Shown: positions 1 to 64,000 of the stretch, piece by piece | Layout: each line of letters begins with the position of its first letter | How positions within the stretch are numbered: position 1 is the stretch's first letter | DNA from: Coriobacteriia bacterium | Lineage (GTDB): Bacteria > Actinomycetota > Coriobacteriia > Anaerosomatales > SLCP01 | NCBI GenBank assembly: GCA_019429145.1 | Contig: JAHYJI010000002.1 | Span: forward strand, 19,336 to 83,335 | Length of the DNA stretch: 64,000 bases | Direction of reading: 5' to 3' | Notes under the pieces: generated by a model | Told to the model about the DNA's origin: nothing | Seen by the model: only the letters and a program-made list of their open reading frames with translations | Databases searched by the model: none | Made by a program: the position numbers and the translations under genes

Positions 1-1
1 C

Positions 2-388
2 CGTGACGGCAGCGTCATCGTGGTAGAGGGCGAGGCGATCGGAGAGCACCTGCGCGCGCGCGGCGGAGGTCGTTGGGTGAACATCCTCGGGGACGAGACG
101 GGCCTCGGCATCTGGGTGACCGATGCGATGGCCGAGGGCATCGAGTACTTCGGGGACCACCGTCATGACGGGGACATCGTCCGCGTTGTGGGAGTCGTAA
201 ACATCGCCTGCGATCAACACGCGGGGGAGTTCGACGTCCACGCCGAGAGCCTGGCAACGATAGCGGTCGGCGGTCCACGCGAGATGGAGATCCAGCCGAT
301 CAAGGGTGTCGTGGGCGCAGCCGGCATGGTACTCGCGTTCCTGCTCTGGCGCTACTATCGTCAGCGCCGCGAACGGCGAATGCTCTGA
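2..388 (+). CDS. hypothetical membrane-anchored protein, 5' end outside window
   Basis: The frame is open from nt 2 (RDGSVIVVEGE...) into track ORF 20..388. The C-terminus has a hydrophobic GVVGAAGMVLAFLLW segment plus a basic RYYRQRRERR tail. It lies directly upstream of the ABC ATPase/permease pair. I do not recognise the family with confidence. Confidence 0.4.
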   Translation, partial: RDGSVIVVEGEAIGEHLRARGGGRWVNILGDETGLGIWVTDAMAEGIEYFGDHRHDGDIVRVVGVVNIACDQHAGEFDVHAESLATIAVGGPREMEIQPIKGVVGAAGMVLAFLLWRYYRQRRERRML

Positions 389-412
389 CGGATTCCGGGA
401 GGGATCGGGACC

Positions 413-1147
413 GTGTCGACGCCTGCTGATATGTCAGATGCCGTCATCGACCTGCGCGGCGTCGTCAAGGTCTACGACACCGGCGAGGTGCCGTTCACGG
501 CGCTCAAAGGCGTCGATCTGACCGTCAGGAGCGGGGAGTTCGTCGGGCTCGTGGGCAAGTCCGGCTCGGGCAAGACCACGCTCATCAACATGATCACCGG
601 CATAGACCACCCCACCGAGGGCGAGGTCAACGTGGGCGGCACGCCCGTCCACGCGCTCAACGAGAACCAGCTCGCCATGTGGCGAGGCCGCACGATCGGC
701 GTGGTCTTCCAGTTCTTCCAGCTGCTCCCCACGCTGACCGTGATCGAGAACGTCATGCTGCCGATGGACTTCTGCAACATGTACGCATCCGCCGAGCGAC
801 CCGAGCGGGCGATGCACCTGCTCGAGCAGGTCGAGATGGCCGACCAGGCATTCAAGCTTCCCTCCGCGCTCTCGGGCGGCCAGCAGCAGCGCGTGGCGAT
901 CGCCCGGGCGCTCGCCAACGACCCACCGATCCTCGCTGCCGACGAGCCTACCGGCAACCTGGATTCCAAGACCGCCGACGCGGTCTTCCGCCTGTTCGAG
1001 GAGCTCGTCGACGCCCACAAGACGATCGTCATGGTCACGCACGACAGCGACATCGCCGCGCGCGTGAGACGTGCGCTCGTTGTGAGCGACGGCGAGATCG
1101 TCGAGGAGACGGTCCACCGGCCGCGGACCGAGCGGCGAGGCATCTGA
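413..1147 (+). CDS. ABC transporter ATP-binding protein (MacB/LolD/FtsE-like)
   Basis: Walker [11 protein letters not shown], signature [15 protein letters not shown], Walker [14 protein letters not shown]-loop VTHD. Confidence 0.92.
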
Positions 1148-1148
1148 C

Positions 1149-3548
1149 GTGAGCCCCCGCTGGCGCAAGGTCTGGCGCGATCTCACGGGGCACCGGTTTC
1201 GGACACTGCTCGTAGTGCTCTCGATCGCGGTGGGCATCTTCGCGATCACGGTGGTCATGGGCGGGCGGGGCATCCTGTTGCGAGAGTTCGAGGCGGTGTA
1301 TGCCGAGTCGATGGCACCCACCATCACCTTCGATGTCGACGCAGCAGACTCCTCGGTCGTGCGTGCGGTCGAGCGCGTCGAGGGCGTGCGCATGGCGGAG
1401 GGCCGAAGGACTTTTCCGGTCCGCTTCACCGGCGGGGAGCAGCCCCGCGGGGTACTCTCGGCCGGCTGGGACACCCTTCAGGTCCACGCAGTGGCGAACA
1501 TAGCCACCGCGCGTATAGAGAGGACCACGCTCGAGGCTGGGCGCTCCTGGCCTCCCGGTGCCGGCGAGGTCCTGCTCGAGCGCTCGGTGAATATGATGTC
1601 GGAGTACGAGCCGGGTGACGTCATCACGGTCGAAACCGCGAGCGGCACGCGCGCCACGCTCAATGTGGTCGGGCTGGTTCACGACATCAATGCGTTTCCG
1701 GCACACTTCGTCGCCGGCCCCACCGGCTACGTGTCGATGGAGACGCTCCGTATGCTCGACGAGCCCGACTACTTCAGCACCATCCTGGCAGTGGCCGAGG
1801 GTGAGCCCACCCAGGCCGAGGCGAGCCGGCTCGCCATGAGCATCCGCGACGACGTCTTGATCTCGCGTGGCGTGCGCGTGATGAGGACGAGCGTGCCCGA
1901 GCCGGGCAGCCACTTCCTCGGCGACATCTTCCGAGGGGTCTCTCTCCTGCTGCTCGCGCTGGGAGTCCTGAGCCTGTTCCTCTCCGGGTTCCTCGTGGTG
2001 ACGACGGTGCAGGCGATCATGTCGCAGCAGGTCAGTCAGGTCGGCATCATGAAGGCCATCGGGGGACGGGCCGACCAGGTCACCTGGATGTACCTGGTGA
2101 TGGTGACCGTGTACGGGCTGTTTGCGGTGGTCGTCGGCATGCCTGCCGGAGCGGCTGCGGGCCGCTGGTTCACGGGCTTCGCCGCAGACCTGCTCAACTT
2201 CCGGGTGACGTCTTATGCGCCGCCGGCCTACGTCGTAGCGCTCGGAGTCGCGGTCGGCATCGCCGTTCCGCTCCTTGCGGCGATCGTTCCGGTCCGTGCG
2301 GGGACGCGTATCAGCGTGGTAAAGGCGCTGAATGCGACCGGCATGTCCGGGACGTCCTTCGGTCACGGGCTGATCGACCGCGCGCTCGGGCTGCTCCGCG
2401 GCCTTCCGCGGCCGGTCGCGCTCTCGCTGCGTAACACGTTCCTGCGCAAGGGGCGCCTCGCTCTCACGCTTATCACGCTGACGCTCGCCTCGGCGGTGGT
2501 CATGTCGGTGATGAGCGTGCGGACGTCGATACTCGCCACCGTCGACGAGGTCGACATGTGGCGCTTCGATGCGCAGTTCTACTTCGCGCTGCCCCAGAGC
2601 GCCGAGGCGGTCGATCGCATCGCATCGCGAGTCGAGGGGGTGGTGGCGGTCTCGAGCATGCCCGAGTACCGCGCGGTGCTTTCGCGTGCCGACGGAAGCG
2701 AGTCCGACGGCATCGACATCATCGGCGTAGTGCCGGAATCGGACTTCGTCGCCCCGCGCGTCACCGCAGGCCGGTGGCTGGAGCCGACGGACGCATCGGC
2801 GATCGTCCTGAACTCCGATGTAGTCAAGAGCGAGCCTGAGCTCGCGGTCGGTACGAACGCGACGTTCAACCTGCTCGGCGAGGAGCGTGACTTCGAGGTG
2901 GTCGGTGTCGTGACGGCGGGGCTTATGGGGCCCGTTGCGTTCACGCCCTCCGGTTACCTCGACTCGCTGGCAGGAGGGACCGGAGCGGTCACCCGGCTCC
3001 AGGTCCGAACGCCGACCTCCGAGCCGACCGAGCAGATGCGGGTCGCGCGCCTGGTGGAGCAGAGGCTCGAGGAGCGGTCCGTTCCGGTTGCATTCACGCA
3101 GACGCAGAGCGAGCAGCGCGATCAGGTCGCCAGCCAGCTCGGAATCCTCGTGACCTTCCTCGCCATCATGGGGGTGATCCTCTCGGTCGTGGGTGTGATC
3201 GGCCTGACCGGCACGATGACGATCAACGTGCTCGAGAGCACGCGCGAGATCGGAGTGATGCGGGCGATCGGTGCCTCGCACGGCTCGATCTACCAGATCT
3301 TCGTGACCGAAGGCGTGGTCATCGCGCTCATCGCCTGGGCGCTCGGCGCGCTGATCTCGTATCCTATGAGCTTTCTTCTGCTCGACATGCTGGAGACGGC
3401 GATGGGGCTCCCGTTGACCTTCGAGTACTCGTGGGCGGGCGTGGGCATCTGGCTTGTGGCGGTGGTCGTGATAGCCGTCGGCGCGAGCCTGCTCCCCGCC
3501 TTCCGTGCGGCGCAGGTCAGCGTGCGCGACGCGATCGCTTATGAGTAG
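1149..3548 (+). CDS. ABC transporter permease, duplicated FtsX/MacB-type
   Basis: 799 aa. Two FtsX-like 4-TM bundles (around IMKAIGGRADQV and VMRAIGASHGSIYQIF) separated by large extracytoplasmic domains. The start is 2 nt after the ATPase stop. Confidence 0.88.
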   Translation: MSPRWRKVWRDLTGHRFRTLLVVLSIAVGIFAITVVMGGRGILLREFEAVYAESMAPTITFDVDAADSSVVRAVERVEGVRMAEGRRTFPVRFTGGEQPRGVLSAGWDTLQVHAVANIATARIERTTLEAGRSWPPGAGEVLLERSVNMMSEYEPGDVITVETASGTRATLNVVGLVHDINAFPAHFVAGPTGYVSMETLRMLDEPDYFSTILAVAEGEPTQAEASRLAMSIRDDVLISRGVRVMRTSVPEPGSHFLGDIFRGVSLLLLALGVLSLFLSGFLVVTTVQAIMSQQVSQVGIMKAIGGRADQVTWMYLVMVTVYGLFAVVVGMPAGAAAGRWFTGFAADLLNFRVTSYAPPAYVVALGVAVGIAVPLLAAIVPVRAGTRISVVKALNATGMSGTSFGHGLIDRALGLLRGLPRPVALSLRNTFLRKGRLALTLITLTLASAVVMSVMSVRTSILATVDEVDMWRFDAQFYFALPQSAEAVDRIASRVEGVVAVSSMPEYRAVLSRADGSESDGIDIIGVVPESDFVAPRVTAGRWLEPTDASAIVLNSDVVKSEPELAVGTNATFNLLGEERDFEVVGVVTAGLMGPVAFTPSGYLDSLAGGTGAVTRLQVRTPTSEPTEQMRVARLVEQRLEERSVPVAFTQTQSEQRDQVASQLGILVTFLAIMGVILSVVGVIGLTGTMTINVLESTREIGVMRAIGASHGSIYQIFVTEGVVIALIAWALGALISYPMSFLLLDMLETAMGLPLTFEYSWAGVGIWLVAVVVIAVGASLLPAFRAAQVSVRDAIAYE

Positions 3549-3653
3549 CGGCCGCACCCGGTTATCCCGACCGACAGCTGGGTAGAGTCCACGGTGGCGA
3601 GGCGAATCCGCCCCGGACGCGTTCTTCATGCCGGCCAAGAAGAGGTGAGAGCA

Positions 3654-3803
3654 GTGAAGAATCGAAGGTCCGTCCCCCTAGCCGCGTTGACCCTCCTCCT
3701 TCTCAGTGCGTTGCTGCTGGCGGTGGGCTGTGCCCCGACGGCTGGCGACGATCAGGCCACACCGATCGAGATCCCCGGAGACGACACGACTACCGATGAG
3801 TAA
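3654..3803 (+). CDS. small putative lipoprotein
   Basis: GTG start after the RBS-like aagaagaggtgaga. Signal peptide plus lipobox: VKNRRSVPLAALTLLLLSALLLAVGC. The mature part is short and acidic. No homology recognised. Confidence 0.4.
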   Translation: MKNRRSVPLAALTLLLLSALLLAVGCAPTAGDDQATPIEIPGDDTTTDE

Positions 3804-3811
3804 CGGATCCT

Positions 3812-4603
3812 CTAGGCATCCATCTCCACAGCCGAGACCAGGAAACCGTCACCGTCACGCTCGAGTGAGATGTTGAGCTGGAACTGCGAGTCCGTGAACT
3901 CCACCGTGTCGCTCATGCGGATGAAGACCCAGTACGCGCCCTCCATCTCAGAGATGTTGTTGATCTGTGCGAAGACGACGCCGCCGGTGCGTAGATAGTC
4001 GGCAGGCCGGTCCGCGATCCTCGCTGCGAGGTCCCCGGTCGCGAGTGCCTGCAGCGCTCCGACGTCACCGGCGTACATCGCGCGCACGAACTCCATGGCA
4101 CGCTCCTGCGCAGCGCGGTTGTCCGCCTCGTCCAGCACCGGCTCGGTCTCGACAAGGACCATCTCGGAGCCGCCGATCTCTGCAAGGCGCGTCTCCAGTT
4201 CCTCGACCTGATCGCTGAGCTGCTCAGCGTCTCGCTCGAGCGCCGCGATCTCACGCGCAACCGGCAATATCTTGACCTGCCGCGCGAGTGCCGGTACCGC
4301 GAGCAGGGTGGCCGAGACGAGCGAGAGTGCCGCGAACGTGGCAGCGACCGCGACCCACCTGTGCTGGGCGGTCCTGCGCTCGCGTGCTGCATGCCGCGCG
4401 AGAGCGGGCGCGCTCCACGCCCGGGCGGGCTGAAACGCGTCACCGAGGTCGATCAGCTCGCCGACGAGGACGCGCGTGTCCTCGTATGCCACCCGGCAGC
4501 GCGCACACGTCTCCAGGTGGTCGGCCACGCCGCTCGCGGTCGTATCATCAAGCTCTCCGCGAATGTAGGACTCGAGGAGCTCGTCGATATCTCTACAGTT
4601 CAT
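3812..4603 (-). CDS. anti-sigma factor (zf-HC2 type), single-pass membrane protein
   Basis: N-terminal H-x3-C-x2-C motif (ADHLETCARCRVAYED), a central TM segment (WVAVAATFAALSLVSATLLAV) and a coiled-coil external part. It overlaps the upstream ECF sigma gene by 11 nt. Confidence 0.85.
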   Translation of the reverse strand: MNCRDIDELLESYIRGELDDTTASGVADHLETCARCRVAYEDTRVLVGELIDLGDAFQPARAWSAPALARHAARERRTAQHRWVAVAATFAALSLVSATLLAVPALARQVKILPVAREIAALERDAEQLSDQVEELETRLAEIGGSEMVLVETEPVLDEADNRAAQERAMEFVRAMYAGDVGALQALATGDLAARIADRPADYLRTGGVVFAQINNISEMEGAYWVFIRMSDTVEFTDSQFQLNISLERDGDGFLVSAVEMDA

Positions 4604-5126
4604 CGTGTACCTCCGTGCTCTCGGCGCCGAGCGAGTCCTTGAGTCGCCCGAGCGCCCGGTTGATCCGGGACTTGACCGTTCCCGAGGGCACGCCGAGTAT
4701 CCCGGCGATGTCGTCGATCCTCAGGTCCGAGAAGTAACGCAGTGCGATGACGGTGCGGTGGTTCTCGTCGAGCAGACGAACGGCCTCGGCCAGGTCCAGC
4801 GCCGACTCCGGTCCGATGAACTCGTGAGCTTCTCGTTCGGGGACCGCTTCGACGACCACCAGCCGGCGTGTCTTGCGGTGTGCCGTGTGACACTTGTTCA
4901 CGACTATCCGGACCATCCACGGCCGGAAGCTGGACGGGTCACGAAGCGTCCCGATCTTCGCCCATGCCTCCAGGAATGCATCCTGGCAGGCATCCGAGGC
5001 GTCCCAGCTCGAACCGAGGATGGAGTACGCGGTGGCATACAAGCGACGTTCGTTGCGCCGTACGAGCGCAGCGAAGGCACGCTCGTCGCCCTTCTGCGCC
5101 GATCGTACGAGCATCGCGTCGTCCAC
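4593..5126 (-). CDS. RNA polymerase ECF (sigma-70 family group 4) sigma factor
   Basis: Region 2 (FAALVRRNERRLYATAYSILGSSWDASDACQDAFLEAW) and region 4 HTH (RTVIALRYFSDLRIDDIAGILGVPSGTVKSRINRAL). The track ORF runs to 5273. I prefer GTG at 5126, which has a GGAGGTGG SD 7 nt upstream. ATG at 5114 is also possible. Confidence 0.85.
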   Translation of the reverse strand: MDDAMLVRSAQKGDERAFAALVRRNERRLYATAYSILGSSWDASDACQDAFLEAWAKIGTLRDPSSFRPWMVRIVVNKCHTAHRKTRRLVVVEAVPEREAHEFIGPESALDLAEAVRLLDENHRTVIALRYFSDLRIDDIAGILGVPSGTVKSRINRALGRLKDSLGAESTEVHDEL

Positions 5127-5317
5127 GCGTCCACCTCCTTCTCGAACCGCTGTCCGATGCATATGACGCTTCTGGTCCAGCATATCGTTCCGTTCGAAGA
5201 CGGGTTGCATCGGTGTCACCGGAGATGGCGACCGTGGCGGTCTTCCCGCTTTTCCGGTTATGCCTGGTACCATAGCCCGGGCACGCTGTGTTCTACCTGT
5301 CGAGGAGGACTTGTCTC

Positions 5318-6409
5318 ATGACGCTGCCGCTCTTCGAGCGCTACCCGGGAACCGCCGCGCTGCCGCTGGCTGGGATCGCCGAGCTTCCGACGCCGCTCGA
5401 GCAGCTCTCCATCGAGGGTGTTGACGCAGTTGTCGGCGGTCTGTGGGTCAAGCGCGACGATCTGACCAACCCGGTCTACGGCGGCAACAAGGTCCGCAAG
5501 CTCGACTTCCTCCTCGGCAAGGCGCTGGCCGAGGAGAGGCCAGCGGTCATCACCTTCGGCGCGTATGGGTCAAACCACGCGCTTGCCACCGCGGTGCACG
5601 CACGCGCACTCGGCATCGAGCCGCACATCGTGCTCTCTCCCCAGGCTCCGACCGCCTACGCCGCTGCGACGGTGCTGGCGCACGCCGGGCTCGGGACACA
5701 CCTCCACCTGGTCGAGGGCTGGGAAGGGCTACGGGAAGCCGTCCGGGTACGGCAGGAGCTCACTGCCCGCGACGGAGTCGAGCCGCTCGTGATTCCGATG
5801 GGTGGCACCAACGCGCTGGGTGCCACGGGCTACGTGAACGCGGCGTTTGAGGTCGGCGAGCGGTTCGGCTCGGTCTACGTTGCAGCCGGCACTCTCGGCA
5901 CCGCGGTGGGCCTGGCGATCGGATTTGCGGCCGCAGGTTCTCCCGCGCGCGTGGTTGGCGTGCGGGTGACTCCGGCGCAGATCGCCAACGAGGAGGTAGC
6001 GCGCTCGCTGGCGGCCGAGACGATCGCGCTCTTGCGCTCGCTCGACCCGTCCTTCCCGGACCTGCGCTTCGAGGACCTGCACTTCGAGTTGCGCGACGAG
6101 TTCTACGAGCCCGGTTACGCCGTCCCTACCGCTCAGACCGAGGCTGCGGTTGCGGTTGCCGGGGAGGCGGGCCTTCGCCTCGAGACCACGTACACCGGCA
6201 AGGCGATGCAGGCACTCGGCTCCGACGTGCGCAGGGGTGTGCTGCCCGAGGGCGAAGTACTATTCTGGGACACGTACCATTCGGGCCCGAAACCGGCACC
6301 GGGACCCGTTGACGCACTGCCGGTCACGCTGCAGGAGTACGTCGCCGAGTGCGATAGCCTCTTCGGCGCTGTCACTAAGGTGCACGAGACGGAGGGAGGC
6401 GCCGGATGA
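5318..6409 (+). CDS. PLP-dependent D-cysteine desulfhydrase / ACC deaminase family protein
   Basis: GGNKVRKLDFLL motif carrying the PLP lysine, tryptophan-synthase-beta fold family. ATG at 5318 is preceded by gaggagga. Confidence 0.85.
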   Translation: MTLPLFERYPGTAALPLAGIAELPTPLEQLSIEGVDAVVGGLWVKRDDLTNPVYGGNKVRKLDFLLGKALAEERPAVITFGAYGSNHALATAVHARALGIEPHIVLSPQAPTAYAAATVLAHAGLGTHLHLVEGWEGLREAVRVRQELTARDGVEPLVIPMGGTNALGATGYVNAAFEVGERFGSVYVAAGTLGTAVGLAIGFAAAGSPARVVGVRVTPAQIANEEVARSLAAETIALLRSLDPSFPDLRFEDLHFELRDEFYEPGYAVPTAQTEAAVAVAGEAGLRLETTYTGKAMQALGSDVRRGVLPEGEVLFWDTYHSGPKPAPGPVDALPVTLQEYVAECDSLFGAVTKVHETEGGAG

Positions 6410-7434
6410 CGCGCCGCGTGAGCTTCGGGTCCGACAACCATTCCGGGGTACACCCGCGTGTGATGGAGGCGATCGCGCGCGCCAACGAGGGGCACGTCCA
6501 CGCCTACGGCGACGACCCCTGGACCGCCGAGGCGATCGGTCATCTCCGCTCGGTCCTCGGCGACGACATCGACGTGGCGTTCACTTTCAACGGGACCGGC
6601 GCCAACGTCGTCACGCTTGCCACTATCTGCCGCCCGTGGGAGTCGGTCATCTGCGCCGAGACGGCGCACATCAACGTCGACGAGTGTGCGGCGCCCGAAC
6701 GGATCGCAGGAGTAAAGCTCGTGCCGGTCGCCACGCCCGACGGCAAGCTGACACCCGAGCTCGTGCGCCCTCACCTCACCGGATTCGGGTTCCAGCACCA
6801 CGCCCAGCCGCGCGTGATCTCGGTGTCGCAGGCCAGCGAGTACGGCACCGTCTACACCGTGGGAGAGCTGCGCGCACTGGCCGACCTGGCACACGCTCAC
6901 GGAATGCTCCTGCACGTCGACGGGGCACGCTTCGCCAACGCGGTCGCGCATCTCGGGTGCACCCCCGCCGCGATGCTCGAAGACGGCGGAGTCGATGCGC
7001 TCTCGTTCGGCGGCACCAAGAACGGCATGCTCCTCGGTGAAGCGGTCGTACTCATCCACGGCGCGCCCGCCGACACGCTGGCGTTCGTGCGCAAGCAGTG
7101 CGGACAGCTCGCCAGCAAGATGCGCTTCGTCGCCGCGCAGTTCAGCGCGATGCTCGCCGACGGGCTCTGGCTCGAGACCGCCGCCCATGCGAACGCGATG
7201 GCCGCGCGGATCGCCGAGGGTGTGCAGACGCTGGGGGTGGAGGTCACGCAGCCCGTTCAGGCCAACGAGGTCTTCGCGCTGCTGCCCGCTGACCGCACGC
7301 CGCAGCTGGCGGAGCGGTTCGGCTTCTACACGTGGGACACGGCCCGCGGCGAGGTGCGGCTGGTGACCTCGTGGGACACGCAGCCGGAGGACGTCGATGC
7401 CCTCGTGGCGGCGGTGCGCGAGATCATCTCGTAA
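6406..7434 (+). CDS. ltaE: low-specificity L-threonine aldolase (beta-eliminating lyase family)
   Basis: FGSDNHSGVHPRVMEAI, TFNGTGANV and the SFGGTKNG PLP-lysine motif. 4-nt overlap with the upstream gene. Confidence 0.85.
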   Translation: MTRRVSFGSDNHSGVHPRVMEAIARANEGHVHAYGDDPWTAEAIGHLRSVLGDDIDVAFTFNGTGANVVTLATICRPWESVICAETAHINVDECAAPERIAGVKLVPVATPDGKLTPELVRPHLTGFGFQHHAQPRVISVSQASEYGTVYTVGELRALADLAHAHGMLLHVDGARFANAVAHLGCTPAAMLEDGGVDALSFGGTKNGMLLGEAVVLIHGAPADTLAFVRKQCGQLASKMRFVAAQFSAMLADGLWLETAAHANAMAARIAEGVQTLGVEVTQPVQANEVFALLPADRTPQLAERFGFYTWDTARGEVRLVTSWDTQPEDVDALVAAVREIIS

Positions 7435-7455
7435 CGCGTCCCTCCGGGGGCGGCG

Positions 7456-8712
7456 CTAACGCGCCACGATCCGGTAGAGGGCGCCGCGGAAGTCGACCAG
7501 GTACAGCTCACCCTCGCTGTCCTCGCCGAACGAGACCACCTGCATGCCGGTCTCCGCGAGTTCGCGGTTCTCGGTCCCGCTCGCCGAGCGCACGAGACCC
7601 CAGACGCGCCCGGTCACGTAGTCGCCGTAGAGGTAGACGCCGACCATCTGCGGAAACTCCGAGCCCCGGTAGACGTACCCGCCGGTCACCGAACGGCCGA
7701 TGGGGTGGCGGTACTCGACGATGGGCCACGCGAAGTCGTTCTGGTCCTCGGTCACCGTCCGGCCCTCCGGATACGCAGAGGTTCCCTCGAACAGGTTCCA
7801 TCCCCAGTTCTCGCCGCCGCGGCTGCTCGCCGGTTGGAAGTTGATCTCCTCCACCGCGTTCTGGCCCACGTCTCCGATCCACAGGTCGCCCGTCTCCCGG
7901 TCGAAGGAGAAGCGCCACGGGTTACGCAGGCCGTACGACCAGATCTCTGGAAGGCCTTCCTCCCCGTCGGCGAACGGGTTGTCGGCCGGGATCGTGTAGC
8001 CGTTCCCGTCGGTCTCGGTGCTGCGTCCGGGGGCTTCGCCGACGTCGAGACGGAGCATCGCCCCGAGAGGCGTGAAGAGGTCCTGCCCGTTGCCCATCGG
8101 GTCGCCACCGGAGCCGCCGTCACCGAGGCTCGTGTAGAGATAGCCGTCGGGGCCGAACACGATGTGACCGCCGTTATGGTTGGCGTACGGCTGGGTCACG
8201 CGCAGCAGTACCGACTCGCTCTCCCGGTCAACGATCGGGCCATCCTCACGGAAGCGCGAGATGACGCTTGCGCCGCCCGGGTCCGTGTAGCTCACGTAGA
8301 AACGTCCGTGCTCGGCGAAGTCCCGCGGAAACGCCACGCCGAGGAGCCCCCGCTCGGACTCGGTGCTGACCGAGTCGGACAGATCGAGGTAGGGCTCGGG
8401 TGCGATCTTGCCATCGCTGACGACCTTGAGCAGGCCACCCTTCTCGGCGACGAAGAGCCGTCCGGACCCGTCATTGGCGTCGACCACCAGGAGGGGTTGC
8501 GAGAAGCCATCCGCTACCGGTTCGAACTCGATTTTGAGTCCGGCCAGGTCGGGTGCGGACTCTGGTGTGGTCGTGGCTTCGGAGGGAAGCGGCTGCGGCT
8601 CCCGGTCTACCACGACGGGATCTGCGCCCCCCGCGCAGCCGGCCACGAGCGCCGACGCCACCACGACGGCCATCCCCGTCAGCACCCTGCGCACTCCCGG
8701 CATCGTACTCAT
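7456..8712 (-). CDS. PQQ-dependent sugar (glucose/sorbosone) dehydrogenase family lipoprotein
   Basis: Lipobox LVAGCAG. Beta-propeller motifs HNGGHIVFGPDGYLY, GLRNPWRFSFD and GDVGQN. Confidence 0.85.
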   Translation of the reverse strand: MSTMPGVRRVLTGMAVVVASALVAGCAGGADPVVVDREPQPLPSEATTTPESAPDLAGLKIEFEPVADGFSQPLLVVDANDGSGRLFVAEKGGLLKVVSDGKIAPEPYLDLSDSVSTESERGLLGVAFPRDFAEHGRFYVSYTDPGGASVISRFREDGPIVDRESESVLLRVTQPYANHNGGHIVFGPDGYLYTSLGDGGSGGDPMGNGQDLFTPLGAMLRLDVGEAPGRSTETDGNGYTIPADNPFADGEEGLPEIWSYGLRNPWRFSFDRETGDLWIGDVGQNAVEEINFQPASSRGGENWGWNLFEGTSAYPEGRTVTEDQNDFAWPIVEYRHPIGRSVTGGYVYRGSEFPQMVGVYLYGDYVTGRVWGLVRSASGTENRELAETGMQVVSFGEDSEGELYLVDFRGALYRIVAR

Positions 8713-8804
8713 CCTCTCGGCTGGCGACCTCTATCCCGTTTCTTCCCGAAGTAGGTGGGAGGCATGTACAATCGGCGGCACCCGGGAGCGAAAGAGGATC
8801 TTTC

Positions 8805-9032
8805 GTGAGCAAGAGCTGCGAACTGAAGGCCGCCAACGGCGTGCTCGCCCACTGCGATGAGGAGCGCTGCGTGTACTGGCGCGTCGTCGACCACCTGGAC
8901 CTTGCGGCGCCGGTCAACGGATGCGCAGTCCAGTACTTCGAGCTGCTCGGTGAGGACGGTGCTCCGGTGGCATCGTGGCTCCTGAGCGTGAAGGAGCGCG
9001 TCGAGGGCGTGGAGCAGCAGCGGGACGAGTGA
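8805..9032 (+). CDS. small Cys-containing hypothetical protein
   Basis: GTG start after the aaagagga RBS. 75 aa: VSKSCELKAANGVLAHCDEERCVYWRVV...NGCAVQYFELLGEDG, with four Cys. No family recognised. Confidence 0.35.
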   Translation: MSKSCELKAANGVLAHCDEERCVYWRVVDHLDLAAPVNGCAVQYFELLGEDGAPVASWLLSVKERVEGVEQQRDE

Positions 9033-9081
9033 ACGAAGCCGGGTGCAGGCGCATCCGATGAGTCTGGCGTACCATGCCCGT

Positions 9082-9582
9082 ATGCTCTTTCTGGTTGACG
9101 GATATAACGTGACGCTGGCCGATCCGGCGACGAGATCGCTGGAGATCGACGAGCAACGAGATCGGCTCGTCGCCCGGCTCCGCGCACGGGGCGGGCAGCT
9201 GCTCGGGGCCGGGCGCATCGTCGTGGTCTTCGACGGTGCTGAAGGCACGGGCATCACAGCGGCTACCCTCGCTCCGATCGACGTGCGATTCTCGCGGGGC
9301 GAGCAGGCCGACGATCTCGTGGTTCGCCTCGCGACCGGAGCGCACGAGAAGGTCTGCCTGGTAAGCTCCGATGTGGCGCTTGCCGCCCGCGTGCGCGCGG
9401 CGGCATCCCGTGGTGTCGAGGTGCGCGGGCGTGAGGCCGTGTTCGAGGCGGCCGGCAGGGGAGACCGGCGGCGTCGCCGCGGTCAGGCACCAGACGCAGG
9501 CTCGCTCGGCGTGCCGCCCGGGGGCAGGGGCATCACGAGGGAGCTCGAGAAGTTGTGGCTCGACGAGGAGGACGAGGGGTAG
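9082..9582 (+). CDS. NYN-domain (YacP-like) RNA-binding/ribonuclease family protein
   Basis: MLFLVDGYNV...VVFDG...SRGEQADDLV...VCLVSSD pattern, typical of YacP/Rae1-like NYN proteins. Confidence 0.7.
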   Translation: MLFLVDGYNVTLADPATRSLEIDEQRDRLVARLRARGGQLLGAGRIVVVFDGAEGTGITAATLAPIDVRFSRGEQADDLVVRLATGAHEKVCLVSSDVALAARVRAAASRGVEVRGREAVFEAAGRGDRRRRRGQAPDAGSLGVPPGGRGITRELEKLWLDEEDEG

Positions 9583-9583
9583 G

Positions 9584-10339
9584 ATGCCGGGTCTTGGCGT
9601 GATCGTAAACGTGTTGGCGGTGCTTGCGGGCACGGCCGTGGGCTTGCTCTTCGGCCGGCTGATCGCCGAGCGGTTCAGGCTCATCGCCTTTGCCGGCATC
9701 GGTCTGGCGACGATGGTCATCGGTGCGAGCATGAGCCTCGGCGGGCTGGCCGATCTTTCCGCGAGCGAACTCGGTGCGTACGCCTCTCTCGTGTTGGTCG
9801 GCTCTCTCGTGCTCGGCTCGCTTGCCGGTGAAGGCTTGCGCATCGAGTACTGGCTGGAGCGTTTCGGACAGCAGCTGCAGGAGCTTGCGTACCGGGCGCC
9901 GGTGCTGGCCCCGGGCCGAGTCGATCAGCCGGGCGAGAAGGGCCACACGCTCGTCGAGGGGTTCGTGACCGCGTCGCTGCTCTTCTGCGTGGGGGCGATG
10001 ACGATCCTCGGCTCGATCCAGGACGGGCTCGGCGACCCGTCGCTCCTCTACCTGAAGGCACTCCTCGACGGCATCGCGTCGATAGCGCTCGCCACCACGC
10101 TCGGGGCGGGCGTCGGTCTCTCGGTTATCCCGATCATCATCATCCAGGGCGGTATCGCCGCCGGGGCACACTCGGTCGAGGCGTTCATGACTCCCGAGGT
10201 CATCAACTCGATCCAGGCGGTGGGAGGAGCGCTGATCTTGGCGATCGGCCTCGACCTCGCGGGTATCAAGCGGCTGCCGGTGGGCAACATGCTGCCCGCC
10301 ATCCTCGTGGGTGCGGTGCTGGTGGGCGTCCTGACGTGA
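9584..10339 (+). CDS. DUF554 family membrane protein (YdfK/YqgA-like)
   Basis: N-terminus MPGLGVIVNVLAVLAGTAVGLLFG, an internal GFVTASLLFCVGAMTILGSIQDGL, and multiple TM segments. The track ORF 9371 extension is Arg-rich and overlaps the upstream gene. Confidence 0.75.
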   Translation: MPGLGVIVNVLAVLAGTAVGLLFGRLIAERFRLIAFAGIGLATMVIGASMSLGGLADLSASELGAYASLVLVGSLVLGSLAGEGLRIEYWLERFGQQLQELAYRAPVLAPGRVDQPGEKGHTLVEGFVTASLLFCVGAMTILGSIQDGLGDPSLLYLKALLDGIASIALATTLGAGVGLSVIPIIIIQGGIAAGAHSVEAFMTPEVINSIQAVGGALILAIGLDLAGIKRLPVGNMLPAILVGAVLVGVLT

Positions 10340-10758
10340 GCGACGCCCCCCGGACACCGGACGCCGGCCTCGACGCTGTCTTCGCCGATCCGCCGCCGCC
10401 CATCGGGCGCTTCAACTGGGGTGCGTTCCTCATCCCCCCGATCTGGGGCGTGGCCAACGGCCAGTGGCCCGGTGTCTTCTTCCTGGCGCTGTGGGTCTTC
10501 ATCGACAACGTGCTGCGCGGTCCGCGGCCATTCGGCATCTGGAGCACAGTGGCCGGCATAGTCCTGGCAGGCGTCACGATCGGCGCCCAGGCGCTCTACG
10601 CGGCAAACGCGAATCGCATCGCGTGGTACCGCATGGCGGGCCGGGTGAGTCCCGAGCGGTTCGCGCGCCGCCAGCGCCTCTGGGGGATCGCCGGCGGTGT
10701 CACGGTCGTCGGCATGGGCGTGTGGATCACACTCTTCATCCTCGGCTACGGGAGCTAG
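10336..10758 (+). CDS. hypothetical membrane protein
   Basis: 140 aa, 3-4 predicted TM segments (IPPIWGVANGQWPGVFFLALWVFI...). 4-nt overlap with the DUF554 gene stop. Confidence 0.55.
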   Translation: MSDAPRTPDAGLDAVFADPPPPIGRFNWGAFLIPPIWGVANGQWPGVFFLALWVFIDNVLRGPRPFGIWSTVAGIVLAGVTIGAQALYAANANRIAWYRMAGRVSPERFARRQRLWGIAGGVTVVGMGVWITLFILGYGS

Positions 10759-11411
10759 AGACTCTCGCGCCACCCCTTCACGGTGAACGCTCCCGGACAG
10801 ACGTCGTTGAGCGTGCAGACTCCGCATGCAGGCCGCTTCGCGGTGCAGATCGCACGCCCGTGATCGATGAAGCGGTAGTTCACGTGGAACCACTCGTCAT
10901 GGGGGAAGACCCCCATCAGGTCGCGCTCGACCTTGTCGGCGTCCTTGTGCTGTGAGAGCCCGAACCGGTGGGCGAGACGGAAGACGTGCGTGTCGACCGC
11001 GATGCCCTCGACCTTGCCGAATGCGTTGCTGATGACGATGTTGGCGGTCTTGCGCGCCACGCCCGGCAGGCTGATGAGCCCCTCCATCGTGTCGGGCACC
11101 TCGCCGTCGTACTCGGTGACGATCATGCGTGCCGCACCCATGATCAGCTTGGTCTTGTTCCGGAAGAACCCGGTGGGCCGGATGATCTCCTCGACCTCGG
11201 CGGGATCCGCTCCGGCCAGGTCCCCGGGTTCGGGGAAGCGCTCGAAGAGCAGCGGGGTGACCTTGTTGACGCCGACATCCGTCGTCTGAGCGGAGAGGAT
11301 GACGGCGATAAGCAGGTGATACGGCGTGTCGTAGTCCAGCATGATGTGGGCGTCCGGGTAGAGCTCGCCCAGCCGGTCCATGATCTCCCGCGCGCGTTGT
11401 GCCCGTTCCAT
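10755..11411 (-). CDS. nth: endonuclease III
   Basis: HhH-GPD motifs (LLIAVILSAQTTDVGVN, LISLPGVARKTANIV) and the C-terminal 4Fe-4S cluster C-x6-C-x2-C-x5-C (CTAKRPACGVCTLNDVC). Confidence 0.93.
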   Translation of the reverse strand: MERAQRAREIMDRLGELYPDAHIMLDYDTPYHLLIAVILSAQTTDVGVNKVTPLLFERFPEPGDLAGADPAEVEEIIRPTGFFRNKTKLIMGAARMIVTEYDGEVPDTMEGLISLPGVARKTANIVISNAFGKVEGIAVDTHVFRLAHRFGLSQHKDADKVERDLMGVFPHDEWFHVNYRFIDHGRAICTAKRPACGVCTLNDVCPGAFTVKGWRESL

Positions 11412-11558
11412 CCTGCCTCCCGCTCTCGCGTCGACGTGGTGCCCCGCACCGAGATGGTACCCGACGCCCGCGTGCTTGACCCCGTGTTGCTGCGGAGATA
11501 CCCTCGGTGAGCCCCGCGCCGGACTCCGGTTGCGGGCTTCTGCCGTGTCCTAATCTGT

Positions 11559-14500
11559 TTGCCGAGGAGTCCCATGCGCCTGCTCGACGCCGTGAGTGCC
11601 GCTCTGGGCACTGCCGAGCCCTTCATCGCGACCCGTGACGCACTGGCGGCGGGAGCGGACTTCACGTTGGCCGCTCCGGGCCTGGTACGGCCGGTGCTGA
11701 CCGCCGCGCTCTTCGCCGAGAAGCCCCGGCCGATGTTGGTGGTGGTGGCCGGAGAGGCGACCGCCGAGCGCTTCGCCCGACAGGCCGCCGCCTACCTGCG
11801 GCCCGGCGAGGTCCTTCACTTCCCGGAGCGCACCGACTCCCCCTGGTCTGATGAAGCTCCCGATCTCGAGGAGGTCGGTGCCCGTGCTCGCGCGCTCCAC
11901 GCGCTGTCGTCCGGCCGCCCCGCGATCGTCGTCTCCTCGACACGGGCCCTGCTGCGCGCCCTTCCGCCCCAGGGATCGCACGTCTTCGAGCCGCTCACGC
12001 TCTCCGTCGGCGCCACGCTCGACCTGGAGGAGACGATCGCCCGGCTCGCACGCATGGGGTACGAGCGCGTCGAGACCGCCGAGGCACGCGGGTCGTTCGC
12101 CGTTCGCGGTGGGGTGCTCGACGTCTTCCCCTCGGACGGCACGCACCCGGTGAGAGCCGAGCTCTTCGGCGATGAGATCGAGACCCTGCGCCGCTACGTT
12201 CCCAGTACGGGACAGAGCATCGGGGACGCCGGGCCCACAGAGGTCTTCGGGTGCCGCGAGGTGGTGCTCGGTTCTCGCTCGGTCGCGGCCGCGCGGACAG
12301 CACTGCGCGACCGGGCGCTCCGGGAGCCCGAGATCGCGCACCATCTCGAGCTGATGGATCAGGGCATCTACTTCAACGGCATCGAGCGTTACCTGCCGTT
12401 CTTCTACAAGCAGGCGGGTGTGCTCACCGACTATCTGGCCGCCGAGACCCTCGTGGTCGTGGCCGAGCCGCGCTCGCTCTTCGACGACGCCACGCGTCGG
12501 TCGGAGGAGCTCCTCGCACAGGCAGAACACGCCGGTGTCTCCGCAGACGGGCTCATCCTGCCGGCCGCACGCATCGAGCTCGGTGGCCGCCAGCGGCTGA
12601 CCCTGCTGGCGCTCCTGCGTGCCGGAGGCGTGGTCGACGACGAGCTCGTCGCGCGCAGTCCCGAGGTCGCGGGCGGCGAGGAGCGCTTCATCGCAGGCGT
12701 GCGCGCTCTGCTCTCGGTCGACTACGGGATCGCGCTCGCCGTGCCCGAGCGCCGCGTGAGGAACCGCGTCGCCGACCGTCTCGTCGACGAGGGAATCCCC
12801 GTGGTCGATCTGGTCGCCGAGGCCCGCGAGCGGACAGCGGGTGACTCGGCTCCGCCGGCTCCCGCGCGGCTCCGTCCCGGCGTCGTGAACCTCACCGACG
12901 TCGAGGTGCCCGCCGGCTACGTCGTCCCTGCTGCCCGCTTTGCGATCGTGAGCATCGACGACGTCTACCCGCGCTCGGCGGCGGCACGGCGCGCGGCGCG
13001 GGAGGTCGACTCCACCCGGATCACCTTCGGCTTCGCGCCGGGCGACTACGTCGTGCACGCCACACACGGAATCGCACTGTTCAAGGCACTGGAGCGCAGG
13101 GTGGTGCTCGGTGCGGAGCGAGAGTACCTCGTGCTCGAGTACGCGAAGGGCGACAAGCTCTACGTCCCGGTCGAGCAGATCGACCGGGTCACCAAGTACG
13201 TCGGGTCGGACGGCTCCGCGCCCCGGGTCACGCGGTTGAATACCGCCGATTGGTCCCGGGCGACGGGCAAGGCGCGCGCCGCTGCCCGCAAGCTCGCCTT
13301 CGATCTCGTGGACCTGTACGCGCGTCGTGCATCGGTGGCCGGCCACGCCTTCGGATCCGATACGCCCTGGCAGCTGGAGATGGAGGTGGCCTTCCCGTTC
13401 GAGGAGACGCCCGATCAGCTCGCCGCCATCGCCGACGTGAAGGCCGACATGGAGTCCGAGAAGCCGATGGACCGCCTCATCTGCGGAGATGTCGGCTACG
13501 GAAAGACCGAGGTCGCTATCCGCGCCGCGTTCAAGGCCACGCAGGACGGCAAGCAGGTGCTCGTCCTCTGTCCGACCACCATCCTCGCCCAGCAGCACTT
13601 CACGACCTTCTCCGAGCGCTTCGCCGCGTTCCCCGTCAGGGTAGAGGTGCTCTCGCGCTTCCGCACGCCCTCGCAGCAGAAAGCCGCGCTGGAAGGATTC
13701 GCGTCCGGCGAGGTCGATGTCCTCATCGGCACGCACCGTCTGCTCTCGGCGGACGTGGCTCCGAAGGACCTCGGGCTCGTGGTCATCGACGAGGAGCAGC
13801 GCTTCGGGGTTGAGCACAAGGAGCACCTCAAGAACTTGCGCGAGCAGATCGACGTGCTCACGATGACCGCCACGCCCATCCCGCGGACGCTGCAGATGTC
13901 GCTGTCCGGAGTGCGCGACATGAGCGTCATCGACACGCCGCCCCCCAACCGCTTCCCGGTCCACGTGCACGTCGGCGAGTACGACCCCGACGTCGTGTCC
14001 GGGGCGATCCGGCGCGAGGTGCAGCGCGGAGGGCAGGTCTACTTCGTCTCCAACCGGGTGAAGTCGATCGATGAAGCCGTCGCCCGGGTGACCGAGGCGG
14101 CGCCCGAGGCACGCGTGGGCGTGGCGCACGGACAGATGTCCGAGCGCGAGCTCGAGCGCGTGATGGAGCGTTTCGCCGCCAACGAGATCGACGTGCTCGT
14201 CGCAACGACCATCGTGGAGAGCGGCATCGACAACCCCCACTCCAACACGCTGGTGATCGAGGACTCACAGCGCCTCGGCCTCGCGCAGCTCTACCAGCTC
14301 AAGGGCCGGGTCGGCCGCAGTCACGTCAAGGCCTACGCGTACTTCCTCTTCCCGCGCGGCGCCTCGCTCACCGAGCAGGCCACCGAGCGGCTCGTCGCGA
14401 TCCGTGACCACTCCGACCTCGGGAGCGGCATCAAGGTCGCCATGCGCGATCTGGAGATCCGGGGTGCGGGTTCGCTCCTCGGCGCAGAACAGCACGGCTC

Positions 14501-15017
14501 GATGAGCGCGGTCGGGTTCGACCTGTACGCCGAGATGATCCGCCAGGCCGTCGCCGAGGTGCGGGGCGAGCCGGTGGTGGCCCATCCGGAGATCAAGGTC
14601 GACCTGCCGGTGCCTGCCTTCCTGCCCGAGGAGTACGTCGGGGCGACCGACGAGCGGGTGCGCACCTACCGACGCCTTGCGGGCGCGCCCACGGTCGAGC
14701 GCGTCGAGCAGGTCGCGCGCGAGCTCGTCGAGGCGCACGGAGCGCTTCCGGAGCCGGCACGCAACCTGGTCGACATCGCCCGCATCCGGGCGCTTGCCGC
14801 CGAGGCCGGCGTACGCTCGGTCTCCGTGGTGCGCCGCCGTCTGACTATCTCGCCCGTCTCTCCCTCGGAAGGGGCGCGCGGAGCACTTGCCGCACTCGGC
14901 GCGATCACGCTCGAACGGGACCGCGCGGTGGCCCTTCCGCTCGGCTATGGAGCTTCTGTGACAGACTCTGCCGCCGCACTGCTCGGTGCTATACTTGCCC
15001 GGTCCGATGACGCCTGA
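11559..15017 (+). CDS. mfd: transcription-repair coupling factor
   Basis: 1152 aa. UvrB-homology N-terminus, CarD-like domain (GDYVVHATHGIALF), SF2 helicase motifs (GDVGYGKTEVA, DEEQRFG, TATPIPRT) and a TRCF C-terminal domain. Confidence 0.95.
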   Translation: MPRSPMRLLDAVSAALGTAEPFIATRDALAAGADFTLAAPGLVRPVLTAALFAEKPRPMLVVVAGEATAERFARQAAAYLRPGEVLHFPERTDSPWSDEAPDLEEVGARARALHALSSGRPAIVVSSTRALLRALPPQGSHVFEPLTLSVGATLDLEETIARLARMGYERVETAEARGSFAVRGGVLDVFPSDGTHPVRAELFGDEIETLRRYVPSTGQSIGDAGPTEVFGCREVVLGSRSVAAARTALRDRALREPEIAHHLELMDQGIYFNGIERYLPFFYKQAGVLTDYLAAETLVVVAEPRSLFDDATRRSEELLAQAEHAGVSADGLILPAARIELGGRQRLTLLALLRAGGVVDDELVARSPEVAGGEERFIAGVRALLSVDYGIALAVPERRVRNRVADRLVDEGIPVVDLVAEARERTAGDSAPPAPARLRPGVVNLTDVEVPAGYVVPAARFAIVSIDDVYPRSAAARRAAREVDSTRITFGFAPGDYVVHATHGIALFKALERRVVLGAEREYLVLEYAKGDKLYVPVEQIDRVTKYVGSDGSAPRVTRLNTADWSRATGKARAAARKLAFDLVDLYARRASVAGHAFGSDTPWQLEMEVAFPFEETPDQLAAIADVKADMESEKPMDRLICGDVGYGKTEVAIRAAFKATQDGKQVLVLCPTTILAQQHFTTFSERFAAFPVRVEVLSRFRTPSQQKAALEGFASGEVDVLIGTHRLLSADVAPKDLGLVVIDEEQRFGVEHKEHLKNLREQIDVLTMTATPIPRTLQMSLSGVRDMSVIDTPPPNRFPVHVHVGEYDPDVVSGAIRREVQRGGQVYFVSNRVKSIDEAVARVTEAAPEARVGVAHGQMSERELERVMERFAANEIDVLVATTIVESGIDNPHSNTLVIEDSQRLGLAQLYQLKGRVGRSHVKAYAYFLFPRGASLTEQATERLVAIRDHSDLGSGIKVAMRDLEIRGAGSLLGAEQHGSMSAVGFDLYAEMIRQAVAEVRGEPVVAHPEIKVDLPVPAFLPEEYVGATDERVRTYRRLAGAPTVERVEQVARELVEAHGALPEPARNLVDIARIRALAAEAGVRSVSVVRRRLTISPVSPSEGARGALAALGAITLERDRAVALPLGYGASVTDSAAALLGAILARSDDA

Positions 15018-15039
15018 CCTACTTCCCCTGGAGGACCTG

Positions 15040-16041
15040 ATGAGGACGTTTCGTCCCTTGATCGCTCTCGCTCTCGCCGCCGCGCTCGCCGTCGGTGTGG
15101 CCGGATGCGGTTCGAACGATGTCGCTGCTATCGTCAACGGCGAGGAAATCAGCAAGGCCGAGCTCGAAGCACAGGTCGACCGCCTGATGGAGCAGTCGCC
15201 CCAGATGTTCGAGGGCGATGAGGGCGAGGCGCGCCTCGTCGACTTCAAGCGGCAGCTGCTCGACAACATGATCAACAACGTGCTCATCCGCCAGGCGGCG
15301 GCCGAGCGCGGTATCAGCGTCACGGACGAGGAGATCGACGCACAGATCGCCGATCTGAAAGCTGGCTTCCCGAGCGAGGAAGAGTTCGACACCGCGCTCG
15401 CCAACGCCAACCTGACTCTGGACGACCTCAAGCAGCAGCTGCGCGATCAGCTCGCGACTCAGCGGCTGATGGAGGACCTCGTCGGCGACGATGAGGTCAC
15501 CGATGCGGAGATCGAGGAGTACTACGAGGCGAACAAGGCCCAGTACGAGGAGCAGGCAGCGGTCAAGGCCTCGCACATACTGTTCGACCCCGAGGACAAG
15601 GCTAACGCCGAGGACGTTCTCGCTCAGGTCAACAACGGCGGGGACTTCGCCGAGCTCGCCAAGGAGCACTCCAAGGACCCCGGCTCGGCTGCACAGGGTG
15701 GGGACCTCGGTTGGTCCGATCCCGCCCGCCCGTTCGTGACCGAGTTCCAGGATGCCCTCGAAGCCCTGGAGGTCGGGGAGATCTCCGAGCTGGTAGAGAC
15801 CGAGTACGGCTGGCACATCATCAAAGTCGACGAGTCGCGCGAGCAGCGCACCAAGCCTCTCGACGAAGTCAGCGAACAGATCGAGCAGCAGATCCTGCAG
15901 CAGCGCAACATCACTGCCTACCAGGAGTTCCTTGCCGAGGTCCGCGAGGCAGCCGACATCGAGATACTCATCGACGAGCTGAAGCTTCCCGAAGCCGAGG
16001 CCGAGGACACCCCTGCGACCGAAGAGGCTCCCGCGGAGTAG
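15040..16041 (+). CDS. peptidylprolyl isomerase lipoprotein (PrsA/SurA-like, parvulin domain)
   Basis: Lipobox VGVAGCGS, a SurA_N-like helical region and a PpiC domain (ASHILF...GGDLGW...YGWHIIKV). Confidence 0.85.
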   Translation: MRTFRPLIALALAAALAVGVAGCGSNDVAAIVNGEEISKAELEAQVDRLMEQSPQMFEGDEGEARLVDFKRQLLDNMINNVLIRQAAAERGISVTDEEIDAQIADLKAGFPSEEEFDTALANANLTLDDLKQQLRDQLATQRLMEDLVGDDEVTDAEIEEYYEANKAQYEEQAAVKASHILFDPEDKANAEDVLAQVNNGGDFAELAKEHSKDPGSAAQGGDLGWSDPARPFVTEFQDALEALEVGEISELVETEYGWHIIKVDESREQRTKPLDEVSEQIEQQILQQRNITAYQEFLAEVREAADIEILIDELKLPEAEAEDTPATEEAPAE

Positions 16042-16072
16042 CGCGAGAGCCGGGCCCGAGCGGGGGGATGTC

Positions 16073-18141
<2,069 letters not shown>

Positions 18142-18166
18142 CGGCGCCGAGGAGCACGCAGCCCGT

Positions 18167-19087
18167 ATGCAGCAACCCGCGCGACACAGAGACCCGGTAC
18201 TGCGCATCCCGTACGACTACGGGGTGCCGCTCGACACGGCGCTCGCCCGTCGCGAGCGATTCGCGAACAACTACGACATCGACTTCGGTCAGGAGAGGGT
18301 CTTCCCCGAGCTGCTCGAGGCTCTACTCGACGAGGTTCCCGAGGGGTCCGAGATACTCGAGGTAGGAGCAGCGACCGGCTTCCTGACTCGACCCCTGCTG
18401 CAGCGCGTAGAGCGTCTTACCGCTCTCGAACCCTCCCCGGGCATGCTCCGGCTCCTCCTGGCTTCAGACGTCGCGGACTCGCCCAAACTATCCACACGTC
18501 AGGGCATGGTGGAGGACCTTCCCCCCGAGGAGGCGTACGACGTCGCGGTCGTGACCTTCACCCCCCGGCGGGGACTCGGCCTCTCGCGCCTGTTGACCGA
18601 ACTCGAGCACCGCGTGCGCGACCGGGTCATCATGCTGCTCGATGAGGACGGCTCGCTCGACTGGGCCTACCTCGCCAGAGGAGCCTCCCTGCGGGGCCTG
18701 GACGTCAGGCTCAGGATGGTCTGTGGCTCGGAGCCGGGCATGGAGCAGACCATGCGTCGTGCGGTCGTCCTGGTGGTCAAGGTGACACCGGTGTGTCCGG
18801 TGAGCGGTCCGGTGCCCGAGGTCGAGCACTTCGAGTGGGCCGACAACGCGCGGCAGATCGACGTTCCGTTCCCGCCGCCGAGAGGCGCTGCCACCAGGAT
18901 CGTGCGCTACGTTCTGGCGGGTGGTGACCGGGCGGTGCGCGTGGGGACCGATCCCCGCGGCGTGGAGCGCCTCTACGGCAATCTCAGGACCGCGGTCCAT
19001 CGCATCGCCCGCGACCGGCTGACGGTCAGACGCGACGGGGAAGCCATACAGATCGTGCGGCTGCCTCGAAGCGGCGAGGACGCCTGA
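18167..19087 (+). CDS. class I SAM-dependent methyltransferase family protein
   Basis: SAM motif I ILEVGAATGFLT. ATG at 18167 follows gaggag. The C-terminal ~120 aa are not recognised. Confidence 0.6.
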   Translation: MQQPARHRDPVLRIPYDYGVPLDTALARRERFANNYDIDFGQERVFPELLEALLDEVPEGSEILEVGAATGFLTRPLLQRVERLTALEPSPGMLRLLLASDVADSPKLSTRQGMVEDLPPEEAYDVAVVTFTPRRGLGLSRLLTELEHRVRDRVIMLLDEDGSLDWAYLARGASLRGLDVRLRMVCGSEPGMEQTMRRAVVLVVKVTPVCPVSGPVPEVEHFEWADNARQIDVPFPPPRGAATRIVRYVLAGGDRAVRVGTDPRGVERLYGNLRTAVHRIARDRLTVRRDGEAIQIVRLPRSGEDA

Positions 19088-20490
19088 TGCGCCGCACCAA
19101 GATTGTCGCAACCATCGGCCCGGCAAGCGAGTCACCTCTGGTGCTGGATGCCCTCATCGCTGCAGGCATGGATGTCGCCCGGCTCAACTCCTCTCACTCG
19201 GGCCCGGATGAACTTACCAAGCGGCTCGACGCGGTAAGATCGGCGGCGCAGCGCGCCGGTCGCTCCGTGGCGGTGATGCTCGACCTGGCCGGTCCCAAGC
19301 TCAGGCTTGGCGAAGTCGCTCCGGGCACATTCCTTCAGCCGGACGCCGAGTTCTCGCTCGTACCAGGAGAGTGCTCCGGCGACTCCACTCGCGCGTGCCT
19401 GAACTACGCCGGTCTGGCGGACGACATCGCTCCTGGCGACCGCCTGCTTCTCGACGACGGCGCGCTCGAGCTGGTGGTGACCGGGACCGGGCACGGGGTC
19501 GTGCGCACTCGCGTCGTGACCGGCGGTGCTCTCCTGAGCCGCAAGGGCGTCAACGCTCCGGGCGTCGAGCTCGGTGTCAGCTCCATCACCGGGTACGACC
19601 GGGAGGTCCTTGCCTGGGCGCTCGATGCGGGGGTCGACCTGATCGCGCAGTCCTTCGTCCGGAGGGCTGCCGACGTGGAGCACCTGCGTGCACTCATCGG
19701 CGAGGGCGCCCCGCCCATCGTGACCAAGGTCGAAACGTCGGCAGCGGCGCGTGACATCGACGCGATCGTTGCAGTGTCGGACGTCGTGATGGTCGCGCGC
19801 GGCGACCTCGGAGTCGAGACCTCCCCCGAGGAGGTCCCGGTCCTGCAGCGGAGGATCATCGAACTGTGTCGCATCGCCGGCGTACCCGTCATCGTTGCCA
19901 CCCAGATGCTTGAGTCGATGACGTCGGCACCCCGGCCAACGCGTGCCGAGGCAAGCGACGTCGCCAACGCCATCTTCGACCGAGTCGATGCGGTCATGCT
20001 CTCCGCGGAAACGGCGGTCGGCTCCTATCCTGTCGAATCCGTCGAGACGATGGCGCGTATCGCGAAGAGGGCCGAGGACTCCGGGCAGACAGCGCCACCG
20101 TTTGCCGTGCCGCCCGGGGATGGCGGCGACGTGACCGCCGCGGTGAGTTCGGCGGTGTGCAGGCTCGCGAGCGATCTGGAGCTCGATGCGATCGTGACGG
20201 CCACGCAGTCCGGGGCGACGGCGCGCGCGGTCGCCAGGCACCGACCGTCGGCACCGGTGGTCGCGGCGACGCCCGACCCGGCGGTGGCCCGCAGACTGGC
20301 CGTGGTCTGGGGCGTCCGGCCGCTCGTGGTGCCGCTCGCCGACGACACCGACCTGATGCTCGACAGCGTTCTCGTGGCGGTCCGGGATGCGGGCCTCGCA
20401 TCGTCGGGCGACCGCGTTGCCATCACCGCCGGCATATCCTCACGTGTGCCCGGCGCGACCGACTTCATCCTGGTGCGGTCGGTCAGCTAA
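19087..20490 (+). CDS. pyk: pyruvate kinase
   Basis: MRRTKIVATIGPAS, MDVARLNSSHS, MVARGDLGVE and ATQMLESM motifs. Confidence 0.95.
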   Translation: MRRTKIVATIGPASESPLVLDALIAAGMDVARLNSSHSGPDELTKRLDAVRSAAQRAGRSVAVMLDLAGPKLRLGEVAPGTFLQPDAEFSLVPGECSGDSTRACLNYAGLADDIAPGDRLLLDDGALELVVTGTGHGVVRTRVVTGGALLSRKGVNAPGVELGVSSITGYDREVLAWALDAGVDLIAQSFVRRAADVEHLRALIGEGAPPIVTKVETSAAARDIDAIVAVSDVVMVARGDLGVETSPEEVPVLQRRIIELCRIAGVPVIVATQMLESMTSAPRPTRAEASDVANAIFDRVDAVMLSAETAVGSYPVESVETMARIAKRAEDSGQTAPPFAVPPGDGGDVTAAVSSAVCRLASDLELDAIVTATQSGATARAVARHRPSAPVVAATPDPAVARRLAVVWGVRPLVVPLADDTDLMLDSVLVAVRDAGLASSGDRVAITAGISSRVPGATDFILVRSVS

Positions 20491-20618
20491 CGAGCCGCCC
20501 AGAGCCTCGACCTCGACCTTGGCTCGAGGTGATGCGCTGGCGGTGCCTGTGCTATCATCCGCCCAGGTGCACCGGTACGGCTGCACACTGAATCGCTGGC
20601 CTTCTCACAGGACCCTCA

Positions 20619-21170
20619 TTGGCGATGGCTTCGAGGAAATCGACGCGGCACGGGGCTTCAGCGAGTTCACGGCGGACCGCCACGCAGGCGGCCTCTCGCC
20701 GTGGCTCCTCTTCGCGCGCGCGGTCCGCGACCGGACGGAAGGCCCCCGCCCGCTCCTCGTCGCGATCCACACGGACCACCCCGCGCGGTCCTTCGCGCTC
20801 TCGTCGCCCCCGGTGGATGATCCCACTGCTCGCACTGGGCGTCGTTCTCCTCGCCGGATGGGCCTTCTACTCACCGCTCAAAGTCCACTACCAGGAGTCC
20901 CGTGAGCAGGCGCGCCTCGAGGCCGAGCTTGCGAGCTTGCAGGAGCGCAACGAGACCCTGAACGCCCAGGTCGAACGGCTCAAGACGCCCGAGGGGGTCG
21001 AGGAGCTTGCGCGCGAGAGCCTCGGCATGGTCAAGGAGGGGGAGAACCTCTACGTCGTTGTCGACCCCGATGCGGACGCCACCAGCACCGCCGCGGGCGT
21101 CGCTGATACCCCCGAGATACCCGGCTCCCTCTGGAACGACCTGCTGGATCTCGTCTTCGGCGTCAGGTAG
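20619..21170 (+). CDS. ftsB: septum formation initiator FtsB/DivIC family protein
   Basis: Basic disordered N-terminus, one TM segment (MIPLLALGVVLLAGWAFY), a coiled coil (LEAELASLQERNETLNAQVERL) and ARESLGMVKEGE. It sits in the eno-ftsB-DUF501-ppx order typical of actinobacteria. The start is uncertain. Confidence 0.8.
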   Translation: MAMASRKSTRHGASASSRRTATQAASRRGSSSRARSATGRKAPARSSSRSTRTTPRGPSRSRRPRWMIPLLALGVVLLAGWAFYSPLKVHYQESREQARLEAELASLQERNETLNAQVERLKTPEGVEELARESLGMVKEGENLYVVVDPDADATSTAAGVADTPEIPGSLWNDLLDLVFGVR

Positions 21171-21179
21171 CGGCGCGAC

Positions 21180-21713
21180 GTGAGCGCCGGGCGAACGGAA
21201 CCGAGCCCCACCGAGCGCGCGGTCGTCACAGCGCAACTCCATCGCGAACCTCGCGGTGACTGGTGGGTCGAGGTGCGCTGTTCCTTCGGGTATCCGCAGG
21301 TGATCACGACCGCGCCGCTCGTCGCCGCCGAGACGCCCTTCCCGACGCTTCACTGGCTCACGTGCCCGTGGCTGGCAGAGCGCACCGCGAGCGCCGAATC
21401 CGCGGGCGAGATCGCGCGGTGGGCCGGACGGCTTGCGGGTGACCCGGATCTCTCCGGCCGGATGCTCGCGGCTGACGCGCGGTACCGGCGGCGCCGCGCA
21501 GCGGTGTCGCCGGACGGGACCGACCCCTGCTTCGATGTCGGGATCGCGGGTCAGCGCGACCCGCTTGCCACCAAGTGTCTGCACGCGCACGTCGCCACCG
21601 CGCTCGCGGGTATCGACGATCCTGTCGGCACCGAGCTCGTGGGCACGCTCGGCCGGGAGTGTCCCGACGGGCGATGCGGGGCACTGACGTGTCTGCGAGA
21701 GGAGACACCGTGA
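21180..21713 (+). CDS. DUF501 domain protein
   Basis: VVTAQLHREPRG...VRCSFGYPQVITTAP...FPTLHWLTCPWL pattern. Conserved position between ftsB and ppx. Confidence 0.75.
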   Translation: MSAGRTEPSPTERAVVTAQLHREPRGDWWVEVRCSFGYPQVITTAPLVAAETPFPTLHWLTCPWLAERTASAESAGEIARWAGRLAGDPDLSGRMLAADARYRRRRAAVSPDGTDPCFDVGIAGQRDPLATKCLHAHVATALAGIDDPVGTELVGTLGRECPDGRCGALTCLREETP

Positions 21714-22654
21714 GAAGCGTGCGCAGAGTGGCGGCGATCGATATCGGGACCGTCACCACGCGACTGCTCGTCGCCGATGTCGGCCCCCGGAGCATCGCCG
21801 AGGTCCTTCGCAGCACCGACATCACGCATCTGGGGGAGGGGCTTGCCCTCAGCGGCCGGCTCGCCGATGACGCGATGGGCCGCGTCGATGCCGTGATAGC
21901 AGGCTACGCTGCCCGCATGCGCGAGCTCGGGGTGGAGTCGTTCCGCGCGGTTGCCACGTCGGCTTCGCGCGACGCGACCAACCGTGACGAGTTCGTCCGG
22001 CTGCTGGCGCGTCACGGCGTCGAGCCCGACATCGTCGCGGGTGACACCGAGGCCCGTCTCGCATTCGTCGGGGCGACCCACGCGCTTACAGGCGAGGGTC
22101 TGCTCGTCAACGACATCGGAGGGGGCTCGACCGAGCTCGTGCTCGGGCGCCACTCAGCGGACGAGGGCTCGGCGCCCCGGGTCCACCTGGCCCGCTCGCT
22201 CGATGTCGGGTCACGCCGTGTCACCGACATGTTCCTCGACACCGACCCGCCCGCAGCACGCGAGATCGATGCGGCGGAGGCGTGGATCCGCGGTGAGCTC
22301 GCACCCTTCTTCGAGGCGCTGCCCGAACCAGCCCGGCTCTCCATCGCGCTCGCGGGTACGGCGACCACGCTCTCGGCCATCCATCAGGAGCTCGAGGTCT
22401 ACGATCCCGGCCGGGTACACGGATCGACGCTTGGGGCCGACGTCATCCGCGGTCTCCTCGACCGGCTCGCATCGGTCCCGCTCGAGCGCCGTGCAGCAGA
22501 GGTCGTGGGGCTGGATCCCGGGCGTGCGCCGGTTATCGTCGCCGGGACACTCATACTGTTGACCGTGCTCGACCTGGCCGGTCTCGATTCGACGCTCGTG
22601 AGCGAGCACGACATACTGTACGGGATCGTGCTCGATGTCTACGCCGCCCTGTGA
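21710..22654 (+). CDS. ppx: Ppx/GppA family exopolyphosphatase
   Basis: ASKHA fold motifs AAIDIGTVTTRLLVAD and DIGGGSTELV. GTG at 21710 overlaps the DUF501 stop. The track ORF start at 21575 is an upstream extension. Confidence 0.88.
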   Translation: MRSVRRVAAIDIGTVTTRLLVADVGPRSIAEVLRSTDITHLGEGLALSGRLADDAMGRVDAVIAGYAARMRELGVESFRAVATSASRDATNRDEFVRLLARHGVEPDIVAGDTEARLAFVGATHALTGEGLLVNDIGGGSTELVLGRHSADEGSAPRVHLARSLDVGSRRVTDMFLDTDPPAAREIDAAEAWIRGELAPFFEALPEPARLSIALAGTATTLSAIHQELEVYDPGRVHGSTLGADVIRGLLDRLASVPLERRAAEVVGLDPGRAPVIVAGTLILLTVLDLAGLDSTLVSEHDILYGIVLDVYAAL

Positions 22655-22690
22655 GGGCGCAGTGCGGTGCAGCTCGGGCTTGAGTAGTAT

Positions 22691-22777
22691 GGCGGTGTAT
22701 CCGAATTGGTACAGGAGGGGGCCTTAAAAGCCTCTGGCCGCAAGGCCGTGTGGGTTCGAATCCCACCACCGCTACCA
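22691..22777 (+). tRNA. tRNA-Leu (anticodon UAA), encoded CCA
   Basis: Hand fold: acceptor GGCGGTG/CACCGCT (G1-U72). Anticodon stem GGGGC/GCCTC with loop CTTAAAA. Long variable arm GGCC-GCAA-GGCC. T arm GTGGG-TTCGAAT-CCCAC. 3' ACCA. The D stem has one mismatch. Confidence 0.8.
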
Positions 22778-22850
22778 CGCACTACCGCTGGGCTGCTGAG
22801 CGTGTCGTGACGTTTTGCGCCCGGCTTTGCGCGATGACCGAGGGAGGGGG

Positions 22851-23522
22851 GTGCGGCGGGTGGCCGATGATGCACCGTTGCGGCTCTACCGCGCGCTGGT
22901 GAAGAACGACCCTGCCGCCGCCATCTCGGTGGTCGAGCAGGTGCGAGCCGAGGGCGCCGAACCAGACGCGCTCCTGGACTCGCTGTTCGCCCCGGCGCTC
23001 GCGATCCTCGGGGGTTCGTGGGCCGACGGTTCCATCAACGAGTACGTCTTCACCCAGGCCTCGGCGGTCTCCGATCAGATCCTCTCCTTCGTCACCCCAC
23101 CGCGCATGGCCGGCGATACGGGAATCACCGTGCTCGTCGGTTCCATGCACGGCGACTCCCATGACATCGACAAGAACATCATCGCCGCTGCACTGAGGGA
23201 GGCCGGTCACCGGGTCGTCGACCTGGGCGCCGATGTCCGGCCGGCCACCTTCCTACAGCGTGCCGAGGAGACGGGCGCGCGGATAGCGATCGTCTGTGCG
23301 CAGATGGTCGCCACCGCACGGGCGGTCGTCAGGGTCCGCGAGATGTTCGTTTCGGACGGTCGAACCGACCTGGTGCTCCTCGTCTCGGGTGCCCCGTTTG
23401 CGGCCGATGAGCGGCTCGCCCGGGCCGTGGGAGCCGACGGCATCGTCGGCGGAGCCGAGAGCGCGATCCGTATGGTGTCCCACCTCGCCCGACAACGCCG
23501 TGGCGGGGGGAGCGCCTCATGA
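22851..23522 (+). CDS. stand-alone cobalamin (B12)-binding domain protein
   Basis: Helical cap (LGGSWADGSINEYVFTQAS) plus a Rossmann B12-binding domain with a degenerate DxHxxG (GDSHDIDKN). I see no attached DNA-binding or methyltransferase domain. GTG at 22851 follows gagggaggggg. The track start is TTG at 22815. Confidence 0.7.
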   Translation: MRRVADDAPLRLYRALVKNDPAAAISVVEQVRAEGAEPDALLDSLFAPALAILGGSWADGSINEYVFTQASAVSDQILSFVTPPRMAGDTGITVLVGSMHGDSHDIDKNIIAAALREAGHRVVDLGADVRPATFLQRAEETGARIAIVCAQMVATARAVVRVREMFVSDGRTDLVLLVSGAPFAADERLARAVGADGIVGGAESAIRMVSHLARQRRGGGSAS

Positions 23523-24685
23523 TAGAGCGCTCCGAACAGGTACGCCTTGCCGAGAGTCTGGCGCGTCAGGGGCGCATCGCCCCTGCGGTGACCGCCTGCT
23601 ATCAGGCGTTGCGCGTCAACGAGCGCGACCCGCTCGCACACTGTCTGCTCGGCGGGCTCATGCTCGCGGAGGGGTTCTGCGAGCAGGCTGCGCGATCGGC
23701 TGCGCGTGCCATCGAGCTCGATCAGCGGTGTGCGGCCGCGTACTTCGTCCTCGGCCTGGCCTACGACCGCATGGGAGGGTTGTGGGACCGGTCGGTCCTC
23801 GTATGGCAGCAGCTGGCCGAGGTGGTGCCGGACCTCGCGGCCGCGCATGTCCAGCTCGGGGAGGCGCTCGCGGCGGCGTCCTTCGCCGACGAGGCGATCG
23901 ACGCGTGGGAGCGCGCGCTCCAGATCGATCCACGGGAACCGAGGGCCATGTATCACCTGGCGATGGCCGCGCTCAAGCGCGAGGGCATGGCCACGGCGCT
24001 GCCGGGCTTCCGCAAGGCGGGCGAGCTCGATCCGAGTCAGGACGATTTCTTCTTCGCGCTGGCGGGTTACGACGCCGAGGGGCTCTCGGCCGCTGCGATG
24101 TCTGACATCGGACCCGGCATCAAGAGCCAGCTGCGGGCCGCACACGCGTTCGCGGCGAACGATGAGCTCTTCAAGTCCTCGGAACTGATCCGCTCCATCC
24201 TCGACGGCCACTCGGACGACGTGGCCGCACTCTCGCTCATGGCATACCTCTATCTGAAACAGGAGTCGGTCAACGAGGCCATGGCGTGCTCGCTGCGCGC
24301 GCTCACCATATCGACGAAGACCCCGACGGCGGTCTACGCGCTCGGCGCTGCCTTCGCACGTCGCCCCGCCCTGGCCGCTCACGCCTCCAAGCTTTTCTCC
24401 GCACTGACCACGATGGCACCCGGCCAGGCGATGCCGCACGTGCTGCATGCCGAGTCGCTCCTCGGCCTGCAGCGCTACTCCGCCGCGGGCGCGGCGTACC
24501 GCTCGGCTCTCGCGCTCGACCCCGGCTGCGTGCGGGCCCTGTTCGGGCAGGCTGCCGTCGCTCTCACCGCGGGAGACCACACTGCAGCAGCGTGGGCGAT
24601 CAGGCGTGCCGCCTATCACGACACCCGACGGCGGGGATACTTCTGGGGCCCTTACGACGCGGCTGCCGAGGGGGGAGAGCAGTGA
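23519..24685 (+). CDS. tetratricopeptide repeat (TPR) protein
   Basis: 388 aa of repeated A/L/Y-rich 34-aa units (AxxxYxxALxxxPxxxxA). 4-nt overlap with the B12-binding gene. Confidence 0.75.
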   Translation: MIERSEQVRLAESLARQGRIAPAVTACYQALRVNERDPLAHCLLGGLMLAEGFCEQAARSAARAIELDQRCAAAYFVLGLAYDRMGGLWDRSVLVWQQLAEVVPDLAAAHVQLGEALAAASFADEAIDAWERALQIDPREPRAMYHLAMAALKREGMATALPGFRKAGELDPSQDDFFFALAGYDAEGLSAAAMSDIGPGIKSQLRAAHAFAANDELFKSSELIRSILDGHSDDVAALSLMAYLYLKQESVNEAMACSLRALTISTKTPTAVYALGAAFARRPALAAHASKLFSALTTMAPGQAMPHVLHAESLLGLQRYSAAGAAYRSALALDPGCVRALFGQAAVALTAGDHTAAAWAIRRAAYHDTRRRGYFWGPYDAAAEGGEQ

Positions 24686-26619
24686 GCACCGACACCGACA
24701 ACCGGCACTCCGTGACCGGATCAGACGCTCGGCGCACACCGCGCCGTAACGCGCGGTTCCCACTCGGCGTGAACTACTACCCGCTCGATTCCGAGGCATC
24801 CGGCTGGGAGCAGTGGTACGCCGGTGACGTCGAAGGCGACTTCGCCCGGTTCGAGGCCGCGGGAATGACCCTCGTACGGATCTTCATCTCGTGGAAACTC
24901 TTCGAGCCGCAGGTCGACCGTTACTCCGAGCAGGCGACGGAGAGGCTCCGAGATATCGTCGATGCGGCGGCCGCGCACGGGCTGCGCCTGATCGTGTGCT
25001 TCTTCGCCGACGACCGGCACGCCGAGCTCCTCGACGTCTCGTGGGGCCGCGATCGCGACCCGCGTACCGACGCCTATCTGATCGAGCGGGAGTGCGCGCT
25101 CGTGCGCCATATCGTTGCAGAGCACCGCTCCGATCGCGCCGTGTTCGCCTGGGAACTCGGCAACGAGGCGTTCTGGTGTGGCTTCGCCTCGGGCGATGAA
25201 CTCGAAGCGTGGGCGGCGGCCCTCAGAGAGGCCGTGCGCGAGGTCGACCCCGACCGCCCGGTGATGTGTGCATTCGACCCGGAAACGCTCTTCCATGAGT
25301 CGCGTGTCGACGGACGACGCGCGCTCGGTGAGTGCGAGATAGTCGTCAGCCACCCAACGATGCGTTACCGCACGTACGCTGCCGAGGGACCGGTGACGTC
25401 CCCCGGCTCGACGCACCTCGACTCCTTCCTCCTGCGTGCCGTCGGGACCCGGCGGCCGGTTCTTCTCGATGACGTCGGTGCGGGCACCCTGGAGGCCTCG
25501 CACGGAGAAGAGGCGGCGGCGCTTCGGTGCGCGCTCTACTCCGGCCTGATGAACGGCGCTTCTGGCGCACTGGTCCGCCGCTGGCGGGACATGGCGACCG
25601 AGCGGCGCAAGCCCTACTTCATCGATCCCTACGAGGCGATCGTCGGCCTGAGCGACACCGAGGGCCACCCGAAGCCGGCCATGCGCGTGCTCAGGGAGTT
25701 CGCAGGAGTGCTCGGACACCTCGATCTGCGCACCTACTCGCTCACTCCCGAGCGTGTCGCGGTGCTGATCCCCTCGGAGCGCCGGTCACCCCTGCCCGCG
25801 CTCGCATCGCTCTACAGCCCGCGCTCGTGTCTCGAGGCCTACGTGCGGGTCAAGGAGGCTCACGTACCGGTCACGCTCGCGCACGAGGAGGAGCCGTTCG
25901 ATCCCTTCGCGGTGCTGATCGTGCCGTCGGTGACCGACCTGGCCGGGGGGACGTGGGAGCGCCTCACGTCCTGGGTTAAGGGCGGTGGCTCGCTCGTCTT
26001 CTCCTACGGCGGCGGGGAGTTCGGCAGCGAGGCGCGGGAGCTTTTCGGGGTGGACTTCCTCGGTCACGGTGGTGCGCGAGCGCGGGCCACGTGTCGCGTC
26101 GCGCAGCAGGACCTCCTCGGCCAGCTCGAGCCGTTCGATGTTCCCGCGGACATACCTCACTTCGCGCTGCTCGGAGCGGGGACATCGACCGTCGTCGCTA
26201 CCGACTCGGCAGGCAGTCCGCTGCTGACCCTCAACCGCTTCGGGCAGGGACGCGCGGTGTGCGTGGCGGCACCGTTGGAGCGAGTCCTTGGTCAGTCCGG
26301 GCTTCGGACGCCTCCGGCCGAGGTCCAGTCGTTCCTCCGGACCCTCTACGGTGCCGTGGCCGGTGTCACGGGGTGCGGACCGCTGGTGTCGTGCGATGCG
26401 CCCGAGGTCGAGGTGGCGCTCTTCGCCGGTGAAGATGACGACGTGCTCTTCCTGCTGAACCACGCCGACCGGTCGCTGACCGCCAACGTCGGCTTCGTGG
26501 TGCCGGTCGCCACGGTCACCGACATCAGGGGCGGAAGCCCTGCAGTTGTCGGTGGCAGCTCGTTCGGCGCGCCCCTCGAACCGCACGGCGTCATGGTGTT
26601 ACGCTTATGCTATGCATAA
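24682..26619 (+). CDS. cytoplasmic glycoside hydrolase, clan GH-A (GH5/GH42-like) with amidotransferase-like middle domain
   Basis: LGVNYYP...WEQW...DFARFEAAGMTLVRIFISW, and the acid/base motif AWELGNEAF. The later block AVLIVPSVTDLAGGTWERLTSWVKGGGSLVF resembles the GH42 trimerisation domain. No signal peptide. GTG at 24682 overlaps the TPR stop. Confidence 0.65.
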   Translation: MSTDTDNRHSVTGSDARRTPRRNARFPLGVNYYPLDSEASGWEQWYAGDVEGDFARFEAAGMTLVRIFISWKLFEPQVDRYSEQATERLRDIVDAAAAHGLRLIVCFFADDRHAELLDVSWGRDRDPRTDAYLIERECALVRHIVAEHRSDRAVFAWELGNEAFWCGFASGDELEAWAAALREAVREVDPDRPVMCAFDPETLFHESRVDGRRALGECEIVVSHPTMRYRTYAAEGPVTSPGSTHLDSFLLRAVGTRRPVLLDDVGAGTLEASHGEEAAALRCALYSGLMNGASGALVRRWRDMATERRKPYFIDPYEAIVGLSDTEGHPKPAMRVLREFAGVLGHLDLRTYSLTPERVAVLIPSERRSPLPALASLYSPRSCLEAYVRVKEAHVPVTLAHEEEPFDPFAVLIVPSVTDLAGGTWERLTSWVKGGGSLVFSYGGGEFGSEARELFGVDFLGHGGARARATCRVAQQDLLGQLEPFDVPADIPHFALLGAGTSTVVATDSAGSPLLTLNRFGQGRAVCVAAPLERVLGQSGLRTPPAEVQSFLRTLYGAVAGVTGCGPLVSCDAPEVEVALFAGEDDDVLFLLNHADRSLTANVGFVVPVATVTDIRGGSPAVVGGSSFGAPLEPHGVMVLRLCYA

Positions 26620-26661
26620 GCAGTATGGCATGGCATCTACGAGCGGCTGAGGGGAGCCTAC

Positions 26662-27693
26662 GTGACCGAACAGGTACGTCTGACGCAGCTGTCCAGCAAG
26701 GCCGGTTGAGCGGCGAAGTGGGGTCCGGAGGACCTCGCGGCGGTGCTCTCCACGCTCGCTCCCCAGGAGTCCGACGAGCTCATGGTCGGTTTCGAGACGA
26801 GCGATGACGCTGCGGTCTATCTGCTCGGGGACCGCGCGGTGCTGCTCACTGTGGACTTCTTCACGCCGATGGTCGACGACCCGTACGACTTCGGACGGAT
26901 CACGGCGGCCAACGCGCTCTCGGACGTCTACGCGATGGGCGGCCGGCCGCTCGTCGCGATGAACATGCTCGCCTTCCCGTGCTCGATGGACCCTGGCATC
27001 GTCGCCCGCGTGCTCCAAGGCGGAGCTGCCAAGTGTGCCGAGGCGGGCGTGCTCGTGGTCGGCGGGCACACGATCGACGACAAGGAGCCCAAGTACGGGC
27101 TGTCCGTGATGGGGGAGGCCGAGCCGGACAAGGTGGTGCGCAACATAGGTGCCCGGCCCGGCGATGTCCTGGTGCTCACCAAGCGTATCGGTGTCGGGAT
27201 CATGAACACGGCGCTCAAGGCCGGCCTTGAAACCGAGGAGTCTATCGCCCATGTCATCGAGTCGATGGCGCATCTGAACAAGGCGGCGTGCGAGGCGATG
27301 GTCGAGGTCGGCGTGAGCGCCGCTACCGACGTCACCGGCTTCGGACTCCTCGGCCACCTGCAGGAGATGGCGTCGGGCAGTGCGTGTTCGGCCTACCTCG
27401 ATGTGATGTCGGTCCCTGTGTGGGAGGGTGCTCTGGAGTATGCGCGAGACGGCGTGAAGCCCGGACGGACGCTCGACGTCATCAACGCCGTGGACAAGCA
27501 CGTCGAGTGGTCCGGAGTCGAGCGTGCGTGGAAGGACGTGCTGTGCGACCCGCAGACCAGCGGCGGGCTGCTCATGGCCGTGCCGGCTGAGCGTGCGGAC
27601 GCGTTGCTGGCGGCGCTGGACGCCCGTGGCGAGGCGGCGAGCATCGTGGGCGGCGTGCTGGAGGGTGTGGCGGGGCGCATCGAACTGCGCTGA
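26662..27693 (+). CDS. selD: selenide, water dikinase (selenophosphate synthetase), selenocysteine-containing form; UGA at 26707..26709 read as Sec
   Basis: Track ORF 26743.. is SelD-like (AIR-synthase fold, DDAAVY, TVDFFTP, GGHTIDD). The same frame continues upstream through one TGA: VTEQVRLTQLSSKAG-U-AAKWGPEDL. This places UGA exactly where SelD has the catalytic Cys/Sec (G-C/U-x-x-K). GTG at 26662. Confidence 0.85.
26718..26738 (+). promoter_or_regulatory. candidate bacterial SECIS hairpin for the selD UGA
   Basis: The stem GUGGGGUCC / GGACCUCGC (9 pairs including G-U) encloses a GGA loop. It starts 9 nt after the UGA. Confidence 0.55.
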
Positions 27694-27712
27694 CGAAACC
27701 AGGGAGGACACG

Positions 27713-28051
27713 GTGGCCAAGCGCGTGCTCATCACGACCGACCGTCTCGGGCGCGGGGACGAGGAACTCGGGCGCCTGCTGATGCGCAACTTCTGCTACT
27801 CGCTGGCCCGCGCGGAGGAGCGGCCTGCTGCGGTCATGCTGATGAACGGGGGGGTGCGGCTGGCCTGCACGGGCTCGGAGGTGCTCGACGACCTCGGGCT
27901 GCTCGTCGAGAACGGGGTTGCGGTCAAAGTGTGCGGCACGTGCCTCGACTATCTCGAGCTGACCGATTCGCTTGCCGTCGGCGAGGTCGGCACGATGCCT
28001 GGTGCCGTCGAGGCTCTTCTCGGTGCGGATGGCATCGTCACCATCGCCTGA
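27713..28051 (+). CDS. YedF-like selenium-metabolism protein, DsrE-like C-terminal half only
   Basis: VLITTDRLGRGDEELGRLLMRNF...MLMNGGVRL...ENGVAVKVCGTCLDYLELTD...VGTM matches my memory of the C-terminal domain of YedF (TIGR03527). The TusA-like N-domain is absent. RBS agggagga, GTG at 27713, 19 nt after selD. Confidence 0.7.
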   Translation: MAKRVLITTDRLGRGDEELGRLLMRNFCYSLARAEERPAAVMLMNGGVRLACTGSEVLDDLGLLVENGVAVKVCGTCLDYLELTDSLAVGEVGTMPGAVEALLGADGIVTIA

Positions 28052-28067
28052 GAGCGCTGCGCCGGCA

Positions 28068-28688
28068 TCAGCCGGCGTCGGGATCGGGATGTGCGGTTCC
28101 GAGCGAGGAGCCGTGCGGCATCCCCGAGCAGTCGCGCCGGTAGCGCGGATCGGGCGGCAGATCGCCGAGCGGGTTATCGAGCACGTGGCGCACGAGGGTC
28201 ACCCCGTTGTGCTCGACCTCGGTCTCGCGCCGCATTCCCACCTTGCGCGCGACCGCGAGCGATGCGGCGTTCTCCGGATGCACCATGCTGATCAGGCGCG
28301 CGAAACCGATGACGGCGAAGCAGTGGTTGATTCCGGCCCGCGCCGCTTCCGTGGCCAACCCCCGGCTCCACAGATCGGGGTGGAGCCACCACCCGAACTC
28401 GATCTCCGGCGCGAAGGTGCATCCCGGACCGGCGAACCCCACGACGCCGACCGGCTCACCTGCGGCAGGTTCGCGCAGCTGGAGCGCCCACCGACACCAG
28501 CCTGCACGCGCGGCGGTGACGATCTGGCGCTCGAGGAACGAGCCGATCTGCTCGTCGGTGGCCGCCCGGCCTCCGTTGATGTACCGCGTGACGCGCGGGT
28601 CTCGTGCAAGCACGGCGAACGCATCGATGTCGGTAGGTGCCCACGTGCGCAGTGTGAGCCGTTCTGTCTGCACGACCGTCGTCGCCAT
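28068..28688 (-). CDS. GNAT family N-acetyltransferase (RimJ/RimL-like)
   Basis: TERLTLRTW...DIDAF...WWLHPDLWSRGLATEAARAGINHCF...VHPENAASLAVARKVGM. ATG at 28688 (MATTVVQ). The longer track ORF is an upstream extension. Confidence 0.85.
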   Translation of the reverse strand: MATTVVQTERLTLRTWAPTDIDAFAVLARDPRVTRYINGGRAATDEQIGSFLERQIVTAARAGWCRWALQLREPAAGEPVGVVGFAGPGCTFAPEIEFGWWLHPDLWSRGLATEAARAGINHCFAVIGFARLISMVHPENAASLAVARKVGMRRETEVEHNGVTLVRHVLDNPLGDLPPDPRYRRDCSGMPHGSSLGTAHPDPDAG

Positions 28689-28752
28689 TTCCCGCCTCCG
28701 TCCCGTCCACAGCGTAGCGCACCGCCGCCGACGAACAGGTAGAATCACGCTC

Positions 28753-30153
28753 ATGGATACCCAGGATCGCTTGAGGCAGCTTCCCAAGGTCGACGAGCTT
28801 CTGCGCCACGCCGATGTGAAGCGCATGCTCGAGGCGCACCCGCGCACGCTGGTGCTCGAGGCGTTGAGGGAGTCGATCGACGTCTCCCGTGCGCGGCTGC
28901 TCTCCTCTGAAGGGGCTCTCTACGACGAATCAGAGCTGCTTGCCGACGTCCGCACACGTCTTTCTCTCAAGGTGCGGCGCTCGCTGCATCCGCTCATCAA
29001 CGCCACCGGCATCGTCGTGCACACGAACCTCGGCAGGTCGATCCTGTCTGCGCGAGCGACCGCCGCCGTAGCCGACATCGCCTCGTCCTACTCGACGCTG
29101 GAGTACGACGTGTCGAGCGGCGAGCGCGGTAGCCGTCACGTGCACTGCGAGGAACTGCTGTGCCGGCTCACCGGCGCCGAGGCCGCGATGGCGGTCAACA
29201 ACAACGCCGCTGCGGTCATGATGGCGCTCGCCGCCCTCGCGCGCGGCAAGGAGGCGGTGGTCAGCCGCGGTCAGCTCGTCGAGATCGGCGGGTCGTTCCG
29301 CATCCCCGATATCATGCGCGAGTCCGGCGCGACGATGGTCGAGGTCGGCACTACCAACAAGACGCACCTGGCCGACTACGAGAGAGCCATCACCGAGAAC
29401 ACCGGCGTCCTGCTCAAGGTGCACTCGAGTAACTTCCGTGTCGTGGGCTTCACCGAGGAGGTCCCACTCGAGGAGCTCGTCGCGCTCGGCAGGCGGCGCG
29501 GCGTGCCGGTCTTCGAGGACCAGGGTTCCGGTGTGCTCGTCGATCTGCGCCATTGGGGGCTCCCCTACGAGCCGACCGTCGGCGAGTCGATCGAGGCGGG
29601 GGCGGACCTCGTCTCGTGCTCGGGCGACAAGCTGCTCGGCGGCCCGCAGGCGGGCATCCTCGTCGGGAGCGCCGACATCATCCGCACGCTGAAGAAGCAC
29701 CCGATGGCGCGCGCGCTGCGCCTCGACAAGATGACGCTTGCCGCACTCGAGGTCACGCTGCGCACCTACCTCGACCCCGAGGCGGCGCTCGCCGAGATTC
29801 CTACGTTGCGGATGATCACCACGCCCGTCGAGGCTGTCACGGCGCGTGCCGAGTCGCTCGCTGCGGCGGTGCGCGAGGCGTGTGGCGAGCATGCGGTCGT
29901 CGATACCGCGCCTGACATCTCGCGCGCCGGAGGCGGCTCGCTGCCGCTTGCCGACATCCCGACCACTGTCGTGCGCGTGGCCTCGGCCTCGCACAGCGCG
30001 TTCGAACTCGAGCGGCGTCTGCGGCTCGGCGAGCCGGGCATCATCGCGCGCATCAAGGAGGACCGCCTGCTGCTCGACCTCCGGACGGTGCTCGAGTCCG
30101 AGGAGCGCGTCGTCATCGAGCGCGTCGCCGCGGTGCTCGCCGGAGCGGAGTGA
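28753..30153 (+). CDS. selA: L-seryl-tRNA(Sec) selenium transferase
   Basis: MDTQDRLRQLPKVDELL N-terminus, INATGIVVHTNLGRS, NNNAAAVMM and the SGDKLLGGPQAGI PLP-lysine motif. Confidence 0.93.
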   Translation: MDTQDRLRQLPKVDELLRHADVKRMLEAHPRTLVLEALRESIDVSRARLLSSEGALYDESELLADVRTRLSLKVRRSLHPLINATGIVVHTNLGRSILSARATAAVADIASSYSTLEYDVSSGERGSRHVHCEELLCRLTGAEAAMAVNNNAAAVMMALAALARGKEAVVSRGQLVEIGGSFRIPDIMRESGATMVEVGTTNKTHLADYERAITENTGVLLKVHSSNFRVVGFTEEVPLEELVALGRRRGVPVFEDQGSGVLVDLRHWGLPYEPTVGESIEAGADLVSCSGDKLLGGPQAGILVGSADIIRTLKKHPMARALRLDKMTLAALEVTLRTYLDPEAALAEIPTLRMITTPVEAVTARAESLAAAVREACGEHAVVDTAPDISRAGGGSLPLADIPTTVVRVASASHSAFELERRLRLGEPGIIARIKEDRLLLDLRTVLESEERVVIERVAAVLAGAE

Positions 30154-32066
30154 GCGCGGTGGCCCCCTCGCTCGTGCTCGGTACCGCCGGCCACATCGAT
30201 CACGGCAAGTCCACGCTCGTCAAGGCGCTGACCGGCACCGATCCGGACCGCCTGGCCGAGGAGAAGGCACGCGGGATCACGATCGAGCTCGGCTTCGCGC
30301 AGCTCACGCTGCCCAGCGGCCGCACGATGGGCGTTGTCGACGTTCCGGGCCACGAGCGATTTGTCCGGCACATGGTCGCCGGTGCCACCGGCATCGACGC
30401 GGTCCTGCTGGTCGTTGCCGCCGACGACGGCATCATGCCCCAGACCCGCGAGCACCTCGCCATCATCGACCTGCTCGGGATCGAGCGCGGGGTCGTGGCG
30501 CTGACCAAGGCCGATCTGGCCGAGCCCGACTGGATCGATCTTGTGACCGAGGAGGTGCGTGAGCTCGTGGACACCACCTCGATTGCTGATGCACCGGTCG
30601 TTCCGGTCTCGGCCGCAACGGGCGCGGGCGTCCCCGAGTTGCTCGCCGCGCTGGATGCGGTTGCCGGCGAGGCCCCGTCGCGGCAGGCGGGCCTGCCCTT
30701 CCGCCTCCCGGTCGACCGCGTCTTCACCATCGCCGGTGCGGGCACGGTCATCACCGGAACGCTCTGGTCCGGACAGGTCTCTCGCGACGACCCGGTCGAG
30801 ATCATGCCGGAGGGCCGCGAGGCTCGCGTCCGCGGCGTCCAGGTCCACTCGGCGAGTGTGGAGAAGGCCGGCGCCGGTCAGCGCGTCGCGCTCAACATCG
30901 CCGGTGTGGACCGAGATGAGATATCGAGAGGTGATGTCATCGCGGCTCCCGGCACGCTCTCGGTCACCGACCGGTTCGACGCGCGCTTCACCTACCTCGG
31001 CGTGCCCGGCGAGGACAAGCCCTTCGAGAGCGACACGCGCGTGCACGTTCATCACGGCACCCGTGAGGTCCTCGGTCGGGTGTTGCTCATGGATGCAAGC
31101 GAGTTTGCGCGCGGTGAGTCGGGGTTGGCCCAGGTGCGGCTCGAGGAACCGCTCGTGCCGCGCTACGGCGACCGGTTCATCGTGCGCTCCTACTCGCCGG
31201 TCTACACCATCGGCGGCGGCATGGTGCTCGACGTCCTCCCGCCGCGGCGCACCACGTTGCGCGAGCACGAGCGCGCGTTGCTCGAGGCGCTTGTGGCCCA
31301 CGACCTCTCATCGGCCGCGACGGGGCTACTGGCGTCGCGGGCGCTACCGATGACCTCGGCCGAGGTGGCCGCAGCGATCGGCGTGCCGCGCGCAGGGGTT
31401 GCCGACGATCTCAACAAGGCCGATCTCGCGCGGCTCAAGGTCGGCGGCGAGACGGCGTTCATCACGCGCGGCGCACTGGAGGCGTTCGTCGTGATGATCG
31501 AGCGGGAGCTGCTGGCGTTTCACGAGGCCGACCCGAAGGCCACCGGCATGTCGACGGCCGCGCTGCGTGACCGGGTCGACCGCCGGCTGACAGCGAAGTC
31601 ATTCGACGCCGTGCTCGAGATCGCCGTGCAGCGCGGAGTCGCCGCGGTCGAGAAGGGTCAGGTCCGCCACCCGCAGGCTGCGGTCTCAGCGCTTGCCGAG
31701 CAGCAGGCTGCCGAGGCCGTGCTGCGCCCGCTGGTCGTCCGCGACGGGTTGGCCCCGAAGTCGGTGGCCGAGTGGTCCGCCGAGGCCGGAGTCGATGCGG
31801 CTGTCGCGCGCAAGGTACTTGCGCGCATGGCCTCCGCCGGAGAGGCGCTGCGGCTCGGGAGCGACATGCACTTCGATGCTGCGGCCGTCGACGCGGCGGG
31901 GGAGCGGATCTCAGCGTTCTTGCGGGAGCACGCCAGCGCGACCGCGGCCGAGCTCAGGGACGTGCTGGGCGTCACGCGCAAGTACGCTATCCCGCTGCTC
32001 GAGCACTTCGATGCGATCGGGCTCACGAAGCGCGACGGCGACACCCGTACTCTGCGCAGAGCGTGA
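30150..32066 (+). CDS. selB: selenocysteine-specific translation elongation factor
   Basis: GTPase motifs [20 protein letters not shown] and TKADL. EF-Tu-like domains II/III and C-terminal winged-helix repeats. 4-nt overlap with selA. Confidence 0.93.
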
Positions 32067-32082
32067 TCTCTGCCGGCCCGGT

Positions 32083-32111
32083 TTGACACCACCCCCCGTG
32101 GCCAGGACAAT
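32083..32111 (+). promoter_or_regulatory. candidate sigma-70-type promoter for selC
   Basis: TTGACA (32083-32088), a 17-nt spacer, GACAAT (32106-32111), then 7 nt to the first tRNA-Sec nucleotide at 32119. Confidence 0.45.
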
Positions 32112-32118
32112 CCTCCGC

Positions 32119-32215
32119 GGAGGCGGATGGGTCCTGGTGGGCTCCGCGGTCTTCAAAACCGTAGTGGGGCGTGAAGAGCGTCCCGGGTGTGTTCGATTCG
32201 CACGCGCCTCCGCCA
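32119..32215 (+). tRNA. selC: tRNA-Sec (anticodon UCA), encoded CCA
   Basis: Hand fold: acceptor GGAGGCG(G)/(G)CGCCTCC. 6-bp D stem GGGTCC/GGGCTC with the 4-nt loop TGGT. Anticodon stem GCGGT/ACCGT with loop CTTCAAA. Long extra arm GGGGCG...CGTCCC. T arm GTGTG-TTCGATT-CGCAC. Discriminator G plus CCA. It sits immediately after selB. Confidence 0.88.
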
Positions 32216-32227
32216 GAGCGTGCTAGC

Positions 32228-32257
32228 AGCGGGAACTCCGAGGGTGGGGTTCCCGCT
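32228..32257. terminator. stem-loop between convergent selC and nuclease gene
   Basis: Perfect 9-bp stem AGCGGGAAC / GTTCCCGCT with a 12-nt loop. No clear U-tract. Confidence 0.4.
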
Positions 32258-32314
32258 GTCGTTGTCGGGGCGTCAGTGAGGAGGCTGCCCGGCCGTCGGT
32301 GTGTTCCCAGTCGC

Positions 32315-33148
32315 CTACGGGTTGCACCGCTTGCACGGGACATATCCGTCCGCAACGGCCTTGTCCCTACTGTCGTAGGGGACCTTGTTGCTCTCGTTCA
32401 TGTCGTTCACGGAGCTGCAGCCCGCATAGTGGAACTTCATCGTGTTCTTGTTGGCGATGTACGCCGCCGCGGTACCTGAAGGTGCGCTGGGGCTCGCAGG
32501 TGTCTTGACCTGCGGTTCGGGAGCCCAAAGGCCTGCAGAAGCCTGGCGGGCCTCCGCCTCGTACGTCTTGAGGTAGTCCACATACTTGACGTTCGGGGGG
32601 ATCGTCATCAGGTTCGCGTATCCCGCGAGAACAAGATGTGCATTGAACAGGTATTGGCGGATGCTTGAGTCATCGACCACGCTGGGCTCCGACAACCAGA
32701 CGTGTGCCAGCATACGTCCGTACCTGTCCCTGAGCTCGGCATCTGTTTCCAGGTAGATGGTCTTACCACTCAACGCGTTTGCCGTGTACCCGGAAGCCTC
32801 CTTACCGTAGGGCTCGATCTGGTTGGTGGACTCGGGCGTATCAACGCCGATGAAGCGTATCTTCTCGTCTGTCCCGTCCGGCATCTTCACCACGATCGTG
32901 TCGCCGTCTACGACACGTGTGACCTGTACGGCTGTGACCTTGACGGCCGGTTCCGGGTCGGGGATCGGCTCGGGTTCCGGCTCCGCCTCGAGCTTGGTCT
33001 CGGGTTGGGGTGCCTCGCCCTGGACGGGGGATTCGACAACCGGATTGCTCAGTTCCTCGGGTGCGGCGGCCCGCGCGCAGCCGGCAATGGCGGACACAGC
33101 GATCAGCAATGCTAGGACGACAACCAGCCAGAACCAACGCTTGCCCAT
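32315..33148 (-). CDS. secreted thermonuclease (SNase-like) lipoprotein with C-terminal Cys/His metal-binding tail
   Basis: Lipobox AIAGCARA. SNase core: VVDGDTIVVKMPDGTDEKIRFIGVDTPE...YGKEAS...RYGRMLAHVW. C-terminal KFHYAGC...PCKRCNP (Ada-like Zn motif). Confidence 0.8.
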   Translation of the reverse strand: MGKRWFWLVVVLALLIAVSAIAGCARAAAPEELSNPVVESPVQGEAPQPETKLEAEPEPEPIPDPEPAVKVTAVQVTRVVDGDTIVVKMPDGTDEKIRFIGVDTPESTNQIEPYGKEASGYTANALSGKTIYLETDAELRDRYGRMLAHVWLSEPSVVDDSSIRQYLFNAHLVLAGYANLMTIPPNVKYVDYLKTYEAEARQASAGLWAPEPQVKTPASPSAPSGTAAAYIANKNTMKFHYAGCSSVNDMNESNKVPYDSRDKAVADGYVPCKRCNP

Positions 33149-33352
33149 GTCTTCGGCCACTTGAATCCCCCTCGATTGTTCTCGACACTGCGGGCACTGC
33201 AATCGTACACGGCTCATCTGGCCCGCTGCTTAGTTCAGGGTATCGACCAAGCGTGGGCGTGACCTGACTGCCAGGTTGACGCCTCCCTTGTCCCGCGGCG
33301 AAAGATGCATCCTGTTCGTGCAGTACCAATCACCGTTCGTGGTACCGGCACT

Positions 33353-33859
33353 ATGAGCGCCGTCGAGGGCTCGGGGGAGCAGTTCATCGACCTCCCCGTT
33401 GAGGCGCTGGCAGGTATCGTGCAGGCGACCTCCGAGGGTACGGACGATTTCGCCATCGCCGGGCTGGATGTCAACGACCATGCGGTCGACCTGCCTGTGA
33501 AGGAACCAGGACCCTACTCCGGGACGACGTTCTACTCCGATGAGGTCTCGGGCAGGGTGGCCAGGTTGCAGGTCGTGGGCGAGGCGTGGACGGTCACCGT
33601 GTCGCCCGTCGCCTCGGCTCCGGAGTTCGCTGGCACCGCTACCGGCACGGGCGACGCAGTTCTCCTCTACCCCGAGAAGGCGAGTGCCCTGCAGGTCACG
33701 CACGACGGCCAGCGGAAGTTCGTGGTCAGCATGGACGGCAACGGGCGGGGGATCGTAGTGGAGACCGTGGGTGCCTATGAAGCGCTTGTCGAGGTGCTTC
33801 CCATACCGGCCATCCTGCTCGTCACCGCAGACGGCGGCTGGTCGATCGAGGCCAGGTAG
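33353..33859 (+). CDS. hypothetical protein
   Basis: High third-position GC from ATG 33353 (MSAVEGSGEQF...), beta-rich, acidic, no signal peptide, no family recognised. The track ORF starts at 33305. Confidence 0.45.
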   Translation: MSAVEGSGEQFIDLPVEALAGIVQATSEGTDDFAIAGLDVNDHAVDLPVKEPGPYSGTTFYSDEVSGRVARLQVVGEAWTVTVSPVASAPEFAGTATGTGDAVLLYPEKASALQVTHDGQRKFVVSMDGNGRGIVVETVGAYEALVEVLPIPAILLVTADGGWSIEAR

Positions 33860-33869
33860 ACTGCCCCGC

Positions 33870-35189
33870 TCATCTCCTCACCGCCGAGTAGGCCGCAAGC
33901 GCGCGCTCCCGCGCCTCGGCGTGGTCGATGATCGGCGACGGGTACTCATCGCTGCCGACCTCCGGCACCCACCGCCGCACGTACTCGCCGTCCGGGTCGA
34001 ACCGCTTGGCCTGCACCGTCGGGTTGAAGATGCGGAAGTACGGCGCCGCGTCCGCACCACACCCCGCGACCCACTGCCAGTTGAAGACGTTGGATGCGGC
34101 GTCGAAGTCGACAAGCGACTCCGCGAAGTACCGCTCGCCGGTCTGCCACGGGACGAGCAGGTGCTTCGTGAGCAGCGATGCCGCCACGAGCCGCACGCGG
34201 TTGTGCATCCAGCCCGTGTCGGCCAGCTGCCGCATCCCGGCGTCGACGAGCGGGTAGCCGGTGCGTCCCTCGCGCCAGGCAGCCAGCGCATCCGGGTCGT
34301 CGCTCCACGGCATGCGCGCGAACTCGGGCCGCAGCGGTTCGGAGAGCGTGTGCGGGTGGTGATGCAGCACGTGTGCCGCAAACTCTCGCCATGCGAGCTG
34401 GCGCAGGAACGGCCGGGTGACCTCGCGGGGAAGGCCGCTTCCGGTGACGGCCGCGGCGACCTGTCGCGGTGAGATCTCCCCGAAGGCGAGGTGAGGCGAG
34501 AGACGCGAGGTCGCGTCCAGAGCGGGCAGGTCGCGGTGCTCGTCGTAGTGGGCCAGCGCGTCGTCGATGAATACCTCCAGGCGCCGCGCTGCCCCTGGCT
34601 CGCCCGGCGTCCACCGGGCGGTGGGGTCCGGAGCTACCGCGGGTACCGGCGGGAGCGGCTCGGAAGCGACCGTACCCCCGGGCGCGGGGATCCCCTCCGG
34701 TGCACCGCCGGGCAGCGCGCTCCCGTCCCACAATCCCTCCCATGCGCGGAAGTAGGGCGTGAAGACGCGGTACGGGCTGCCCGCACCTGTCGAGATCGCG
34801 TCGGGGGCGACGAGCAGCGAGCCCTCGGCAACGACAAGCCCCACACGGCCCGGCGCGAGGGCGTCGGCGACGGCATGTTCCTCGGCCAGACCGGCCGGGC
34901 TCCACATCCGTGTGCAGTGCACCGTACGCGCGCCGCACTCGCCGGCGAGTGCGGACAGCACTTCCCCGGCAGGTCCGTGCCGCACCATCAACTGCGAGCC
35001 GTGTTTGCGCAGACCGGCGTCCAGCGACGCGAGTGAATGCGCGAGCCACCCCGCCTCGCTCCGGCCGCACCTGGCCGGCATCACGTAGACCGGCACCAGC
35101 GCCTCGGCGCCCCGCAACGCGGCAGCGAGCGCGGCATTGTCGGCCAGGCGCAGGTCTCTCCGGAACCAGCAGATCGCGGTCGTGGCCAC
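33870..35189 (-). CDS. phr: deoxyribodipyrimidine photolyase (cryptochrome/photolyase family)
   Basis: ICWFRRDLRLADNAAL N-terminus. FAD-binding C-terminal motifs TSRLSPHLAFGEIS, TGYPLVDAGMRQL, GWMHNRVR and DAAPYFRIFNP. Confidence 0.93.
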   Translation of the reverse strand: MATTAICWFRRDLRLADNAALAAALRGAEALVPVYVMPARCGRSEAGWLAHSLASLDAGLRKHGSQLMVRHGPAGEVLSALAGECGARTVHCTRMWSPAGLAEEHAVADALAPGRVGLVVAEGSLLVAPDAISTGAGSPYRVFTPYFRAWEGLWDGSALPGGAPEGIPAPGGTVASEPLPPVPAVAPDPTARWTPGEPGAARRLEVFIDDALAHYDEHRDLPALDATSRLSPHLAFGEISPRQVAAAVTGSGLPREVTRPFLRQLAWREFAAHVLHHHPHTLSEPLRPEFARMPWSDDPDALAAWREGRTGYPLVDAGMRQLADTGWMHNRVRLVAASLLTKHLLVPWQTGERYFAESLVDFDAASNVFNWQWVAGCGADAAPYFRIFNPTVQAKRFDPDGEYVRRWVPEVGSDEYPSPIIDHAEARERALAAYSAVRR

Positions 35190-35299
35190 GCGGCAACCCC
35201 TCTCTTCAATCGGTTTGTTCCCGAGGCGCGGGGAAGCGTGCGCATCGGCGGGTACACTCCTCGGCAGAGAGACGTCCGCTCAACGACCGAGGGGGACCA

Positions 35300-36271
35300 G
35301 TGGCCGAACTCATCACCCGCACCGTTCCGATCGGGATCAGCGCGTGCGTGTACCGGTGTCCCGTGCGCTACAACGGCAAGTCGTTCGACGCGCTTGCCAC
35401 GCTGGGCAGAGAGCGCGCGGACTTCTCGTTCACCCCGGTGTGCCCCGAGTGCATGGCCGGGCTCGGCGTACCGAGGATGCCCATCCACCTGACCGGCCCG
35501 GGTCAGGAGGTTCTTGCCGGTGAGGCGAAGGTACGCGACCGGAGGGGCCGCGACGTGACCGAGGCGCTCGTCGAGGGTAGCCGTGCGAGCCTGGCAGCCC
35601 TCCAGCGGGCAGGCGTGCGGGCGATGATCGTCAAGGAGGCATCGCCCTCGTGCGGCGTGTACAAGGCCAGGGTGGGTAAGAAGCGGACCGAGCAGATAGA
35701 GGGCTCCGGTGTGTTCGGTGCGATGCTGCTCGAGACCGGGTGGTTCCTCATCCCGGACAGCGCGCTCACCAACCCGCTGTTGTGGTGGGAGTGGCGCCGT
35801 CGTCTGCACGCGTGGCTCTGGCTCGCCGATCGCGAGATCACGCGGGCGAAAGACCTCTACGATGCGTGGCACGTGGTCAAGTTCCTGCTGCAGGAGACGA
35901 GCCGCCCGTTCGCCGACGGGATGGGTCGCGAGCTTGCCGCCCTTCCCAAGAACCCACCCGCCGCTTCGCTCGAGGACGCCCGGGCTCGCATCCTCGATGC
36001 GCTGCGCACGCCCTCGACCCGTCCCCGGATTCGTCAGGCGCTCTGGAAGACGTACATCAACGCCAAGAAGCACGGTAAGCTTGACGGGGTCGACCTGCAC
36101 GATCTCGAGGTGAACTCCCCCGAGGTCAGCGCGAACCTGATGACCATCGTCAAGGAGCTCACCGTGCTCGAGCGAGTGAGTTTCGAGAATGACCTGCTGT
36201 TCGGGACGAGCCCGGTGCTGCGCCGCGACGCGAGACGCGTGCGAGCACGTGAGGCCGAGAAGGAGGAGTGA
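35300..36271 (+). CDS. DUF523 + DUF1722 domain protein (YbgA-like)
   Basis: GISACVYRCPVRYNG...VCPECMAGLGVPR (DUF523) followed by WWEWRRRLHAW...YDAWHVVKFLL (DUF1722). Divergent from the photolyase gene; I recall E. coli ybgA being adjacent to phr. GTG at 35300. Confidence 0.75.
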   Translation: MAELITRTVPIGISACVYRCPVRYNGKSFDALATLGRERADFSFTPVCPECMAGLGVPRMPIHLTGPGQEVLAGEAKVRDRRGRDVTEALVEGSRASLAALQRAGVRAMIVKEASPSCGVYKARVGKKRTEQIEGSGVFGAMLLETGWFLIPDSALTNPLLWWEWRRRLHAWLWLADREITRAKDLYDAWHVVKFLLQETSRPFADGMGRELAALPKNPPAASLEDARARILDALRTPSTRPRIRQALWKTYINAKKHGKLDGVDLHDLEVNSPEVSANLMTIVKELTVLERVSFENDLLFGTSPVLRRDARRVRAREAEKEE

Positions 36272-36783
36272 GCGTGGACGCGCTTGAGGCGATCATGTCG
36301 CGGCGGAGTATCCGTCGCTTCACGGGCGAACCGGTGGTCGAGGAGCAGATCGAGACGGTCCTGCGTGCGGCGCAAGCCGCTCCCTCGGCGAACAACCAGC
36401 AGCCGTGGAGGTTCATCGTGCTCACCGAGCGGGACACGCTCGTGGCGGTCGCCGCCACGAGCCCGTACGCGAGGATGCTCGCGGATGCCGCCTTCGGAAT
36501 CGTCGTCTGCGGTGACACCGCTGACCTGAAGAGCCCGGGCATGTGGCAGCAGGACTGCTCGGCTGCTGTCGAGAACGCGCTGCTGGCCGCCCACGCCATC
36601 GGCCTGGGCGGCGTGTGGCTCGGCTACTACCCCAAGATGGATCGAGTCGAGCTGCTCAAGGAGCTGCTCGGCATCCCCGAGGGCGTCGAGCCGCTCGCGG
36701 TGCTCGCGATCGGTCATCCGGCGGAGATCAAGCCGCCTTCGGACAGATACGCCCCCTCCTTCGTCCATCGCGAGCGCTGGTAA
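36268..36783 (+). CDS. nitroreductase family protein
   Basis: RRSIRRFTGEPV...APSANNQQPWRFIV...AVENALLAAHAIGLG. 4-nt overlap with the upstream gene. Confidence 0.88.
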   Translation: MSVDALEAIMSRRSIRRFTGEPVVEEQIETVLRAAQAAPSANNQQPWRFIVLTERDTLVAVAATSPYARMLADAAFGIVVCGDTADLKSPGMWQQDCSAAVENALLAAHAIGLGGVWLGYYPKMDRVELLKELLGIPEGVEPLAVLAIGHPAEIKPPSDRYAPSFVHRERW

Positions 36784-36786
36784 GAC

Positions 36787-37452
36787 GTGCTGCTGACCGC
36801 CAAGGGGCTCACCTTCGCCTCGCACGCCGATCCGGGCCCTCACTACGTGCTCGAGCGGGTGTCGCTGGCGATCGAGGCGGGCGAGATCGTCGACGTGCGC
36901 GGGCCGTCGGGCTCGGGCAAGACCACGCTGCTGCGCGCACTCGCCCGCCTGCTCCCCGATGTCGAGGGCACTCTGACGTTGGCGGGTCGTTCTGCAGAGG
37001 GGTACGCGCCCGCCGAGTGGCGCAGCCGCGTGACGCTGCTGCCCCAGACCGCGGCGATGCGTCCGGGAACGGTGCGCGACAACCTGCTGCTGCCGTGGGG
37101 CCTCAAAGTCCGCTCGGCCGGGCACGCGCCGCCCGACGGCGCACTCGAACAGGCGCTTCTGGAAGTGGGTCTGGGCGAGATCGCGCTCGGCAGGGATGCC
37201 TCGCGGCTCTCGGTGGGACAGGCGGCCCGGGTCGCCCTGCTGCGCGCGGTGCTGACCGTCCCGGATGTGCTGTTGCTCGACGAGCCCGACGCCAACCTCG
37301 ATGACGAGAGCACGGCACAGGTTGCCGCCATGACCGAGCTCTTCGCCTCGCGGGGCGGTGCGGTCATGCGCGTCCGCCACCAGCGGGGCGACGTCCGGGC
37401 ATCGCGCACGCTCCGGCTTGTGGGCGGCCACCTCACGGAGGTGGCGTCGTGA
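36787..37452 (+). CDS. fetA: ABC transporter ATP-binding protein, FetA/YbbL-like
   Basis: Walker [12 protein letters not shown], signature LSVGQAARVALLRAV, Walker B LLLDEPDANLD. Paired with a FetB-type permease. Confidence 0.8.
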   Translation: MLLTAKGLTFASHADPGPHYVLERVSLAIEAGEIVDVRGPSGSGKTTLLRALARLLPDVEGTLTLAGRSAEGYAPAEWRSRVTLLPQTAAMRPGTVRDNLLLPWGLKVRSAGHAPPDGALEQALLEVGLGEIALGRDASRLSVGQAARVALLRAVLTVPDVLLLDEPDANLDDESTAQVAAMTELFASRGGAVMRVRHQRGDVRASRTLRLVGGHLTEVAS

Positions 37453-38258
37453 ACGAACTCGCCGGCGGCGTCATCGAGATAGGCTGGGCCCAGCTCGCGA
37501 TCTCCACCGGGTTCGTCGTGGTCGTGGGCATCCTGTCGATGCGGCTCGCACTCGGCCTGGAGCGTGATCTGGCACTCGCTACCGTGCGCACCTTCCTGCA
37601 GCTCATCGCCCTCGGCCTCGTCTTGCGCTGGGTGTTCGGCATCGACAGCCCCTGGCTGGTGCTCGCAATCCTCCTGCTGATGATGGGCGCCGCTGCACAG
37701 ACGATCGTCAAGCGCGCGCCCGATGCTCCCCGCGGCATCCTCGGAAGTTCGATGATAACGATGCTGCTCACCGGCTTCACCGTGACGTTCGCGGTGACAG
37801 GGCTCGTCATCCAGGTCGAGCCGTGGTACCGGGCCCAGTACGTCATCCCGATCGCGGGGATGGTGCTTGGCAACTCGATGAACGGAATCGCGCTCGCTCT
37901 CGAGCGCACCTTCGCCGACCTCGACGCCCGTGCGGGAGAGGTGCTCGCGCTCACCGCCCTGGGGGCCACGCCGTGGGAGGCCGCCGGTGACTCGGTCCGC
38001 GTGGCGATCCGGGCCGGGCTCATCCCCACCATCAACGCGATGGCCGCTGCGGGTATCGTGTTCATCCCGGGAATGATGACCGGCCAGGTGCTCGCCGGCG
38101 CAGATCCGCTTGCTGCCTCGTACTACCAGGTCGTGGTCATGCTGATGGTGGCGGCCGCAACGGCACTCGGTTCGGTGCTCGCGGTGATGCTGTCGTATCG
38201 CAAGCGCTTCACCGCCGACGGCGTCTACATCGAGAAGGGGTATCGCCAGCCGAGATAA
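37449..38258 (+). CDS. fetB: ABC transporter permease, FetB/YbbM (UPF0014) family
   Basis: NSMNGIALALER...ALGATPWEA...GLIPTINAMAAAGIVFIPGMMTGQVLAG pattern. 4-nt overlap with fetA. Confidence 0.8.
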   Translation: MNELAGGVIEIGWAQLAISTGFVVVVGILSMRLALGLERDLALATVRTFLQLIALGLVLRWVFGIDSPWLVLAILLLMMGAAAQTIVKRAPDAPRGILGSSMITMLLTGFTVTFAVTGLVIQVEPWYRAQYVIPIAGMVLGNSMNGIALALERTFADLDARAGEVLALTALGATPWEAAGDSVRVAIRAGLIPTINAMAAAGIVFIPGMMTGQVLAGADPLAASYYQVVVMLMVAAATALGSVLAVMLSYRKRFTADGVYIEKGYRQPR

Positions 38259-38419
38259 GGGCGCCTTCGCAGCATGTGGAGCACGTTCGCACCCACGCTC
38301 TCAGGTTGCCGGTGTACCGGCGTCCCCGTAAGATGTGACCTGCAACGCCCGGCCTTGGAGCCACACCCCCGGCAAGCCCCGGGCGGGCGGACTCATCCTG
38401 TCGGGCGCCAAGGAGACCG

Positions 38420-39427
38420 ATGACCGGATTCGAGCTCTATCTCAAGCGCAACTCCAAGAAGTTCGACGCCTACCTGGCCGGCTTCTTCTCGGACGGGTCC
38501 CATCCCGATATGCGCCGCTACCTGTACGGTCCCGTGGCCGAGTTCACCGCCAATGCCGGGAAGCGTCACCGCCCCCTGATCTGTCTTCTCGCATGCGAGG
38601 CGGTCGGCGGCGATCCTGAGCGCGCCAAGCCGTCGGCGGCGGCGATCGAGCACTTCCACACCGCCGCGCTCATCCACGACGACATCGAGGACTCCTCGCT
38701 CACGCGCCGGGACGAGCCGTGCATGCACGTCAGCGAGGGGGACGGCATCGCCATCAACGCGGGCGATCTTGCGCTCTCGCTCGTGTGCGGCACGGTCGTC
38801 CACGACCCCGGCCTCGACGATGCCACCAAGCTGCTCGTGCTCGCCGAGCTCGTCGACATGACCACCCGCACCATCGAGGGGCAGGCGCTCGACATCGGCT
38901 GGGCCCGTGACGACCGCTTCGACCTCACCGTCGAGGACTACCTCGTGATGGCTCGCCACAAGACCGCGTTCTACTCGGGAGGGGTCCCGCTCGCCGTGGG
39001 CGCGATCGTCGGCGGCGGCACCGATGAGCAGGTCGAGGCGTTGCGCGAGTTCGGCATGGCGGCGGGCCTGGCCTTCCAGATCCAGGACGACGTGCTCAAC
39101 CTCGTCGGCACCAGAGAGTCCACCAAGAAGGACTTCCGCAGCGATCTGACGGAGGGCAAGCGCACGCTGGTGGCCATCCACGCGCTCGAGAACTCGGCGC
39201 GCCGGGAGCGGCTGCTGGAGATCCTCTCGGCCCGTGTGACCGACTCTGCGCTGCTCGACGAGGCGGTCGCCATCATGACCGAGGCCGGCTCGATCGCGTT
39301 TGCGAACGGCTACGCTCGCGACCTCATCCTCGACGCCAAGCGCTCGCTCGAAGACGCACTGCCCGACAGCAAGGCGCGCAAGCTCCTGCTGTCCATGGCG
39401 GACTTCTTCGTGAAGCGGAGTTCGTGA
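38420..39427 (+). CDS. polyprenyl (geranylgeranyl/farnesyl-type) diphosphate synthase
   Basis: First and second Asp-rich motifs LIHDDIEDSS and FQIQDDVLN. Confidence 0.9.
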   Translation: MTGFELYLKRNSKKFDAYLAGFFSDGSHPDMRRYLYGPVAEFTANAGKRHRPLICLLACEAVGGDPERAKPSAAAIEHFHTAALIHDDIEDSSLTRRDEPCMHVSEGDGIAINAGDLALSLVCGTVVHDPGLDDATKLLVLAELVDMTTRTIEGQALDIGWARDDRFDLTVEDYLVMARHKTAFYSGGVPLAVGAIVGGGTDEQVEALREFGMAAGLAFQIQDDVLNLVGTRESTKKDFRSDLTEGKRTLVAIHALENSARRERLLEILSARVTDSALLDEAVAIMTEAGSIAFANGYARDLILDAKRSLEDALPDSKARKLLLSMADFFVKRSS

Positions 39428-39430
39428 GGT

Positions 39431-39452
39431 CTCGAGCAGGCCTCTGCTCGAG
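39431..39452. terminator. perfect hairpin after polyprenyl synthase gene
   Basis: CTCGAGCAG-gcct-CTGCTCGAG (9-bp stem, 4-nt loop) starting 4 nt after the stop. No U-tract, so it could also be an operator. Confidence 0.4.
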
Positions 39453-39513
39453 AGCCCGCAACGGGTATCTTCTACAGAGCACGCCATCCCCGCGATAACG
39501 AAGGAGCGTACGC

Positions 39514-40707
39514 ATGCGATCCATACCGGTGTCAGATGCCATCCGCTGGGTCGGTGCCATCGACTGGAACTTGCGCGACTTCCACGGTTACGAGACGCCC
39601 CGCGGCACCACCTACAACGCCTACCTCGTGCGTGGAACGGAGAAGACCGCCCTTATCGACACGGTGAAAGGGCGCTTCGTCGAGGAGCTGCTCGCGCGTG
39701 TCCGTAGTGTCATGGACCCGGCCGACGTCGATCTCATCGTGGTCAACCACGTCGAGCCCGACCATAACGGTGGCCTGCGTCGAGTGATGCGTGCGATGCC
39801 CAACGCGCGAGTGGTGGCGTCGCGCTCCGGTGTCGCAGGTGTCGCCGAGTATCACGACGGGCTCGAGGTCGAGTCGGTGGGTGCCGACGACGTCATCGAT
39901 CTCGGTGGCGTGTCGCTGCGCTTCCTCCCGATGCCGATGGTGCACTGGCCCGACTCCATGTTCACCTACTGCGCCGAGGAGCGCGTGCTGATGCCGAACG
40001 ATGCGTTCGGGGCGCACATGGCCTCCTCGGAGCGCTTCGCCGACGAGGTCGGACTCGATCTCGCTGTCGAGGAGCTCACCATCTACTACGCCAACATCCT
40101 GATGCCCCTCGGCAAGCAGGTCGCCAAGGCGGTGGAGAAGGTGGTCGCGACCGGGTGGGAGATCGAGACGATCGCCCCGAGCCATGGCGTGATCTGGCGC
40201 GGGGAGACGCTCGGTCCGCTCTTCGACACTTACGCGCGACTCACCGCAGGCGAGACTCGTGAGAAGATCGTCGTCGCGTTCTCGACGATGTGGGGTTCGA
40301 CCGACACCCTGGCGAGGGCTGTCGTCGACGGTATCGCTGCCGAGGGCGTCGAGGTCGACCTCTTCGACCTGGCGGTCACGCCGATCGCCCACCTCACCCG
40401 GAATCTGCTTGACTCCCGCGCACTACTCCTCGGCTCGCCCACGCTCCACCACGGGATGCTCTACCGGGTCGCGGGCTACCTGCAGTACCTCTCCGGCCTC
40501 AAGCCCCAGGGCAAGCTCGGCGGCGCCTTTGGATCGTACGGCTGGTCCAGTGGAGCGACCAAGCAGATCTCCGGACAGCTTGAGGCCATCGGGTTCGAGC
40601 TGCCGTTCGAGCCGTACACGCAGAAGTACCGGCCGAGCACCGAGGAGATCGCTGCCGCCCGCGAGTGGGGGGCGCAGTACGCACGCGCCGTCAAGGAGAT
40701 GGACTAG
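39514..40707 (+). CDS. FprA-family A-type flavodiiron protein (O2/NO reductase)
   Basis: Metallo-beta-lactamase-like domain with the di-iron ligand motif NHVEPDHNG, plus a C-terminal flavodoxin domain (VVAFSTMWGSTDTLA). Confidence 0.9.
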   Translation: MRSIPVSDAIRWVGAIDWNLRDFHGYETPRGTTYNAYLVRGTEKTALIDTVKGRFVEELLARVRSVMDPADVDLIVVNHVEPDHNGGLRRVMRAMPNARVVASRSGVAGVAEYHDGLEVESVGADDVIDLGGVSLRFLPMPMVHWPDSMFTYCAEERVLMPNDAFGAHMASSERFADEVGLDLAVEELTIYYANILMPLGKQVAKAVEKVVATGWEIETIAPSHGVIWRGETLGPLFDTYARLTAGETREKIVVAFSTMWGSTDTLARAVVDGIAAEGVEVDLFDLAVTPIAHLTRNLLDSRALLLGSPTLHHGMLYRVAGYLQYLSGLKPQGKLGGAFGSYGWSSGATKQISGQLEAIGFELPFEPYTQKYRPSTEEIAAAREWGAQYARAVKEMD

Positions 40708-40733
40708 CCGCGCGCGCGGCGACCTGAAGGGAC

Positions 40734-41432
40734 GTGGTCGTGGGGACGTACACCGCCGCCTACCTCGCGTATGCCGTGGCGCAGGGAGCGCTCGGCATCT
40801 GGGCGTTCACGCTGTGGCGCAAGGAGCGCACCGCCACCGCCCTCGCACTCATGCTCCCGCCACTCACCGTCGTCTACGACAACCTTGCGATTGCGCTGGG
40901 ATCGTACATCGGGCCCGGTGATCTACTGCTCGGACTGACCATCCCGCGCTTCGCCGGACACGCACTCTTCACCCCGATCTGGATCGTCGCCGCTGTCGGC
41001 CTCGCCCTGCGCGCGGGGGCGTTCGCCGGGCGTGACCGCGCGTTCACCGTCGGCTCGTGGGCACTCTACGGTGCGATGGTCGTCGTCGGGCTTGTCAACG
41101 AGGTAATCTCGTTCGTGCCCGAGTTCGTCGAAGAAGGCGACGTCGTCTACTACACCAACGTCGGTCGCATCTTCACCCCGCCGCCGCCCTCGCTCACGAT
41201 GCTGCTCGTCGTGCTCGTGTGCGGTGCCATCGTGCTGTGGCGAACCCGCGGTCGCTGGCCGTGGATGCTCCTCGGGGCGCTTCCGGTGCTCGCCTCACAG
41301 GCGGTGCGCACCGACGAGATCGCATTCGTGCTCATCAACTCGAGCGAGGTCATCATGTCACTCTCGCTCGTCGCGACACTGGTGTACCTGAGGAAGCGGG
41401 AGTCCGGGACGGGCCGGCCGCTCGCCGGCTGA
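40734..41432 (+). CDS. hypothetical polytopic membrane protein
   Basis: 232 aa, about 6 hydrophobic segments, no family recognised. Confidence 0.55.
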   Translation: MVVGTYTAAYLAYAVAQGALGIWAFTLWRKERTATALALMLPPLTVVYDNLAIALGSYIGPGDLLLGLTIPRFAGHALFTPIWIVAAVGLALRAGAFAGRDRAFTVGSWALYGAMVVVGLVNEVISFVPEFVEEGDVVYYTNVGRIFTPPPPSLTMLLVVLVCGAIVLWRTRGRWPWMLLGALPVLASQAVRTDEIAFVLINSSEVIMSLSLVATLVYLRKRESGTGRPLAG

Positions 41433-41443
41433 AGCCCGGGCAC

Positions 41444-41629
41444 CTACTCCTCCCGGAGCACCTCGTCACGCCAATCGGATCCGAGCCGCTCCTCGATGTA
41501 GTCGCGGATCATCTGGCGCACCACCTGCGAGGGAGTGAGGTCCTCCTCGCGGCAGAGGGCCTCGAACGCGGCCTTCTTCTTCGGGTCTATGAGCACGGTC
41601 AGACGGGCCGTGCGCTGCTCCTGGCCCAT
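41444..41629 (-). CDS. ribbon-helix-helix (CopG/Arc-like) small DNA-binding protein
   Basis: 61 aa: MGQEQRTARLTVLIDPKKKAAFEALCREEDLTPSQVVRQMIRDYI (beta strand then two helices). AGGAGG sits 4 nt upstream of ATG 41629. Confidence 0.65.
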   Translation of the reverse strand: MGQEQRTARLTVLIDPKKKAAFEALCREEDLTPSQVVRQMIRDYIEERLGSDWRDEVLREE

Positions 41630-41656
41630 GCTTCCTCCTGCATCTTGGTGACGTGT

Positions 41657-41672
41657 TAATGACATTATAATG
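41657..41672. promoter_or_regulatory. overlapping palindromes / bidirectional TATAAT between the RHH gene and sulP
   Basis: TAATGACATTATAATG reads as TAATG-A-CATTA overlapping CATTA-TAATG. CATTATAATG is self-complementary, so TATAAT reads on both strands. It is an AT-rich island in GC-rich DNA. Confidence 0.45.
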
Positions 41673-41696
41673 CCATACACATCGAATCCGACTACA

Positions 41697-43472
41697 ATGG
41701 CAGTCATCACTCACTCGCTGATTGGATTCCCTGTGTCTCACCGCGCCCACCTGACCACCGTCAAAGTCTCGAGCGCCCTGCGTGACGTGTTCAAGAAGGA
41801 GCCCTATACCGCCGGCACGTTACGCGCAGACGTGCTGGCGGGACTCACGGTCGCCGTTGTCGCTATGCCACTTGCGATGGCGCTCGCGATCGCGAGCGGG
41901 GTGCCGCCCCAGTACGGTCTGTACTCGGCCGTCATCGGGGGCATCGTTGCGGCACTCGCCGGCGGCTCCCGCTTCAGCGTGTCGGGACCCACCGCGGCGT
42001 TCGTTGTCGTCCTCGCGCCGATATCGGCCCGGTACGGGCTGGCGGGATTGGCGACCGCGGGCTTGATGGCCGGAGTGATTCTCCTCGCACTAGGCGTCAC
42101 CAAGCTCGGCCGGCTCATCGAGTACGTGCCCGAACCCGTCACCGTCGGGTTCACAACCGGCATCGCTGTGGTCATCGCCGTGCTGCAGCTCAACGACCTC
42201 TTCGGGCTGGGGATCGAGGGGATGCCCGAGAGCTTCGTGGCCAAGCTGACGGCCCTCGCGGACTCGGCAGTCGCGATTGCGTGGCCGGCGCTTCTCGTGA
42301 GCGCTCTTACGCTGGCAGTCCTCCTGCTCTGGCCGCGCGAGCGCTTCGTCATCCCGGGGTACGCGCCTGCGATACTCGTCGGGACGTTTCTGGCAGCCGC
42401 GCTCGCGCACTTCGGCTATCCGGTAGACACCATCGGCTCGCGCTTCACCTACGAGGTCGCAGGAGCAATCGGGCACGGTGTCCCGCGTGTGTTGCCGAGT
42501 CTCTCCCTGCCCTGGACGCTTCCGGGTCCGGCCGTCGGATCGTTCTCGCTCAACCTCGGTACACTGAGGGACCTGCTGCCCGCCGCGCTCTCGATCGCGA
42601 TGCTCGGCGCGATCGAGTCGCTGCTGTGTGCCGTGGTGCTCGACCGGTCGACCGGTACGCGTCATCACTCCAACGGCGAGCTCGTCGGTCAGGGGCTCGC
42701 GAACATCGCGGCCCCGTTCTTTGGCGGTATACCGGTGACAGCGGCGCTCGCGCGCTCGGCGGCCAACGTCAAGGCCGGCGCCGCCACACCTGTGGCCGCG
42801 GCCCTGCATGCGGCATTCATCCTCCTCGGCGTGCTCGTGCTGGCTCCCGCGCTCGCCTGGGTGCCGATGGCCTCGATGGCCGCGGTCCTCCTCGTCGTCG
42901 CCTGGAACATGAGCGAGCTGCCCACGGCAGTCGAGCTTCTCAAGCGCGCTCCACGCGCGGACAAGCTGGTCTTCCTCGTCTGTTTCTCGCTCACGGTGAT
43001 CTTCGACATGGTCATCGCGATCGGCGTCGGTATCGTGCTCGCCGCATTCCTGTTCATGCGCGACATCGCCCGTTTCACGCAGGCCCGGGACATCAGCAGC
43101 ACCGCGCGCTACGTAGGCGAGGGCCTTCCTGAGGGCTGGCGTGCCGTCAAGGTGACCGGTGCGATGTTCTTCGCTGCAGCTGAGCGCGTGCTCACCCAGC
43201 TGCTGGCCGAGACCCCCGAGGGATCGGGACTCATCATCTACGCCGACGGTGTCACGCTGCTCGATGCCGGCGGGACGAGCGCGATGGAGCGTTTCGATGC
43301 CGAGTGCGCCGCTCGCGGTATCCGGGTCCTCGTCACCGACCTGCAGCCCCAGCCTGCACGCGTCCTGCGAGCGGCCGGCCTCGGCGGGACGGCTCACGCG
43401 ACCACACTCGTGCCAACGCTTGCCGAGGCACTGACGAGAGCGCGGACCGGGCCCGCTCGGAAGAGCGGCTAG
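41697..43472 (+). CDS. SulP family inorganic anion transporter with C-terminal STAS domain
   Basis: LRADVLAGLTVAVVAMPLAMALAIASGVPPQYGLYS, with a STAS domain at the end (VKVTGAMFFAAAERV...). The track start is 41670; ATG 41697 is preferred because TATAAT lies at 41666-41671. Confidence 0.88.
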   Translation: MAVITHSLIGFPVSHRAHLTTVKVSSALRDVFKKEPYTAGTLRADVLAGLTVAVVAMPLAMALAIASGVPPQYGLYSAVIGGIVAALAGGSRFSVSGPTAAFVVVLAPISARYGLAGLATAGLMAGVILLALGVTKLGRLIEYVPEPVTVGFTTGIAVVIAVLQLNDLFGLGIEGMPESFVAKLTALADSAVAIAWPALLVSALTLAVLLLWPRERFVIPGYAPAILVGTFLAAALAHFGYPVDTIGSRFTYEVAGAIGHGVPRVLPSLSLPWTLPGPAVGSFSLNLGTLRDLLPAALSIAMLGAIESLLCAVVLDRSTGTRHHSNGELVGQGLANIAAPFFGGIPVTAALARSAANVKAGAATPVAAALHAAFILLGVLVLAPALAWVPMASMAAVLLVVAWNMSELPTAVELLKRAPRADKLVFLVCFSLTVIFDMVIAIGVGIVLAAFLFMRDIARFTQARDISSTARYVGEGLPEGWRAVKVTGAMFFAAAERVLTQLLAETPEGSGLIIYADGVTLLDAGGTSAMERFDAECAARGIRVLVTDLQPQPARVLRAAGLGGTAHATTLVPTLAEALTRARTGPARKSG

Positions 43473-44353
43473 CCACCGCGCTTCCAGCGCACGAGAGCCT
43501 CGACTGCGTGGTCTATCGAGAGCGCAGCCGCCGGGGCGTCCGGTTCCGCACGGCCGAGCGCAGCGAAGAGTTCGGCAAGAATCGGCGGCTTTATGTTGCC
43601 GTGGGCAAGGAGTTCGGCCTCGGCAAACACCTCAGCGGGAGTCCCGGAGAACACGATCGTGCCGCCGGGCGCGAGCACGTAGGCGTAGTCTGCGAACTCC
43701 GGCACCGAGTCGATGTCGTGGGTCGACATCACGACCGTGACGCCCCGCTCCTCGGACAACCGTTCAAGCAGCTCGATGAGTCCGGCACGCGACGCTGGAT
43801 CGAGACCCTCGAACGGCTCGTCGAGCACGAGCAGTTCCGGCTCCATGACGAGCGCGCCGGCGAGTGCGACTTTGCGCTTCTCGCCGCCGGAGAGGTTATG
43901 TGGCACACGGTCTGCGAGGTGCTCGATGCCGAGCAGCCCGAGCGTGGCCGTCACGCGCCGCGCCACCTCGTCCTCGGGCATCCCGTACTGGCGGGGCGAG
44001 AAGGCCACGTCGTCGGCGACCGTCGGGGCGAGGAGCTGCTCGTCGACGTTCTGCAGGACGACCCCGACCCGCTGGCGGATCTTCGGCCACGCTTCGGCCG
44101 GGTCCACGCCGAATACGCGCACCTCACCCTCACGGCTGCGGAGGAGGCCGAGTAGGTGATAGAGGAGCGTGGTCTTGCCCGAGCCGTTCGGTCCGAGTAC
44201 CGCGACTCGCTGGCCACGATGGACGAGGAAGTCGAGGCCGCACAGGTGTACGGTCGTCCCGTCCTCGTACGAGTGGCGCACGCAGCTCACGTGCACGACC
44301 GTCTCGAGGTCCCGGTGGGCCTCCGCGTGCCGGTCGGGATCGTATCGGGTCAT
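43469..44353 (-). CDS. cbiO: ECF/cobalt-type ABC transporter ATP-binding protein
   Basis: GPNGSGKTTLL, LSGGEKRKVALAGAL, LLVLDEPFEGLD. The ATG overlaps the cbiQ stop (ATGA). The long track ORF to 45106 is an out-of-context extension. Confidence 0.88.
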   Translation of the reverse strand: MTRYDPDRHAEAHRDLETVVHVSCVRHSYEDGTTVHLCGLDFLVHRGQRVAVLGPNGSGKTTLLYHLLGLLRSREGEVRVFGVDPAEAWPKIRQRVGVVLQNVDEQLLAPTVADDVAFSPRQYGMPEDEVARRVTATLGLLGIEHLADRVPHNLSGGEKRKVALAGALVMEPELLVLDEPFEGLDPASRAGLIELLERLSEERGVTVVMSTHDIDSVPEFADYAYVLAPGGTIVFSGTPAEVFAEAELLAHGNIKPPILAELFAALGRAEPDAPAAALSIDHAVEALVRWKRGG

Positions 44354-45150
44354 GTCGTGCGTCCTCTCGCGAGCAGTGTGATGGCCAGTGCCGCGAGCGG
44401 AACGAGCGGCACCACCCAGCTGTATGGGTTCAGTGCCTGCCAGCCGAATCGCCAGGCAAGCGAGGTGGCGAGCAGCGCGGCCGCACCTCCGATAAGGAGC
44501 GCGTCGGTCCCGGGTGACGTGCTCGTGGGCAGCGTGACGCGCAGACGGCCCTCGTAGCCACGCATTCGCATGATGTCGTAGGAGCGCTGTGAGAGGTCGA
44601 ACGAGTAGATGAGCAGTCCTCCGAGCGCCCGCGTGGTAGCCCGTGCCGCCCGTACCGGGTGCCCGGCGGAGAGCCCTGCCCGCAAGCGGGCGGCGGTCAG
44701 CAGGTTGCCGAACTTCTCGAGCAGGAGGAAGAGCGAGCGGTACGTCATCAGGAGCGCATCGCCGACGATGGCGGGCACGACCCGCTGGATGGGCGCGAAC
44801 ACGTAGGGATAGGGCGTGGTGAGTATCACCGTGACCGCGGCAAGCGCCGCCGTCACCGCCTTCAGCACGATGGTCGTTCCGCCGAGGACGCTCGTCGCGG
44901 CGCTGACCGCGAAGATCAGCGCGAAGACGGCCGGGTAGCCCGCGAGCGTGAGGAGCAGCCGGCCGTCGAGGCGCGCGGAGGCGGCCACAGCGAGGAGCGC
45001 GACGGTGAGCGAGCCCACGACGAGCACGTTCCAGCTCGTTATCACGGCAGCGAGCACCAACGCGAACGCCACGAGCTTGCTCGCAGGCGCCACCCGGTGA
45101 AGCCACGAGTCACCGAGCGTTGCAGCTGCATCGATGCGCCCGATGTCCAC
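44350..45150 (-). CDS. cbiQ: ECF transporter transmembrane (T) component CbiQ
   Basis: 266 aa polytopic protein with a conserved ARxxR-type coupling region (LLTAARLRAGLS...RALGGLLIYSFDLSQRSYDIMRMRGY). It lies between cbiM and cbiO. Confidence 0.8.
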   Translation of the reverse strand: MDIGRIDAAATLGDSWLHRVAPASKLVAFALVLAAVITSWNVLVVGSLTVALLAVAASARLDGRLLLTLAGYPAVFALIFAVSAATSVLGGTTIVLKAVTAALAAVTVILTTPYPYVFAPIQRVVPAIVGDALLMTYRSLFLLLEKFGNLLTAARLRAGLSAGHPVRAARATTRALGGLLIYSFDLSQRSYDIMRMRGYEGRLRVTLPTSTSPGTDALLIGGAAALLATSLAWRFGWQALNPYSWVVPLVPLAALAITLLARGRTT

Positions 45151-45971
45151 TAGTGGCCCCCGCTTTCGTCCCCCGGGATGCGCTGGCGCTCCTCGGCAAG
45201 CGCCCCTTCGAAGACCATCCGCGGGCGCACGCGGGCTACGTACCCGATGATCCCGGCCGTGACAAGTGCTTCGATCAGCCAGCCGAACGGACCGAGGGTG
45301 TAGACGACCGCTGCGAAGCGGCCGGCCGAGAGGTACCGCTCGTCCTCATCGTGTCTGTCCTCCTCAGCTTCACTGCGCCCGTCGTCGAGCAGGCCCAGTT
45401 CGAAGATCCCTCCGGCGAAAGGATTCTCGAACCGCATGGTCGCCGGGTCGAGCGCACCACTCTCACGCTCGGCCGCAGCTCCCGCCCCGCCGAGCCACAC
45501 GACGCCGACCACCAGCGAGGTCGTCACGGCGAGGGTCATCACGGTGGCAAGACCCGCCCCGAGCGCAGCGCGTGGTCGGCCGATCACGCGCAGCAACCCA
45601 TGGAAGATCGCCCAACCGATCACCATCTCCGCACCGAGCACCATCGTGTTGAGGCCGAGCACCGTTACCCCGCCGTGTCCGAACATGGCGAGCACGCCAC
45701 CGACGATAAACGCGGTTATCACCGAGAGCGCCGGTCCGAGCAGGATGCCGGCGATCACGGAGAGGTTGACGTGGTAGGCGATGGGAACGATCTCGGAGGA
45801 CATCGACACGATCATGAGCGCCGCGACCACCCCGACGAGCGGCACCTTCCGGCGCGCTTCGGAGCGCGAGGCGATCCGGCCCGCTACGGCGATCATCGCA
45901 AGCGCGACCAACCAGCCGCCGGCCCAGAGCCAGAGCGGCAGTACACCGTCGGGGATGTGGATGTGTGACAT
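45150..45971 (-). CDS. cbiM: CbiM/NikM-type metal (Co/Ni) ECF substrate-capture component with C-terminal extension
   Basis: MSHIHIPDGVLP N-terminus and the CbiM core (VAALMIVSMSSEIVPIAYHVNLSVIAGILLGP). An extra acidic linker plus a terminal TM segment (FAAVVYTLGPFGWLIEALVTAGIIGYV) may substitute for the absent CbiN. Confidence 0.75.
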   Translation of the reverse strand: MSHIHIPDGVLPLWLWAGGWLVALAMIAVAGRIASRSEARRKVPLVGVVAALMIVSMSSEIVPIAYHVNLSVIAGILLGPALSVITAFIVGGVLAMFGHGGVTVLGLNTMVLGAEMVIGWAIFHGLLRVIGRPRAALGAGLATVMTLAVTTSLVVGVVWLGGAGAAAERESGALDPATMRFENPFAGGIFELGLLDDGRSEAEEDRHDEDERYLSAGRFAAVVYTLGPFGWLIEALVTAGIIGYVARVRPRMVFEGALAEERQRIPGDESGGH

Positions 45972-45978
45972 GTGTGCT

Positions 45979-46407
45979 TCAGCCCCCTTCTGGGCCGGTG
46001 GTGGCGCACGCAGCGCAGAGCCCGTAGAGCGTGACCTGGTGGCTCGTGACAACGAAGCCCTCGTGAGCAGCATCGGAGGCGGGGGCCCCGAGGGGACACG
46101 GAGTATGTGCCACCGCGCCGCAGGCGGTGCAGACGAGGTGGTGGTGATGTTCCTCCACCGAGCAGCGCACGTAGAGCGCACTGCCGTCCCTGCTCCCGAC
46201 GCGCTCGAGCGCACCCGCGTCCTCCATTGAGGCCACGGCCCGGTACACGGTGGCGACACCGATTCCCGGCGAGTGCGCACGTGCTGCGGCTATCAGGTCG
46301 TCGACGGTGAACGCACGCATGAAGCCGTCCGCTGCGGCAGCAACCGAGCGGCGACGGTCGGTCACCCGGCCGCTTCCAAAATGAGAATCATTATCACAAG
46401 TAGACAT
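45979..46407 (-). CDS. Fur family transcriptional regulator
   Basis: RVTDRRRSVAAAA...FTVDDLI...IGVATVYRAVASMEDAGALERV winged helix, plus HHHHLVCTACG...C-x2-C metal sites. ATG 46407 is assumed; GTG 46365 is the alternative. It ends 7 nt upstream of cbiM. Confidence 0.8.
   Translation of the reverse strand: MSTCDNDSHFGSGRVTDRRRSVAAAADGFMRAFTVDDLIAAARAHSPGIGVATVYRAVASMEDAGALERVGSRDGSALYVRCSVEEHHHHLVCTACGAVAHTPCPLGAPASDAAHEGFVVTSHQVTLYGLCAACATTGPEGG
46378..46400. promoter_or_regulatory. Fur-box-like inverted repeat
   Basis: The minus strand reads CTTGTGATAATGATTCTCATTTT. The 19-mer GATAATGATTCTCATTTTG (46395..46377) matches the classical GATAATGATAATCATTATC at 15/19. It is an AT-rich island covering codons 5-11 of the ATG-started fur ORF. 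Confidence 0.5.
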
Positions 46408-46528
46408 GAGGAGATGGTACCACCGCGTAGCCCCGCGCAAACACGACTCGCCACACCGTCCAAACCGCCGTTCGGGTAGCATTACACTCGGCAGGGCGCA
46501 CAGCGCCGGATGCGACGGGAGGTCTGCG

Positions 46529-47419
46529 GTGAATCTCGCACAGCTCAGGGCGTTCGTGATGGTGGTGGAGCACGGCTCTTTCTCCGCCGCAGCGCGCGCG
46601 ATGGGCATCTCGCAGCCGGCCGTCACCATGCAGGTGCAGGGGCTCGAGGCCGACCTCGGCGTGACGCTTCTGGACCGTGCGTACCGCAAGATCGAGCTCA
46701 CGGAGTCCGGTGCGTCGCTGCTGCCACATGCACGCGCGGTGCTCAAGGAACTCGAGGCCGCGCGTGAGGACCTGGTCCGCATGGCCGATACCGTCACCGG
46801 CAGACTCTCCGTGGTGGCGAGCACCACACCGGGCCAGTACCTCCTGCCGAGGCTCCTCGGATCGTTCCTCCAGGAGAATCCCGAGGTGAGCATCTCGCTC
46901 GCGGTCACAGACACCGCCGGGGTCGCCGAGGCGGTCGCCGGGGGTCATGCCGACCTTGGCATGACGGGTGCGGTCGTCACGGGCGTCCGCGTCGATTTCG
47001 AGCCCGCAGGGACTGACGACATCGTCATGATATGTCCCCCCACGCACCGGTTCGCTGCCGCGAAGCAGGTGTCCCTCGAGGAAGCGGTCGCAGAGCCGTT
47101 CATCATGCGTGAGGATGGTTCTGGCACCCGCCAGGTCGCCGAGGACGCCCTGCGAGAGGTGGGTGTGGACCCGGCCGAGCTGCATGTGCTGACCGAACTG
47201 GGAACGAGCGAGGCGATAGTGAGCGCGGTCGAGGGCGAGATGGGCCTGGCCATGGTCAGCACATGGGTCGCCTGCAAGGCGCTCGAATTAGGGACGGTTG
47301 CAGCGGTGCCCGTGGCGGAGTTCCCCGTCTCGCGGCCGCTCTACGTGGTCACCCCTCGCACGACACTGACGCGGGCGGCCGATGCGTTCCTCGCGCACGT
47401 AAGGAAGCAACTCGGCTGA
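46529..47419 (+). CDS. LysR family transcriptional regulator
   Basis: VNLAQLRAFVMVVEHGSFSAAARAMGISQPAVTMQVQGLE HTH plus a LysR substrate-binding domain. GTG at 46529. Divergent from the fur-cbiMQO genes. Confidence 0.88.
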   Translation: MNLAQLRAFVMVVEHGSFSAAARAMGISQPAVTMQVQGLEADLGVTLLDRAYRKIELTESGASLLPHARAVLKELEAAREDLVRMADTVTGRLSVVASTTPGQYLLPRLLGSFLQENPEVSISLAVTDTAGVAEAVAGGHADLGMTGAVVTGVRVDFEPAGTDDIVMICPPTHRFAAAKQVSLEEAVAEPFIMREDGSGTRQVAEDALREVGVDPAELHVLTELGTSEAIVSAVEGEMGLAMVSTWVACKALELGTVAAVPVAEFPVSRPLYVVTPRTTLTRAADAFLAHVRKQLG

Positions 47420-47465
47420 GGCTCTCAGGTTAGCGATCAGCCGTCGGAACCAGCCTGCGGCCTGC

Positions 47466-48458
47466 TCAGACCGCAAGCCGGAGTTCGTCTCCCGTCGCCC
47501 CGGACTCGTAGCCCGGGATGCGCGAGACGGTGTGCCTGAATGTCTTGCTGTGGAGCCGTTCGATGAGCCGGACGGTCTCCTCGCGCTGGTAGACCTCGAC
47601 AGGCATCACGAGGTCGTAGCGTTCCCTGAACAGAGGCACGAATCCGAGCCCAAGCCGCTCGGCGGCGGCAGCAACTCCCACCGCCACATCGGCCGTTCCC
47701 CGCGCAACGGCCTCGGCCACGCCGGTGTGTGTGTCGTATGCGGTCTCATAACCGGGTACGGCCGAGGTATCGGCGCCCAGGTCGGCGAGGGCATGGTCGA
47801 TCCACAGTCGAGTGCCCGAGCCGCGGTTGCGATTCGCAAGGCGGAGCCTTCCCTCGGCCACGTCGGCGATCGACGAGATGCCGTGAGGATTGGCGGGCGG
47901 AACGATGAGCCCCTGCTCCCGGTGGGCGAGGGTAACCAGGATGACGTCCCGGTCGGGGAAGATGTGACGGGCGTAGGGCGCGTTGTACTCCCCGGTGTCG
48001 GAGTCGAGCAGATGGCACCCCGCGATATCGGCCAGACCCTGGCGCACGCCGATCAAGCTGTCGAGACTCCCGGCGACCATGGTCGCGAGCGGATGGGGAT
48101 CGTCAGGGTCATCCGCCAGGGCCTCGACCGCCATGTCGTGGCTCACCATGGCAATGAGTGGAGATTCCGGACCGGGCTCCGGGCGTACGACCAGCGAGAT
48201 CGAGAACGCCGCTGATGTCCCGGCATAGTACTTCTCTGTGAAGTTCCGCGTGGCGCGGACCTCAGTGAGCCTGACAAGCTTGGCCGCTTCGAGCGCCTTG
48301 ACGTGATGGCGCACCCACGCCGGGTGTTTGCCGAGTCGAGCGCCGAGCATGGTGAGCGTGTGAGGCTGCGCCAGCAGGATCCGGAGGATCTCGAAGCGGT
48401 GAGGTGCCGCTAGCACTCGGATCGCGTCGAGACGGCTGATGTCGTCAAGGTTGTGCAT
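47466..48458 (-). CDS. one-component regulator: ArsR-type wHTH fused to periplasmic-binding-protein-like (molybdate/tungstate-binding-like) domain
   Basis: N-terminus: RVLAAPHRFEILRILLAQPHTLTMLGARLGKHPAWVRHHVKALEAAKLV. C-terminus: DIAGCHLLD...LANRNRGSGTRLWID..., as I recall for COG1910-type PBP domains. Divergent from mop-tupABC. Confidence 0.7.
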   Translation of the reverse strand: MHNLDDISRLDAIRVLAAPHRFEILRILLAQPHTLTMLGARLGKHPAWVRHHVKALEAAKLVRLTEVRATRNFTEKYYAGTSAAFSISLVVRPEPGPESPLIAMVSHDMAVEALADDPDDPHPLATMVAGSLDSLIGVRQGLADIAGCHLLDSDTGEYNAPYARHIFPDRDVILVTLAHREQGLIVPPANPHGISSIADVAEGRLRLANRNRGSGTRLWIDHALADLGADTSAVPGYETAYDTHTGVAEAVARGTADVAVGVAAAAERLGLGFVPLFRERYDLVMPVEVYQREETVRLIERLHSKTFRHTVSRIPGYESGATGDELRLAV

Positions 48459-48512
48459 CGCACACCATTCTCGCGGCTCGGCTTGTGGCAGGGCATGCTA
48501 AACTTCCCTTTA

Positions 48513-48527
48513 GTATAACTGCTATAC
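48513..48527. promoter_or_regulatory. inverted repeat GTATA-N5-TATAC upstream of mop
   Basis: aGTATAactgcTATACg sits 18 nt upstream of the mop ATG, in the 86-nt divergent region shared with the HTH-PBP regulator. It is an AT-rich ModE-operator-like half-site arrangement. Confidence 0.4.
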
Positions 48528-48544
48528 GCCGAGGAGGTGCATTC

Positions 48545-48751
48545 ATGAAGATCAGCGCACGTAACCAGCTTCGCGGCACCGTCGTCTCCGTAAAGGAAGG
48601 CGCTGTCGAGGCGCAGGTTGTGCTCGACGTCGGCGGCCAGCACATCGTATCTGTAGTCACGGTTGACGCAGTCAAGGAACTCGGACTTTCCGAGGGCTCG
48701 CCGGCCGTTGCCGTCGTCAAGGCCGACAGCGTCATGCTCGCGGTCGACTAG
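48545..48751 (+). CDS. mop: molbindin (Mop/TOBE domain molybdate/tungstate-binding protein)
   Basis: 68 aa: MKISARNQLRGTVVSVKEGAVEAQVVLDVGG...VKADSVMLAV, a canonical mono-TOBE sequence. RBS gaggagg. Confidence 0.88.
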   Translation: MKISARNQLRGTVVSVKEGAVEAQVVLDVGGQHIVSVVTVDAVKELGLSEGSPAVAVVKADSVMLAVD

Positions 48752-48849
48752 ACCGCATGCGGCTGACTTCTGCACCGCCGGTGGCGCTGCGGTTGTTCAG
48801 TCGGGCGCTTTCGTTATGGTTCTCGGCAGGCCGCCATCTGCGCGGCGAC

Positions 48850-48955
48850 GTAGCTCCGAGTCCGGATTTCCTACGGCCCAGCCGAGCGGGCCACGGATCC
48901 CGGACCGACAGGGTGGGGACGGGAAACCTCCTCGCCTCCCGGTGGAAAGGAGACC
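48850..48955 (+). ncRNA. candidate Moco/Wco riboswitch (Moco RNA motif) in the tupA leader
   Basis: The 208-nt gap between mop and tupA contains gCUCCGAGUCC...(nested stems GUCCGG/CCGGAC and GGCCC/GGGCC)...CCUCCUCGCCUCCCGGUGGAAAGGAGA. The GGAG RBS lies inside the closing helix, 9 nt before the ATG. This matches my memory of the conserved CUCCGAGCC and GCCUCC...GGAAAGG blocks of RF01055. Confidence 0.6.
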
Positions 48956-48959
48956 CAAC

Positions 48960-49841
48960 ATGCTCGAACATCTTGTGTCGTCCGCGGTGTGGAAGCGGAC
49001 ACTGCTCCTGGCTCTCGCGGTAGTGATGGCGGTGTCGCTCGCTGCTTGCGGAGCAGCCGAAGAACCCGAGGAGATCGAGGAGCCGGTAGTCGAGGAGCCC
49101 GTCGAGGTCACGAGTGTCATCCTCGCCTCGACCACCTCGACGGAGGACTCCGGACTTTTCGGCGTTCTCGTACCTGCGTTCCAGGATGACTACCCGCAGT
49201 ACCGCATCGATGTGGTCGCGGTGGGCACGGGTCAGGCTCTCGAGATCGGTCGCAACAAGGACGCAGACGTACTCCTCGTGCATGCAAAGGCAGATGAGGA
49301 GCAGCTCGTGGCCGACGGCTACGGTATCGAACGCCGTGACGTCATGTACAACGACTTCGTTATCGTCGGGCCCGAGGCTGATCCTGCCGGCATCGCAGGC
49401 GGCGATGACGCGGCTGCGGCTCTGACTGCGATCTCCGAGGGGGGTCACACGTTCGTGTCCCGGGGCGACGATTCGGGGACTCACAAGAAGGAGCTCAGTC
49501 TGTGGAGCGCTGCGGGTATCGAGCCTGCTGGCGACTGGTATCTGTCAATCGGGCAGGGCATGGGCGACACGCTCAACATGGCCTCTGAGAGCGAGGCGTA
49601 CACCCTCGCTGACCGGGGCACCTATCTCGCCATGAAGGACCGGATCGATCTCGTGGTCGTTGTCGAAGGCGACGAAGCGCTCTTCAACCCGTATGGCGTC
49701 ATCGTCGTGACCGATGCGAACAACCTCGACGGCGCTCAGGCGTTCGCGGACTGGATCGTCTCGCCGGCGGGGCAGGATATCATTCGGGAGTTCGGCGTGG
49801 ACACCTACGGCGAACCATTGTTCGTCCCGAACGCAGACTAG
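48960..49841 (+). CDS. tupA: tungstate ABC transporter substrate-binding lipoprotein
   Basis: Lipobox SLAACG. TupA signature ASTTSTEDSGLFGVLVPAF, GTGQALEIGRNKDADVLLVHA and SRGDDSGTHKKE. Confidence 0.88.
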   Translation: MLEHLVSSAVWKRTLLLALAVVMAVSLAACGAAEEPEEIEEPVVEEPVEVTSVILASTTSTEDSGLFGVLVPAFQDDYPQYRIDVVAVGTGQALEIGRNKDADVLLVHAKADEEQLVADGYGIERRDVMYNDFVIVGPEADPAGIAGGDDAAAALTAISEGGHTFVSRGDDSGTHKKELSLWSAAGIEPAGDWYLSIGQGMGDTLNMASESEAYTLADRGTYLAMKDRIDLVVVVEGDEALFNPYGVIVVTDANNLDGAQAFADWIVSPAGQDIIREFGVDTYGEPLFVPNAD

Positions 49842-49853
49842 GCACTCCGAACC

Positions 49854-50558
49854 ATGGTATTCATCGAAGCGGTCGTCACAGCGGTGGCCTTGCTCCTGCA
49901 GGGTTCCGCGGAACTGTGGAATGTCATCGCGACCACATTCGAGGTTGCCATCACCTCCACGGTCGCCGGAGTCGTGCTCGGCGCCCCCATGGGATTCCTC
50001 ATGGGGGCGACCCGGTTCCGGGGCCGCAGGCTCGCGGTTGCTCTGATCAACACCGCCATGGCCATCCCGCCGGTGGTGATCGGTCTTGTCGTCATGATGA
50101 CGCTCTCACGTCAGGGTCCCTTGGGCTTCATGGGCCTTCTGTACTCCAAGGACGCCATGTCGATTGCCCAGACACTGATCTCCACGCCCATCATCGCCGG
50201 TCTCATCGCTGCGGCCGTGGCTTCCGTTCCGTACAAGCTGCGCCTGCAGGCCCGTTCTCTCGGCGCATCCAGGCTCCAGGAGGCCCTGCTCGCGCTGAGG
50301 GAGGCACGCCTGGGGGTGATCGCTGCGGTCGCGGCAGGTTTCGGCGCAGTCGTTCGAGGTGTCGGTGCAGTCATGATGGTCGGCGGCAACATCGAAGGAC
50401 AGACCAGAGTGCTCACGACCGCGATCGTCCAGGAGTCCCGAAAGGGTGAGTTCGGCCTCGCCCTCGCACTCGGCCTGATTCTCATGACGATCACCTTCGC
50501 GATGAACGGCTTCCTTACCTGGTATCAGCACTCGAACGAACGTTTCGACAGGAGCTGA
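49854..50558 (+). CDS. tupB: tungstate ABC transporter permease
   Basis: 234 aa MetI-like permease with an EAA-type loop (SLGASRLQEALLALREARLG). It lies between tupA and tupC. Confidence 0.85.
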   Translation: MVFIEAVVTAVALLLQGSAELWNVIATTFEVAITSTVAGVVLGAPMGFLMGATRFRGRRLAVALINTAMAIPPVVIGLVVMMTLSRQGPLGFMGLLYSKDAMSIAQTLISTPIIAGLIAAAVASVPYKLRLQARSLGASRLQEALLALREARLGVIAAVAAGFGAVVRGVGAVMMVGGNIEGQTRVLTTAIVQESRKGEFGLALALGLILMTITFAMNGFLTWYQHSNERFDRS

Positions 50559-50563
50559 CCGGA

Positions 50564-51664
50564 GTGATGAACGACACTCAGGCAGGCATGGCTCTGCGGT
50601 GCACGGGGATCCGCAAGTCCTACGACAAGCGCACCGTTGTTGATGTCGCCGAGTTGGACATCCCCGCAGGCGAGACCCTGGCCGTGCTCGGTCCGTCGGG
50701 ATCGGGCAAGTCGACGCTTCTTTCGATCCTCGGGCTGCTCGAGCCACCTGACGCAGGTGAGGTGTACCTGGACGGCAACAGGGTGACGCATCGCGACAAG
50801 ACAGCCCGCATGCACATGGCTGCCGCGTTCCAGAGCCCCTACCTTTTCAAGGGCACGGTCGCCGACAACGTGGCCTACGGTCTCAAGCTGCGCAGGATGC
50901 TCTCGGTCGACCGGAGAAGCGCCGTCGCCGACTCGCTCGAGCGAGTAGGTCTGGGTGGCTGGGAGAACCGATCGGCCCTCACGCTCTCGGGCGGCGAGGC
51001 GCAGCGCGTCGCTCTCGCTCGCGCCCTCGTACTCCGGCCGCGCGTTCTCTTGCTCGACGAACCCCTTTCATCCCTCGACCCCCTCATCAAGGGCCAACTC
51101 GCCCAGGACTTCGCCCGTATCATCAGAGAGCACTCGATGACGACGCTCTATGTCACGCACGACCAGAACGAGGCGATGGCGATAGCCGACCGCATGGTGA
51201 TCTTGCGGGACGGGGTCCCTGTCGCGTCCGGAACGGTAGACGAGGTCACCGGGTTGCCTCCGGACGCCTGGACCGCGAACTTCCTCGGAGCCGAGTCCCC
51301 GATGCAGGGTTCGGTGGTCTCGTCGGCAGACGGACTCATCGGTATCGACACAGGAGGATGTGTCGTCTACGCAGGAGGCTCGGAGGAGATCGGGTCTCGC
51401 CTGATCGTCGGTGTGCGTCCGGAGGATGTACTTCTCTTCGAGGGCGATGCTGATATCCCGATCACGACCGCACGCAACCGGTTCCTCGGCACCGTGGTCG
51501 ACGTCGAGCTATGGGGCGTCATGTACCACATGGTCATCGACATCTGCGGAAGCCGCTTGGCCTCGCGAGTCTCGCGCGCATCAGTCCGAGACATGGGTCT
51601 GGAGACGGGGTCAAAGGTCCGGGTCGTCTTCAAGGCCTCGGCTGTCCGGTACAAGCGCATCTAG
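50564..51664 (+). CDS. tupC: tungstate ABC transporter ATP-binding protein with C-terminal TOBE domain
   Basis: GPSGSGKSTLL, LSGGEAQRVALARAL, LLLDEPLSSLD. C-terminal TOBE: NRFLGTVVDVELWGVMYHMVIDI...KVRVVFKASAV. Confidence 0.88.
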   Translation: MMNDTQAGMALRCTGIRKSYDKRTVVDVAELDIPAGETLAVLGPSGSGKSTLLSILGLLEPPDAGEVYLDGNRVTHRDKTARMHMAAAFQSPYLFKGTVADNVAYGLKLRRMLSVDRRSAVADSLERVGLGGWENRSALTLSGGEAQRVALARALVLRPRVLLLDEPLSSLDPLIKGQLAQDFARIIREHSMTTLYVTHDQNEAMAIADRMVILRDGVPVASGTVDEVTGLPPDAWTANFLGAESPMQGSVVSSADGLIGIDTGGCVVYAGGSEEIGSRLIVGVRPEDVLLFEGDADIPITTARNRFLGTVVDVELWGVMYHMVIDICGSRLASRVSRASVRDMGLETGSKVRVVFKASAVRYKRI

Positions 51665-51691
51665 CCCGGCGGGCATTGCTAGCGCCAGGCA

Positions 51692-51707
51692 TGTAACAGA
51701 CGTTACA
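51692..51707. promoter_or_regulatory. palindrome TGTAAC-N4-GTTACA upstream of the cofactor operon (site A)
   Basis: caTGTAACagacGTTACAatg. Perfect 6+6 inverted repeat. It overlaps a TACAAT -10-like hexamer and lies 49 nt upstream of the mobA-fdhD start. Confidence 0.5.
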
Positions 51708-51755
51708 ATGTGCTGTGCCGGATACTCGGCTCCGTGAAGAAAGGCCTCTCAGAAC

Positions 51756-53177
51756 GTGGCTGAAGACAGGATTCCCTGTACCGCGGCGGTACTTGCCGGC
51801 GGACGCTCGATGCGGATGGGTGTCGACAAGACGCTGCTCGAGGTCGATGGCGTCCCGCTTGTTGCGCGCGTCGTCGAGTCTGTCACCCGAGTGTGCGCTC
51901 ACACGTTTGTCGTGACCAACCGGCCCGAGAGCCTCGATGGTATCGATCTTGCCGACGAGGTCACCGTGCTGACCGATGAGGTTCCGTACCAGGGGCCGCT
52001 CGGCGGACTGGTCACTGCGCTCAAGGAGGCACCGGACGAGTGGGTGCTGGCGGTGGCCGCCGACATGCCGTACCTCTCCGCGGCGGTTGTCCAAGCGCTG
52101 TGGGACGCGCGAGGCGGCGCGGATGCCGTTATGCCCGTGACCCCGGAGGGTCCCGAGCCGCTGCTCGCGCTCTACTCGCGGGCGTGCCTTCCTGCCGCCC
52201 GCCGCGTGTTGGCAACCGGCCGGCGACGCTTGGTGGCGATCTTCTCCGAGATCAACGCGGTCGAGGTGCCGATCGAGTCGCTGCGCTCGGTCGACCCCGA
52301 GCTGCGCAGCTTCCTCAACGTGAACACGCCCGAGGAGCTCGCCGAGGCGCGCGAGGAGACCGTGGCGCTTTCCGTCGAGCGCGATGCCACCGAGCGCGTG
52401 AGTGTCTCGGTCATCGAGGTCGGGACACGCCGTTCGCGTGGCATGCCCTCCGAACATCCCGTGACGGTCCACATGAACGATGTGGAGGTAGCCACCATCC
52501 AGGCCACACCAGAGGACCTCGAAGAGATGGCTGCGGGCTTTCTCGTCGCCGAGGGCCTTATGGTCAACCGGGACGACCTTGTCTCCATCGACGTCGATTA
52601 CAAGCGCGGACTCGTCTACGTCTCGACGCTCGAAGAGGTTCCCGACGACATGGTCTACAAGACACGCTACGTCACGAGCGGATGCGGCAAAGGGATCACC
52701 TTCTCCTCGGTGGGCCACGCGCGCGGTCTCGACCACATCGAGACGCACCTGCGCCTCGACAGTCAGGTCGTCTACGACCTCATGGGCCAGATGGCCCGGG
52801 CCGCTACGGCATACCGGGACACCGGTGGCATGCACGCGTGCGGCCTGGCACGTGACGGTGAGCTTCTCTTCGTGCGGGAGGACGTCGGGAGGCACAACGC
52901 GCTGGACAAACTGCTCGGGCGTGCCTGGCTCGATCGCGTGCCCACTCGCGACGCCATCCTGCTCTCGACCGGCCGCATCTCCTACGAGATGGCCGTCAAG
53001 GCTGCCAAGGCAGGCGTGCCGGTCGTAGTCTCCCGCACCGCTGTGACCGATCTCGCCGCAGAGATAGCCGGCGAGCTCGGCATCACGCTTGCAGGCTATG
53101 CGCGCGGCGGCAAGATAACCGTCTACACCCATCCCGAACGCATCACGAGCCACACGACCGATGAGGATGACGAATGA
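51756..53177 (+). CDS. mobA/fdhD: fusion protein: molybdenum cofactor guanylyltransferase MobA + sulfurtransferase FdhD
   Basis: N-terminal ~200 aa: AAVLAGGRSMRMGVDKTLLEVDG...YQGPLGG...AADMPYL (MobA). C-terminal ~260 aa: VTSGCGKG...GGMHACGL...EDVGRHNALDKLLG...SGRISYEMAVKAAKAGVPVVVSRTAVT (FdhD). One uninterrupted ORF. Confidence 0.85.
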   Translation: MAEDRIPCTAAVLAGGRSMRMGVDKTLLEVDGVPLVARVVESVTRVCAHTFVVTNRPESLDGIDLADEVTVLTDEVPYQGPLGGLVTALKEAPDEWVLAVAADMPYLSAAVVQALWDARGGADAVMPVTPEGPEPLLALYSRACLPAARRVLATGRRRLVAIFSEINAVEVPIESLRSVDPELRSFLNVNTPEELAEAREETVALSVERDATERVSVSVIEVGTRRSRGMPSEHPVTVHMNDVEVATIQATPEDLEEMAAGFLVAEGLMVNRDDLVSIDVDYKRGLVYVSTLEEVPDDMVYKTRYVTSGCGKGITFSSVGHARGLDHIETHLRLDSQVVYDLMGQMARAATAYRDTGGMHACGLARDGELLFVREDVGRHNALDKLLGRAWLDRVPTRDAILLSTGRISYEMAVKAAKAGVPVVVSRTAVTDLAAEIAGELGITLAGYARGGKITVYTHPERITSHTTDEDDE

Positions 53178-54421
53178 CGATATCCGTGGAACAAGCCCGC
53201 GACCTGGTCCTGGCGCGCTGCGGGGTTCTCGAGACCGAGGACGTGCCGCTGCTCGAATCGCTCGGGCGCGTGCTGGCGGCCGACGCGCGCTCCGACATCG
53301 ACGTCGCGCCCTTCGACAACTCGGCGATGGACGGCTACGCGGTGCGTGCGACCGATCTCGCGGGTGCCTCGCAAGACTCGCCGGCGACGCTCGCGGTCAT
53401 CTCCCACATCGCCGCCGGCGACTACTCCGAGATCGAGGTCGGACCCGGCCAGGCAGCGCGCATCATGACAGGCGCCCCGGTCCCTCCAGGCGCCGATGCG
53501 GTCGTGATGGTGGAGTACACCGAGGCGGGCGAGGTTTCAGGCTCGACCGGTGGCACCGTGCACGTCATGCGCGAGGTCCGCGAGGGCGAGAACATCCGCC
53601 GGCGCGCGGAGGAGGTCTCGGCGGGTGACGTCGTGCTGGAGGCAGGCGAGGTCATCGGGCCCGCGGCCGTCGGACTGCTCGCATCTACCGGACACGCCAC
53701 CGCCACGGTCTACCGCCGTCCGCGTGTGGCGGTGATCTCGACCGGCGACGAGCTCGTCGAGGTCGCCGAGAAGCCGGGCCCGGGCAAGATCCGCAACTCC
53801 AACTCCTACTCGATCGCCGCCCAGGTGATCGCTGCCGGCGCGATCCCGCTGCGCTACCCGATCCTGCGCGACGACCCCGACGCGACCCGCGAGGCGTTCA
53901 CCCGCGCGGCCGCCGAGGCCGACTTCATCGTCACGAGCGGCGGGGTAAGCGTCGGGGACTTCGACTACGTCAAGCCGGTGCTCGAGGAGCTCGGCGAGAT
54001 GGAGTTCTGCAAGGTTGCCATGCGCCCCGGTAACCCCCAGACGCTCGGCTCTATCTCGGGCGTGCCCTTCTTCGGCCTGCCGGGCAACCCGACCTCGACC
54101 TTCGTCGGCTTCGAGATCTTCGTGCGCCCGTCGTTGCGTTACATGCAGGGCCACACGAAGCTCGATCGTCCGCGCCAGGCCGCCACGCTTGCCCACGACG
54201 TCAAGAAGAAGCAGGACCGCCGCTACTTCTTGCGGGCTCGTCTCGATCGACGCGATGACGGGGCGCTCTCGGTCGCACTCTCCGGGAGCCAGTCCTCGGC
54301 CCTGCTCACCGCGGCACATCGCGGCAACTGTCTTCTCGTCCTGCCGGAAGGGGAGGGTTTCTTCTCCGAGGGCAGCACGGTGGAGGTCATCCGACTCGAC
54401 ATGGAGGAAGGGATCGCATGA
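53174..54421 (+). CDS. moeA: molybdopterin molybdotransferase
   Basis: FDNSAMDGYAV, RIMTGAPVP, STGDELV, KIRNSNS, SGGVSVGDFDY and the GNP...F pattern. 4-nt overlap with the upstream gene. Confidence 0.92.
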   Translation: MTISVEQARDLVLARCGVLETEDVPLLESLGRVLAADARSDIDVAPFDNSAMDGYAVRATDLAGASQDSPATLAVISHIAAGDYSEIEVGPGQAARIMTGAPVPPGADAVVMVEYTEAGEVSGSTGGTVHVMREVREGENIRRRAEEVSAGDVVLEAGEVIGPAAVGLLASTGHATATVYRRPRVAVISTGDELVEVAEKPGPGKIRNSNSYSIAAQVIAAGAIPLRYPILRDDPDATREAFTRAAAEADFIVTSGGVSVGDFDYVKPVLEELGEMEFCKVAMRPGNPQTLGSISGVPFFGLPGNPTSTFVGFEIFVRPSLRYMQGHTKLDRPRQAATLAHDVKKKQDRRYFLRARLDRRDDGALSVALSGSQSSALLTAAHRGNCLLVLPEGEGFFSEGSTVEVIRLDMEEGIA

Positions 54422-54633
54422 GCGACACACCCAAGGTTATCGATCCGCGCTGGCTCGATCAGGTCACGCCCGAGCTCGTCGATGCCGTCCGCGCCAAGGC
54501 GCACGATGGTAAGGTGACCTGTCCGGTGCTGCGCAAGCTCGCCGAGGACACCGGCATCCCGTACAAGGTGGCAGGTGCGGCGGCCGATTCGGTCGGCATC
54601 AAAGTCCACAACTGCGATCTCGGCTGCTTCTAG
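54418..54633 (+). CDS. small conserved-looking Cys protein of unknown function inside the cofactor operon
   Basis: 71 aa: MSDTPKVIDPRWLDQVTPELVDAVRAKAHDGKVTCPVLRKLAEDTGIPYKVAGAAADSVGIKVHNCDLGCF. Its ATGA overlaps the moeA stop. Three Cys (C35, C66, C70). Confidence 0.55.
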   Translation: MSDTPKVIDPRWLDQVTPELVDAVRAKAHDGKVTCPVLRKLAEDTGIPYKVAGAAADSVGIKVHNCDLGCF

Positions 54634-54682
54634 GGCCGATAGGATGGGCGCGGCCGGTACCGCGCCAGGAGGCTCACGACAG

Positions 54683-55207
54683 ATGACAGACTTTCGTATC
54701 CCGGTCGTGTCCGTGGTGGGCAAGGGCAAGTCGGGCCGCACGACCCTGCTCGAGGGCGTCATCACGACGCTCACCGGACGGGGCTACCGTGTGGCCACGG
54801 CCAAGCACCACTTCCACGAGACCGACATCGACACGCCCGGCAAGGACTCGTGGCGCCACTGGAACGCCGGCGCTGTGGTCACGATGGTGAGCGCTCCCGA
54901 CCGGCTCGGCGTCTTTCGCCGGGTCGAGCAGGAGCGCACGCTCGTCGAGCTCGCCGGGGAGGCGGGCGATGTCGACATCATGCTGACCGAGGGCTTCCGG
55001 CGGACCTCGCCGGTGCTTGTGGAGGTTGTGCGCGAGGAGCGCTCCACCGAGCCGATCTGCGCTCCCGAGGAGCTCTTTGCGCTCGTGACCGACGTGGAGG
55101 AGTTGCGTGGGCTGCCCGTGCCCACGTTTGCGCTTGATGATGCAGCGGGGCTCGCGACCCTCATCGAGGAACGCTTTCTCGGCGAAGCGAGGGGCGGTGA
55201 TGCGTGA
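54683..55207 (+). CDS. mobB: molybdopterin-guanine dinucleotide biosynthesis adapter protein MobB
   Basis: P-loop VVSVVGKGKSGRTTLL, then RGYRVATAKHH...DTPGKDS. RBS ccaggagg, ATG at 54683. Confidence 0.88.
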   Translation: MTDFRIPVVSVVGKGKSGRTTLLEGVITTLTGRGYRVATAKHHFHETDIDTPGKDSWRHWNAGAVVTMVSAPDRLGVFRRVEQERTLVELAGEAGDVDIMLTEGFRRTSPVLVEVVREERSTEPICAPEELFALVTDVEELRGLPVPTFALDDAAGLATLIEERFLGEARGGDA

Positions 55208-56226
55208 TGGCAACCGACTCGTACGGCCGGCGCATCGACTACCTGCGCATCAGCCTCACCGACCGGTGTAACCTGCGGTGCGTTTACTGCATGCCCGCCA
55301 AGGGCGTGCCGTGGAAGCCGCACGATGAGATCCTCACCCTTGAGGAGATCGAGCGGTTTGCGGCAGCTGCAGTGGGTGAGGGTATCTCGAAGATCCGCCT
55401 CACCGGTGGCGAGCCGCTGGTGCGCAAAGGGGTCGTCGGGCACGTCCGGCGACTCAAGGAGCTCACGGGGCTTGAGGCGATCGCGCTTACCACCAATGGC
55501 ACGCTGCTCGCGCGCTACGCGGCACCGCTGGTCGAGGCTGGCCTCACTCGCGTCAACATCTCCATCGACTCGCTCGATCCAGCCGTTTTCGAGCGCGTGA
55601 CCCGTGGCGGCAAGCTCACCGACGCGCTCGCGGGGCTCCACGCCGCGTTCGAGGCGGGTATGGGGCCGATCAAGGTGAACGCCGTTGTCGTGCGCAGTCT
55701 CGAGCAGGACCTCCTCGGCTTCGCTCGGATGACGCTCGATCGGCCCGTGCACGTGCGGTTCATCGAGTACATGCCCGTAGGTGGTGTGGGAGGGGGGGAG
55801 TGCGAGCCGGCGAGCGAGGGCTGGACGCAGGCCGACCACGTGCCCGCCGACGAGATACTCGAGCGTCTGGCTGCCGAGGGGATCGCCGCGGGCATCGGAG
55901 CACCCGAACCCGTGCAGCGTGCCGAGGCACCGGGTGGCTGGGGGCCGGCCCGCTACTACCGCTATCCGGGCGCAGAGGGCACGGTCGGCGTGATCACCCC
56001 GCTCTCTCACCACTTCTGTGGCGAGTGCAACCGTTTGCGCCTGACTGCAGACGGCCGTCTGCGCGCCTGCCTCTTCTCCGACGACGAGATCGACGTGCGC
56101 ACGGTACTGCGCGAGGGCACCGACGCCGATGTGCGCGAGGTCATCCGGATGGCGCTCGCCACCAAGCCCGAGAGCCACAGCATGCGCGTGGGAACCACGC
56201 GCGGCATGTCCCAGATAGGGGGCTGA
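55204..56226 (+). CDS. moaA: GTP 3',8-cyclase (radical SAM)
   Basis: [19 protein letters not shown] radical-SAM cluster motif, GGEPLVR, and the C-terminal second cluster [18 protein letters not shown]. Confidence 0.95.
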
Positions 56227-56231
56227 GCGGC

Positions 56232-56768
56232 ATGGCCGAACCCACGCATTCCGCCGCGGGGCGCCACGAGCGCCTCACCCACCTCGACGAGCGTGGCGAG
56301 GCCCGCATGGTCGACGTGGGCGAGAAGCCCGACACCCGTCGGCGTGCCGTCGCCTCCGCGATCATCACGATGCGTCCGGAGACGCTCGCGATGATCGTCG
56401 AGGGCAGGGCGCCCAAGGGCGACGTCTTCGCCACCGCGCGCATCGCGGGCATCATGGCCGCCAAACGAACGAGCGACCTCGTCCCCATGTGTCACCCGCT
56501 CGCGCTCACGCACGCGAGTGTCGAGCTCGAGCCCGAACCCGCCCCCGCGGACATAGTGGGCAGTGCCGCGGTGCGCATCACCGCGACGTGCGAGACCACC
56601 GGTCCCACCGGCGTGGAGATGGAGGCGCTCACGGCGGCGGCGGTGGCGGGTCTGACCCTGTACGATATGTGCAAGGCGGTCGACCGGGGCATGGTCCTCG
56701 ACGACGTCATGCTGCTCGAGAAGGATGGCGGCGCATCAGGTCGCTGGACCCGTAAGGAGGACGAATGA
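56232..56768 (+). CDS. moaC: cyclic pyranopterin monophosphate synthase
   Basis: [59 protein letters not shown]. Confidence 0.93.
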
Positions 56769-57259
56769 GCGGCGATTCCATGACACTTCCCACGCCCGGC
56801 CGGGTGGTCTCGGTGAACCTCTCCGAGAAGAAGACCGTCCGCAAGACCCCCGGTCAGAGTGGCACGCTCGTCTACGACCGCGGGTTTGAGGGCGACGCGC
56901 ACGCGGGCGACTGGCACCGCCAGGTGAGCCTGCTCGCTCAGGAGTCCATCGACTCGATGGTAGCCAAGGGGCTCGATGTCGGCGCGGGCGACTTCGCCGA
57001 GAACATAACCACCGAGGGCATCGATCTACCGGCCCTGCCCGTGGGCACGGTGCTCAAGGTCGGCGAGGACGCCGTGCTCGAGGTGAGTCAGATCGGCAAG
57101 GTGTGTCACACCAAGTGTGCCATCTACTACCAGGCCGGCGACTGCGTCATGCCCCGCGAGGGCATCTTCGTGGTCGTGCGCGAGCCCGGTGACGTCGCGG
57201 TGGGCGACACCGTCGAGGTCGTCTCGCTCGGCGACGGCACCTGCGACAGGGTTGAGTGA
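56765..57259 (+). CDS. MOSC domain-containing protein
   Basis: [17 protein letters not shown]...[17 protein letters not shown]...[11 protein letters not shown] beta-barrel MOSC pattern. 4-nt overlap with moaC. Confidence 0.85.
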
Positions 57260-57260
57260 C

Positions 57261-57740
57261 GTGGACCGTCCGGTGCGCCTCGGGATCGTGACGTGTTCGG
57301 ATACCCGCTCGGAAGCCGAGGACACGGCGGGCGCGGCGCTCAAGACGCTCATCACGGCCCGCGGCTGGCAGGTAGTCGCCTACACCATCTGCCCCGATGA
57401 GGAGTCCTGCATCGCAGAGGCGCTCATCGAGATGGCCGACTCGCTCGATGCCGACGTCATCCTGACGTGCGGCGGGACCGGATTCAGCCCGCGCGACATC
57501 ACGCCCGAGGTGACCGAGAGGGTCGCCGGTCGCCGCGCGCCCGGCATCGCCGAGCACATCCGCGCGCAGAGTCTCGCGGTCACGCCGCGTGCTGTGCTCT
57601 CGCGAGCCACCGCCGGAATCCGGGGCACCACACTCATCATCAACCTCCCCGGTAGCGAGAAGGCCGCCCGGGAGTCATTCGGTTTTGTGGCCGACCAGCT
57701 CGAACACGCCGTAGACATGATGGCCGGAGGGGGGCACTAG
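57261..57740 (+). CDS. moaB: MoaB/MogA family molybdenum cofactor biosynthesis protein
   Basis: LGIVTCSDTRS...DVILTCGGTGFSPRDITPE...PGSEKA motifs. GTG at 57261. Confidence 0.88.
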   Translation: MDRPVRLGIVTCSDTRSEAEDTAGAALKTLITARGWQVVAYTICPDEESCIAEALIEMADSLDADVILTCGGTGFSPRDITPEVTERVAGRRAPGIAEHIRAQSLAVTPRAVLSRATAGIRGTTLIINLPGSEKAARESFGFVADQLEHAVDMMAGGGH

Positions 57741-58910
57741 GTGCCCGCATCCAGCTCCCCACGACCGGTCGCCTACCTCGATCACGGCGCGACGTCCTGG
57801 CCGAAGCCCGAACAGGTCGTTCATGCGGTCACCCGTGCTCTGACCGAGCTCGGCGGCAACCCGGGACGTGGTGCGTACGCGATGGCGCTCGCGGCATCGC
57901 GCGCCATCTTCGAGTCCCGGCGGACGTGCGCAGAGCTGCTCGGCGTCCCCGACTCCCGCGACCTGATCTTCCAGCCCAGCTGCACGGCAGGCTGCAACCT
58001 CATGCTCAAGGGGACGCTGAAGCCCGGTGACCGGGTCGTCGTCGGGTCGATGGAGCACAACGCCGTCGCGCGGCCGCTCGAGCACCTGGCACGCACGGGC
58101 GTCGAAGTGGTCGTCGTGCAGGGCGACCGCACGGGGCTCGTGGACCCCGACGACGTCGAACGCGAGGTCCGCGCCGCACCCACCCGCGCGGTCGTCTGCC
58201 AGCACGCATCCAATCTCACCGGCACTATCCAGCTCATAGGAGACCTCGCCGACATCGCGCACGAACACGGCGCGCTGATGCTCGTGGACGGGGCCCAGGG
58301 GGCCGGACACGTCGACGTGGACATCCGCGTCCTCGGAATCGACGCGTACGCAACCTCCGGGCACAAAGGCATGCTCGGACCGCAGGGGGTGGGCCTGCTC
58401 TACCTCTCGCCTGACCTCGATGTTCAGACTCAGGTGCAGGGCGGGACCGGCGGCGGAGGATCGGAGTCCCCCGACATGCCCATCGAGCGCCCCGATCGCT
58501 ACGAGGCGGGAACCGCCAACACGCCGGGAATCCTCGGCCTCGGAGCGGGAGCCGCGTTCCTCATCACCGAAGGTGCGCGACAGCATCGTCGCGAGGCGGA
58601 GCTCGCGCGCCAGCTCATCGAGGGCATCTCGACGATTCCCGGCTTCAGGGTACTCGGGCCTCCAGCGGGTGCGCCACGCGTGCCGATCGTCAGTGCGGTG
58701 CACGACAGAGTGGATGCGGACAGGATCGCCTTTGCTCTCGACCGTACGTACGGCATTGCTGCCAGGGCGGGCCTGCACTGCGCGCCCTGGGCGCATCGCA
58801 CCATCGGGACCGTGGACTGCGGAGCGATACGGCTCGGTATCGGCTGGGGCAACACAGGCGAGCACATCGACCTTGCGCTGCGCGCCCTGCGCGACATCGT
58901 CTCCTCATGA
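57741..58910 (+). CDS. class V aminotransferase: cysteine desulfurase / selenocysteine lyase family
   Basis: YLDHGATSWPKP, HASNLTGT, ATSGHKGMLGPQGVG (PLP lysine), TPG, and GLHCAPWAH (active-site Cys loop). It starts 1 nt after the moaB stop. Confidence 0.85.
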   Translation: MPASSSPRPVAYLDHGATSWPKPEQVVHAVTRALTELGGNPGRGAYAMALAASRAIFESRRTCAELLGVPDSRDLIFQPSCTAGCNLMLKGTLKPGDRVVVGSMEHNAVARPLEHLARTGVEVVVVQGDRTGLVDPDDVEREVRAAPTRAVVCQHASNLTGTIQLIGDLADIAHEHGALMLVDGAQGAGHVDVDIRVLGIDAYATSGHKGMLGPQGVGLLYLSPDLDVQTQVQGGTGGGGSESPDMPIERPDRYEAGTANTPGILGLGAGAAFLITEGARQHRREAELARQLIEGISTIPGFRVLGPPAGAPRVPIVSAVHDRVDADRIAFALDRTYGIAARAGLHCAPWAHRTIGTVDCGAIRLGIGWGNTGEHIDLALRALRDIVSS

Positions 58911-59155
58911 GCGGCCGCCCGTTGCGCTCCTTTGCCGTACTGGGCTTCGCGACCACCCATACCGCGCTCGCTGCGGAGCAGTTGCTCAAGGATCTCGGTG
59001 TGCCGGTGACGCCGATCCCCGCGCCCACGTCGATCGGCGGCGCACTCTGCGGCATCGCCCTGCGGCTGGATCCCGGCGATGTCGAGCGCGCCGAGACCTT
59101 GCTGGAGCGTGCGGAGCTCCCGGTCGCCGCGCGGGGCGAGATAGAGGATGTCTAG
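58907..59155 (+). CDS. DUF3343 domain protein (putative Se/S carrier-like)
   Basis: 82 aa: FAVLGFATTHTALAAEQLLKDLGVPVTPIPAPTSIGGALCGIALRL, which is the DUF3343 pattern with its conserved Cys. 4-nt overlap with the desulfurase gene. Confidence 0.7.
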   Translation: MSGRPLRSFAVLGFATTHTALAAEQLLKDLGVPVTPIPAPTSIGGALCGIALRLDPGDVERAETLLERAELPVAARGEIEDV

Positions 59156-59238
59156 CGCTCGCCGCGAATGAGAGCAGCACCGGGTGCGCCTGAGGAACGA
59201 CCCTCACTGCTTGCCTAGCGGGGGGTCCTCTGGTGTAA

Positions 59239-59254
59239 TGTAACTCGTGTTACG
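59239..59254. promoter_or_regulatory. palindrome TGTAAC-N4-GTTACg upstream of the cytochrome operon (site B)
   Basis: gtaaTGTAACtcgtGTTACGag. Same half-sites and spacing as site A at 51692. It lies 115 nt upstream of the cytochrome b ORF start. Confidence 0.45.
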
Positions 59255-59368
59255 AGCTCTTCCTGCAACGCCCGACGTCCGGCAGTCGTCGAGCGCGTCG
59301 CGTGCGGCTGGAGCCAAGCTGCGGGAAGAGACGGCCGAATCGCATACGCGGGGGCTGCGAGTCCTCGC

Positions 59369-60235
59369 GTGACAGGGAGCAGGGGGGTGTCGGCGATAGT
59401 AAGCCTGACCCAGTTGAACATCTGGCTGGACGTCGCGTTCACCAGCCTCTACGCGGTCGTTCTGGTCGCCCTCGTCATACACTTCCTCGGCAGCATCCCC
59501 AAGGGGCGATTCCGCAAGAAGTTCATCCTCAAGAAGTGGCCGGAGCACGATCACGCTCCGGGGACCCAGCCCAAGCTCCTGCACCACACACATATGCTGA
59601 TGATGATCGTCCTCGCGATCTCGGGCCTCTACATCAGGTTCCCGTTCTTCGATGGCGGCCGCACGGCGATGCGCTACATCCACTACTTCGCCATGATCGT
59701 CGTCACGATCAACCTCATCTGGCGGCTGTGGTACGCGTTCTTCTCCAAGCAGCGCGACTGGAGGGAGTTCGCGATCACCAAGGATGACGCCAAGTCCGCT
59801 CTCGGCGTCATCCTCTACTACTCCTACATCAGCAACAGCAAGCCGCACACGTCGTCGAAGTACAACGTCATGCAGAAGTTCAGCTACCAGTTCTTCCTCG
59901 TGCTGATGCTGATGCAGGTGTATACCGGCTTCGCGTTAGTGTTCACGCCCATATTCTGGGGCTACAGTCCCCGTGACATCCTCGTGGGCTGGTGGCTCGG
60001 GGTATTCGTCGGCTCGACCGACCTTGCCGGATGGTATGCGCGCACGGCCCACTACGTGATCAACTGGCTCTTCATCATCATGACCACCGTCCACGTCTAC
60101 CTGTCCGCGACCGAGGACGTCCCGGTCACGCTCGACTTCTTCTTCGTCAAGGACCTGGAGATCAAGGGCGGCCACGGTCATGCACCGGAGCCGCACGCGG
60201 TCCCGGCCGCGGGGACGACGGCGGGTGATCAGTGA
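59369..60235 (+). CDS. membrane b-type cytochrome (Ni/Fe-hydrogenase / FdnI / PhsC-type cytochrome b family)
   Basis: 4-5 TM helices with conserved His (VIHFLG, LLHHTHMLMMIV, MRYIHYFAMIV, TAHYVINWLFIIMTTVHVY) and KYNVMQKFSY. The start may be GTG at 59387. The stop overlaps the next gene's start. Confidence 0.75.
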   Translation: MTGSRGVSAIVSLTQLNIWLDVAFTSLYAVVLVALVIHFLGSIPKGRFRKKFILKKWPEHDHAPGTQPKLLHHTHMLMMIVLAISGLYIRFPFFDGGRTAMRYIHYFAMIVVTINLIWRLWYAFFSKQRDWREFAITKDDAKSALGVILYYSYISNSKPHTSSKYNVMQKFSYQFFLVLMLMQVYTGFALVFTPIFWGYSPRDILVGWWLGVFVGSTDLAGWYARTAHYVINWLFIIMTTVHVYLSATEDVPVTLDFFFVKDLEIKGGHGHAPEPHAVPAAGTTAGDQ

Positions 60236-61119
60236 TGCGAGCCGGCACTTTGACCAAACTGGCTCTGCTGGCGCTGGCCCTCTCTGTGACGATGATCCCT
60301 GCGGCAGCTCTTGCCCAGGAGGCACCGGTGGCCACCACGAGCGCTGACGTCATCGGCTACGACGTCGACTTCACCCTGCCCACCGCCGCCAAGGCGGGAT
60401 GTCTGGTGTGTCACGGCGACGAGAACCTGATCCGTCTGCGCGAGGACGAGATCGTGAGCTTCTTCGTCGATCCCGCCGAGCTCGAAGCGGGCCCGCACGC
60501 GACGGTTCAGTGCGCCGGCTGCCACCTCGACTTCGCCTTCACCCTGCCTCACGTGCAGGAGACCGAGGATTGGCAGCGCACCGCCAAGTCCGCGTGCAAG
60601 AACTGCCACCAGGACCAGTACGTGGAGTACGGCCAGGGCGCTCACCGTATCGAGGTCGGCAACGGTGCGTCCGCCGATGCTGACGAGAAGCCGCTGTGCG
60701 GCGATTGCCACGGTGCGCACGACATGGTGGCGCTCGTGGATAGTCCCGAGGGCCAGGCGGCTATGCGGGACAACGCCTGGGAGGTCTGCGGCCGCTGTCA
60801 CGAGGACTACTGGGAGAACTACAACGACTACTACCACGGCCGCCCCTTCAAGCGCGGCGGTGCGTATGACGCGCCATCGTGCTGGGACTGCCACGGTTAC
60901 CACGACATCAGGCCGTCGAGCGACCGTCGTTCGACGGTGCACGAGAGCCGGCTTGCAGAGACGTGCACCAGCAACCCGGCCTGTCATCATGACGTGAATG
61001 TTGACTACCTGACCTACGCGGAGATGATCCACGGGCACGGTGAGCTGCTGGAGCAAAATCCCCTCTTTGACCTCCTGAGCAGGATACGGTCGGCGATCTC
61101 CGGCTTGTTCGGTGGCTAG
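60232..61119 (+). CDS. secreted multihaem c-type cytochrome, 6 CXXCH + 1 CX5CH
   Basis: Signal peptide LALLALALSVTMIPAAALAQEA. Motifs: CLVCH, CAGCH, CKNCH, CGDCH, CGRCH, CWDCH, plus CTSNPACH. Confidence 0.88.
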   Translation: MMRAGTLTKLALLALALSVTMIPAAALAQEAPVATTSADVIGYDVDFTLPTAAKAGCLVCHGDENLIRLREDEIVSFFVDPAELEAGPHATVQCAGCHLDFAFTLPHVQETEDWQRTAKSACKNCHQDQYVEYGQGAHRIEVGNGASADADEKPLCGDCHGAHDMVALVDSPEGQAAMRDNAWEVCGRCHEDYWENYNDYYHGRPFKRGGAYDAPSCWDCHGYHDIRPSSDRRSTVHESRLAETCTSNPACHHDVNVDYLTYAEMIHGHGELLEQNPLFDLLSRIRSAISGLFGG

Positions 61120-61173
61120 GCGAGACCTCCTCAGAGGACGCGCGCCACGCGAGACTCGGAAGGGCAGGCGGCG

Positions 61174-62421
61174 ATGATCCATCTCACGAGAGGTCGGGCG
61201 GTCCATCTCCTGTTGGCGACCGTGTGTGCGGCAGTGCTGCTGCTCGGAGTTGTGACGCTCGCAGTCGCACAGGATGACGGAGTCCTGATCATCGACACCG
61301 GTGCACCCGTCTACGCCAGTACCTGCAAGGTGTGTCACGGGGTGATAGCCGAGGGGCGCAACCCGCAGGTCGAGTTCAGTCACGCTACCCACATGGTCTA
61401 CGCATGCAGCAGCTGCCACGGCGTGTTCCCCCACACGCCGGCCGGAACCCTGACCCCCACGATGAAGAGCTGCTGGAACTGCCACGGGCTGCGCCACGGC
61501 CCGATGGGGATCATCGCAGGCTACGAGTGCGAGCAGTGCCACGGCAACTACGCCGGGCGGATGCGTCCCGACTTCCACGGTCGTGACTGGGCCGAGGAGC
61601 CTCACGTCCAGCCGGGCATCGACGAGCTGCGAACCACGTGCATGATGTGCCACACGAAGGCCGACTGCGACTCCTGTCACCAGGAGGTCGGAGTGACCTG
61701 GCGCACGGCCGTGCCGTTCACCTACGACGCCGAGAACGGGTGCCTTGCCTGCCACGGCTACGAGAACCTCACGAAGGTCTCCGAGGACGGGCTGAAGTCC
61801 TACTACGTCACGGGGATCGATCAGAGTGCCCACCGCGACATCACCTGTACGCAGTGTCACCCCGACTTCGACTACACCGATGACGCGCCCGCGACACCCC
61901 TCTGGCGCATCAATGCCGGCCTTGCATGCCAGGAGTGCCACGACCACCAGGATGTGACCGAGGTCTACGCCGAGTCACTTCACGGCCGGCTCATCGCCGA
62001 TGGTGAGTACTCCTCGGCGACGTGCGCGTCCTGTCACGGTGGTCACGACATCGCTCGCCTCGACACCGAGGCGGCTCGACGTGCACTCCACCTGAGCGGC
62101 GAGCAGATGTGTGCCGAGTGTCATCGCGAGGCGTTCGACAGCTACGATGACTATTATCACGGCGCCCCGTACAAGCGCGGCGCCGTAGACGCACCGTCTT
62201 GTTGGGACTGCCACGGCGCCCACGAGGTGCTTGCGGTAGCCGACCCCGCATCGCTCATGTATTCGACCAATGCGGTCGAGACGTGCGGCCAGGACGGCTG
62301 CCACTACGGCTCGAGCGCGTCGTTCATCGAGCACACGTCCTACCTCATCCACGGCCGGAGCGAGTCCGTCTCCGCCAATCCGATCATCCGCTGGTGGCGT
62401 TCGCTGAGGGGTCAGGGGTAG
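61174..62421 (+). CDS. membrane-anchored/secreted multihaem c-type cytochrome, 12 CXXCH + 1 CX4CH
   Basis: N-terminal hydrophobic anchor LLLATVCAAVLLLGVVTLAVA. Motifs: CKVCH, CSSCH, CWNCH, CEQCH, CMMCH, CDSCH, CLACH, CTQCH, CQECH, CASCH, CAECH, CWDCH, plus CGQDGCH. Confidence 0.88.
   Translation: MIHLTRGRAVHLLLATVCAAVLLLGVVTLAVAQDDGVLIIDTGAPVYASTCKVCHGVIAEGRNPQVEFSHATHMVYACSSCHGVFPHTPAGTLTPTMKSCWNCHGLRHGPMGIIAGYECEQCHGNYAGRMRPDFHGRDWAEEPHVQPGIDELRTTCMMCHTKADCDSCHQEVGVTWRTAVPFTYDAENGCLACHGYENLTKVSEDGLKSYYVTGIDQSAHRDITCTQCHPDFDYTDDAPATPLWRINAGLACQECHDHQDVTEVYAESLHGRLIADGEYSSATCASCHGGHDIARLDTEAARRALHLSGEQMCAECHREAFDSYDDYYHGAPYKRGAVDAPSCWDCHGAHEVLAVADPASLMYSTNAVETCGQDGCHYGSSASFIEHTSYLIHGRSESVSANPIIRWWRSLRGQG
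61324..61680 (+). repeat. hexahaem module copy 1 (119 aa, protein-level repeat)
   Basis: Residues 51-169 of the 415-aa cytochrome: CKVCH...FSHATH..CSSCH..FPH...PTMKSCWNCHGLRHG...CEQCH...WAEEPH...CMMCH-x4-CDSCH. Confidence 0.6.
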
Positions 62422-62430
62422 GCCGGCCAT

Positions 62431-64000
62431 ATGAACTCTGCCCGGAAAACGATTCTGTTCGGCGCCGCGGTCGTGCTCCTCGCGACCGCGTTGGCCATGG
62501 CCGGACCGCTGTCCGGCATCGGCCAGGAGGCCTCGCCCGAGATCGACCTCACGGGTCCGGTCAGGGCATCCTCCTGCCTGCAGTGTCACGAGTCGCTCGG
62601 AGAGTCCCGCTCGCCGGGCCTGACGTTCGACCACGAGACCCACCTGCCTCCGGCGTGCAACGCGTGCCACATCAGGCCGGCTCACGAGGCCGGCATCATC
62701 TACTCGCCGCCGATGTCGACGTGCTTCGCGTGCCACGGCCTCGTCCACGGCGTCCAGGGACTCGTCGCGACAGCGGCGTGTGACTACTGCCACACGCCCG
62801 AGTTCGAGCTCAGGCCGGCATGGCACGTCGAGACGTGGGCTGAGGAGCCTCACGCCGGCGCTTCACTCCGTGGCGGCACGAATGGATGCATCCTCTGCCA
62901 CGATCCGCGCCAGGACTGCGACGCCTGCCATGCCGAACTTGCCATCGACACGCCGCGCGTGCCGCCGATCTACGTAAGCTCCATACCCACACCTGAGCGG
63001 CGCCCGCCGGTGACCGTCGACCCGACCGCTGCGGTGACGATGGGCCAGTGCTTCTTCTGCCACCCGGTGATCGATCGCGAGTGGCCGGACCTCATCTTCA
63101 CCCACGACACGCATCTGATGCGTGACTACCGGTGCGAGACCTGCCACGAGTCCTTCCCCCACGGCGTGGGGGAAGTCGAGATTCCCACGATGATCTCCTG
63201 CTACCGCTGTCACGGTCTGCTCCACGCGGCTCAGGGTGAGGTCGCCGCCGGCGAAGACTGCCTGCTCTGCCACCCACCCGCCTTCGAGCTGATACCGGCC
63301 GACCACACCCCGGCGTTCATCGCCGAGGAGCACGCGGAACCGGCACGCGACGACATGCCGCAGTGCACGATGTGTCACGCGTCGACGCTGTGCTCCGAGT
63401 GCCACCGTGGAGAGCGCGAACTCGACGACGGCACGCTGAGCCTGCAGGTCATACCCGATGACCACCAGCAGGCCGAGTGGATCGTCGACCACGGAGGGAT
63501 CTACCTCGGCGGCATGGGCGCATGCTCCGTCTGCCACACGTCCGAGTCCTGCCAGCGGTGCCACTTCACGCCGATGCCGCACTCCACCACCTGGCTGGCG
63601 GACCATACGGCAAACGGTTACCCGCGCGATGACTGCAAGGTCTGCCATCAGGACCGCGCGTCGTGCCAGGAGTGCCACCACGGTGACGTGCGCGATCTCG
63701 AGCTTGTCGCAGAGAACTGCGTGGACTGTCACCCGGTGATGGCAACGGAACCCGCCACGGATATCAAGGAGATGGGCTTCGCCGAGCACGCGGTGCACTT
63801 CGGGGTCGAGGAGTCGATCGGGCGTCCGTACGTGTGCGACGACTGCCACGTCGGCTTCACAGTGGCGCGCGTCCGCGACTTCGGAACGCACAACTTCGCG
63901 ACTCAGGCACACGACTTGCGTATCTGTTATGACTGCCACGGTGCGCTGGACTCCAGCAACATCGAGATCGCACCGTGGCCCGGCTCCCAGCTCTGTCGCC
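62431..64000 (+). CDS. large multihaem c-type cytochrome, 3' end outside window (at least 19 CXXCH in 523 aa)
   Basis: This ORF is not in the supplied track because it has no stop in the window. My own translation from ATG 62431 gives MNSARKTILFGAAVVLLATALAMAGP... with no stop to nt 64000. Motifs: CLQCH, CNACH, CFACH, CDYCH, CILCH, CDACH, CFFCH, CETCH, CYRCH, CLLCH, CTMCH, CSECH, CSVCH, CQRCH, CKVCH, CQECH, CVDCH, CDDCH, CYDCH. Confidence 0.85.
   Translation, partial: MNSARKTILFGAAVVLLATALAMAGPLSGIGQEASPEIDLTGPVRASSCLQCHESLGESRSPGLTFDHETHLPPACNACHIRPAHEAGIIYSPPMSTCFACHGLVHGVQGLVATAACDYCHTPEFELRPAWHVETWAEEPHAGASLRGGTNGCILCHDPRQDCDACHAELAIDTPRVPPIYVSSIPTPERRPPVTVDPTAAVTMGQCFFCHPVIDREWPDLIFTHDTHLMRDYRCETCHESFPHGVGEVEIPTMISCYRCHGLLHAAQGEVAAGEDCLLCHPPAFELIPADHTPAFIAEEHAEPARDDMPQCTMCHASTLCSECHRGERELDDGTLSLQVIPDDHQQAEWIVDHGGIYLGGMGACSVCHTSESCQRCHFTPMPHSTTWLADHTANGYPRDDCKVCHQDRASCQECHHGDVRDLELVAENCVDCHPVMATEPATDIKEMGFAEHAVHFGVEESIGRPYVCDDCHVGFTVARVRDFGTHNFATQAHDLRICYDCHGALDSSNIEIAPWPGSQLCR
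62575..62931 (+). repeat. hexahaem module copy 2 (119 aa)
   Basis: Residues 49-167 of the partial cytochrome: CLQCH...FDHETH..CNACH...PPMSTCFACHGLVHG...CDYCH...WAEEPH...CILCH-x4-CDACH. Cys offsets are 1/28/50/69/105/115, against 1/28/50/69/106/115 in copy 1. Confidence 0.6.
63049..63405 (+). repeat. hexahaem module copy 3 (119 aa)
   Basis: Residues 207-325: CFFCH...FTHDTH..CETCH..FPH...PTMISCYRCHGLLHA...CLLCH...IAEEH...CTMCH-x4-CSECH. Cys offsets are 1/29/51/71/106/115. Confidence 0.6.

Follow-up and report, generated by a model that had tools for sequence, protein, structure and literature searches.

A P3-less RF01055 RNA precedes tupABC in a high-GC actinobacterium and most likely acts as a translational OFF switch for tupA

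Introduction

What controls a set of tungstate transport genes that is set apart from its upstream neighbour by a long stretch of non-coding DNA? In the window (throughout this text, the whole stretch of 64,000 nucleotides from a Coriobacteriia bacterium that was analysed), a gap of 208 nt (48752-48959) separates the end of the mop stop codon (48751) from the tupA ATG at 48960. The original prediction gave the gap this same length and placed in it a candidate riboswitch of the Moco type, sensing molybdenum or tungsten cofactor (Wco, also Tuco) and controlling the translation of tupA.

Cofactor-dependent control by an RNA of this family has been shown genetically, for Escherichia coli moaA only; direct ligand binding could not be shown, the cofactors being unstable (PMC2408646). 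In the same survey, 58 of 176 Moco RNAs were without P3, and these showed a near-perfect correspondence with organisms or genes of the tungsten cofactor. The assignment of P3-less RNAs to Wco is repeated in a 2023 review (PMC10265488). Here we describe the RNA in the mop-tupA gap, its relatives before other tupA genes, and the readings of its mechanism, its ligand and its transcript.

Results

Genes around the mop-tupA gap

Domain, NCBIfam and structure matches gave the following genes next to the gap:

46406-47419, LysR-type regulator (domain match)
47466-48458, minus strand, regulator with ArsR-HTH and PBP_like (PF12727) domains (domain matches)
48545-48751, plus strand, mop, upstream of the gap, encoding a 68-aa TOBE/molybdenum-pterin-binding protein (TOBE E 1.6e-18; TIGR00638 80 bits, cut-off 55)
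48960-49841, plus strand, tupA, encoding the tungstate-binding lipoprotein of an ABC transporter, with lipobox LAAC (PBP_like_2; TupA model; PDB 3LR1)
49854-50558, plus strand, tupB, permease (TupB model 156.8 bits, below the equivalog cut-off)
50564-51664, plus strand, tupC, ATPase with a C-terminal TOBE domain (domain and NCBIfam matches)

The three tup genes are separated by 12 nt (tupA-tupB) and 5 nt (tupB-tupC). TupA was the best NCBIfam match of the tupA product, with 199.8 bits (short of the 400 bits of the equivalog cut-off) versus 21.2 bits for ModA, and the best match among solved structures was the tungstate-binding protein PDB 3LR1 (E 1.4e-72). Judged from these matches, the specificity of the transporter for tungstate over molybdate is not certain. 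The reading frame of tupA can be extended to a TTG at 48663, which would make the RNA region coding. We rejected this start: the extension overlaps with mop, alignments with homologues begin at residues 2-12 when translation is taken from ATG 48960, and this ATG has a Shine-Dalgarno sequence before it and a lipoprotein signal peptide after it.

After tupC, a same-strand run at 51756-57259 comprises a mobA-fdhD fusion, moeA, mobB, moaA and a MOSC-domain gene. The start of moeA overlaps the stop of mobA-fdhD, and moaA overlaps as well. No convincing terminator or promoter was found in the intergenic gaps from tupC to moaA, and this run may form one long unit with tupABC. Three weak terminator-like matches between tupC and moaA were all located inside coding sequence, their number being that expected by chance.

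In other genomes (loci L001, L004 and L005), a homologue of the LysR-type gene directly precedes the RNA on the same strand. In the window, the position of the ArsR-HTH/PBP_like regulator and mop between the LysR gene and the RNA suggests an insertion of genes for sensing or storage of molybdenum or tungsten.

Further away, a selenocysteine cluster at 26743-32211 contains a selD-like gene (AIRS domains), selA, selB and tRNA-Sec (72.1 bits). The combination of this cluster and fdhD suggests that a pterin-dependent formate dehydrogenase with selenocysteine is encoded elsewhere in the genome. At 59369-62421, a gene for a cytochrome b561-type membrane protein is followed by two for multihaem cytochrome c3/c7-type proteins, which suggests an anaerobic respiratory lifestyle of this high-GC organism. 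No molybdenum or tungsten enzyme (AOR or the catalytic subunit of FDH) was found among the 38 ORFs scanned in the window.

The gap contains a full-length RF01055 element without P3

The whole window was scanned with Rfam 15, and the one riboswitch match was RF01055 (Moco RNA motif; molybdenum/tungsten riboswitch aptamer), where the original prediction had put it. Its 53.6 bits exceed the gathering score of 36; a score under that threshold had been named at the outset as evidence against the riboswitch. The E-value of 4.9e-10 refers to 64 kb, both strands and 4227 families. Model positions 1-135 were all spanned without truncation, and our own covariance model of the P3-less form (R1) scored the element higher still. 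No second copy of RF01055 was found in the window, even at E <= 1. On the minus strand, a match to DUF3800-XI (48921-48957) had 23.3 bits where the gathering score is 37.8 (E 0.53) and was put down to chance. The parts of the element, all on the plus strand, are as follows:

48842-48968, plus strand, full RF01055 match, comprising aptamer, ribosome-binding site and start codon (53.6 bits; R1 80.6 bits)
48854-48857, plus strand, 5' strand of P1, CUCC (pairs with the GGAG columns in 19-22 of 22 sequences of the MAFFT alignment)
48860-48905, plus strand, P2, with outer helix GUCCGG/CCGGAC, distal helix GGCCC/GGGCC and an internal-loop tetraloop receptor (Rfam alignment, covariation)
48906-48910, plus strand, P2-to-P4 joiner CGACA, 5 nt, where P3 would be (model P3 positions, about 59-73, almost all deleted)
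48911-48937, plus strand, P4 hairpin with a GAAA tetraloop at 48923-48926 (7 of 10 pairs with compensatory changes)
48938-48945, plus strand, P5 mini-hairpin CC-CGGU-GG (within the conserved GCCUCCC...UGGAAAGGAG core)
48949-48952, plus strand, 3' strand of P1, GGAG, identical with the tupA Shine-Dalgarno sequence, 7 nt 5' of the ATG (sequence, Rfam alignment)

The sequence features from which the riboswitch had been proposed were located at defined positions. The string gCUCCGAGUCC occupies 48853-48863, and the two nested helices are real, GUCCGG (48860-48865) facing CCGGAC (48900-48905) and GGCCC (48875-48879) facing GGGCC (48888-48892). Within P2, the tetraloop receptor consists of CCUACG (48870-48875) with CACGG (48892-48896). 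The pyrimidine-rich stretch CCUCCUCGCCUCCCGGUGGAAAGGAGA, at 48927-48953, ends in GGAAAGGAGA. The distance from there to the ATG had been given as 9 nt and has to be corrected to 6 nt, a spacer of CCCAAC following GGAGA.

Every conserved core nucleotide of the RF01055 family is found in the window RNA, and all testable defining features of the family and of its P3-less subclass are present. The conserved junction and P5 core (CCGAG; GCCUCCC-loop-GGAAAGGAG) is complete, and it is among the invariant or near-invariant columns of alignment A1. The presence or absence of P3, a point raised together with the score, was settled by the 5-nt CGACA joiner: it leaves no space for a hairpin, and P3 is therefore absent from the window copy.

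Could the resemblance be a relic or a product of chance, with the gap just housing a promoter or terminator for mop and tupA? The folding energy of the window RNA as a single sequence is no better than that of shuffles (z = -0.10), and the GC-rich hairpin at 48770-48792 is a possible mop terminator. The z-score is usual at 68% G+C, where thermodynamic modelling is noisy, and it is neither support nor objection. Against this reading stand the E-value over the full model and the occurrence of the same RNA, at the same position, in orthologues with 59-81% RNA identity and compensatory changes. The RF01055 match, the covariation described below and the complete set of conserved core nucleotides effectively refute it, and we regard it as scarcely credible.

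Helices covary among tup-linked copies

Relatives of the window TupA were sought with one genome per species, and 80 loci were returned. The nearest TupA in reference genomes, from an actinobacterial MAG, is 74% identical. A P3-less RNA lies just upstream in about 25 of the 80 TupA loci from other genomes; Rfam places RF01055 directly before tupA in 15 of the 20 leading loci and in a few of the following 20. The gene order RNA-tupA-tupB-tupC-mobA-fdhD is kept in L001, L003, L004 and L005.

Twenty-two tup-linked copies were aligned with MAFFT, independently of the Rfam model, and the alignment was folded with RNAalifold. P1, P2 (outer and distal helices), P4 with its GAAA loop, and P5 were recovered. 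Compensatory changes were present in 21 of the 30 pairs, including 9 of the 10 outer P2 pairs and both pairs of the distal helix. Lack of helix covariation in orthologous leaders had been named at the outset as evidence that would tell against the riboswitch, and covariation was found. The paired cells amounted to 91.7% in the 22 copies, versus 33.7-51.2% when the 3' partners were slid by 1-3 columns, and none of 500 shuffles matched the observed value on any measure. The actinobacterial subset (8 copies, 59-81% identical to the window RNA) behaved similarly, with 92.1% of cells paired versus 32-54% after sliding; within this subset alone, 14 of 30 pairs were compensatory. The three inner column pairs of P1, the helix that encloses the multistem junction, are kept in 20-22 of the 22 aligned copies.

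A covariance model trained on the 22 copies gave 33 matches across the window and the 80 loci, and it recovered tup-adjacent copies in six loci outside the training set (L047, L051, L053, L066, L067 and L076). The joiner from P2 to P4 measures 4-5 nt in all matches of the P3-less model's alignment, and in nearly all matches of that model the GAAA loop occurs together with a CCUA-type receptor. The receptor variant of the window, CCUACG/CACGG, recurs in high-GC relatives (L001, L002, L005, L006 and others).

Several copies differ in loop or arrangement. Three copies have GCGA loops without the receptor, echoing the correlation between GCAA loops and a missing receptor in PMC2408646; copies of this kind, weaker and P3-less, lie away from tupA at L067:5344-5455, L067:2446-2557 (minus strand) and L051:5364-5475. 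Tandem P3-less aptamers stand before tupA at L007:2647-2965, L020:2528-2846 and L027:2531-2837 (a Clostridiaceae genome and two Desulforudis MAGs), and in L020 and L027 the first aptamer of the tandem is followed by a terminator-like hairpin of its own. Tandem Moco RNAs have been known since 2008 (PMC2408646). In L006:5753-6229, from another member of the Coriobacteriia, a second P3-less copy (6101-6229) lies downstream of tupC and adjoins a minus-strand mop homologue whose product is 66% identical to the window Mop.

The Shine-Dalgarno sequence of tupA lies within P1

As had been predicted, CUCC at 48854-48857 is able to pair with GGAG at 48949-48952 of the ribosome-binding site. Both the window copy and those of L001-L006 leave 4-7 nt between the 5-nt 3' strand of P1 (GGAGA, GGGGA or similar) and the start codon, and they have no U-run. 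Among the Firmicutes copies, most carry a hairpin and a U-run (an intrinsic terminator) after the aptamer, 38-340 nt before the start codon. A consensus scan of 48300-49100 found neither a terminator nor a sigma-70 promoter. Since GGAG is the sole Shine-Dalgarno-like element and no terminator was found, translational control of tupA is the natural reading, in support of the mode of action first proposed.

In partition-function folds of the window RNA without ligand, P1 had a probability of 0.07-0.26 and was a minority state; it contributed -4.8 kcal/mol to the consensus fold. In these models, such weakness would be what is expected of a short helix that needs stabilisation by a ligand.

The same aptamer could alternatively work on transcription, with the ligand causing transcripts to end early, either through Rho acting on the untranslated leader and tupA or at an intrinsic terminator, so that all genes from tupABC to moaA would be turned off. 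The intrinsic terminators of most Firmicutes copies are a precedent, the gaps from tupC to moaA have no convincing terminator or promoter of their own, and riboswitch-Rho interplay has been proposed as possible at the moa operon of Mycobacterium tuberculosis (PMC13650167). In the window, however, there is no hairpin with a U-run between the aptamer and the ATG, the P1 strand is just 6 nt away from the start codon, and a Shine-Dalgarno sequence within P1 is a hallmark of translational control. Rho, moreover, would be an addition to ribosome-binding-site sequestration and not a substitute for it. We consider a transcriptional output improbable; the element is most likely a translational OFF switch for tupA.

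The proposed switch would operate in the following steps. P2 and P4 are predicted to fold and to dock through contact of the GAAA tetraloop with the receptor. At high levels of metal-pterin cofactor, the cofactor would occupy the junction and stabilise the short P1 (CUCC/GGAG). With P1 closed, the Shine-Dalgarno sequence of tupA would be hidden and translation initiation blocked, and tungstate uptake would fall, giving negative feedback. When the cofactor is scarce, P1 would open and tupA would be translated, with tupB and tupC probably following through coupling. The sign of regulation is taken by analogy from E. coli moaA (PMC2408646). Which cofactor is bound, the coupling of tupB and tupC to tupA, and any polar (Rho-dependent) effect on the downstream cofactor genes are likewise inferred.

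P3 status and the ligand

The association of P3-less variants with the tungsten cofactor, as stated in the original prediction, agrees with PMC2408646, in which it is a correlation. By this correlation, Wco is probably the specific effector of the window RNA.

Alternatively, the switch may be the same and its effector not specifically Wco: Moco, metal-free molybdopterin or either metal form could be bound, and absence of P3 would then not encode tungsten specificity. P3 status and tup linkage are indeed not strictly tied. The Rfam model finds P3 in two tup-linked copies from Anaerolineae MAGs, one before tupA (L036:1144-1303) and one before tupB-tupC-tupA (L032:1174-1319). These two are exceptions to the published rule linking P3 to molybdenum genes, and the rule is not absolute. 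The downstream run also contains genes common to both cofactors (moaA, moeA, mobA and mobB), the window TupA scores under its equivalog cut-off, and the assignment of Wco to the class rests on correlation. On the other side, nearly all tup-linked copies found here are without P3, the 2008 survey had matched P3-less RNAs and tungsten near-perfectly, and the P3-containing RNA of E. coli is unaffected by tungstate (PMC2408646). The preference of TupA for the TupA model over ModA and its best structural match, a tungstate-binding protein, also speak for a tungsten form. An effector other than Wco is unlikely in our estimation, and we keep Wco as the probable ligand.

Start of the transcript

The 90 nt from mop to the aptamer contain the GC-rich hairpin at 48770-48792, followed by UUGUUCAGU; it is a candidate mop terminator that fails the scan rules. 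A candidate -10 hexamer picked by hand, TATGGT at 48815-48820, fails them too. Operator-type inverted repeats were sought in 48440-48860, and the sole match was inside the mop coding region. Upstream of mop, an inverted repeat GTATA-N5-TATAC (48513-48527) overlaps a TATAAC hexamer 18-32 nt 5' of the mop ATG. Lying in the divergent region shared with the ArsR-HTH/PBP_like gene, it could be an operator or a -10 element.

Because neither a consensus promoter nor a terminator that passes the rules was found in the 90 nt upstream of the aptamer, a further reading stands: the riboswitch may be inside a polycistronic mRNA of mop-tupABC, perhaps extending through moaA, that is made from the mop promoter under a metal-sensing transcription factor. 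We put this forward tentatively, as a possibility that is somewhat doubtful. If true, the cofactor-sensing RNA would let Mop, which binds oxyanions, be made independently of uptake and cofactor synthesis, and with the nearby LysR-type and ArsR-HTH/PBP_like regulators there would be three layers of control (oxyanion, cofactor and storage).

Discussion

The leader of tupABC in this actinobacterium contains a P3-less member of RF01055, of the subclass proposed to sense the tungsten cofactor, the assignment to Wco being one by correlation. Family membership, absence of P3, covarying helices and overlap of the Shine-Dalgarno sequence with P1 are established for this element.

The window RNA shares with the P3-less RNAs of PMC2408646 the full-length match, P1, P2, P4 and P5, the GAAA loop with its CCUA receptor, the lack of P3, the conserved CUCCGAG and GCCUCCC...UGGAAAGGAG core, and the location before genes for tungstate transport and pterin cofactors. 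There is no structural difference from them; the window receptor CCUACG/CACGG is a variant of the 11-nt CCUAAG/UAUGG receptor, and the window host differs in being a high-GC actinobacterium. P3-less copies before tupABC, expression platforms of the translational and the terminator type, tandems and occurrence in Actinobacteria have all been published already (PMC2408646), and the element is not of a new kind.

Eubacterium limosum has five P3-less RF01055 elements, with Tuco riboswitches before tupABC, wor1, fetABC and focA (PMC11725836, 2024). As in the window, the copy before its tupABC is directly upstream and translational control is proposed (PMC11725836). For that copy a separate hairpin sequestering the ribosome-binding site and an anti-sequestor were proposed, whereas in the window P1 itself contains the Shine-Dalgarno sequence, as in E. 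limosum fetABC2 and E. coli moaA. In E. coli moaA the ribosome-binding site likewise lies in the 3' strand of P1, and the RNA works as a translational OFF switch dependent on synthesis of the cofactor; for the window, this behaviour is predicted. P3 is present in the E. coli RNA, which responds to Moco and not to tungstate and controls biosynthesis, whereas the window RNA is P3-less and precedes a transporter.

Many equivalent examples are already in Rfam. The window element is a compact one, with P1 serving as the Shine-Dalgarno sequence, no terminator and no P3, and it could suit reporter or structural work on discrimination between tungsten and molybdenum. For the organism, an uncultured high-GC actinobacterium, tungstate uptake is probably under feedback from a pterin-cofactor riboswitch. 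The riboswitch marks it as a likely tungsten user, which fits the neighbouring selenocysteine machinery and fdhD.

Follow-up and report, generated by a model that had tools for sequence, protein, structure and literature searches.

Our analysis confirms that two palindromes in a 64-kb stretch of DNA (the window) are genuine copies of a conserved 22-bp operator and not chance occurrences. Because the operator is shared by the promoters of adjacent operons, the pathway as a whole is probably under the joint control of one DNA-binding protein. The first copy, site A, holds the perfect 16-bp palindrome TGTAACAGACGTTACA (51692-51707) inside the operator GCATGTAACAGACGTTACAATG (51689-51710), which scores 28.4 bits against a position weight matrix (PWM) and has its core, GTAAC-N4-GTTAC, at 51693-51706. 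At site B, the 16-mer TGTAACTCGTGTTACG (59239-59254) contains one mismatch, a final G in place of A, and lies within TAATGTAACTCGTGTTACGAGC (59236-59257; core 59240-59253; 28.1 bits). Neither operator is assigned a strand. The initial annotation had located both palindromes from the letters alone, and the window indeed matches in these two places. They are the sole matches to TGTAAC-N4-GTTACA with up to two mismatches on both strands of the 64 kb, and a window scan with a PWM derived from related sites gave nothing else at 14 bits or above; the earlier impression that the motif was missing from the other intergenic regions read is thus upheld. Intergenic DNA makes up about 9% of the window, and both sites fall within it.

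Related loci defined the operator more fully as the 22-bp dyad GCTyGTAAC-N4-GTTACrAGC, with an invariant core. When 1.38 Mb of related DNA was scanned with the PWM, the scores were bimodal: 30 sites scored between 21.5 and 34.3 bits, and the next best reached 15.5. All inspected sites in these loci lie between genes and the motif is absent from coding DNA. A counterpart of site B stands upstream of the cytochrome b/multihaem cytochrome operon in 20 of 24 related Anaerosomatales/Coriobacteriia loci, and the cytochrome b loci that carry it reach down to about 44-60% protein identity. Cytochrome b promoters without a site were found in L016, L021, L056, L061 and L068. In alignment A1, mean column identity is 49%, with every invariant column inside the motif and the intergenic flanks diverged.

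These data bear directly on whether the two copies are simply AT-rich palindromes that arose by chance, or members of a dispersed repeat such as a REP-like element or a terminator. Dinucleotide shuffles of the window gave a mean of 0.22 matches against the 2 observed, and 1 of 100 shuffles did produce two. Additionally, when metagenomes were scanned for the perfect 22-mer pattern, most matches were unrelated hairpins from unrelated organisms, so the bare pattern is not unique to this system. Against this, the operator holds orthologous positions in more than 20 genomes, its scores are bimodal and its association with promoters is exclusive. The operator also lacks a T-tract, and the flanks of sites A and B share no extended similarity. 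Conservation and the PWM distribution effectively refute a chance or repeat origin, to which we assign a negligible probability.

The promoters that carry operator copies belong to functionally linked operons, which form one supercluster of about 34 kb with the syntenic order FUR(-), LysR(+), tup, Moco, cytochrome b, FDH. Upstream in the window, a Moco/Tuco riboswitch (48842-48968, + strand; RF01055, 53.6 bits) precedes tupABC (48960-51664, +), and an NCBIfam match to TupA indicates that the cluster's metal is probably tungsten. By Pfam and NCBIfam matches, the cofactor operon (51756-59156, +) encodes a mobA-fdhD fusion, moeA, a 71-aa ORF, mobB, moaA, moaC, a MOSC protein, mog/moaB, a cysteine desulfurase and a Se/S-carrier protein; gene order is the same in L143. 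Pfam matches likewise define the cytochrome operon, which runs on the + strand from 59387 to 64000 and on. It begins with a cytochrome b561-like gene (59387-60235; P0001/P0002, 100% identical) and continues with multihaem c-type cytochromes at 60232-61119, at 61174-62421 and from 62431 to beyond 64000. TPR and NHL proteins follow in the sister genome (L143/L144).

A third copy, site C, lies about 2.7 kb past the window's end in the sister genome, which is 98% identical. There it heads an operon for a TAT-exported, selenocysteine-containing FDH-like molybdopterin oxidoreductase, with the operator at about +5 to +26 and a Moco riboswitch downstream of it. The combination of operator and Moco riboswitch precedes the FDH-like operon in five of five independent genomes (L143/144, L145, L146, L071 and L046), and probably in L133 and L063 as well. 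In other operons the palindrome sits about 45-105 nt upstream of a Moco riboswitch and is a separate element from it; consistent with this, the RF01055 covariance model has no match at site A or site B. The tupA promoter carries the palindrome in two genomes, L064 and L021 (riboswitch-tupA), and the riboswitch/promoter region of the window's own tupABC has none.

Site A is less widespread. It is identical in the sister genome L001/L143, and its counterpart in L004, GAATGTAACAATGGTTACAATG, differs in the spacer, while about 70 other mobA-fdhD loci have no counterpart. Site A is therefore lineage-specific, present in two lineages only, which places the conserved core of the regulon at cytochrome b/multihaem cytochromes and FDH and not at Moco synthesis. 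The expectation that the motif would be conserved upstream of both orthologous operons thus held for cytochrome b and, for mobA-fdhD, in two lineages only. The broader proposal, that one palindrome-binding regulator may join the cofactor and cytochrome operons into a single regulon, is strongly supported by the conservation of the palindrome across linked operons, although site A is lineage-specific and the regulators first put forward are disfavored, as described below.

We examined how each copy sits relative to its promoter; all operator positions given relative to transcription starts rest on predicted promoter hexamers. The right arm of site A overlaps the -10-like hexamer TACAAT (51704-51709, +), as the initial annotation had read from the sequence, and GTTACAATGTG is kept there in L004. 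This hexamer is probably an internal promoter of the Moco operon, inferred because a strict sigma-70 scan gave it no -35 partner. The site ends 48 nt, rather than 49, before the GTG at 51756 that opens mobA-fdhD. For site B, the distance to the longest cytochrome b ORF (59369) is 114 nt instead of 115, and the publicly annotated start of the 282-aa protein (59387) lies 132 nt from the site's end. The tandem TGTAA noted earlier ahead of site B is, on the best reading, the -10 hexamer TGTAAT (59234-59239) with an extended -10 TG. Paired with TTGCCT (59211-59216) across a 17-nt spacer, it forms the predicted promoter of the cytochrome operon (59211-59239, +), whose -10 and predicted start are overlapped by site B. 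A strict consensus scan misses this promoter, and its layout is conserved in L002, L004, L006 and L146.

Other genomes place the operator differently. In a more distant clade, the cytochrome b promoter is a canonical TTGACA-17/18-TATCCT running right up to base 1 of the 22-mer, and promoters so near consensus should not need an activator. At the tupA promoters of L064 and L021 the operator overlaps the -35, with TATGCT 12-13 nt downstream, and at the FDH-like operons of L143 and L071 it spans about +5 to +34 from the predicted start. Operator centers thus fall at about -36, about -16, about +6 to +11 and +15 to +24. From operon to operon the overlapped element changes between -35, -10 and start, which fits the operator of a dimeric repressor. 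Such variable, promoter-occluding placement would fit a repressor signature as opposed to an RNA hairpin or a fixed-position activator site, and dyad symmetry, intergenic confinement, conservation among orthologs and overlap of predicted promoter elements are all generic properties of repressor operators. We therefore consider it likely that a dimeric DNA-binding protein encoded outside the window recognizes the palindrome sequence-specifically as its operator, and that this protein most likely acts as a repressor.

Some placements raise the question of whether the operator acts instead as RNA, as a 5'-terminal stem-loop that affects transcript stability, processing or translation. At the cytochrome b and FDH promoters, the predicted start coincides with the operator or falls just before it, and the operator folds into a hairpin of 5-9 bp (-4.6 to -7.4 kcal/mol; z = -1.7 to -2.9), with a dyad that is lengthened by its flanks in L071 (GGAAGG...CCTTCC). 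The cytochrome b leader also contains a second, clearly RNA-like hairpin, CGACG-TCCGGCAGT-CGTCG (59273-59291, +), 15 nt downstream of site B. A hairpin with the same loop occurs 6-20 nt downstream of the operator in 19 of the 20 leaders examined, and a search of Rfam gave no match even at E<=10. The leaders share the loop of this hairpin, CCGG(A)CA, but differ in the stem, which still pairs. The operator has the reverse pattern, with invariant arms that show no compensatory changes, and its commonest flank pair, C4/A19, is unable to pair. Moreover, it lies upstream of the -10 at tupA (L064, L021) and across the -10 at site A, so there it is untranscribed or only partly transcribed, if these are the sole promoters. 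Where the -10 abuts the 22-mer, transcription would begin within the left arm and give a truncated stem. An RNA element in place of a DNA operator is therefore highly improbable. Since the operator is at least partly transcribed and foldable at the cytochrome b and FDH promoters, an added role at the RNA level is possible there.

The initial annotation had named three regulators encoded in the window as candidate binders, and each fails tests of co-occurrence or of its own promoter. The LysR-family protein (46523-47419, +), of the selenium-metabolism-associated type (NF040786, 265 bits against a cutoff of 250), is the sole regulator conserved next to the supercluster, and the FDH is a selenoprotein. 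In L101 and L142 this gene is followed directly by the Se/S-carrier gene, the site and cytochrome b, and in L064 the site begins 7 nt past the LysR stop codon. NCBIfam also contains a family of multihaem-cytochrome-associated LysR regulators (NF041036), although the window protein scores 102 bits against its cutoff of 210. However, LysR is present in 49 loci, 29 of which have no site within 10 kb on either side. LysR-type transcriptional regulators (LTTRs) normally autoregulate, yet the promoter of the LysR gene itself has no motif in more than 50 loci. The motif is an even-spaced dyad (N4 spacer, 22 bp; symmetric T/A pairs N10, N14 and N16), which makes a T-N11-A box impossible. There is a single conserved site with no second ABS-type site, and LTTRs do not typically sit at +1 to +20. 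Control of the cluster by this LysR through the palindrome is accordingly unlikely.

Even less probable is a ModE-like metal regulon in which the palindrome is bound by either of the other two candidates: the regulator with an ArsR-type HTH and a PBP_like domain (PF12727; 47466-48458, - strand) or the RHH_9 ribbon-helix-helix protein (PF19839, 75 bits; 41444-41629, -), which is divergent from a SulP permease. The idea draws on the palindrome's position beside Moco riboswitches, tupA and Moco-synthesis genes, which resembles the E. coli ModE regulon, and on a PBP_like domain of the type fused to archaeal MoeA (NF011068 match). But the HTH-PBP protein occurs in 4 of 80 loci, three of which have no site, and a different conserved palindrome, CTAAA-N6-TTTAG (48498-48513), lies upstream of its own gene. 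It is probably a local W/Mo sensor for mop/tup. The RHH protein likewise has its own palindrome, TAATGACATTA (41657-41667), overlapping a TATAAT, and no homolog was found in 146 fetched loci. Control of uptake, cofactor synthesis and enzyme by one W-responsive repressor would also be poor regulatory logic.

In E. coli, ModE represses modABC, and moaABCDE is under ModE/FNR and a Moco riboswitch. Both systems combine control of the promoter by a DNA-binding protein, putative in this cluster, with a Moco riboswitch in the leader, and both co-regulate transport, cofactor and molybdoenzyme genes. The ModE operator is of the TATAT-N7-TAYAT type with odd spacing, whereas the operator described here differs in sequence and in symmetry and parity. 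ModE itself (HTH_1 with two Mop/TOBE domains) is absent from the window, which has only a 68-aa single-TOBE Mop (48545-48751). Additionally, the cluster is probably a tungsten one, as judged from TupA, and its regulon extends to an electron-transfer conduit.

Rex, which is widespread in Actinobacteria and very conserved in its specificity, is another close known system. Like the palindrome, its operator ROP (TTGTGAA-N4-TTCACAA; TGTGAACGCGTTCACA in S. coelicolor) has a 6-N4-6 layout with TGT...ACA ends and takes repressor-type positions at the promoters of respiratory genes. The palindrome departs from the Rex consensus in that each half-site has two mismatches (TGTAAC against TGTGAA) at positions that are invariant here, and the window showed no Rex gene.

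The identity of the regulator may be refined by comparison with the CRP/FNR family. These proteins bind an even 22-bp dyad, and respiratory, FDH and Moco genes are often among their targets, as are moa and fdn for FNR of E. coli. The 22-bp even dyad described here, with its TGTAA-N6-TTACA register and TGT-N10-ACA ends, matches the geometry of a CRP/FNR-type HTH dimer. Its invariant core is identical to the 14-bp consensus of HcpR2, a CRP/FNR-family regulator (GTAACnnnnGTTAC; Rodionov et al. 2005, PMC1274295), the only match for this consensus in the searchable literature, and both come from anaerobic hosts. A regulator with HcpR2-like specificity, encoded elsewhere in the genome and re-used for anaerobic respiration genes, is thus conceivable, though doubtful. 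HcpR2 genes are co-localized and co-occur with hcp, which alone makes up the HcpR2 regulon in most species (PMC1274295). Here, in contrast, the targets are cytochrome b/multihaem cytochromes, a Sec-FDH-like enzyme, Moco synthesis and tupA, the sites occlude promoters and the host belongs to the Actinomycetota (Anaerosomatales). Neither the window nor the 80 related loci contain hcp, and no CRP/FNR gene was found nearby: domain searches of the window gave no cNMP_binding or HTH_Crp protein, and a low-sensitivity tblastn search with E. coli CRP had no match in the window or in 80 related 21-kb loci. Furthermore, no site is centered at the class II activator position of -41.5, and identity of a motif across phyla can come from convergence. 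The window LysR is syntenic with the cluster and passes the NF040786 cutoff but falls below that of NF041036, and the motif has neither a T-N11-A box, nor co-occurrence with LysR, nor a copy at the LysR promoter.

In sum, we computed the motif, how specific and how conserved it is, and where it lies relative to promoter hexamers; from these results we infer that a protein binds it, that the effect is repressive, where transcription starts and what kind of signal acts. In the mechanism we favor, the bound repressor would prevent RNA polymerase from binding, from forming an open complex or from completing early elongation. Through site A it would control the Moco/W-cofactor maturation operon, including the FdhD sulfurtransferase; through site B, the cytochrome b and multihaem cytochrome operon; through site C, the operon of the Sec FDH-like oxidoreductase; and in some genomes the promoter of the tungstate transporter would also come under the operator. 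A signal that releases the repressor would then turn on the enzyme along with its cofactor supply and the electron conduit. W/Mo itself is probably not this signal, because riboswitches already sense the cofactor; the signal is likely tied to a need for formate-linked or extracellular respiration.

While the operator type is familiar, the regulon is new. Our tentative joint reading is that the regulator coordinates a Gram-positive extracellular-electron-transfer module, forming a two-input gate with the Moco riboswitches, to which the leader hairpin is added. The regulator would then be a new family or an HcpR2-type CRP/FNR protein recruited to a new role, and the hairpin with the CCGGACA loop would be a separate element with no match to a known RNA family. 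The module itself would comprise cytochrome b, multihaem cytochromes and a Sec/W formate-dehydrogenase-like enzyme with its cofactor supply, in a poorly studied host group, the Anaerosomatales.

The window carries two copies of one palindrome, and both were borne out at the exact coordinates at which the initial annotation had placed them. Site A, TGTAACAGACGTTACA (51692-51707), is a perfect palindrome upstream of mobA-fdhD; site B, TGTAACTCGTGTTACG (59239-59254), has one mismatch and lies upstream of a cytochrome b gene. Both are intergenic, in a sequence of ~68% G+C with an intergenic share of ~9%, and they are the sole matches at ≤2 mismatches on both strands of the 64 kb. Shuffled sequences gave an expected count of 0.22, with two matches reached in 1 of 100 shuffles.

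The surrounding genes are arranged, from left to right, as cbiMQO and a FUR-family gene (both minus strand), a LysR gene (46523-47419, plus strand), a gene for an ArsR-type HTH protein with a PBP_like domain (HTH-PBP; 47466-48458, minus strand), a single-TOBE mop gene, a Moco/Tuco riboswitch and tupABC. Site A and mobA-fdhD follow, then moeA, mobB, moaA, moaC, a MOSC gene, mog and genes for a cysteine desulfurase and a Se/S-carrier protein. Site B precedes the last group, which encodes a cytochrome b561-like protein and three multihaem c-type cytochromes running off the window. The riboswitch (48842-48968; RF01055, 53.6 bits) stands directly before tupA (ATG 48960), and nhmmer found it kept upstream of tupA in most of 80 related loci. 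A 71-aa ORF between moeA and mobB (54418-54633) is conserved without a Pfam family, and gene calling in the sister genome picked it up too (L143:5035-5250). An ECF sigma factor (4593-5273) and a zf-HC2 anti-sigma factor (3812-4603), both encoded on the minus strand, make a pair unrelated to the operator.

We used MobA-FdhD as an anchor to collect these 80 loci, which come from Anaerosomatales/Coriobacteriia MAGs at 51-98% identity; one of them (L001) is from the same species as the window. In more than 20 of the loci, an element of the site B type follows mobA-fdhD at a distance of ~7.5 kb. With genes mapped by tblastn, its place is always after the Se/S-carrier gene and before cytochrome b, and none was found where cytochrome b is missing. 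Overall, a site is present in 20 of the 24 loci with cytochrome b and in 4 of the 56 without it. The aligned sites widen the consensus to a 22-bp dyad, GCTyGTAAC-N4-GTTACrAGC. The initial annotation had named a motif that is common, coding regions included, as an outcome that would speak against its regulon. Instead, the motif is highly specific, because scores of a symmetrised PWM built from the sites are bimodal over 1.38 Mb: 30 sites score 21.5-34.3 bits and the next best 15.5. Site A is restricted to the window, L001 and L004 (80% identity, with a different spacer), and is a lineage-specific addition.

Each of the few sites away from cytochrome b has a Moco riboswitch 45-105 nt downstream of it. 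In two loci (L064 and L021) the palindrome and riboswitch are followed by tupA; in two others (L071 and L046) they are followed by a molybdopterin oxidoreductase with a TAT signal and an Fe4S4 domain, interrupted by selenocysteine, whose homologs are annotated at JGI as formate dehydrogenase major subunit. We read the region past the window end from a 98%-identical sister contig, where cytochrome b and the multihaem genes mhc1-3 are followed by TPR and NHL protein genes and then by TTGACA-17-TAGCCT, a third palindrome, TTGTAACAATCGTTACAA, and a Moco riboswitch (L143:17414-17545). This third site (site C, TTTTGTAACAATCGTTACAACG, L143:17345-17366) projects to ~2.7 kb past the window end. Downstream of the riboswitch are a Sec-FDH-like alpha subunit (TAT/Sec), a Fer4 subunit, a multihaem cytochrome and two unknown proteins; the operon ends with an NHL protein and a 1183-aa multihaem cytochrome, and a convergent YkuD gene closes the cluster, as it ends the supercluster in three genomes. 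The same supercluster with sites B and C occurs in two more genomes (FDH identity 63% and 57%). Because palindrome and riboswitch stand at 5/5 independent FDH-like operon starts examined, the predicted regulon in this species comprises three adjacent operons. The single regulon first proposed for the cofactor and cytochrome genes thus gains support from comparative sequence, which would add a third operon to it and extend it across more than 20 genomes.

A complete selenocysteine machinery is encoded at 26743-32211, with a selD-like AIR-synthase-family protein, selA, selB and tRNA-Sec (32119-32211). Additionally, the LysR protein scores above cutoff for the selenium-metabolism-associated type (NF040786). 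The machinery would suit both the Sec-containing FDH-like enzyme encoded in the cluster and a LysR of this type.

The placement of the element relative to promoters varies. At cytochrome b promoters of a distant clade, near-consensus boxes (cgTTGACA, 17-18 nt, then TATCCT, TATTCT or TATGCT) precede it, with the end of the -10 exactly at base 1 of the 22-mer, which puts the predicted start within the left arm. The window's clade has TTGCCT-17-(TGg)TGTAAT, whose -10 overlaps bases 1-4 of the 22-mer. At the tupA promoters of L064 and L021, the element sits over the -35 and is followed after 12-13 nt by a TATGCT -10; at site A, a TACAAT lies within the right arm; and at FDH promoters the element spans about +5 to +34 of the predicted starts. 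Because a strict scan did not call the window's own promoters, these start sites are ones that we infer. Such variable placement is unlike that of a fixed-distance activator site, and a repressor that occludes the promoter or acts as a roadblock would fit all cases.

The operator can also fold, at -4.6 to -7.4 kcal/mol, and might thus act as an RNA hairpin. We rejected this reading, because the element has no constant position against the -10 and -35, has the predicted start within its left arm and lacks covariation. Specifically, the element would be untranscribed or only partly transcribed at tupA and site A, and the predicted start would cut the stem at cytochrome b promoters. Its arms are invariant in sequence, with no compensatory change, and the commonest flanking pair, C4/A19, is unable to pair. 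These features argue for DNA recognized by a protein rather than for RNA. A second hairpin, 6-20 nt downstream of the operator in cytochrome b leaders (L002-L142; 59273-59291 in the window), has the opposite pattern: its loop, CCGG(A)CA, is kept, whereas its stem varies in sequence with pairing retained (3-11 bp in most leaders). By this pattern, it appears to be a genuine RNA hairpin. The cytochrome b leader, hairpin included, had no Rfam match at E≤10, and the CCGGCA-loop hairpin also occurs in operator-less ones (L061, L068, L021 and L056). Its loop contains GGA, as CsrA-type sites do; a link to CsrA is speculative.

The initial annotation had named the LysR, HTH-PBP and RHH proteins as candidate regulators, and all three fared poorly in tests of co-occurrence and of their own promoters. 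Of the 49 loci with LysR, 29 lack any site, its own promoter is motif-free in more than 50 loci and carries a conserved FUR-type box instead, and an even-spaced dyad is unable to form a T-N11-A box. HTH-PBP occurs in 4 of the 80 loci, 3 of them site-less, and a palindrome of another sequence, CTAAA-N6-TTTAG, is conserved upstream of it. The RHH protein has its own palindrome, TAATGACATTA, over a TATAAT, and a homolog in 0 of 146 loci. The neighboring FUR-family protein was likewise rejected, having its own conserved 7-1-7 box of odd parity, TGAGAAT-N-ATTCTCA.

Several other palindromes lie near these genes. Between FUR and LysR (~46382-46397) is the FUR-box-like 7-1-7 palindrome TGAGAAT-C-ATTATCA, strongly conserved across more than 40 related loci (consensus GTGAGAAnnnTTCTCAC). 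The FUR-family protein encoded beside it probably uses it as an operator to regulate both its own gene and cbiMQO. Between HTH-PBP and mop are CTAAACTTCCCTTTAG (48498-48513), kept upstream of HTH-PBP in L033 and L030, and the ModE-box-like GTATA-ACTGC-TATAC (48513-48527), which together probably form the operator through which a W/Mo-responsive regulator acts locally. The 61-aa RHH_9 protein (41444-41629, minus strand) is divergent from a SulP permease. In the region between them, the 11-bp palindrome (41657-41667) overlaps a perfect TATAAT (41666-41671), so SulP probably starts at ATG 41697 and not at 41670.

No regulator gene was found within the supercluster or at its 3' end, nor did one surface in a metagenome scan for GCTYGTAACNNNNGTTACRAGC. 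That scan returned 62 contigs, mostly unrelated hairpins in low-GC or unrelated genomes; the relevant ones were L101, L111 and L142 (cytochrome b sites) and L133 (an FDH site). Among the unrelated contexts of the perfect 22-mer pattern are a family of high-GC contigs, in which L097, L113, L136 and L140 share GCTTGTAACGACGGTTACGAGCTA with conserved flanks and L089 and L121 have its reverse complement, and a longer hairpin in L090, L100 and L110. A literature search for the consensus found it identical for HcpR2 alone, a CRP/FNR branch that regulates hcp in Clostridia, Bacteroides, Thermotogales and Treponema (PMC1274295), and the 22-bp even geometry fits the CRP/FNR family. However, Pfam detected no CRP/FNR gene in the window, and a tblastn search of the 80 loci with E. 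coli CRP as query was negative as well. Because neither such a gene nor an hcp target lies near the operator, and its positions are not activator-like, we keep CRP/FNR-like specificity as a rather doubtful lead only, not as family membership.

Under this model, one operator would be common to the enzyme, its cofactor maturation (FdhD and the desulfurase/Se-S carrier) and the electron conduit, with tungstate uptake joining in some genomes, while Moco riboswitches would sense cofactor status separately. Since the riboswitches already sense the cofactor, the regulator would more likely respond to the need for this respiration, be it through redox state, formate or an electron acceptor, than to W/Mo itself. 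Anaerosomatales are an uncultured or barely cultured actinobacterial order, mostly represented by subsurface or sediment MAGs. In this understudied lineage, the feature adds a new regulon and operator to a well-known kind, and it does not reveal a mechanism of a new kind. The 22-bp operator, GCTCGTAACTGCTGTTACAAGC, offers a precise bait for finding the regulator, a marker for more pathway genes in Anaerosomatales genomes and a case in which regulation at the promoter would add to that by Moco riboswitches. The operator also delimits a testable regulon, in which W/Mo cofactor maturation, a Sec formate-dehydrogenase-like enzyme and a multihaem cytochrome conduit would be under one transcriptional control.

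Follow-up and report, generated by a model that had tools for sequence, protein, structure and literature searches.

The periplasmic network of Desulfovibrio joins W/Sec-FdhAB (with cytochrome c3 in FdhABC3), the [NiFeSe] hydrogenase Hys and type I cytochrome c3 to the membrane complexes Hmc, Tmc, Qrc, Nhc and Ohc, and its [NiFeSe] Hys enzymes donate electrons to c-type cytochromes. In Geobacter sulfurreducens, CbcL is a fusion of a HydC/FdnI-like dihaem b domain with a multihaem c domain and serves as an inner-membrane quinol oxidoreductase for low-potential acceptors. In two monoderms, Thermincola potens (with OcwA and the TherJR cytochromes) and Carboxydothermus ferrireducens (with OmhA and SmhA-C), chains of multihaem cytochromes (MHCs) have been proposed to carry electrons from the membrane through the cell wall.

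The sole cultured organism reported with a cluster like the one described here is Parvivirga hydrogeniphila Es71-Z0120, which has a Gram-positive cell wall, uses only formate or H2 as donor and only Fe(III) as acceptor, and encodes a group of MHCs and a molybdopterin oxidoreductase (MCL4079376-90) that Khomyakova et al. (2022, PMC9686372) suggest takes part in reducing Fe(III). They reported weak homologies of its proteins to cytochromes of extracellular electron transfer (EET) from Thermincola and Carboxydothermus, and respiratory quinones were detected in neither of the two cultured Anaerosomatales strains (PMC9686372).

The window analysed here (the whole 64-kb stretch of DNA) ends, at 59369-64000, in four co-directional open reading frames that encode a cytochrome b (cyt b) and three exported MHCs:

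59387..60235, + strand: cyt b, dihaem HyaC/FdnI type (PF01292 7e-18, above the Pfam cut-off)
60232..61119, + strand: MHC1, exported heptahaem cytochrome c (six CXXCH and one CX5CH)
61174..62421, + strand: MHC2, exported 13-haem cytochrome c (12 CXXCH and one CX4CH)
62431..64000 (window end), + strand: MHC3, exported 20-haem cytochrome c (19 CXXCH in the 523 amino acids visible)

The cyt b stop overlaps the GTG start of MHC1 by 4 nt, as it also does in locus L077, and gaps of 54 nt (MHC1-MHC2) and 9 nt (MHC2-MHC3) follow. We recovered the same frames, overlap and gaps that an earlier sequence-only reading had described as a four-gene system, and its three MHCs with N-terminal signal or anchor sequences are real, exported and conserved, with a single N-terminal hydrophobic segment each and no second one in any of the three. 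Of its count of at least 39 haem motifs, the 6+1 and 12+1 in MHC1 and MHC2 stand. The third MHC, said to run off the window after 523 amino acids, is cut by the edge but nearly complete, with only eight codons missing before the stop; extension past the window through an identical database protein (P0121, 531 amino acids) supplied the twentieth motif, CRRCH. The MHCs thus carry 7, 13 and 20 motifs, or 40 haem sites: 38 CXXCH plus the two variants in MHC1 and MHC2.

These motifs are not chance occurrences, because CXXCH is absent from every other high-GC3 open reading frame of the window and because the motifs are conserved in orthologues. Lack of such conservation had been named as a reason to abandon the reading; every motif proved conserved, and the motifs and an equal number of extra histidines vary little or not at all across 34-37 orthologues, the most distant of which share only about 27-45% identity. 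In MHC1 all seven motifs are 100% conserved (34 orthologues), the seventh ranging from CX2CH to CX17CH, and in MHC3 the 20 CXXCH and 19-20 further histidines are invariant (37 orthologues). MHC1 probably has a cleavable signal peptide and shares 35% identity with the C-terminal half of MHC2. An MHC3-type hexahaem module and an MHC1-type heptahaem module together make up MHC2, a combination that fits an adaptor role. The MHC3 family is compact, with about a dozen full-length representatives at 50% clustering. Domain searches found no cell-wall anchoring or S-layer domain in the MHCs. MHC3 has no sequence relative in the PDB, and its low-quality model (pLDDT 61) matched no known structure; MHC2 matched only c3 cytochromes there, with E above 0.1. 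MHC2, MHC3 and the MHC4 described below have no significant sequence match to solved EET cytochromes, including OcwA. The earlier opinion that the architecture resembles no characterised complex agrees with these sequence and structure searches, which returned no significant match.

Cyt b was first read as 59369-60235. The GTG at 59387, 18 nt further on (282 amino acids), is more likely its true start: a conserved GGGAG Shine-Dalgarno sequence precedes it by 7 nt, and the database gene calls P0001 and P0002 agree with it. The protein has no cysteine, five predicted transmembrane helices (the canonical four and an extra N-terminal one) and seven invariant histidines (H38, H60, H72, H75, H105, H228 and H242); its AF2 model has a pLDDT of 83.5, and its NCBIfam score (71.9) falls short of the equivalog cut-off (121.5). 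Its best solved relative is the cytochrome b of Escherichia coli hydrogenase-1 (4gd3; profile E 2.4e-5, Foldseek probability 1.0). Together with the PF01292 match, from a search that the sequence-only reading had proposed, this supports a cytochrome b of the HyaC/FdnI/HydC type. The menaquinol coupling that was also claimed would follow from this family only; because quinones went undetected in cultured Anaerosomatales (PMC9686372), the partner of cyt b is uncertain. Cyt b is not specific to MHC clusters: orphan close paralogues (61-81% identity) occur elsewhere in related genomes and 5 of 28 clusters lack it.

We compared the window with a 92%-identical, collinear Anaerosomatales contig (L001) and 65 metagenome loci, counting synteny over those with enough flanking sequence. 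The conserved order is cyt b (23/28), MHC1 (25/28), MHC2 (22/28), MHC3, a TPR protein (51/52), an NHL beta-propeller (38/38), an enzyme slot and the hexahaem MHC4 (19/19). Among 29 slots, 13 hold a formate dehydrogenase (FDH), 14 a [NiFe]-hydrogenase and two no enzyme; the two enzyme-less clusters (L015 and L057) keep cyt b and the MHCs, and the FDH clusters L011 and L068 lack cyt b. The four genes of the sequence-only reading are real, but they form the front half of a larger unit. It comprises at least ten genes in three co-regulated transcription units with a swappable FDH or [NiFe]-hydrogenase module and is conserved in Anaerosomatales and other (subsurface) Actinomycetota, which are monoderm.

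The unseen Mo/W enzyme that had been suspected is found in L001 and many other loci as a Tat-signal selenocysteine FdhA with FdhB. There, rather than in the window itself, fdhAB lies 2.9 kb downstream, after the TPR and NHL genes, and is followed by MHC4. FdhA carries a Tat motif, and the in-frame UGA within its motif HQARI-U-HSSTVAGL precedes a SECIS-like hairpin. Its selenocysteine, histidine and catalytic arginine align with those of Desulfovibrio vulgaris W/Sec-FdhA, which with the D. gigas W-FDH is its best solved relative (1e-98 for D. vulgaris). It is about 150 amino acids longer than FdnG, its two halves summing to about 454 bits against a cut-off of 814. FdhB has a C-terminal transmembrane helix, and its gene overlaps that of MHC4 by 4 nt. 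MHC4 has a Paired_CXXCH domain, and all 19 loci counted couple its gene to fdhB or hydL. The small subunit of the hydrogenase variant carries a Tat signal and lacks a C-terminal transmembrane helix, and the best curated relatives of this variant are Desulfovibrio [NiFeSe] Hys subunits. In other bacteria, too, NHL and TPR proteins are repeatedly found in cytochrome clusters for EET.

Upstream of the cytochromes, the window holds genes for selenocysteine, tungstate and the molybdenum cofactor (Moco), and two palindromes:

26710-27693, + strand: selD (Pfam; NCBIfam SelD 366 bits, cut-off 125)
28144-30153, + strand: selA (Pfam)
about 29916-32066, + strand: selB (Pfam)
32119-32215, + strand: tRNA-Sec (ARAGORN and Rfam)
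48842-48968, + strand: Moco/Wco riboswitch (RF01055, 53.6 bits, gathering score 36)
after the riboswitch, within 48842..51664, + strand: tungstate-type ABC transporter (TupA-like, TupB-like and a WtpC-like ATPase; NCBIfam)
51692..51707, + strand: second copy of the palindromic operator, TGTAACAGACGTTACA, ending 49 nt before mobA-fdhD; L001 has a copy at this position too
51756..57740, + strand: cofactor block of a MobA-FdhD fusion, MoeA, a 71-amino-acid frame, MobB, MoaA, MoaC, a MOSC protein and MoaB/Mog (Pfam)
57741-58910, + strand: cysteine desulfurase/selenocysteine-lyase-like gene (Aminotran_5 4e-79; TIGR01977 5e-112; SclA 3e-90)
58907-59155, + strand: Se/S-carrier gene, 82 amino acids (PF11823 Se_S_carrier on the L077 orthologue)
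59239..59254, + strand: palindromic operator, TGTAACTCGTGTTACG, consensus TTGTAAC-N4-GTTACAA, upstream of cyt b

The selenocysteine machinery spans 26710..32215 (+). The best NCBIfam matches of the transporter (TupA 4.5e-59, TupB 7.5e-46, WtpC 1.5e-74) all lie below equivalog cut-offs. The cofactor block has an identical gene order in L011 and L077 (precomputed Pfam annotation), and the desulfurase-like and Se/S-carrier pair (57741..59155), immediately 5' of cyt b, is syntenic with the cluster. With a selenocysteine FDH downstream in L001 and many loci, the link drawn earlier between the cytochromes and this W-transport, Moco, FdhD and Se block is correct; the cofactor block would supply and sulfurate the Mo/W-bisPGD cofactor of that FDH.

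The operator TGTAACTCGTGTTACG overlaps a conserved promoter-like TTGCCT-17 nt-TGTAAT and is conserved upstream of cyt b in seven of eight aligned sequences (the window and seven loci). The window contains two matches to the palindrome against 0.19 expected, and each of the 49 copies in the 924 kb searched precedes fdhD, cyt b, fdhA or hydS, and the four orphan cyt b genes that were checked have no copy upstream. A Moco riboswitch precedes fdhA in eight of eight FDH loci. The palindrome is an operator shared by the co-regulated cofactor, cytochrome and enzyme units. The first unit comprises W uptake, Moco synthesis, FdhD, desulfurase and Se/S carrier; the second cyt b, MHC1, MHC2, MHC3 and the TPR and NHL proteins; and the third the Moco riboswitch, fdhA (with selenocysteine), fdhB and MHC4.

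As in Desulfovibrio, a c-type cytochrome gene lies directly 3' of the enzyme genes, both enzyme variants have their closest models there (FdhA among solved proteins, the hydrogenase among curated NiFeSe Hys models), and a large multihaem cytochrome with a membrane cytochrome b connects to the membrane; but the host here is monoderm and so has no enclosed periplasm, none of its 6-, 7-, 13- and 20-haem proteins is a c3, HmcA or NhcA, and the cluster lacks HmcB-F-like, TmcB-like and NrfD-like genes and has TPR and NHL genes in addition. Like CbcL in design, cyt b is of the HydC/FdnI type with a multihaem c partner, and the translationally coupled pair of cyt b and MHC1 could be a split version of it. 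Unlike CbcL, these are separate polypeptides, MHC1 having seven haems and a probably cleavable signal peptide, and quinol oxidation is only a possible direction of flow. The FDH resembles E. coli Fdn-N (FdnGHI) in its Tat-exported selenocysteine alpha subunit and its four-cluster beta subunit with a C-terminal transmembrane helix, and cyt b resembles the PF01292 dihaem cytochrome of HyaABC, with histidine ligands that align with HyaC, including two 14 residues apart in the last helix; here, however, cyt b lies apart from the enzyme genes, its extra N-terminal helix carries further invariant His, and four MHCs are added. In contrast to Thermincola and Carboxydothermus, this cluster itself encodes the donor enzyme, and its membrane component is a cytochrome b, not a protein of the NapC/NirT or NrfD type.

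MCL4079376-90 of P. hydrogeniphila, which belongs to the same order, is probably equivalent to the cluster of the window and was noted in passing in 2022, to judge from gene numbering and the description in that paper. If MCL4079376 is cyt b, the gene numbers exactly match the series cyt b, MHC1-3, TPR, NHL, FdhA-N and FdhA-C; two entries, MCL4079382-3, divide the FDH between them, as an in-frame UGA would give; and formate and H2 as sole donors match the two enzyme variants. The paper leaves cyt b, the TPR and NHL genes, the exchange of FDH and hydrogenase, the operator and the riboswitch undescribed, places the FDH in CO2 fixation and describes it as missing FeS and membrane-anchor subunits (PMC9686372).

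We consider it somewhat better than an even chance that the cluster wires formate or H2 oxidation to both the membrane and extracellular iron. The four genes would then encode the part of a respiratory cluster nearest the membrane. FdhAB, Tat-exported and held at the outer face of the membrane by the C-terminal helix of FdhB, would oxidize formate; in sister clusters a Tat-exported [NiFe]-hydrogenase would oxidize H2 instead. In the order of transfer that we infer, electrons would pass to the hexahaem MHC4 and into a bis-His haem network of MHC3 (20), MHC2 (13) and MHC1 (7), which membrane-anchored TPR and NHL proteins probably organize. One outlet would lead through the dihaem cyt b to a lipophilic carrier pool in the membrane, possibly quinone, or across the membrane; the other would lead outward through the cell wall to Fe(III), as the likely final acceptor, or similar extracellular acceptors.

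Unlikely, in our estimate, is a donor:quinone oxidoreductase with no extracellular conduit, in which electrons from FDH or hydrogenase would run through MHC4 and MHC3-1 to cyt b, which would reduce menaquinone or another carrier at the cytoplasmic side as half of an electrogenic redox loop. Any terminal reductase would draw on the reduced pool, by analogy with Desulfovibrio, where hydrogenase/Fdh, cytochrome c3 and Qrc/Hmc/Tmc act in series. The cyt b family does reduce quinone in E. coli Hyd-1 and Fdn-N, the closest solved relative is HyaC, and a K/R-rich loop after the extra helix and the histidine pattern fit a predicted HyaC-like topology; both enzyme variants are closest to Desulfovibrio periplasmic enzymes that donate to cytochromes c, and energy conservation from external formate or H2 would be accounted for. 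However, 40-46 haems with TPR/NHL scaffolds far exceed what a bridge from enzyme to membrane cytochrome needs, cyt b and the MHCs persist without an enzyme in L015 and L057, cyt b is missing from the FDH clusters L011 and L068, quinones were undetected in cultured relatives, and P. hydrogeniphila reduces Fe(III) only (PMC9686372).

It is considerably less probable that cyt b simply serves the FDH or hydrogenase as a membrane subunit of FdnI/HyaC type and that the MHC-TPR-NHL genes form a separate EET system, co-located and co-regulated. E. coli FdnH docks on FdnI, FdhB has an FdnH-like C-terminal helix, cyt b falls in the right family, and its orphan paralogues show that it can work without adjacent MHC genes. 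Yet cyt b is five genes and one promoter away from fdhAB, it is absent from some FDH clusters, the hydrogenase small subunit has no C-terminal anchor with which it could dock on a cyt b, and the gene coupled to fdhB or hydL is that of MHC4; the 4-nt overlap with MHC1 and the retention of cyt b in the enzyme-less clusters favour its association with the MHCs. Least probable, and very unlikely, is reverse flow, in which reduced minerals, Fe(0), cathodes or partner cells would give electrons to the haem network, which would feed the W-dependent FDH as a CO2 reductase (or an H2-evolving hydrogenase), pass electrons inward through cyt b for autotrophy, or do both. D. vulgaris-type W/Sec FDHs act reversibly as CO2 reductases, and a bis-His haem chain has no built-in direction. 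Khomyakova et al. place the Parvivirga FDH at the first step of the reductive glycine pathway (PMC9686372). Against this reading, a Tat-exported FDH would form formate outside the cell, the cultured relative grows by oxidizing formate or H2 with Fe(III) (PMC9686372), and evidence of extracellular electron donors was not found.

Energetics counts against the favoured wiring of formate or H2 oxidation to the membrane and to extracellular iron: formate oxidation and Fe(III) reduction would both take place outside the membrane and would conserve no energy on their own, and a haem network shared by FDH and cyt b, with an external outlet, could let electrons bypass any energy-conserving loop.

Four exported multihaem cytochromes (MHCs), two scaffold-type proteins anchored in the membrane and a cytochrome b of the HyaC type are encoded alongside, and co-regulated with, an exported, membrane-tethered formate dehydrogenase (FDH) or, in its place, a hydrogenase. 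ORF listing and translation bore out the four co-directional genes that the sequence-only reading had placed at 59369-64000 (cytochrome b, MHC1, MHC2 and MHC3), with a 4-nt overlap between the cytochrome b stop and the MHC1 start, subsequent gaps of 54 and 9 nt, and a single hydrophobic segment in each MHC, at its N terminus. The haem counts of that reading stood for CXXCH motifs (6 in MHC1, 12 in MHC2 and 19 in MHC3 within the window); the one further motif that it assigned to each of MHC1 and MHC2 is CX5CH and CX4CH, respectively. MHC3, which in that reading runs off the window after 523 amino acids, is almost complete: an identical database protein (P0121) is 531 amino acids long with a 20th CXXCH, so the haem sites of MHC1-3 total 40.

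These motifs are not chance occurrences, because not one CXXCH was found in the other high-GC3 ORFs of the 64-kb window and the motifs are conserved in orthologues. All 20 motifs of MHC3, together with 19-20 additional histidines, are invariant in 37 orthologues, and every motif of MHC1, MHC2 and MHC4 is 88-100% conserved; the number of extra conserved histidines would fit bis-His ligation in the MHCs. The seventh motif of MHC1 (residues 245-252, window ~60964-60987) varies among orthologues from CXXCH and CX4CH through CX5CH to CX17CH, with both cysteines and the histidine invariant despite the changes in spacing, and may need a dedicated haem-lyase helper. MHC2 is a chimera, its N-terminal half resembling MHC3 modules and its C-terminal half 35% identical to MHC1, and it is absent from some clusters (L011, L015, L057 and L068). 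MHC3 belongs to a compact family with 120 representatives at E <1e-30 in a library clustered at 50% identity, about a dozen of them full-length as read from the table. Database matches bear the names Coriobacteriia, Anaerosomatales, Thermoleophilia and other Actinomycetota.

Matches of MHC1-3 to Cytochrome_C7 (32-60 bits) and Cytochrom_c3_2 (33-54 bits; Pfam cut-offs about 25) assign the MHC modules to the cytochrome c3/c7 superfamily (PF14522, PF14537, PF02085), which is a fold class and not a functional family. Searches for solved relatives of the MHCs with phmmer and profiles returned at most weak matches to c7, ActA or HAO-like modules. The AF2 model of MHC3 is poor (pLDDT 61), and Foldseek found no match with it.

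The cytochrome b is a member of the HyaC/FdnI/HydC-type dihaem family. It matches PF01292 at 65.4 bits (cut-off 30.1, E 7e-18) and the NCBIfam equivalog for the b-type cytochrome subunit of Ni/Fe-hydrogenases (TIGR02125) at 71.9 bits, under the cut-off of 121.5; its gene lies six genes upstream of the enzyme genes and does not directly follow hydrogenase or FDH subunit genes. Its more likely start is the GTG at 59387, which has a conserved GGGAG 7 nt 5′ and agrees with database gene calls of 282 amino acids; a GTG farther upstream is not conserved. The four canonical haem-ligand histidines lie one each in the first two core helices and two in the last, where the H-x13-H spacing is also that of HyaC; the histidines align with those of HyaC, and H72/H75, H105, H228 and H242 do not vary among 41 sequences. 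E. coli HyaC was the sole solved relative from the profile search, and the AF2 model (pLDDT 83.5, five long helices) has 6g94_A and 4gd3_A as top Foldseek matches (probability 1.0, TM-score 0.57-0.62 on the target). An additional N-terminal helix carries an invariant H38, and a K/R-rich loop an invariant H60.

This cytochrome b is not a subunit specific to the MHCs, a candidate role ruled out by orphan paralogues outside MHC clusters, which share 61-81% identity and occur in unrelated contexts. The family exceeds 500 members in Coriobacteriia MAGs, many of them orphans, for example beside uvrB, and GCA_014859265.1 holds orphan and cluster copies in one genome. The window copy shares 77-80% identity with orphans and only 60-62% with the cluster copies in its nearest relatives, in which MHC3 is 78% identical; it also falls among orphans in a neighbour-joining tree (no bootstrap support values). 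The gene (59387-60235) is a mosaic, its termini and promoter cluster-like (L077, L012) and its centre 77-80% identical to the uvrB-adjacent orphan (L009, L010), which suggests gene conversion of the cluster copy by an orphan paralogue. Such conversion would imply that orphan and cluster copies are functionally interchangeable. One orphan paralogue, on actinobacterial metagenome contig sequence (L007, L008), has a heliorhodopsin gene (12277-13035) 1.4 kb downstream.

The genes beyond MHC3 were read from L001 (JARGFT010000002.1), an Anaerosomatales MAG contig from a genome scan; the final 12.8 kb of the window and this contig are collinear, with 92% of nucleotides identical.

Genes downstream of MHC3, in order on L001
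First after MHC3: TPR protein with an N-terminal TM helix
13926-15458: NHL protein, six-bladed propeller, two TM helices and a cytoplasmic tail
Gap between NHL and fdhA: roughly 500 nt, holding a Moco/Wco riboswitch (15627-15758)
fdhA: 1170-codon frame with one in-frame TGA; Tat signal, Fe4S4 and molybdopterin oxidoreductase domain
fdhB: four-cluster ferredoxin subunit with a C-terminal TM helix
20337-21530: MHC4, 397 amino acids, hexahaem, 4-nt overlap with the ferredoxin gene

The sequence-only reading had suspected a functional link to the W/Moco/FdhD/Se block upstream and named delivery of electrons to an unseen Mo/W enzyme as one possibility; the Sec-FDH genes of L001, downstream of the cytochromes, bear out both. 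To judge from its sequence, the molybdopterin enzyme of the L001 cluster is a selenocysteine FDH. The in-frame TGA falls within HQARI-U-HSSTVAGL, and after it comes a stable SECIS-like hairpin with a GGUCU loop; the best solved relatives of FdhA are D. vulgaris W/Sec-FdhA (1e-98), D. gigas W-FDH and E. coli FdnG; the selenocysteine, histidine and NALRG arginine align with those of the solved FDHs, DvFdhA included; and a Moco/Wco riboswitch lies upstream. FdhA comprises TAT_signal, Molybdop_Fe4S4, Molybdopterin and Molydop_binding domains and falls short of the NCBIfam equivalog cut-off, and FdhB matches HmcB weakly (36.5 bits, cut-off 420). An nrfHA, hao, ttr or psr system is dismissed by these FDH matches and active-site motifs, and by NrfH and NapC scores far under their cut-offs; orf111, a candidate gene in the NHL-fdhA gap, was likewise dismissed, as it overlaps the riboswitch.

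MHC4 has a low haem density (6 in 397 amino acids), a Paired_CXXCH_1 domain and a family of >790 members among Actinomycetota MAGs. By sequence it matches a single PDB entry, and that weakly (E 0.023): 9yuq_N, a ‘putative multiheme cytochrome c’ in a 16-chain deposit. The second TM helix of the NHL protein (residues 361-383) follows the propeller, the first being N-terminal, and the tail of about 125 amino acids has no Pfam match; with orthologues in 38 loci, this protein could serve in signalling or as a tether across the membrane. The TPR protein matches the CcmH/CycH TPR weakly, under the cut-off, and could alternatively be an NrfG-like haem-lyase specificity factor.

Sixty-five metagenome loci were retrieved with the MHC3 orthologue alignment and searched by tblastn with all reference proteins. 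Gene order is uniform across them.

Presence of cluster genes, counted only in loci with enough flanking sequence
Cytochrome b: 23 of 28
MHC1: 25 of 28
MHC2: 22 of 28
TPR protein: 51 of 52
NHL protein: 38 of 38
MHC4: 19 of 19
Enzyme slot occupied by FdhAB: 13 of 29
Enzyme slot occupied by [NiFe]-hydrogenase small and large subunits (Pfam): 14 of 29
Enzyme slot empty, two MHC4 copies: 2 of 29

The slot between NHL and MHC4 is thus exchangeable. It holds a hydrogenase in L025, L027, L028, L029, L034, L036, L038, L039, L041, L043, L045, L053, L060 and L061. The small subunit of this enzyme has a Tat signal and lacks a C-terminal membrane anchor, the large subunit ends in DPCIACAVH, with cysteine and not selenocysteine, and among curated models the Desulfovibrio [NiFeSe] Hys subunits come closest. 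L029 (1-21533) carries an FDH-type module (NHL, riboswitch, fdhA, fdhB, MHC4) and, 2.6 kb on, a hydrogenase-type module (MHC3, TPR, NHL, hydS, hydL, MHC4), so one genome can hold both variants in tandem. A conserved acidic protein of about 465-480 amino acids, which matches nothing in Pfam or NCBIfam and lacks TM segments, is encoded after MHC4 in ten hydrogenase-type loci (L039 19602-21041, L028 19707-21101 and 8 others); in the FDH-type locus L011, a gene for 479 amino acids follows MHC4.

The window itself provides what a Sec-FDH needs: selenocysteine machinery, a tungstate-type transporter, Moco genes and Se/S genes.

Cofactor, selenium and regulatory features
Window 26710-32215: selD, selA, selB and tRNA-Sec, a complete selenocysteine insertion set in one block
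Window 48842-48968, + strand: Moco/Wco riboswitch (RF01055), ahead of the tungstate-type transporter
Window: tungstate-type ABC transporter, with this second Moco riboswitch in front
Window: Moco genes MobA-FdhD, MoeA, MobB, MoaA, MoaC, MOSC and MoaB
Window, directly upstream of cytochrome b: desulfurase/Sec-lyase-like gene and Se/S carrier
Window 51692-51707 and 59239-59254: palindrome, putative operator
L001 522-537, 8065-8080 and 15561-15576: palindrome, putative operator

The tRNA-Sec (anticodon TCA) lies directly 3′ of selB. The transporter best matches TupA, TupB and WtpC, each under its cut-off, and this transporter and the Moco/Wco riboswitches are the genomic context for the predicted activity of the FDH (formate oxidation or CO2 reduction) and for its metal, Mo or W. 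No men genes occur within the 64-kb window, in which a polyprenyl synthetase gene (38339-39427) is the only possible quinone side-chain gene.

Aligned sequences upstream of cytochrome b share a promoter-like TTGCCT, 17 nt, TGTAAT, overlapping the palindrome; a simple scan between the carrier gene and cytochrome b found no consensus sigma-70 promoter or terminator. The palindrome, with the extended consensus TTGTAAC-N4-GTTACAA, occurs twice in the window (chance 0.19), once 49 nt ahead of mobA-fdhD and once 115-133 nt ahead of cytochrome b. Searching the window and loci (924 kb) with at most one mismatch to TGTAAC-N4-GTTACA gave 49 sites in 34 loci, upstream of fdhD (3), cytochrome b (13), fdhA (13) and hydS (14), the remaining 6 lying in NHL-to-enzyme gaps at contig ends. 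It is absent upstream of all four orphan cytochrome b genes examined. The palindrome is probably the operator of one regulator acting on the whole cluster; with it at all three promoters, the operon of cytochrome b and the MHCs, that of the enzyme and the genes for the cofactor form one regulon. Its spacing and flanks are presumably Rex-box-like, with a different half-site. The riboswitch follows the operator and precedes fdhA in all eight FDH-type loci tested (L001, L011, L014, L023, L029, L035, L054 and L068), and it is absent ahead of the hydrogenase genes in hydrogenase-type loci.

Each component is of a familiar type, whether Sec/W-FDH, [NiFe]-hydrogenase, cytochrome b (HyaC-type) or haem module (c3/c7-type), and the logic of the cluster resembles Desulfovibrio periplasmic networks, Geobacter CbcL and Gram-positive chains for extracellular electron transfer (EET). 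Membership of each of these three groups fails on at least one defining feature. In CbcL, cytochrome b and multihaem c domains are fused, whereas here they are separate genes with the 4-nt overlap and the cytochrome b contains no cysteine. MHC1 scores 23.9 bits against NrfH (cut-off 134.2) and 12.6 bits against NapC/NirT (cut-off 310.6), and MHC2 scores 14 bits against Cytochrom_NNT (cut-off 24.1). For the outer-surface decahaem cytochromes of the MtrC/OmcA type the evidence points both ways: the MtrC/MtrF domain II/IV model PF22113 is found in MHC3 (52 bits, cut-off 30), sequence and profile searches matched neither Mtr nor OmcA nor any further solved EET cytochrome, no porin gene is present and the organism is monoderm. 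The partner subunits of the Desulfovibrio Hmc, Tmc, Nhc, Ohc and Qrc complexes (NrfD-like, HmcB-F, TmcB, QrcB-D) are not among the cluster genes.

A ‘peculiar’ cluster (MCL4079376-90), probably equivalent to the present one, receives one paragraph in the description of Parvivirga hydrogeniphila Es71-Z0120 and is not dissected there (Khomyakova et al. 2022, PMC9686372). Beyond that paper, the literature searched yielded no further description of such a cluster, nothing relevant on ‘osc’ (OmcS-companion) genes or FDH/hydrogenase-MHC clusters in Actinobacteria, and no account of an exchangeable enzyme slot, an invariant TPR/NHL pair, a shared operator, a riboswitch gate or a cytochrome b paralogue mosaic.

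We favour, with slightly better than even confidence, a haem network fed by the donor enzyme. Electrons from the FDH or hydrogenase would pass to MHC4, a step suggested by the coupling of the genes and by the relatives of both enzyme types that donate to c-type cytochromes, and from there to MHC3, MHC2 and MHC1. The network would exchange electrons with a membrane carrier pool through cytochrome b and have a second outlet to extracellular acceptors. The EET part draws on the large relay, with its 46 c-type haems, on the Gram-positive cell wall (PMC9686372), on NHL and TPR genes that recur in EET clusters of other bacteria, and on P. hydrogeniphila, which uses only formate and H2 as donors and only forms of Fe(III) as acceptors (PMC9686372) and whose MCL4079376-90 cluster appears to be the present one.

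The main rival, which we regard as unlikely, is a donor:quinone oxidoreductase like the c3-Qrc/Hmc route of Desulfovibrio. It explains energy conservation better than the favoured network does, because formate oxidation and Fe(III) reduction that both take place outside the membrane would move no charge across it. The two can be reconciled if the network serves as a hub. Complex I and cytochrome b-linked hydrogenases are encoded by both cultured Anaerosomatales, and respiratory quinones were ‘not detected’ in either strain (PMC9686372, Table 1 and taxon descriptions), so menaquinol coupling of cytochrome b stays putative. The same quinone result is accommodated by a reading that we hold to be rather improbable, quinone-independent respiration in a monoderm actinomycete, with the extracytoplasmic FDH or hydrogenase as an exchangeable cassette embedded directly in a ~46-haem network across the wall to Fe(III) and the five-helix cytochrome b, with its additional invariant histidines, acting as a transmembrane electron gate and not as a quinone site. 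If true, it would entail an uncharacterised energy coupling between external donors and external acceptors.

In the Parvivirga paper the FDH is given a cytoplasmic role, in CO2 fixation, and Parvivirga is said to lack FeS and anchor subunits (PMC9686372); given the cluster, both statements look questionable. As the enzyme here is Tat-exported, the cytoplasmic assignment would be corrected.

The cluster offers a testable parts list: a donor enzyme swapped within a single slot, the hexahaem cytochrome dedicated to it, a relay of 40 haems, a cytochrome b, two invariant proteins for scaffolding or assembly and one shared operator. The modular way in which W/Sec-FDH and hydrogenase are joined to haem wires also bears on the bioelectrocatalytic conversion of CO2 and H2. 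The Anaerosomatales (OPB41) occur widely in the deep subsurface and, to our knowledge, have only two strains in culture; we know of very few organisms in which Gram-positive-type electron transfer to minerals is understood, and of no Actinomycetota among them. The cluster appears to be present in P. hydrogeniphila, an obligate Fe(III) reducer available in culture, and these predictions are thereby open to direct testing.
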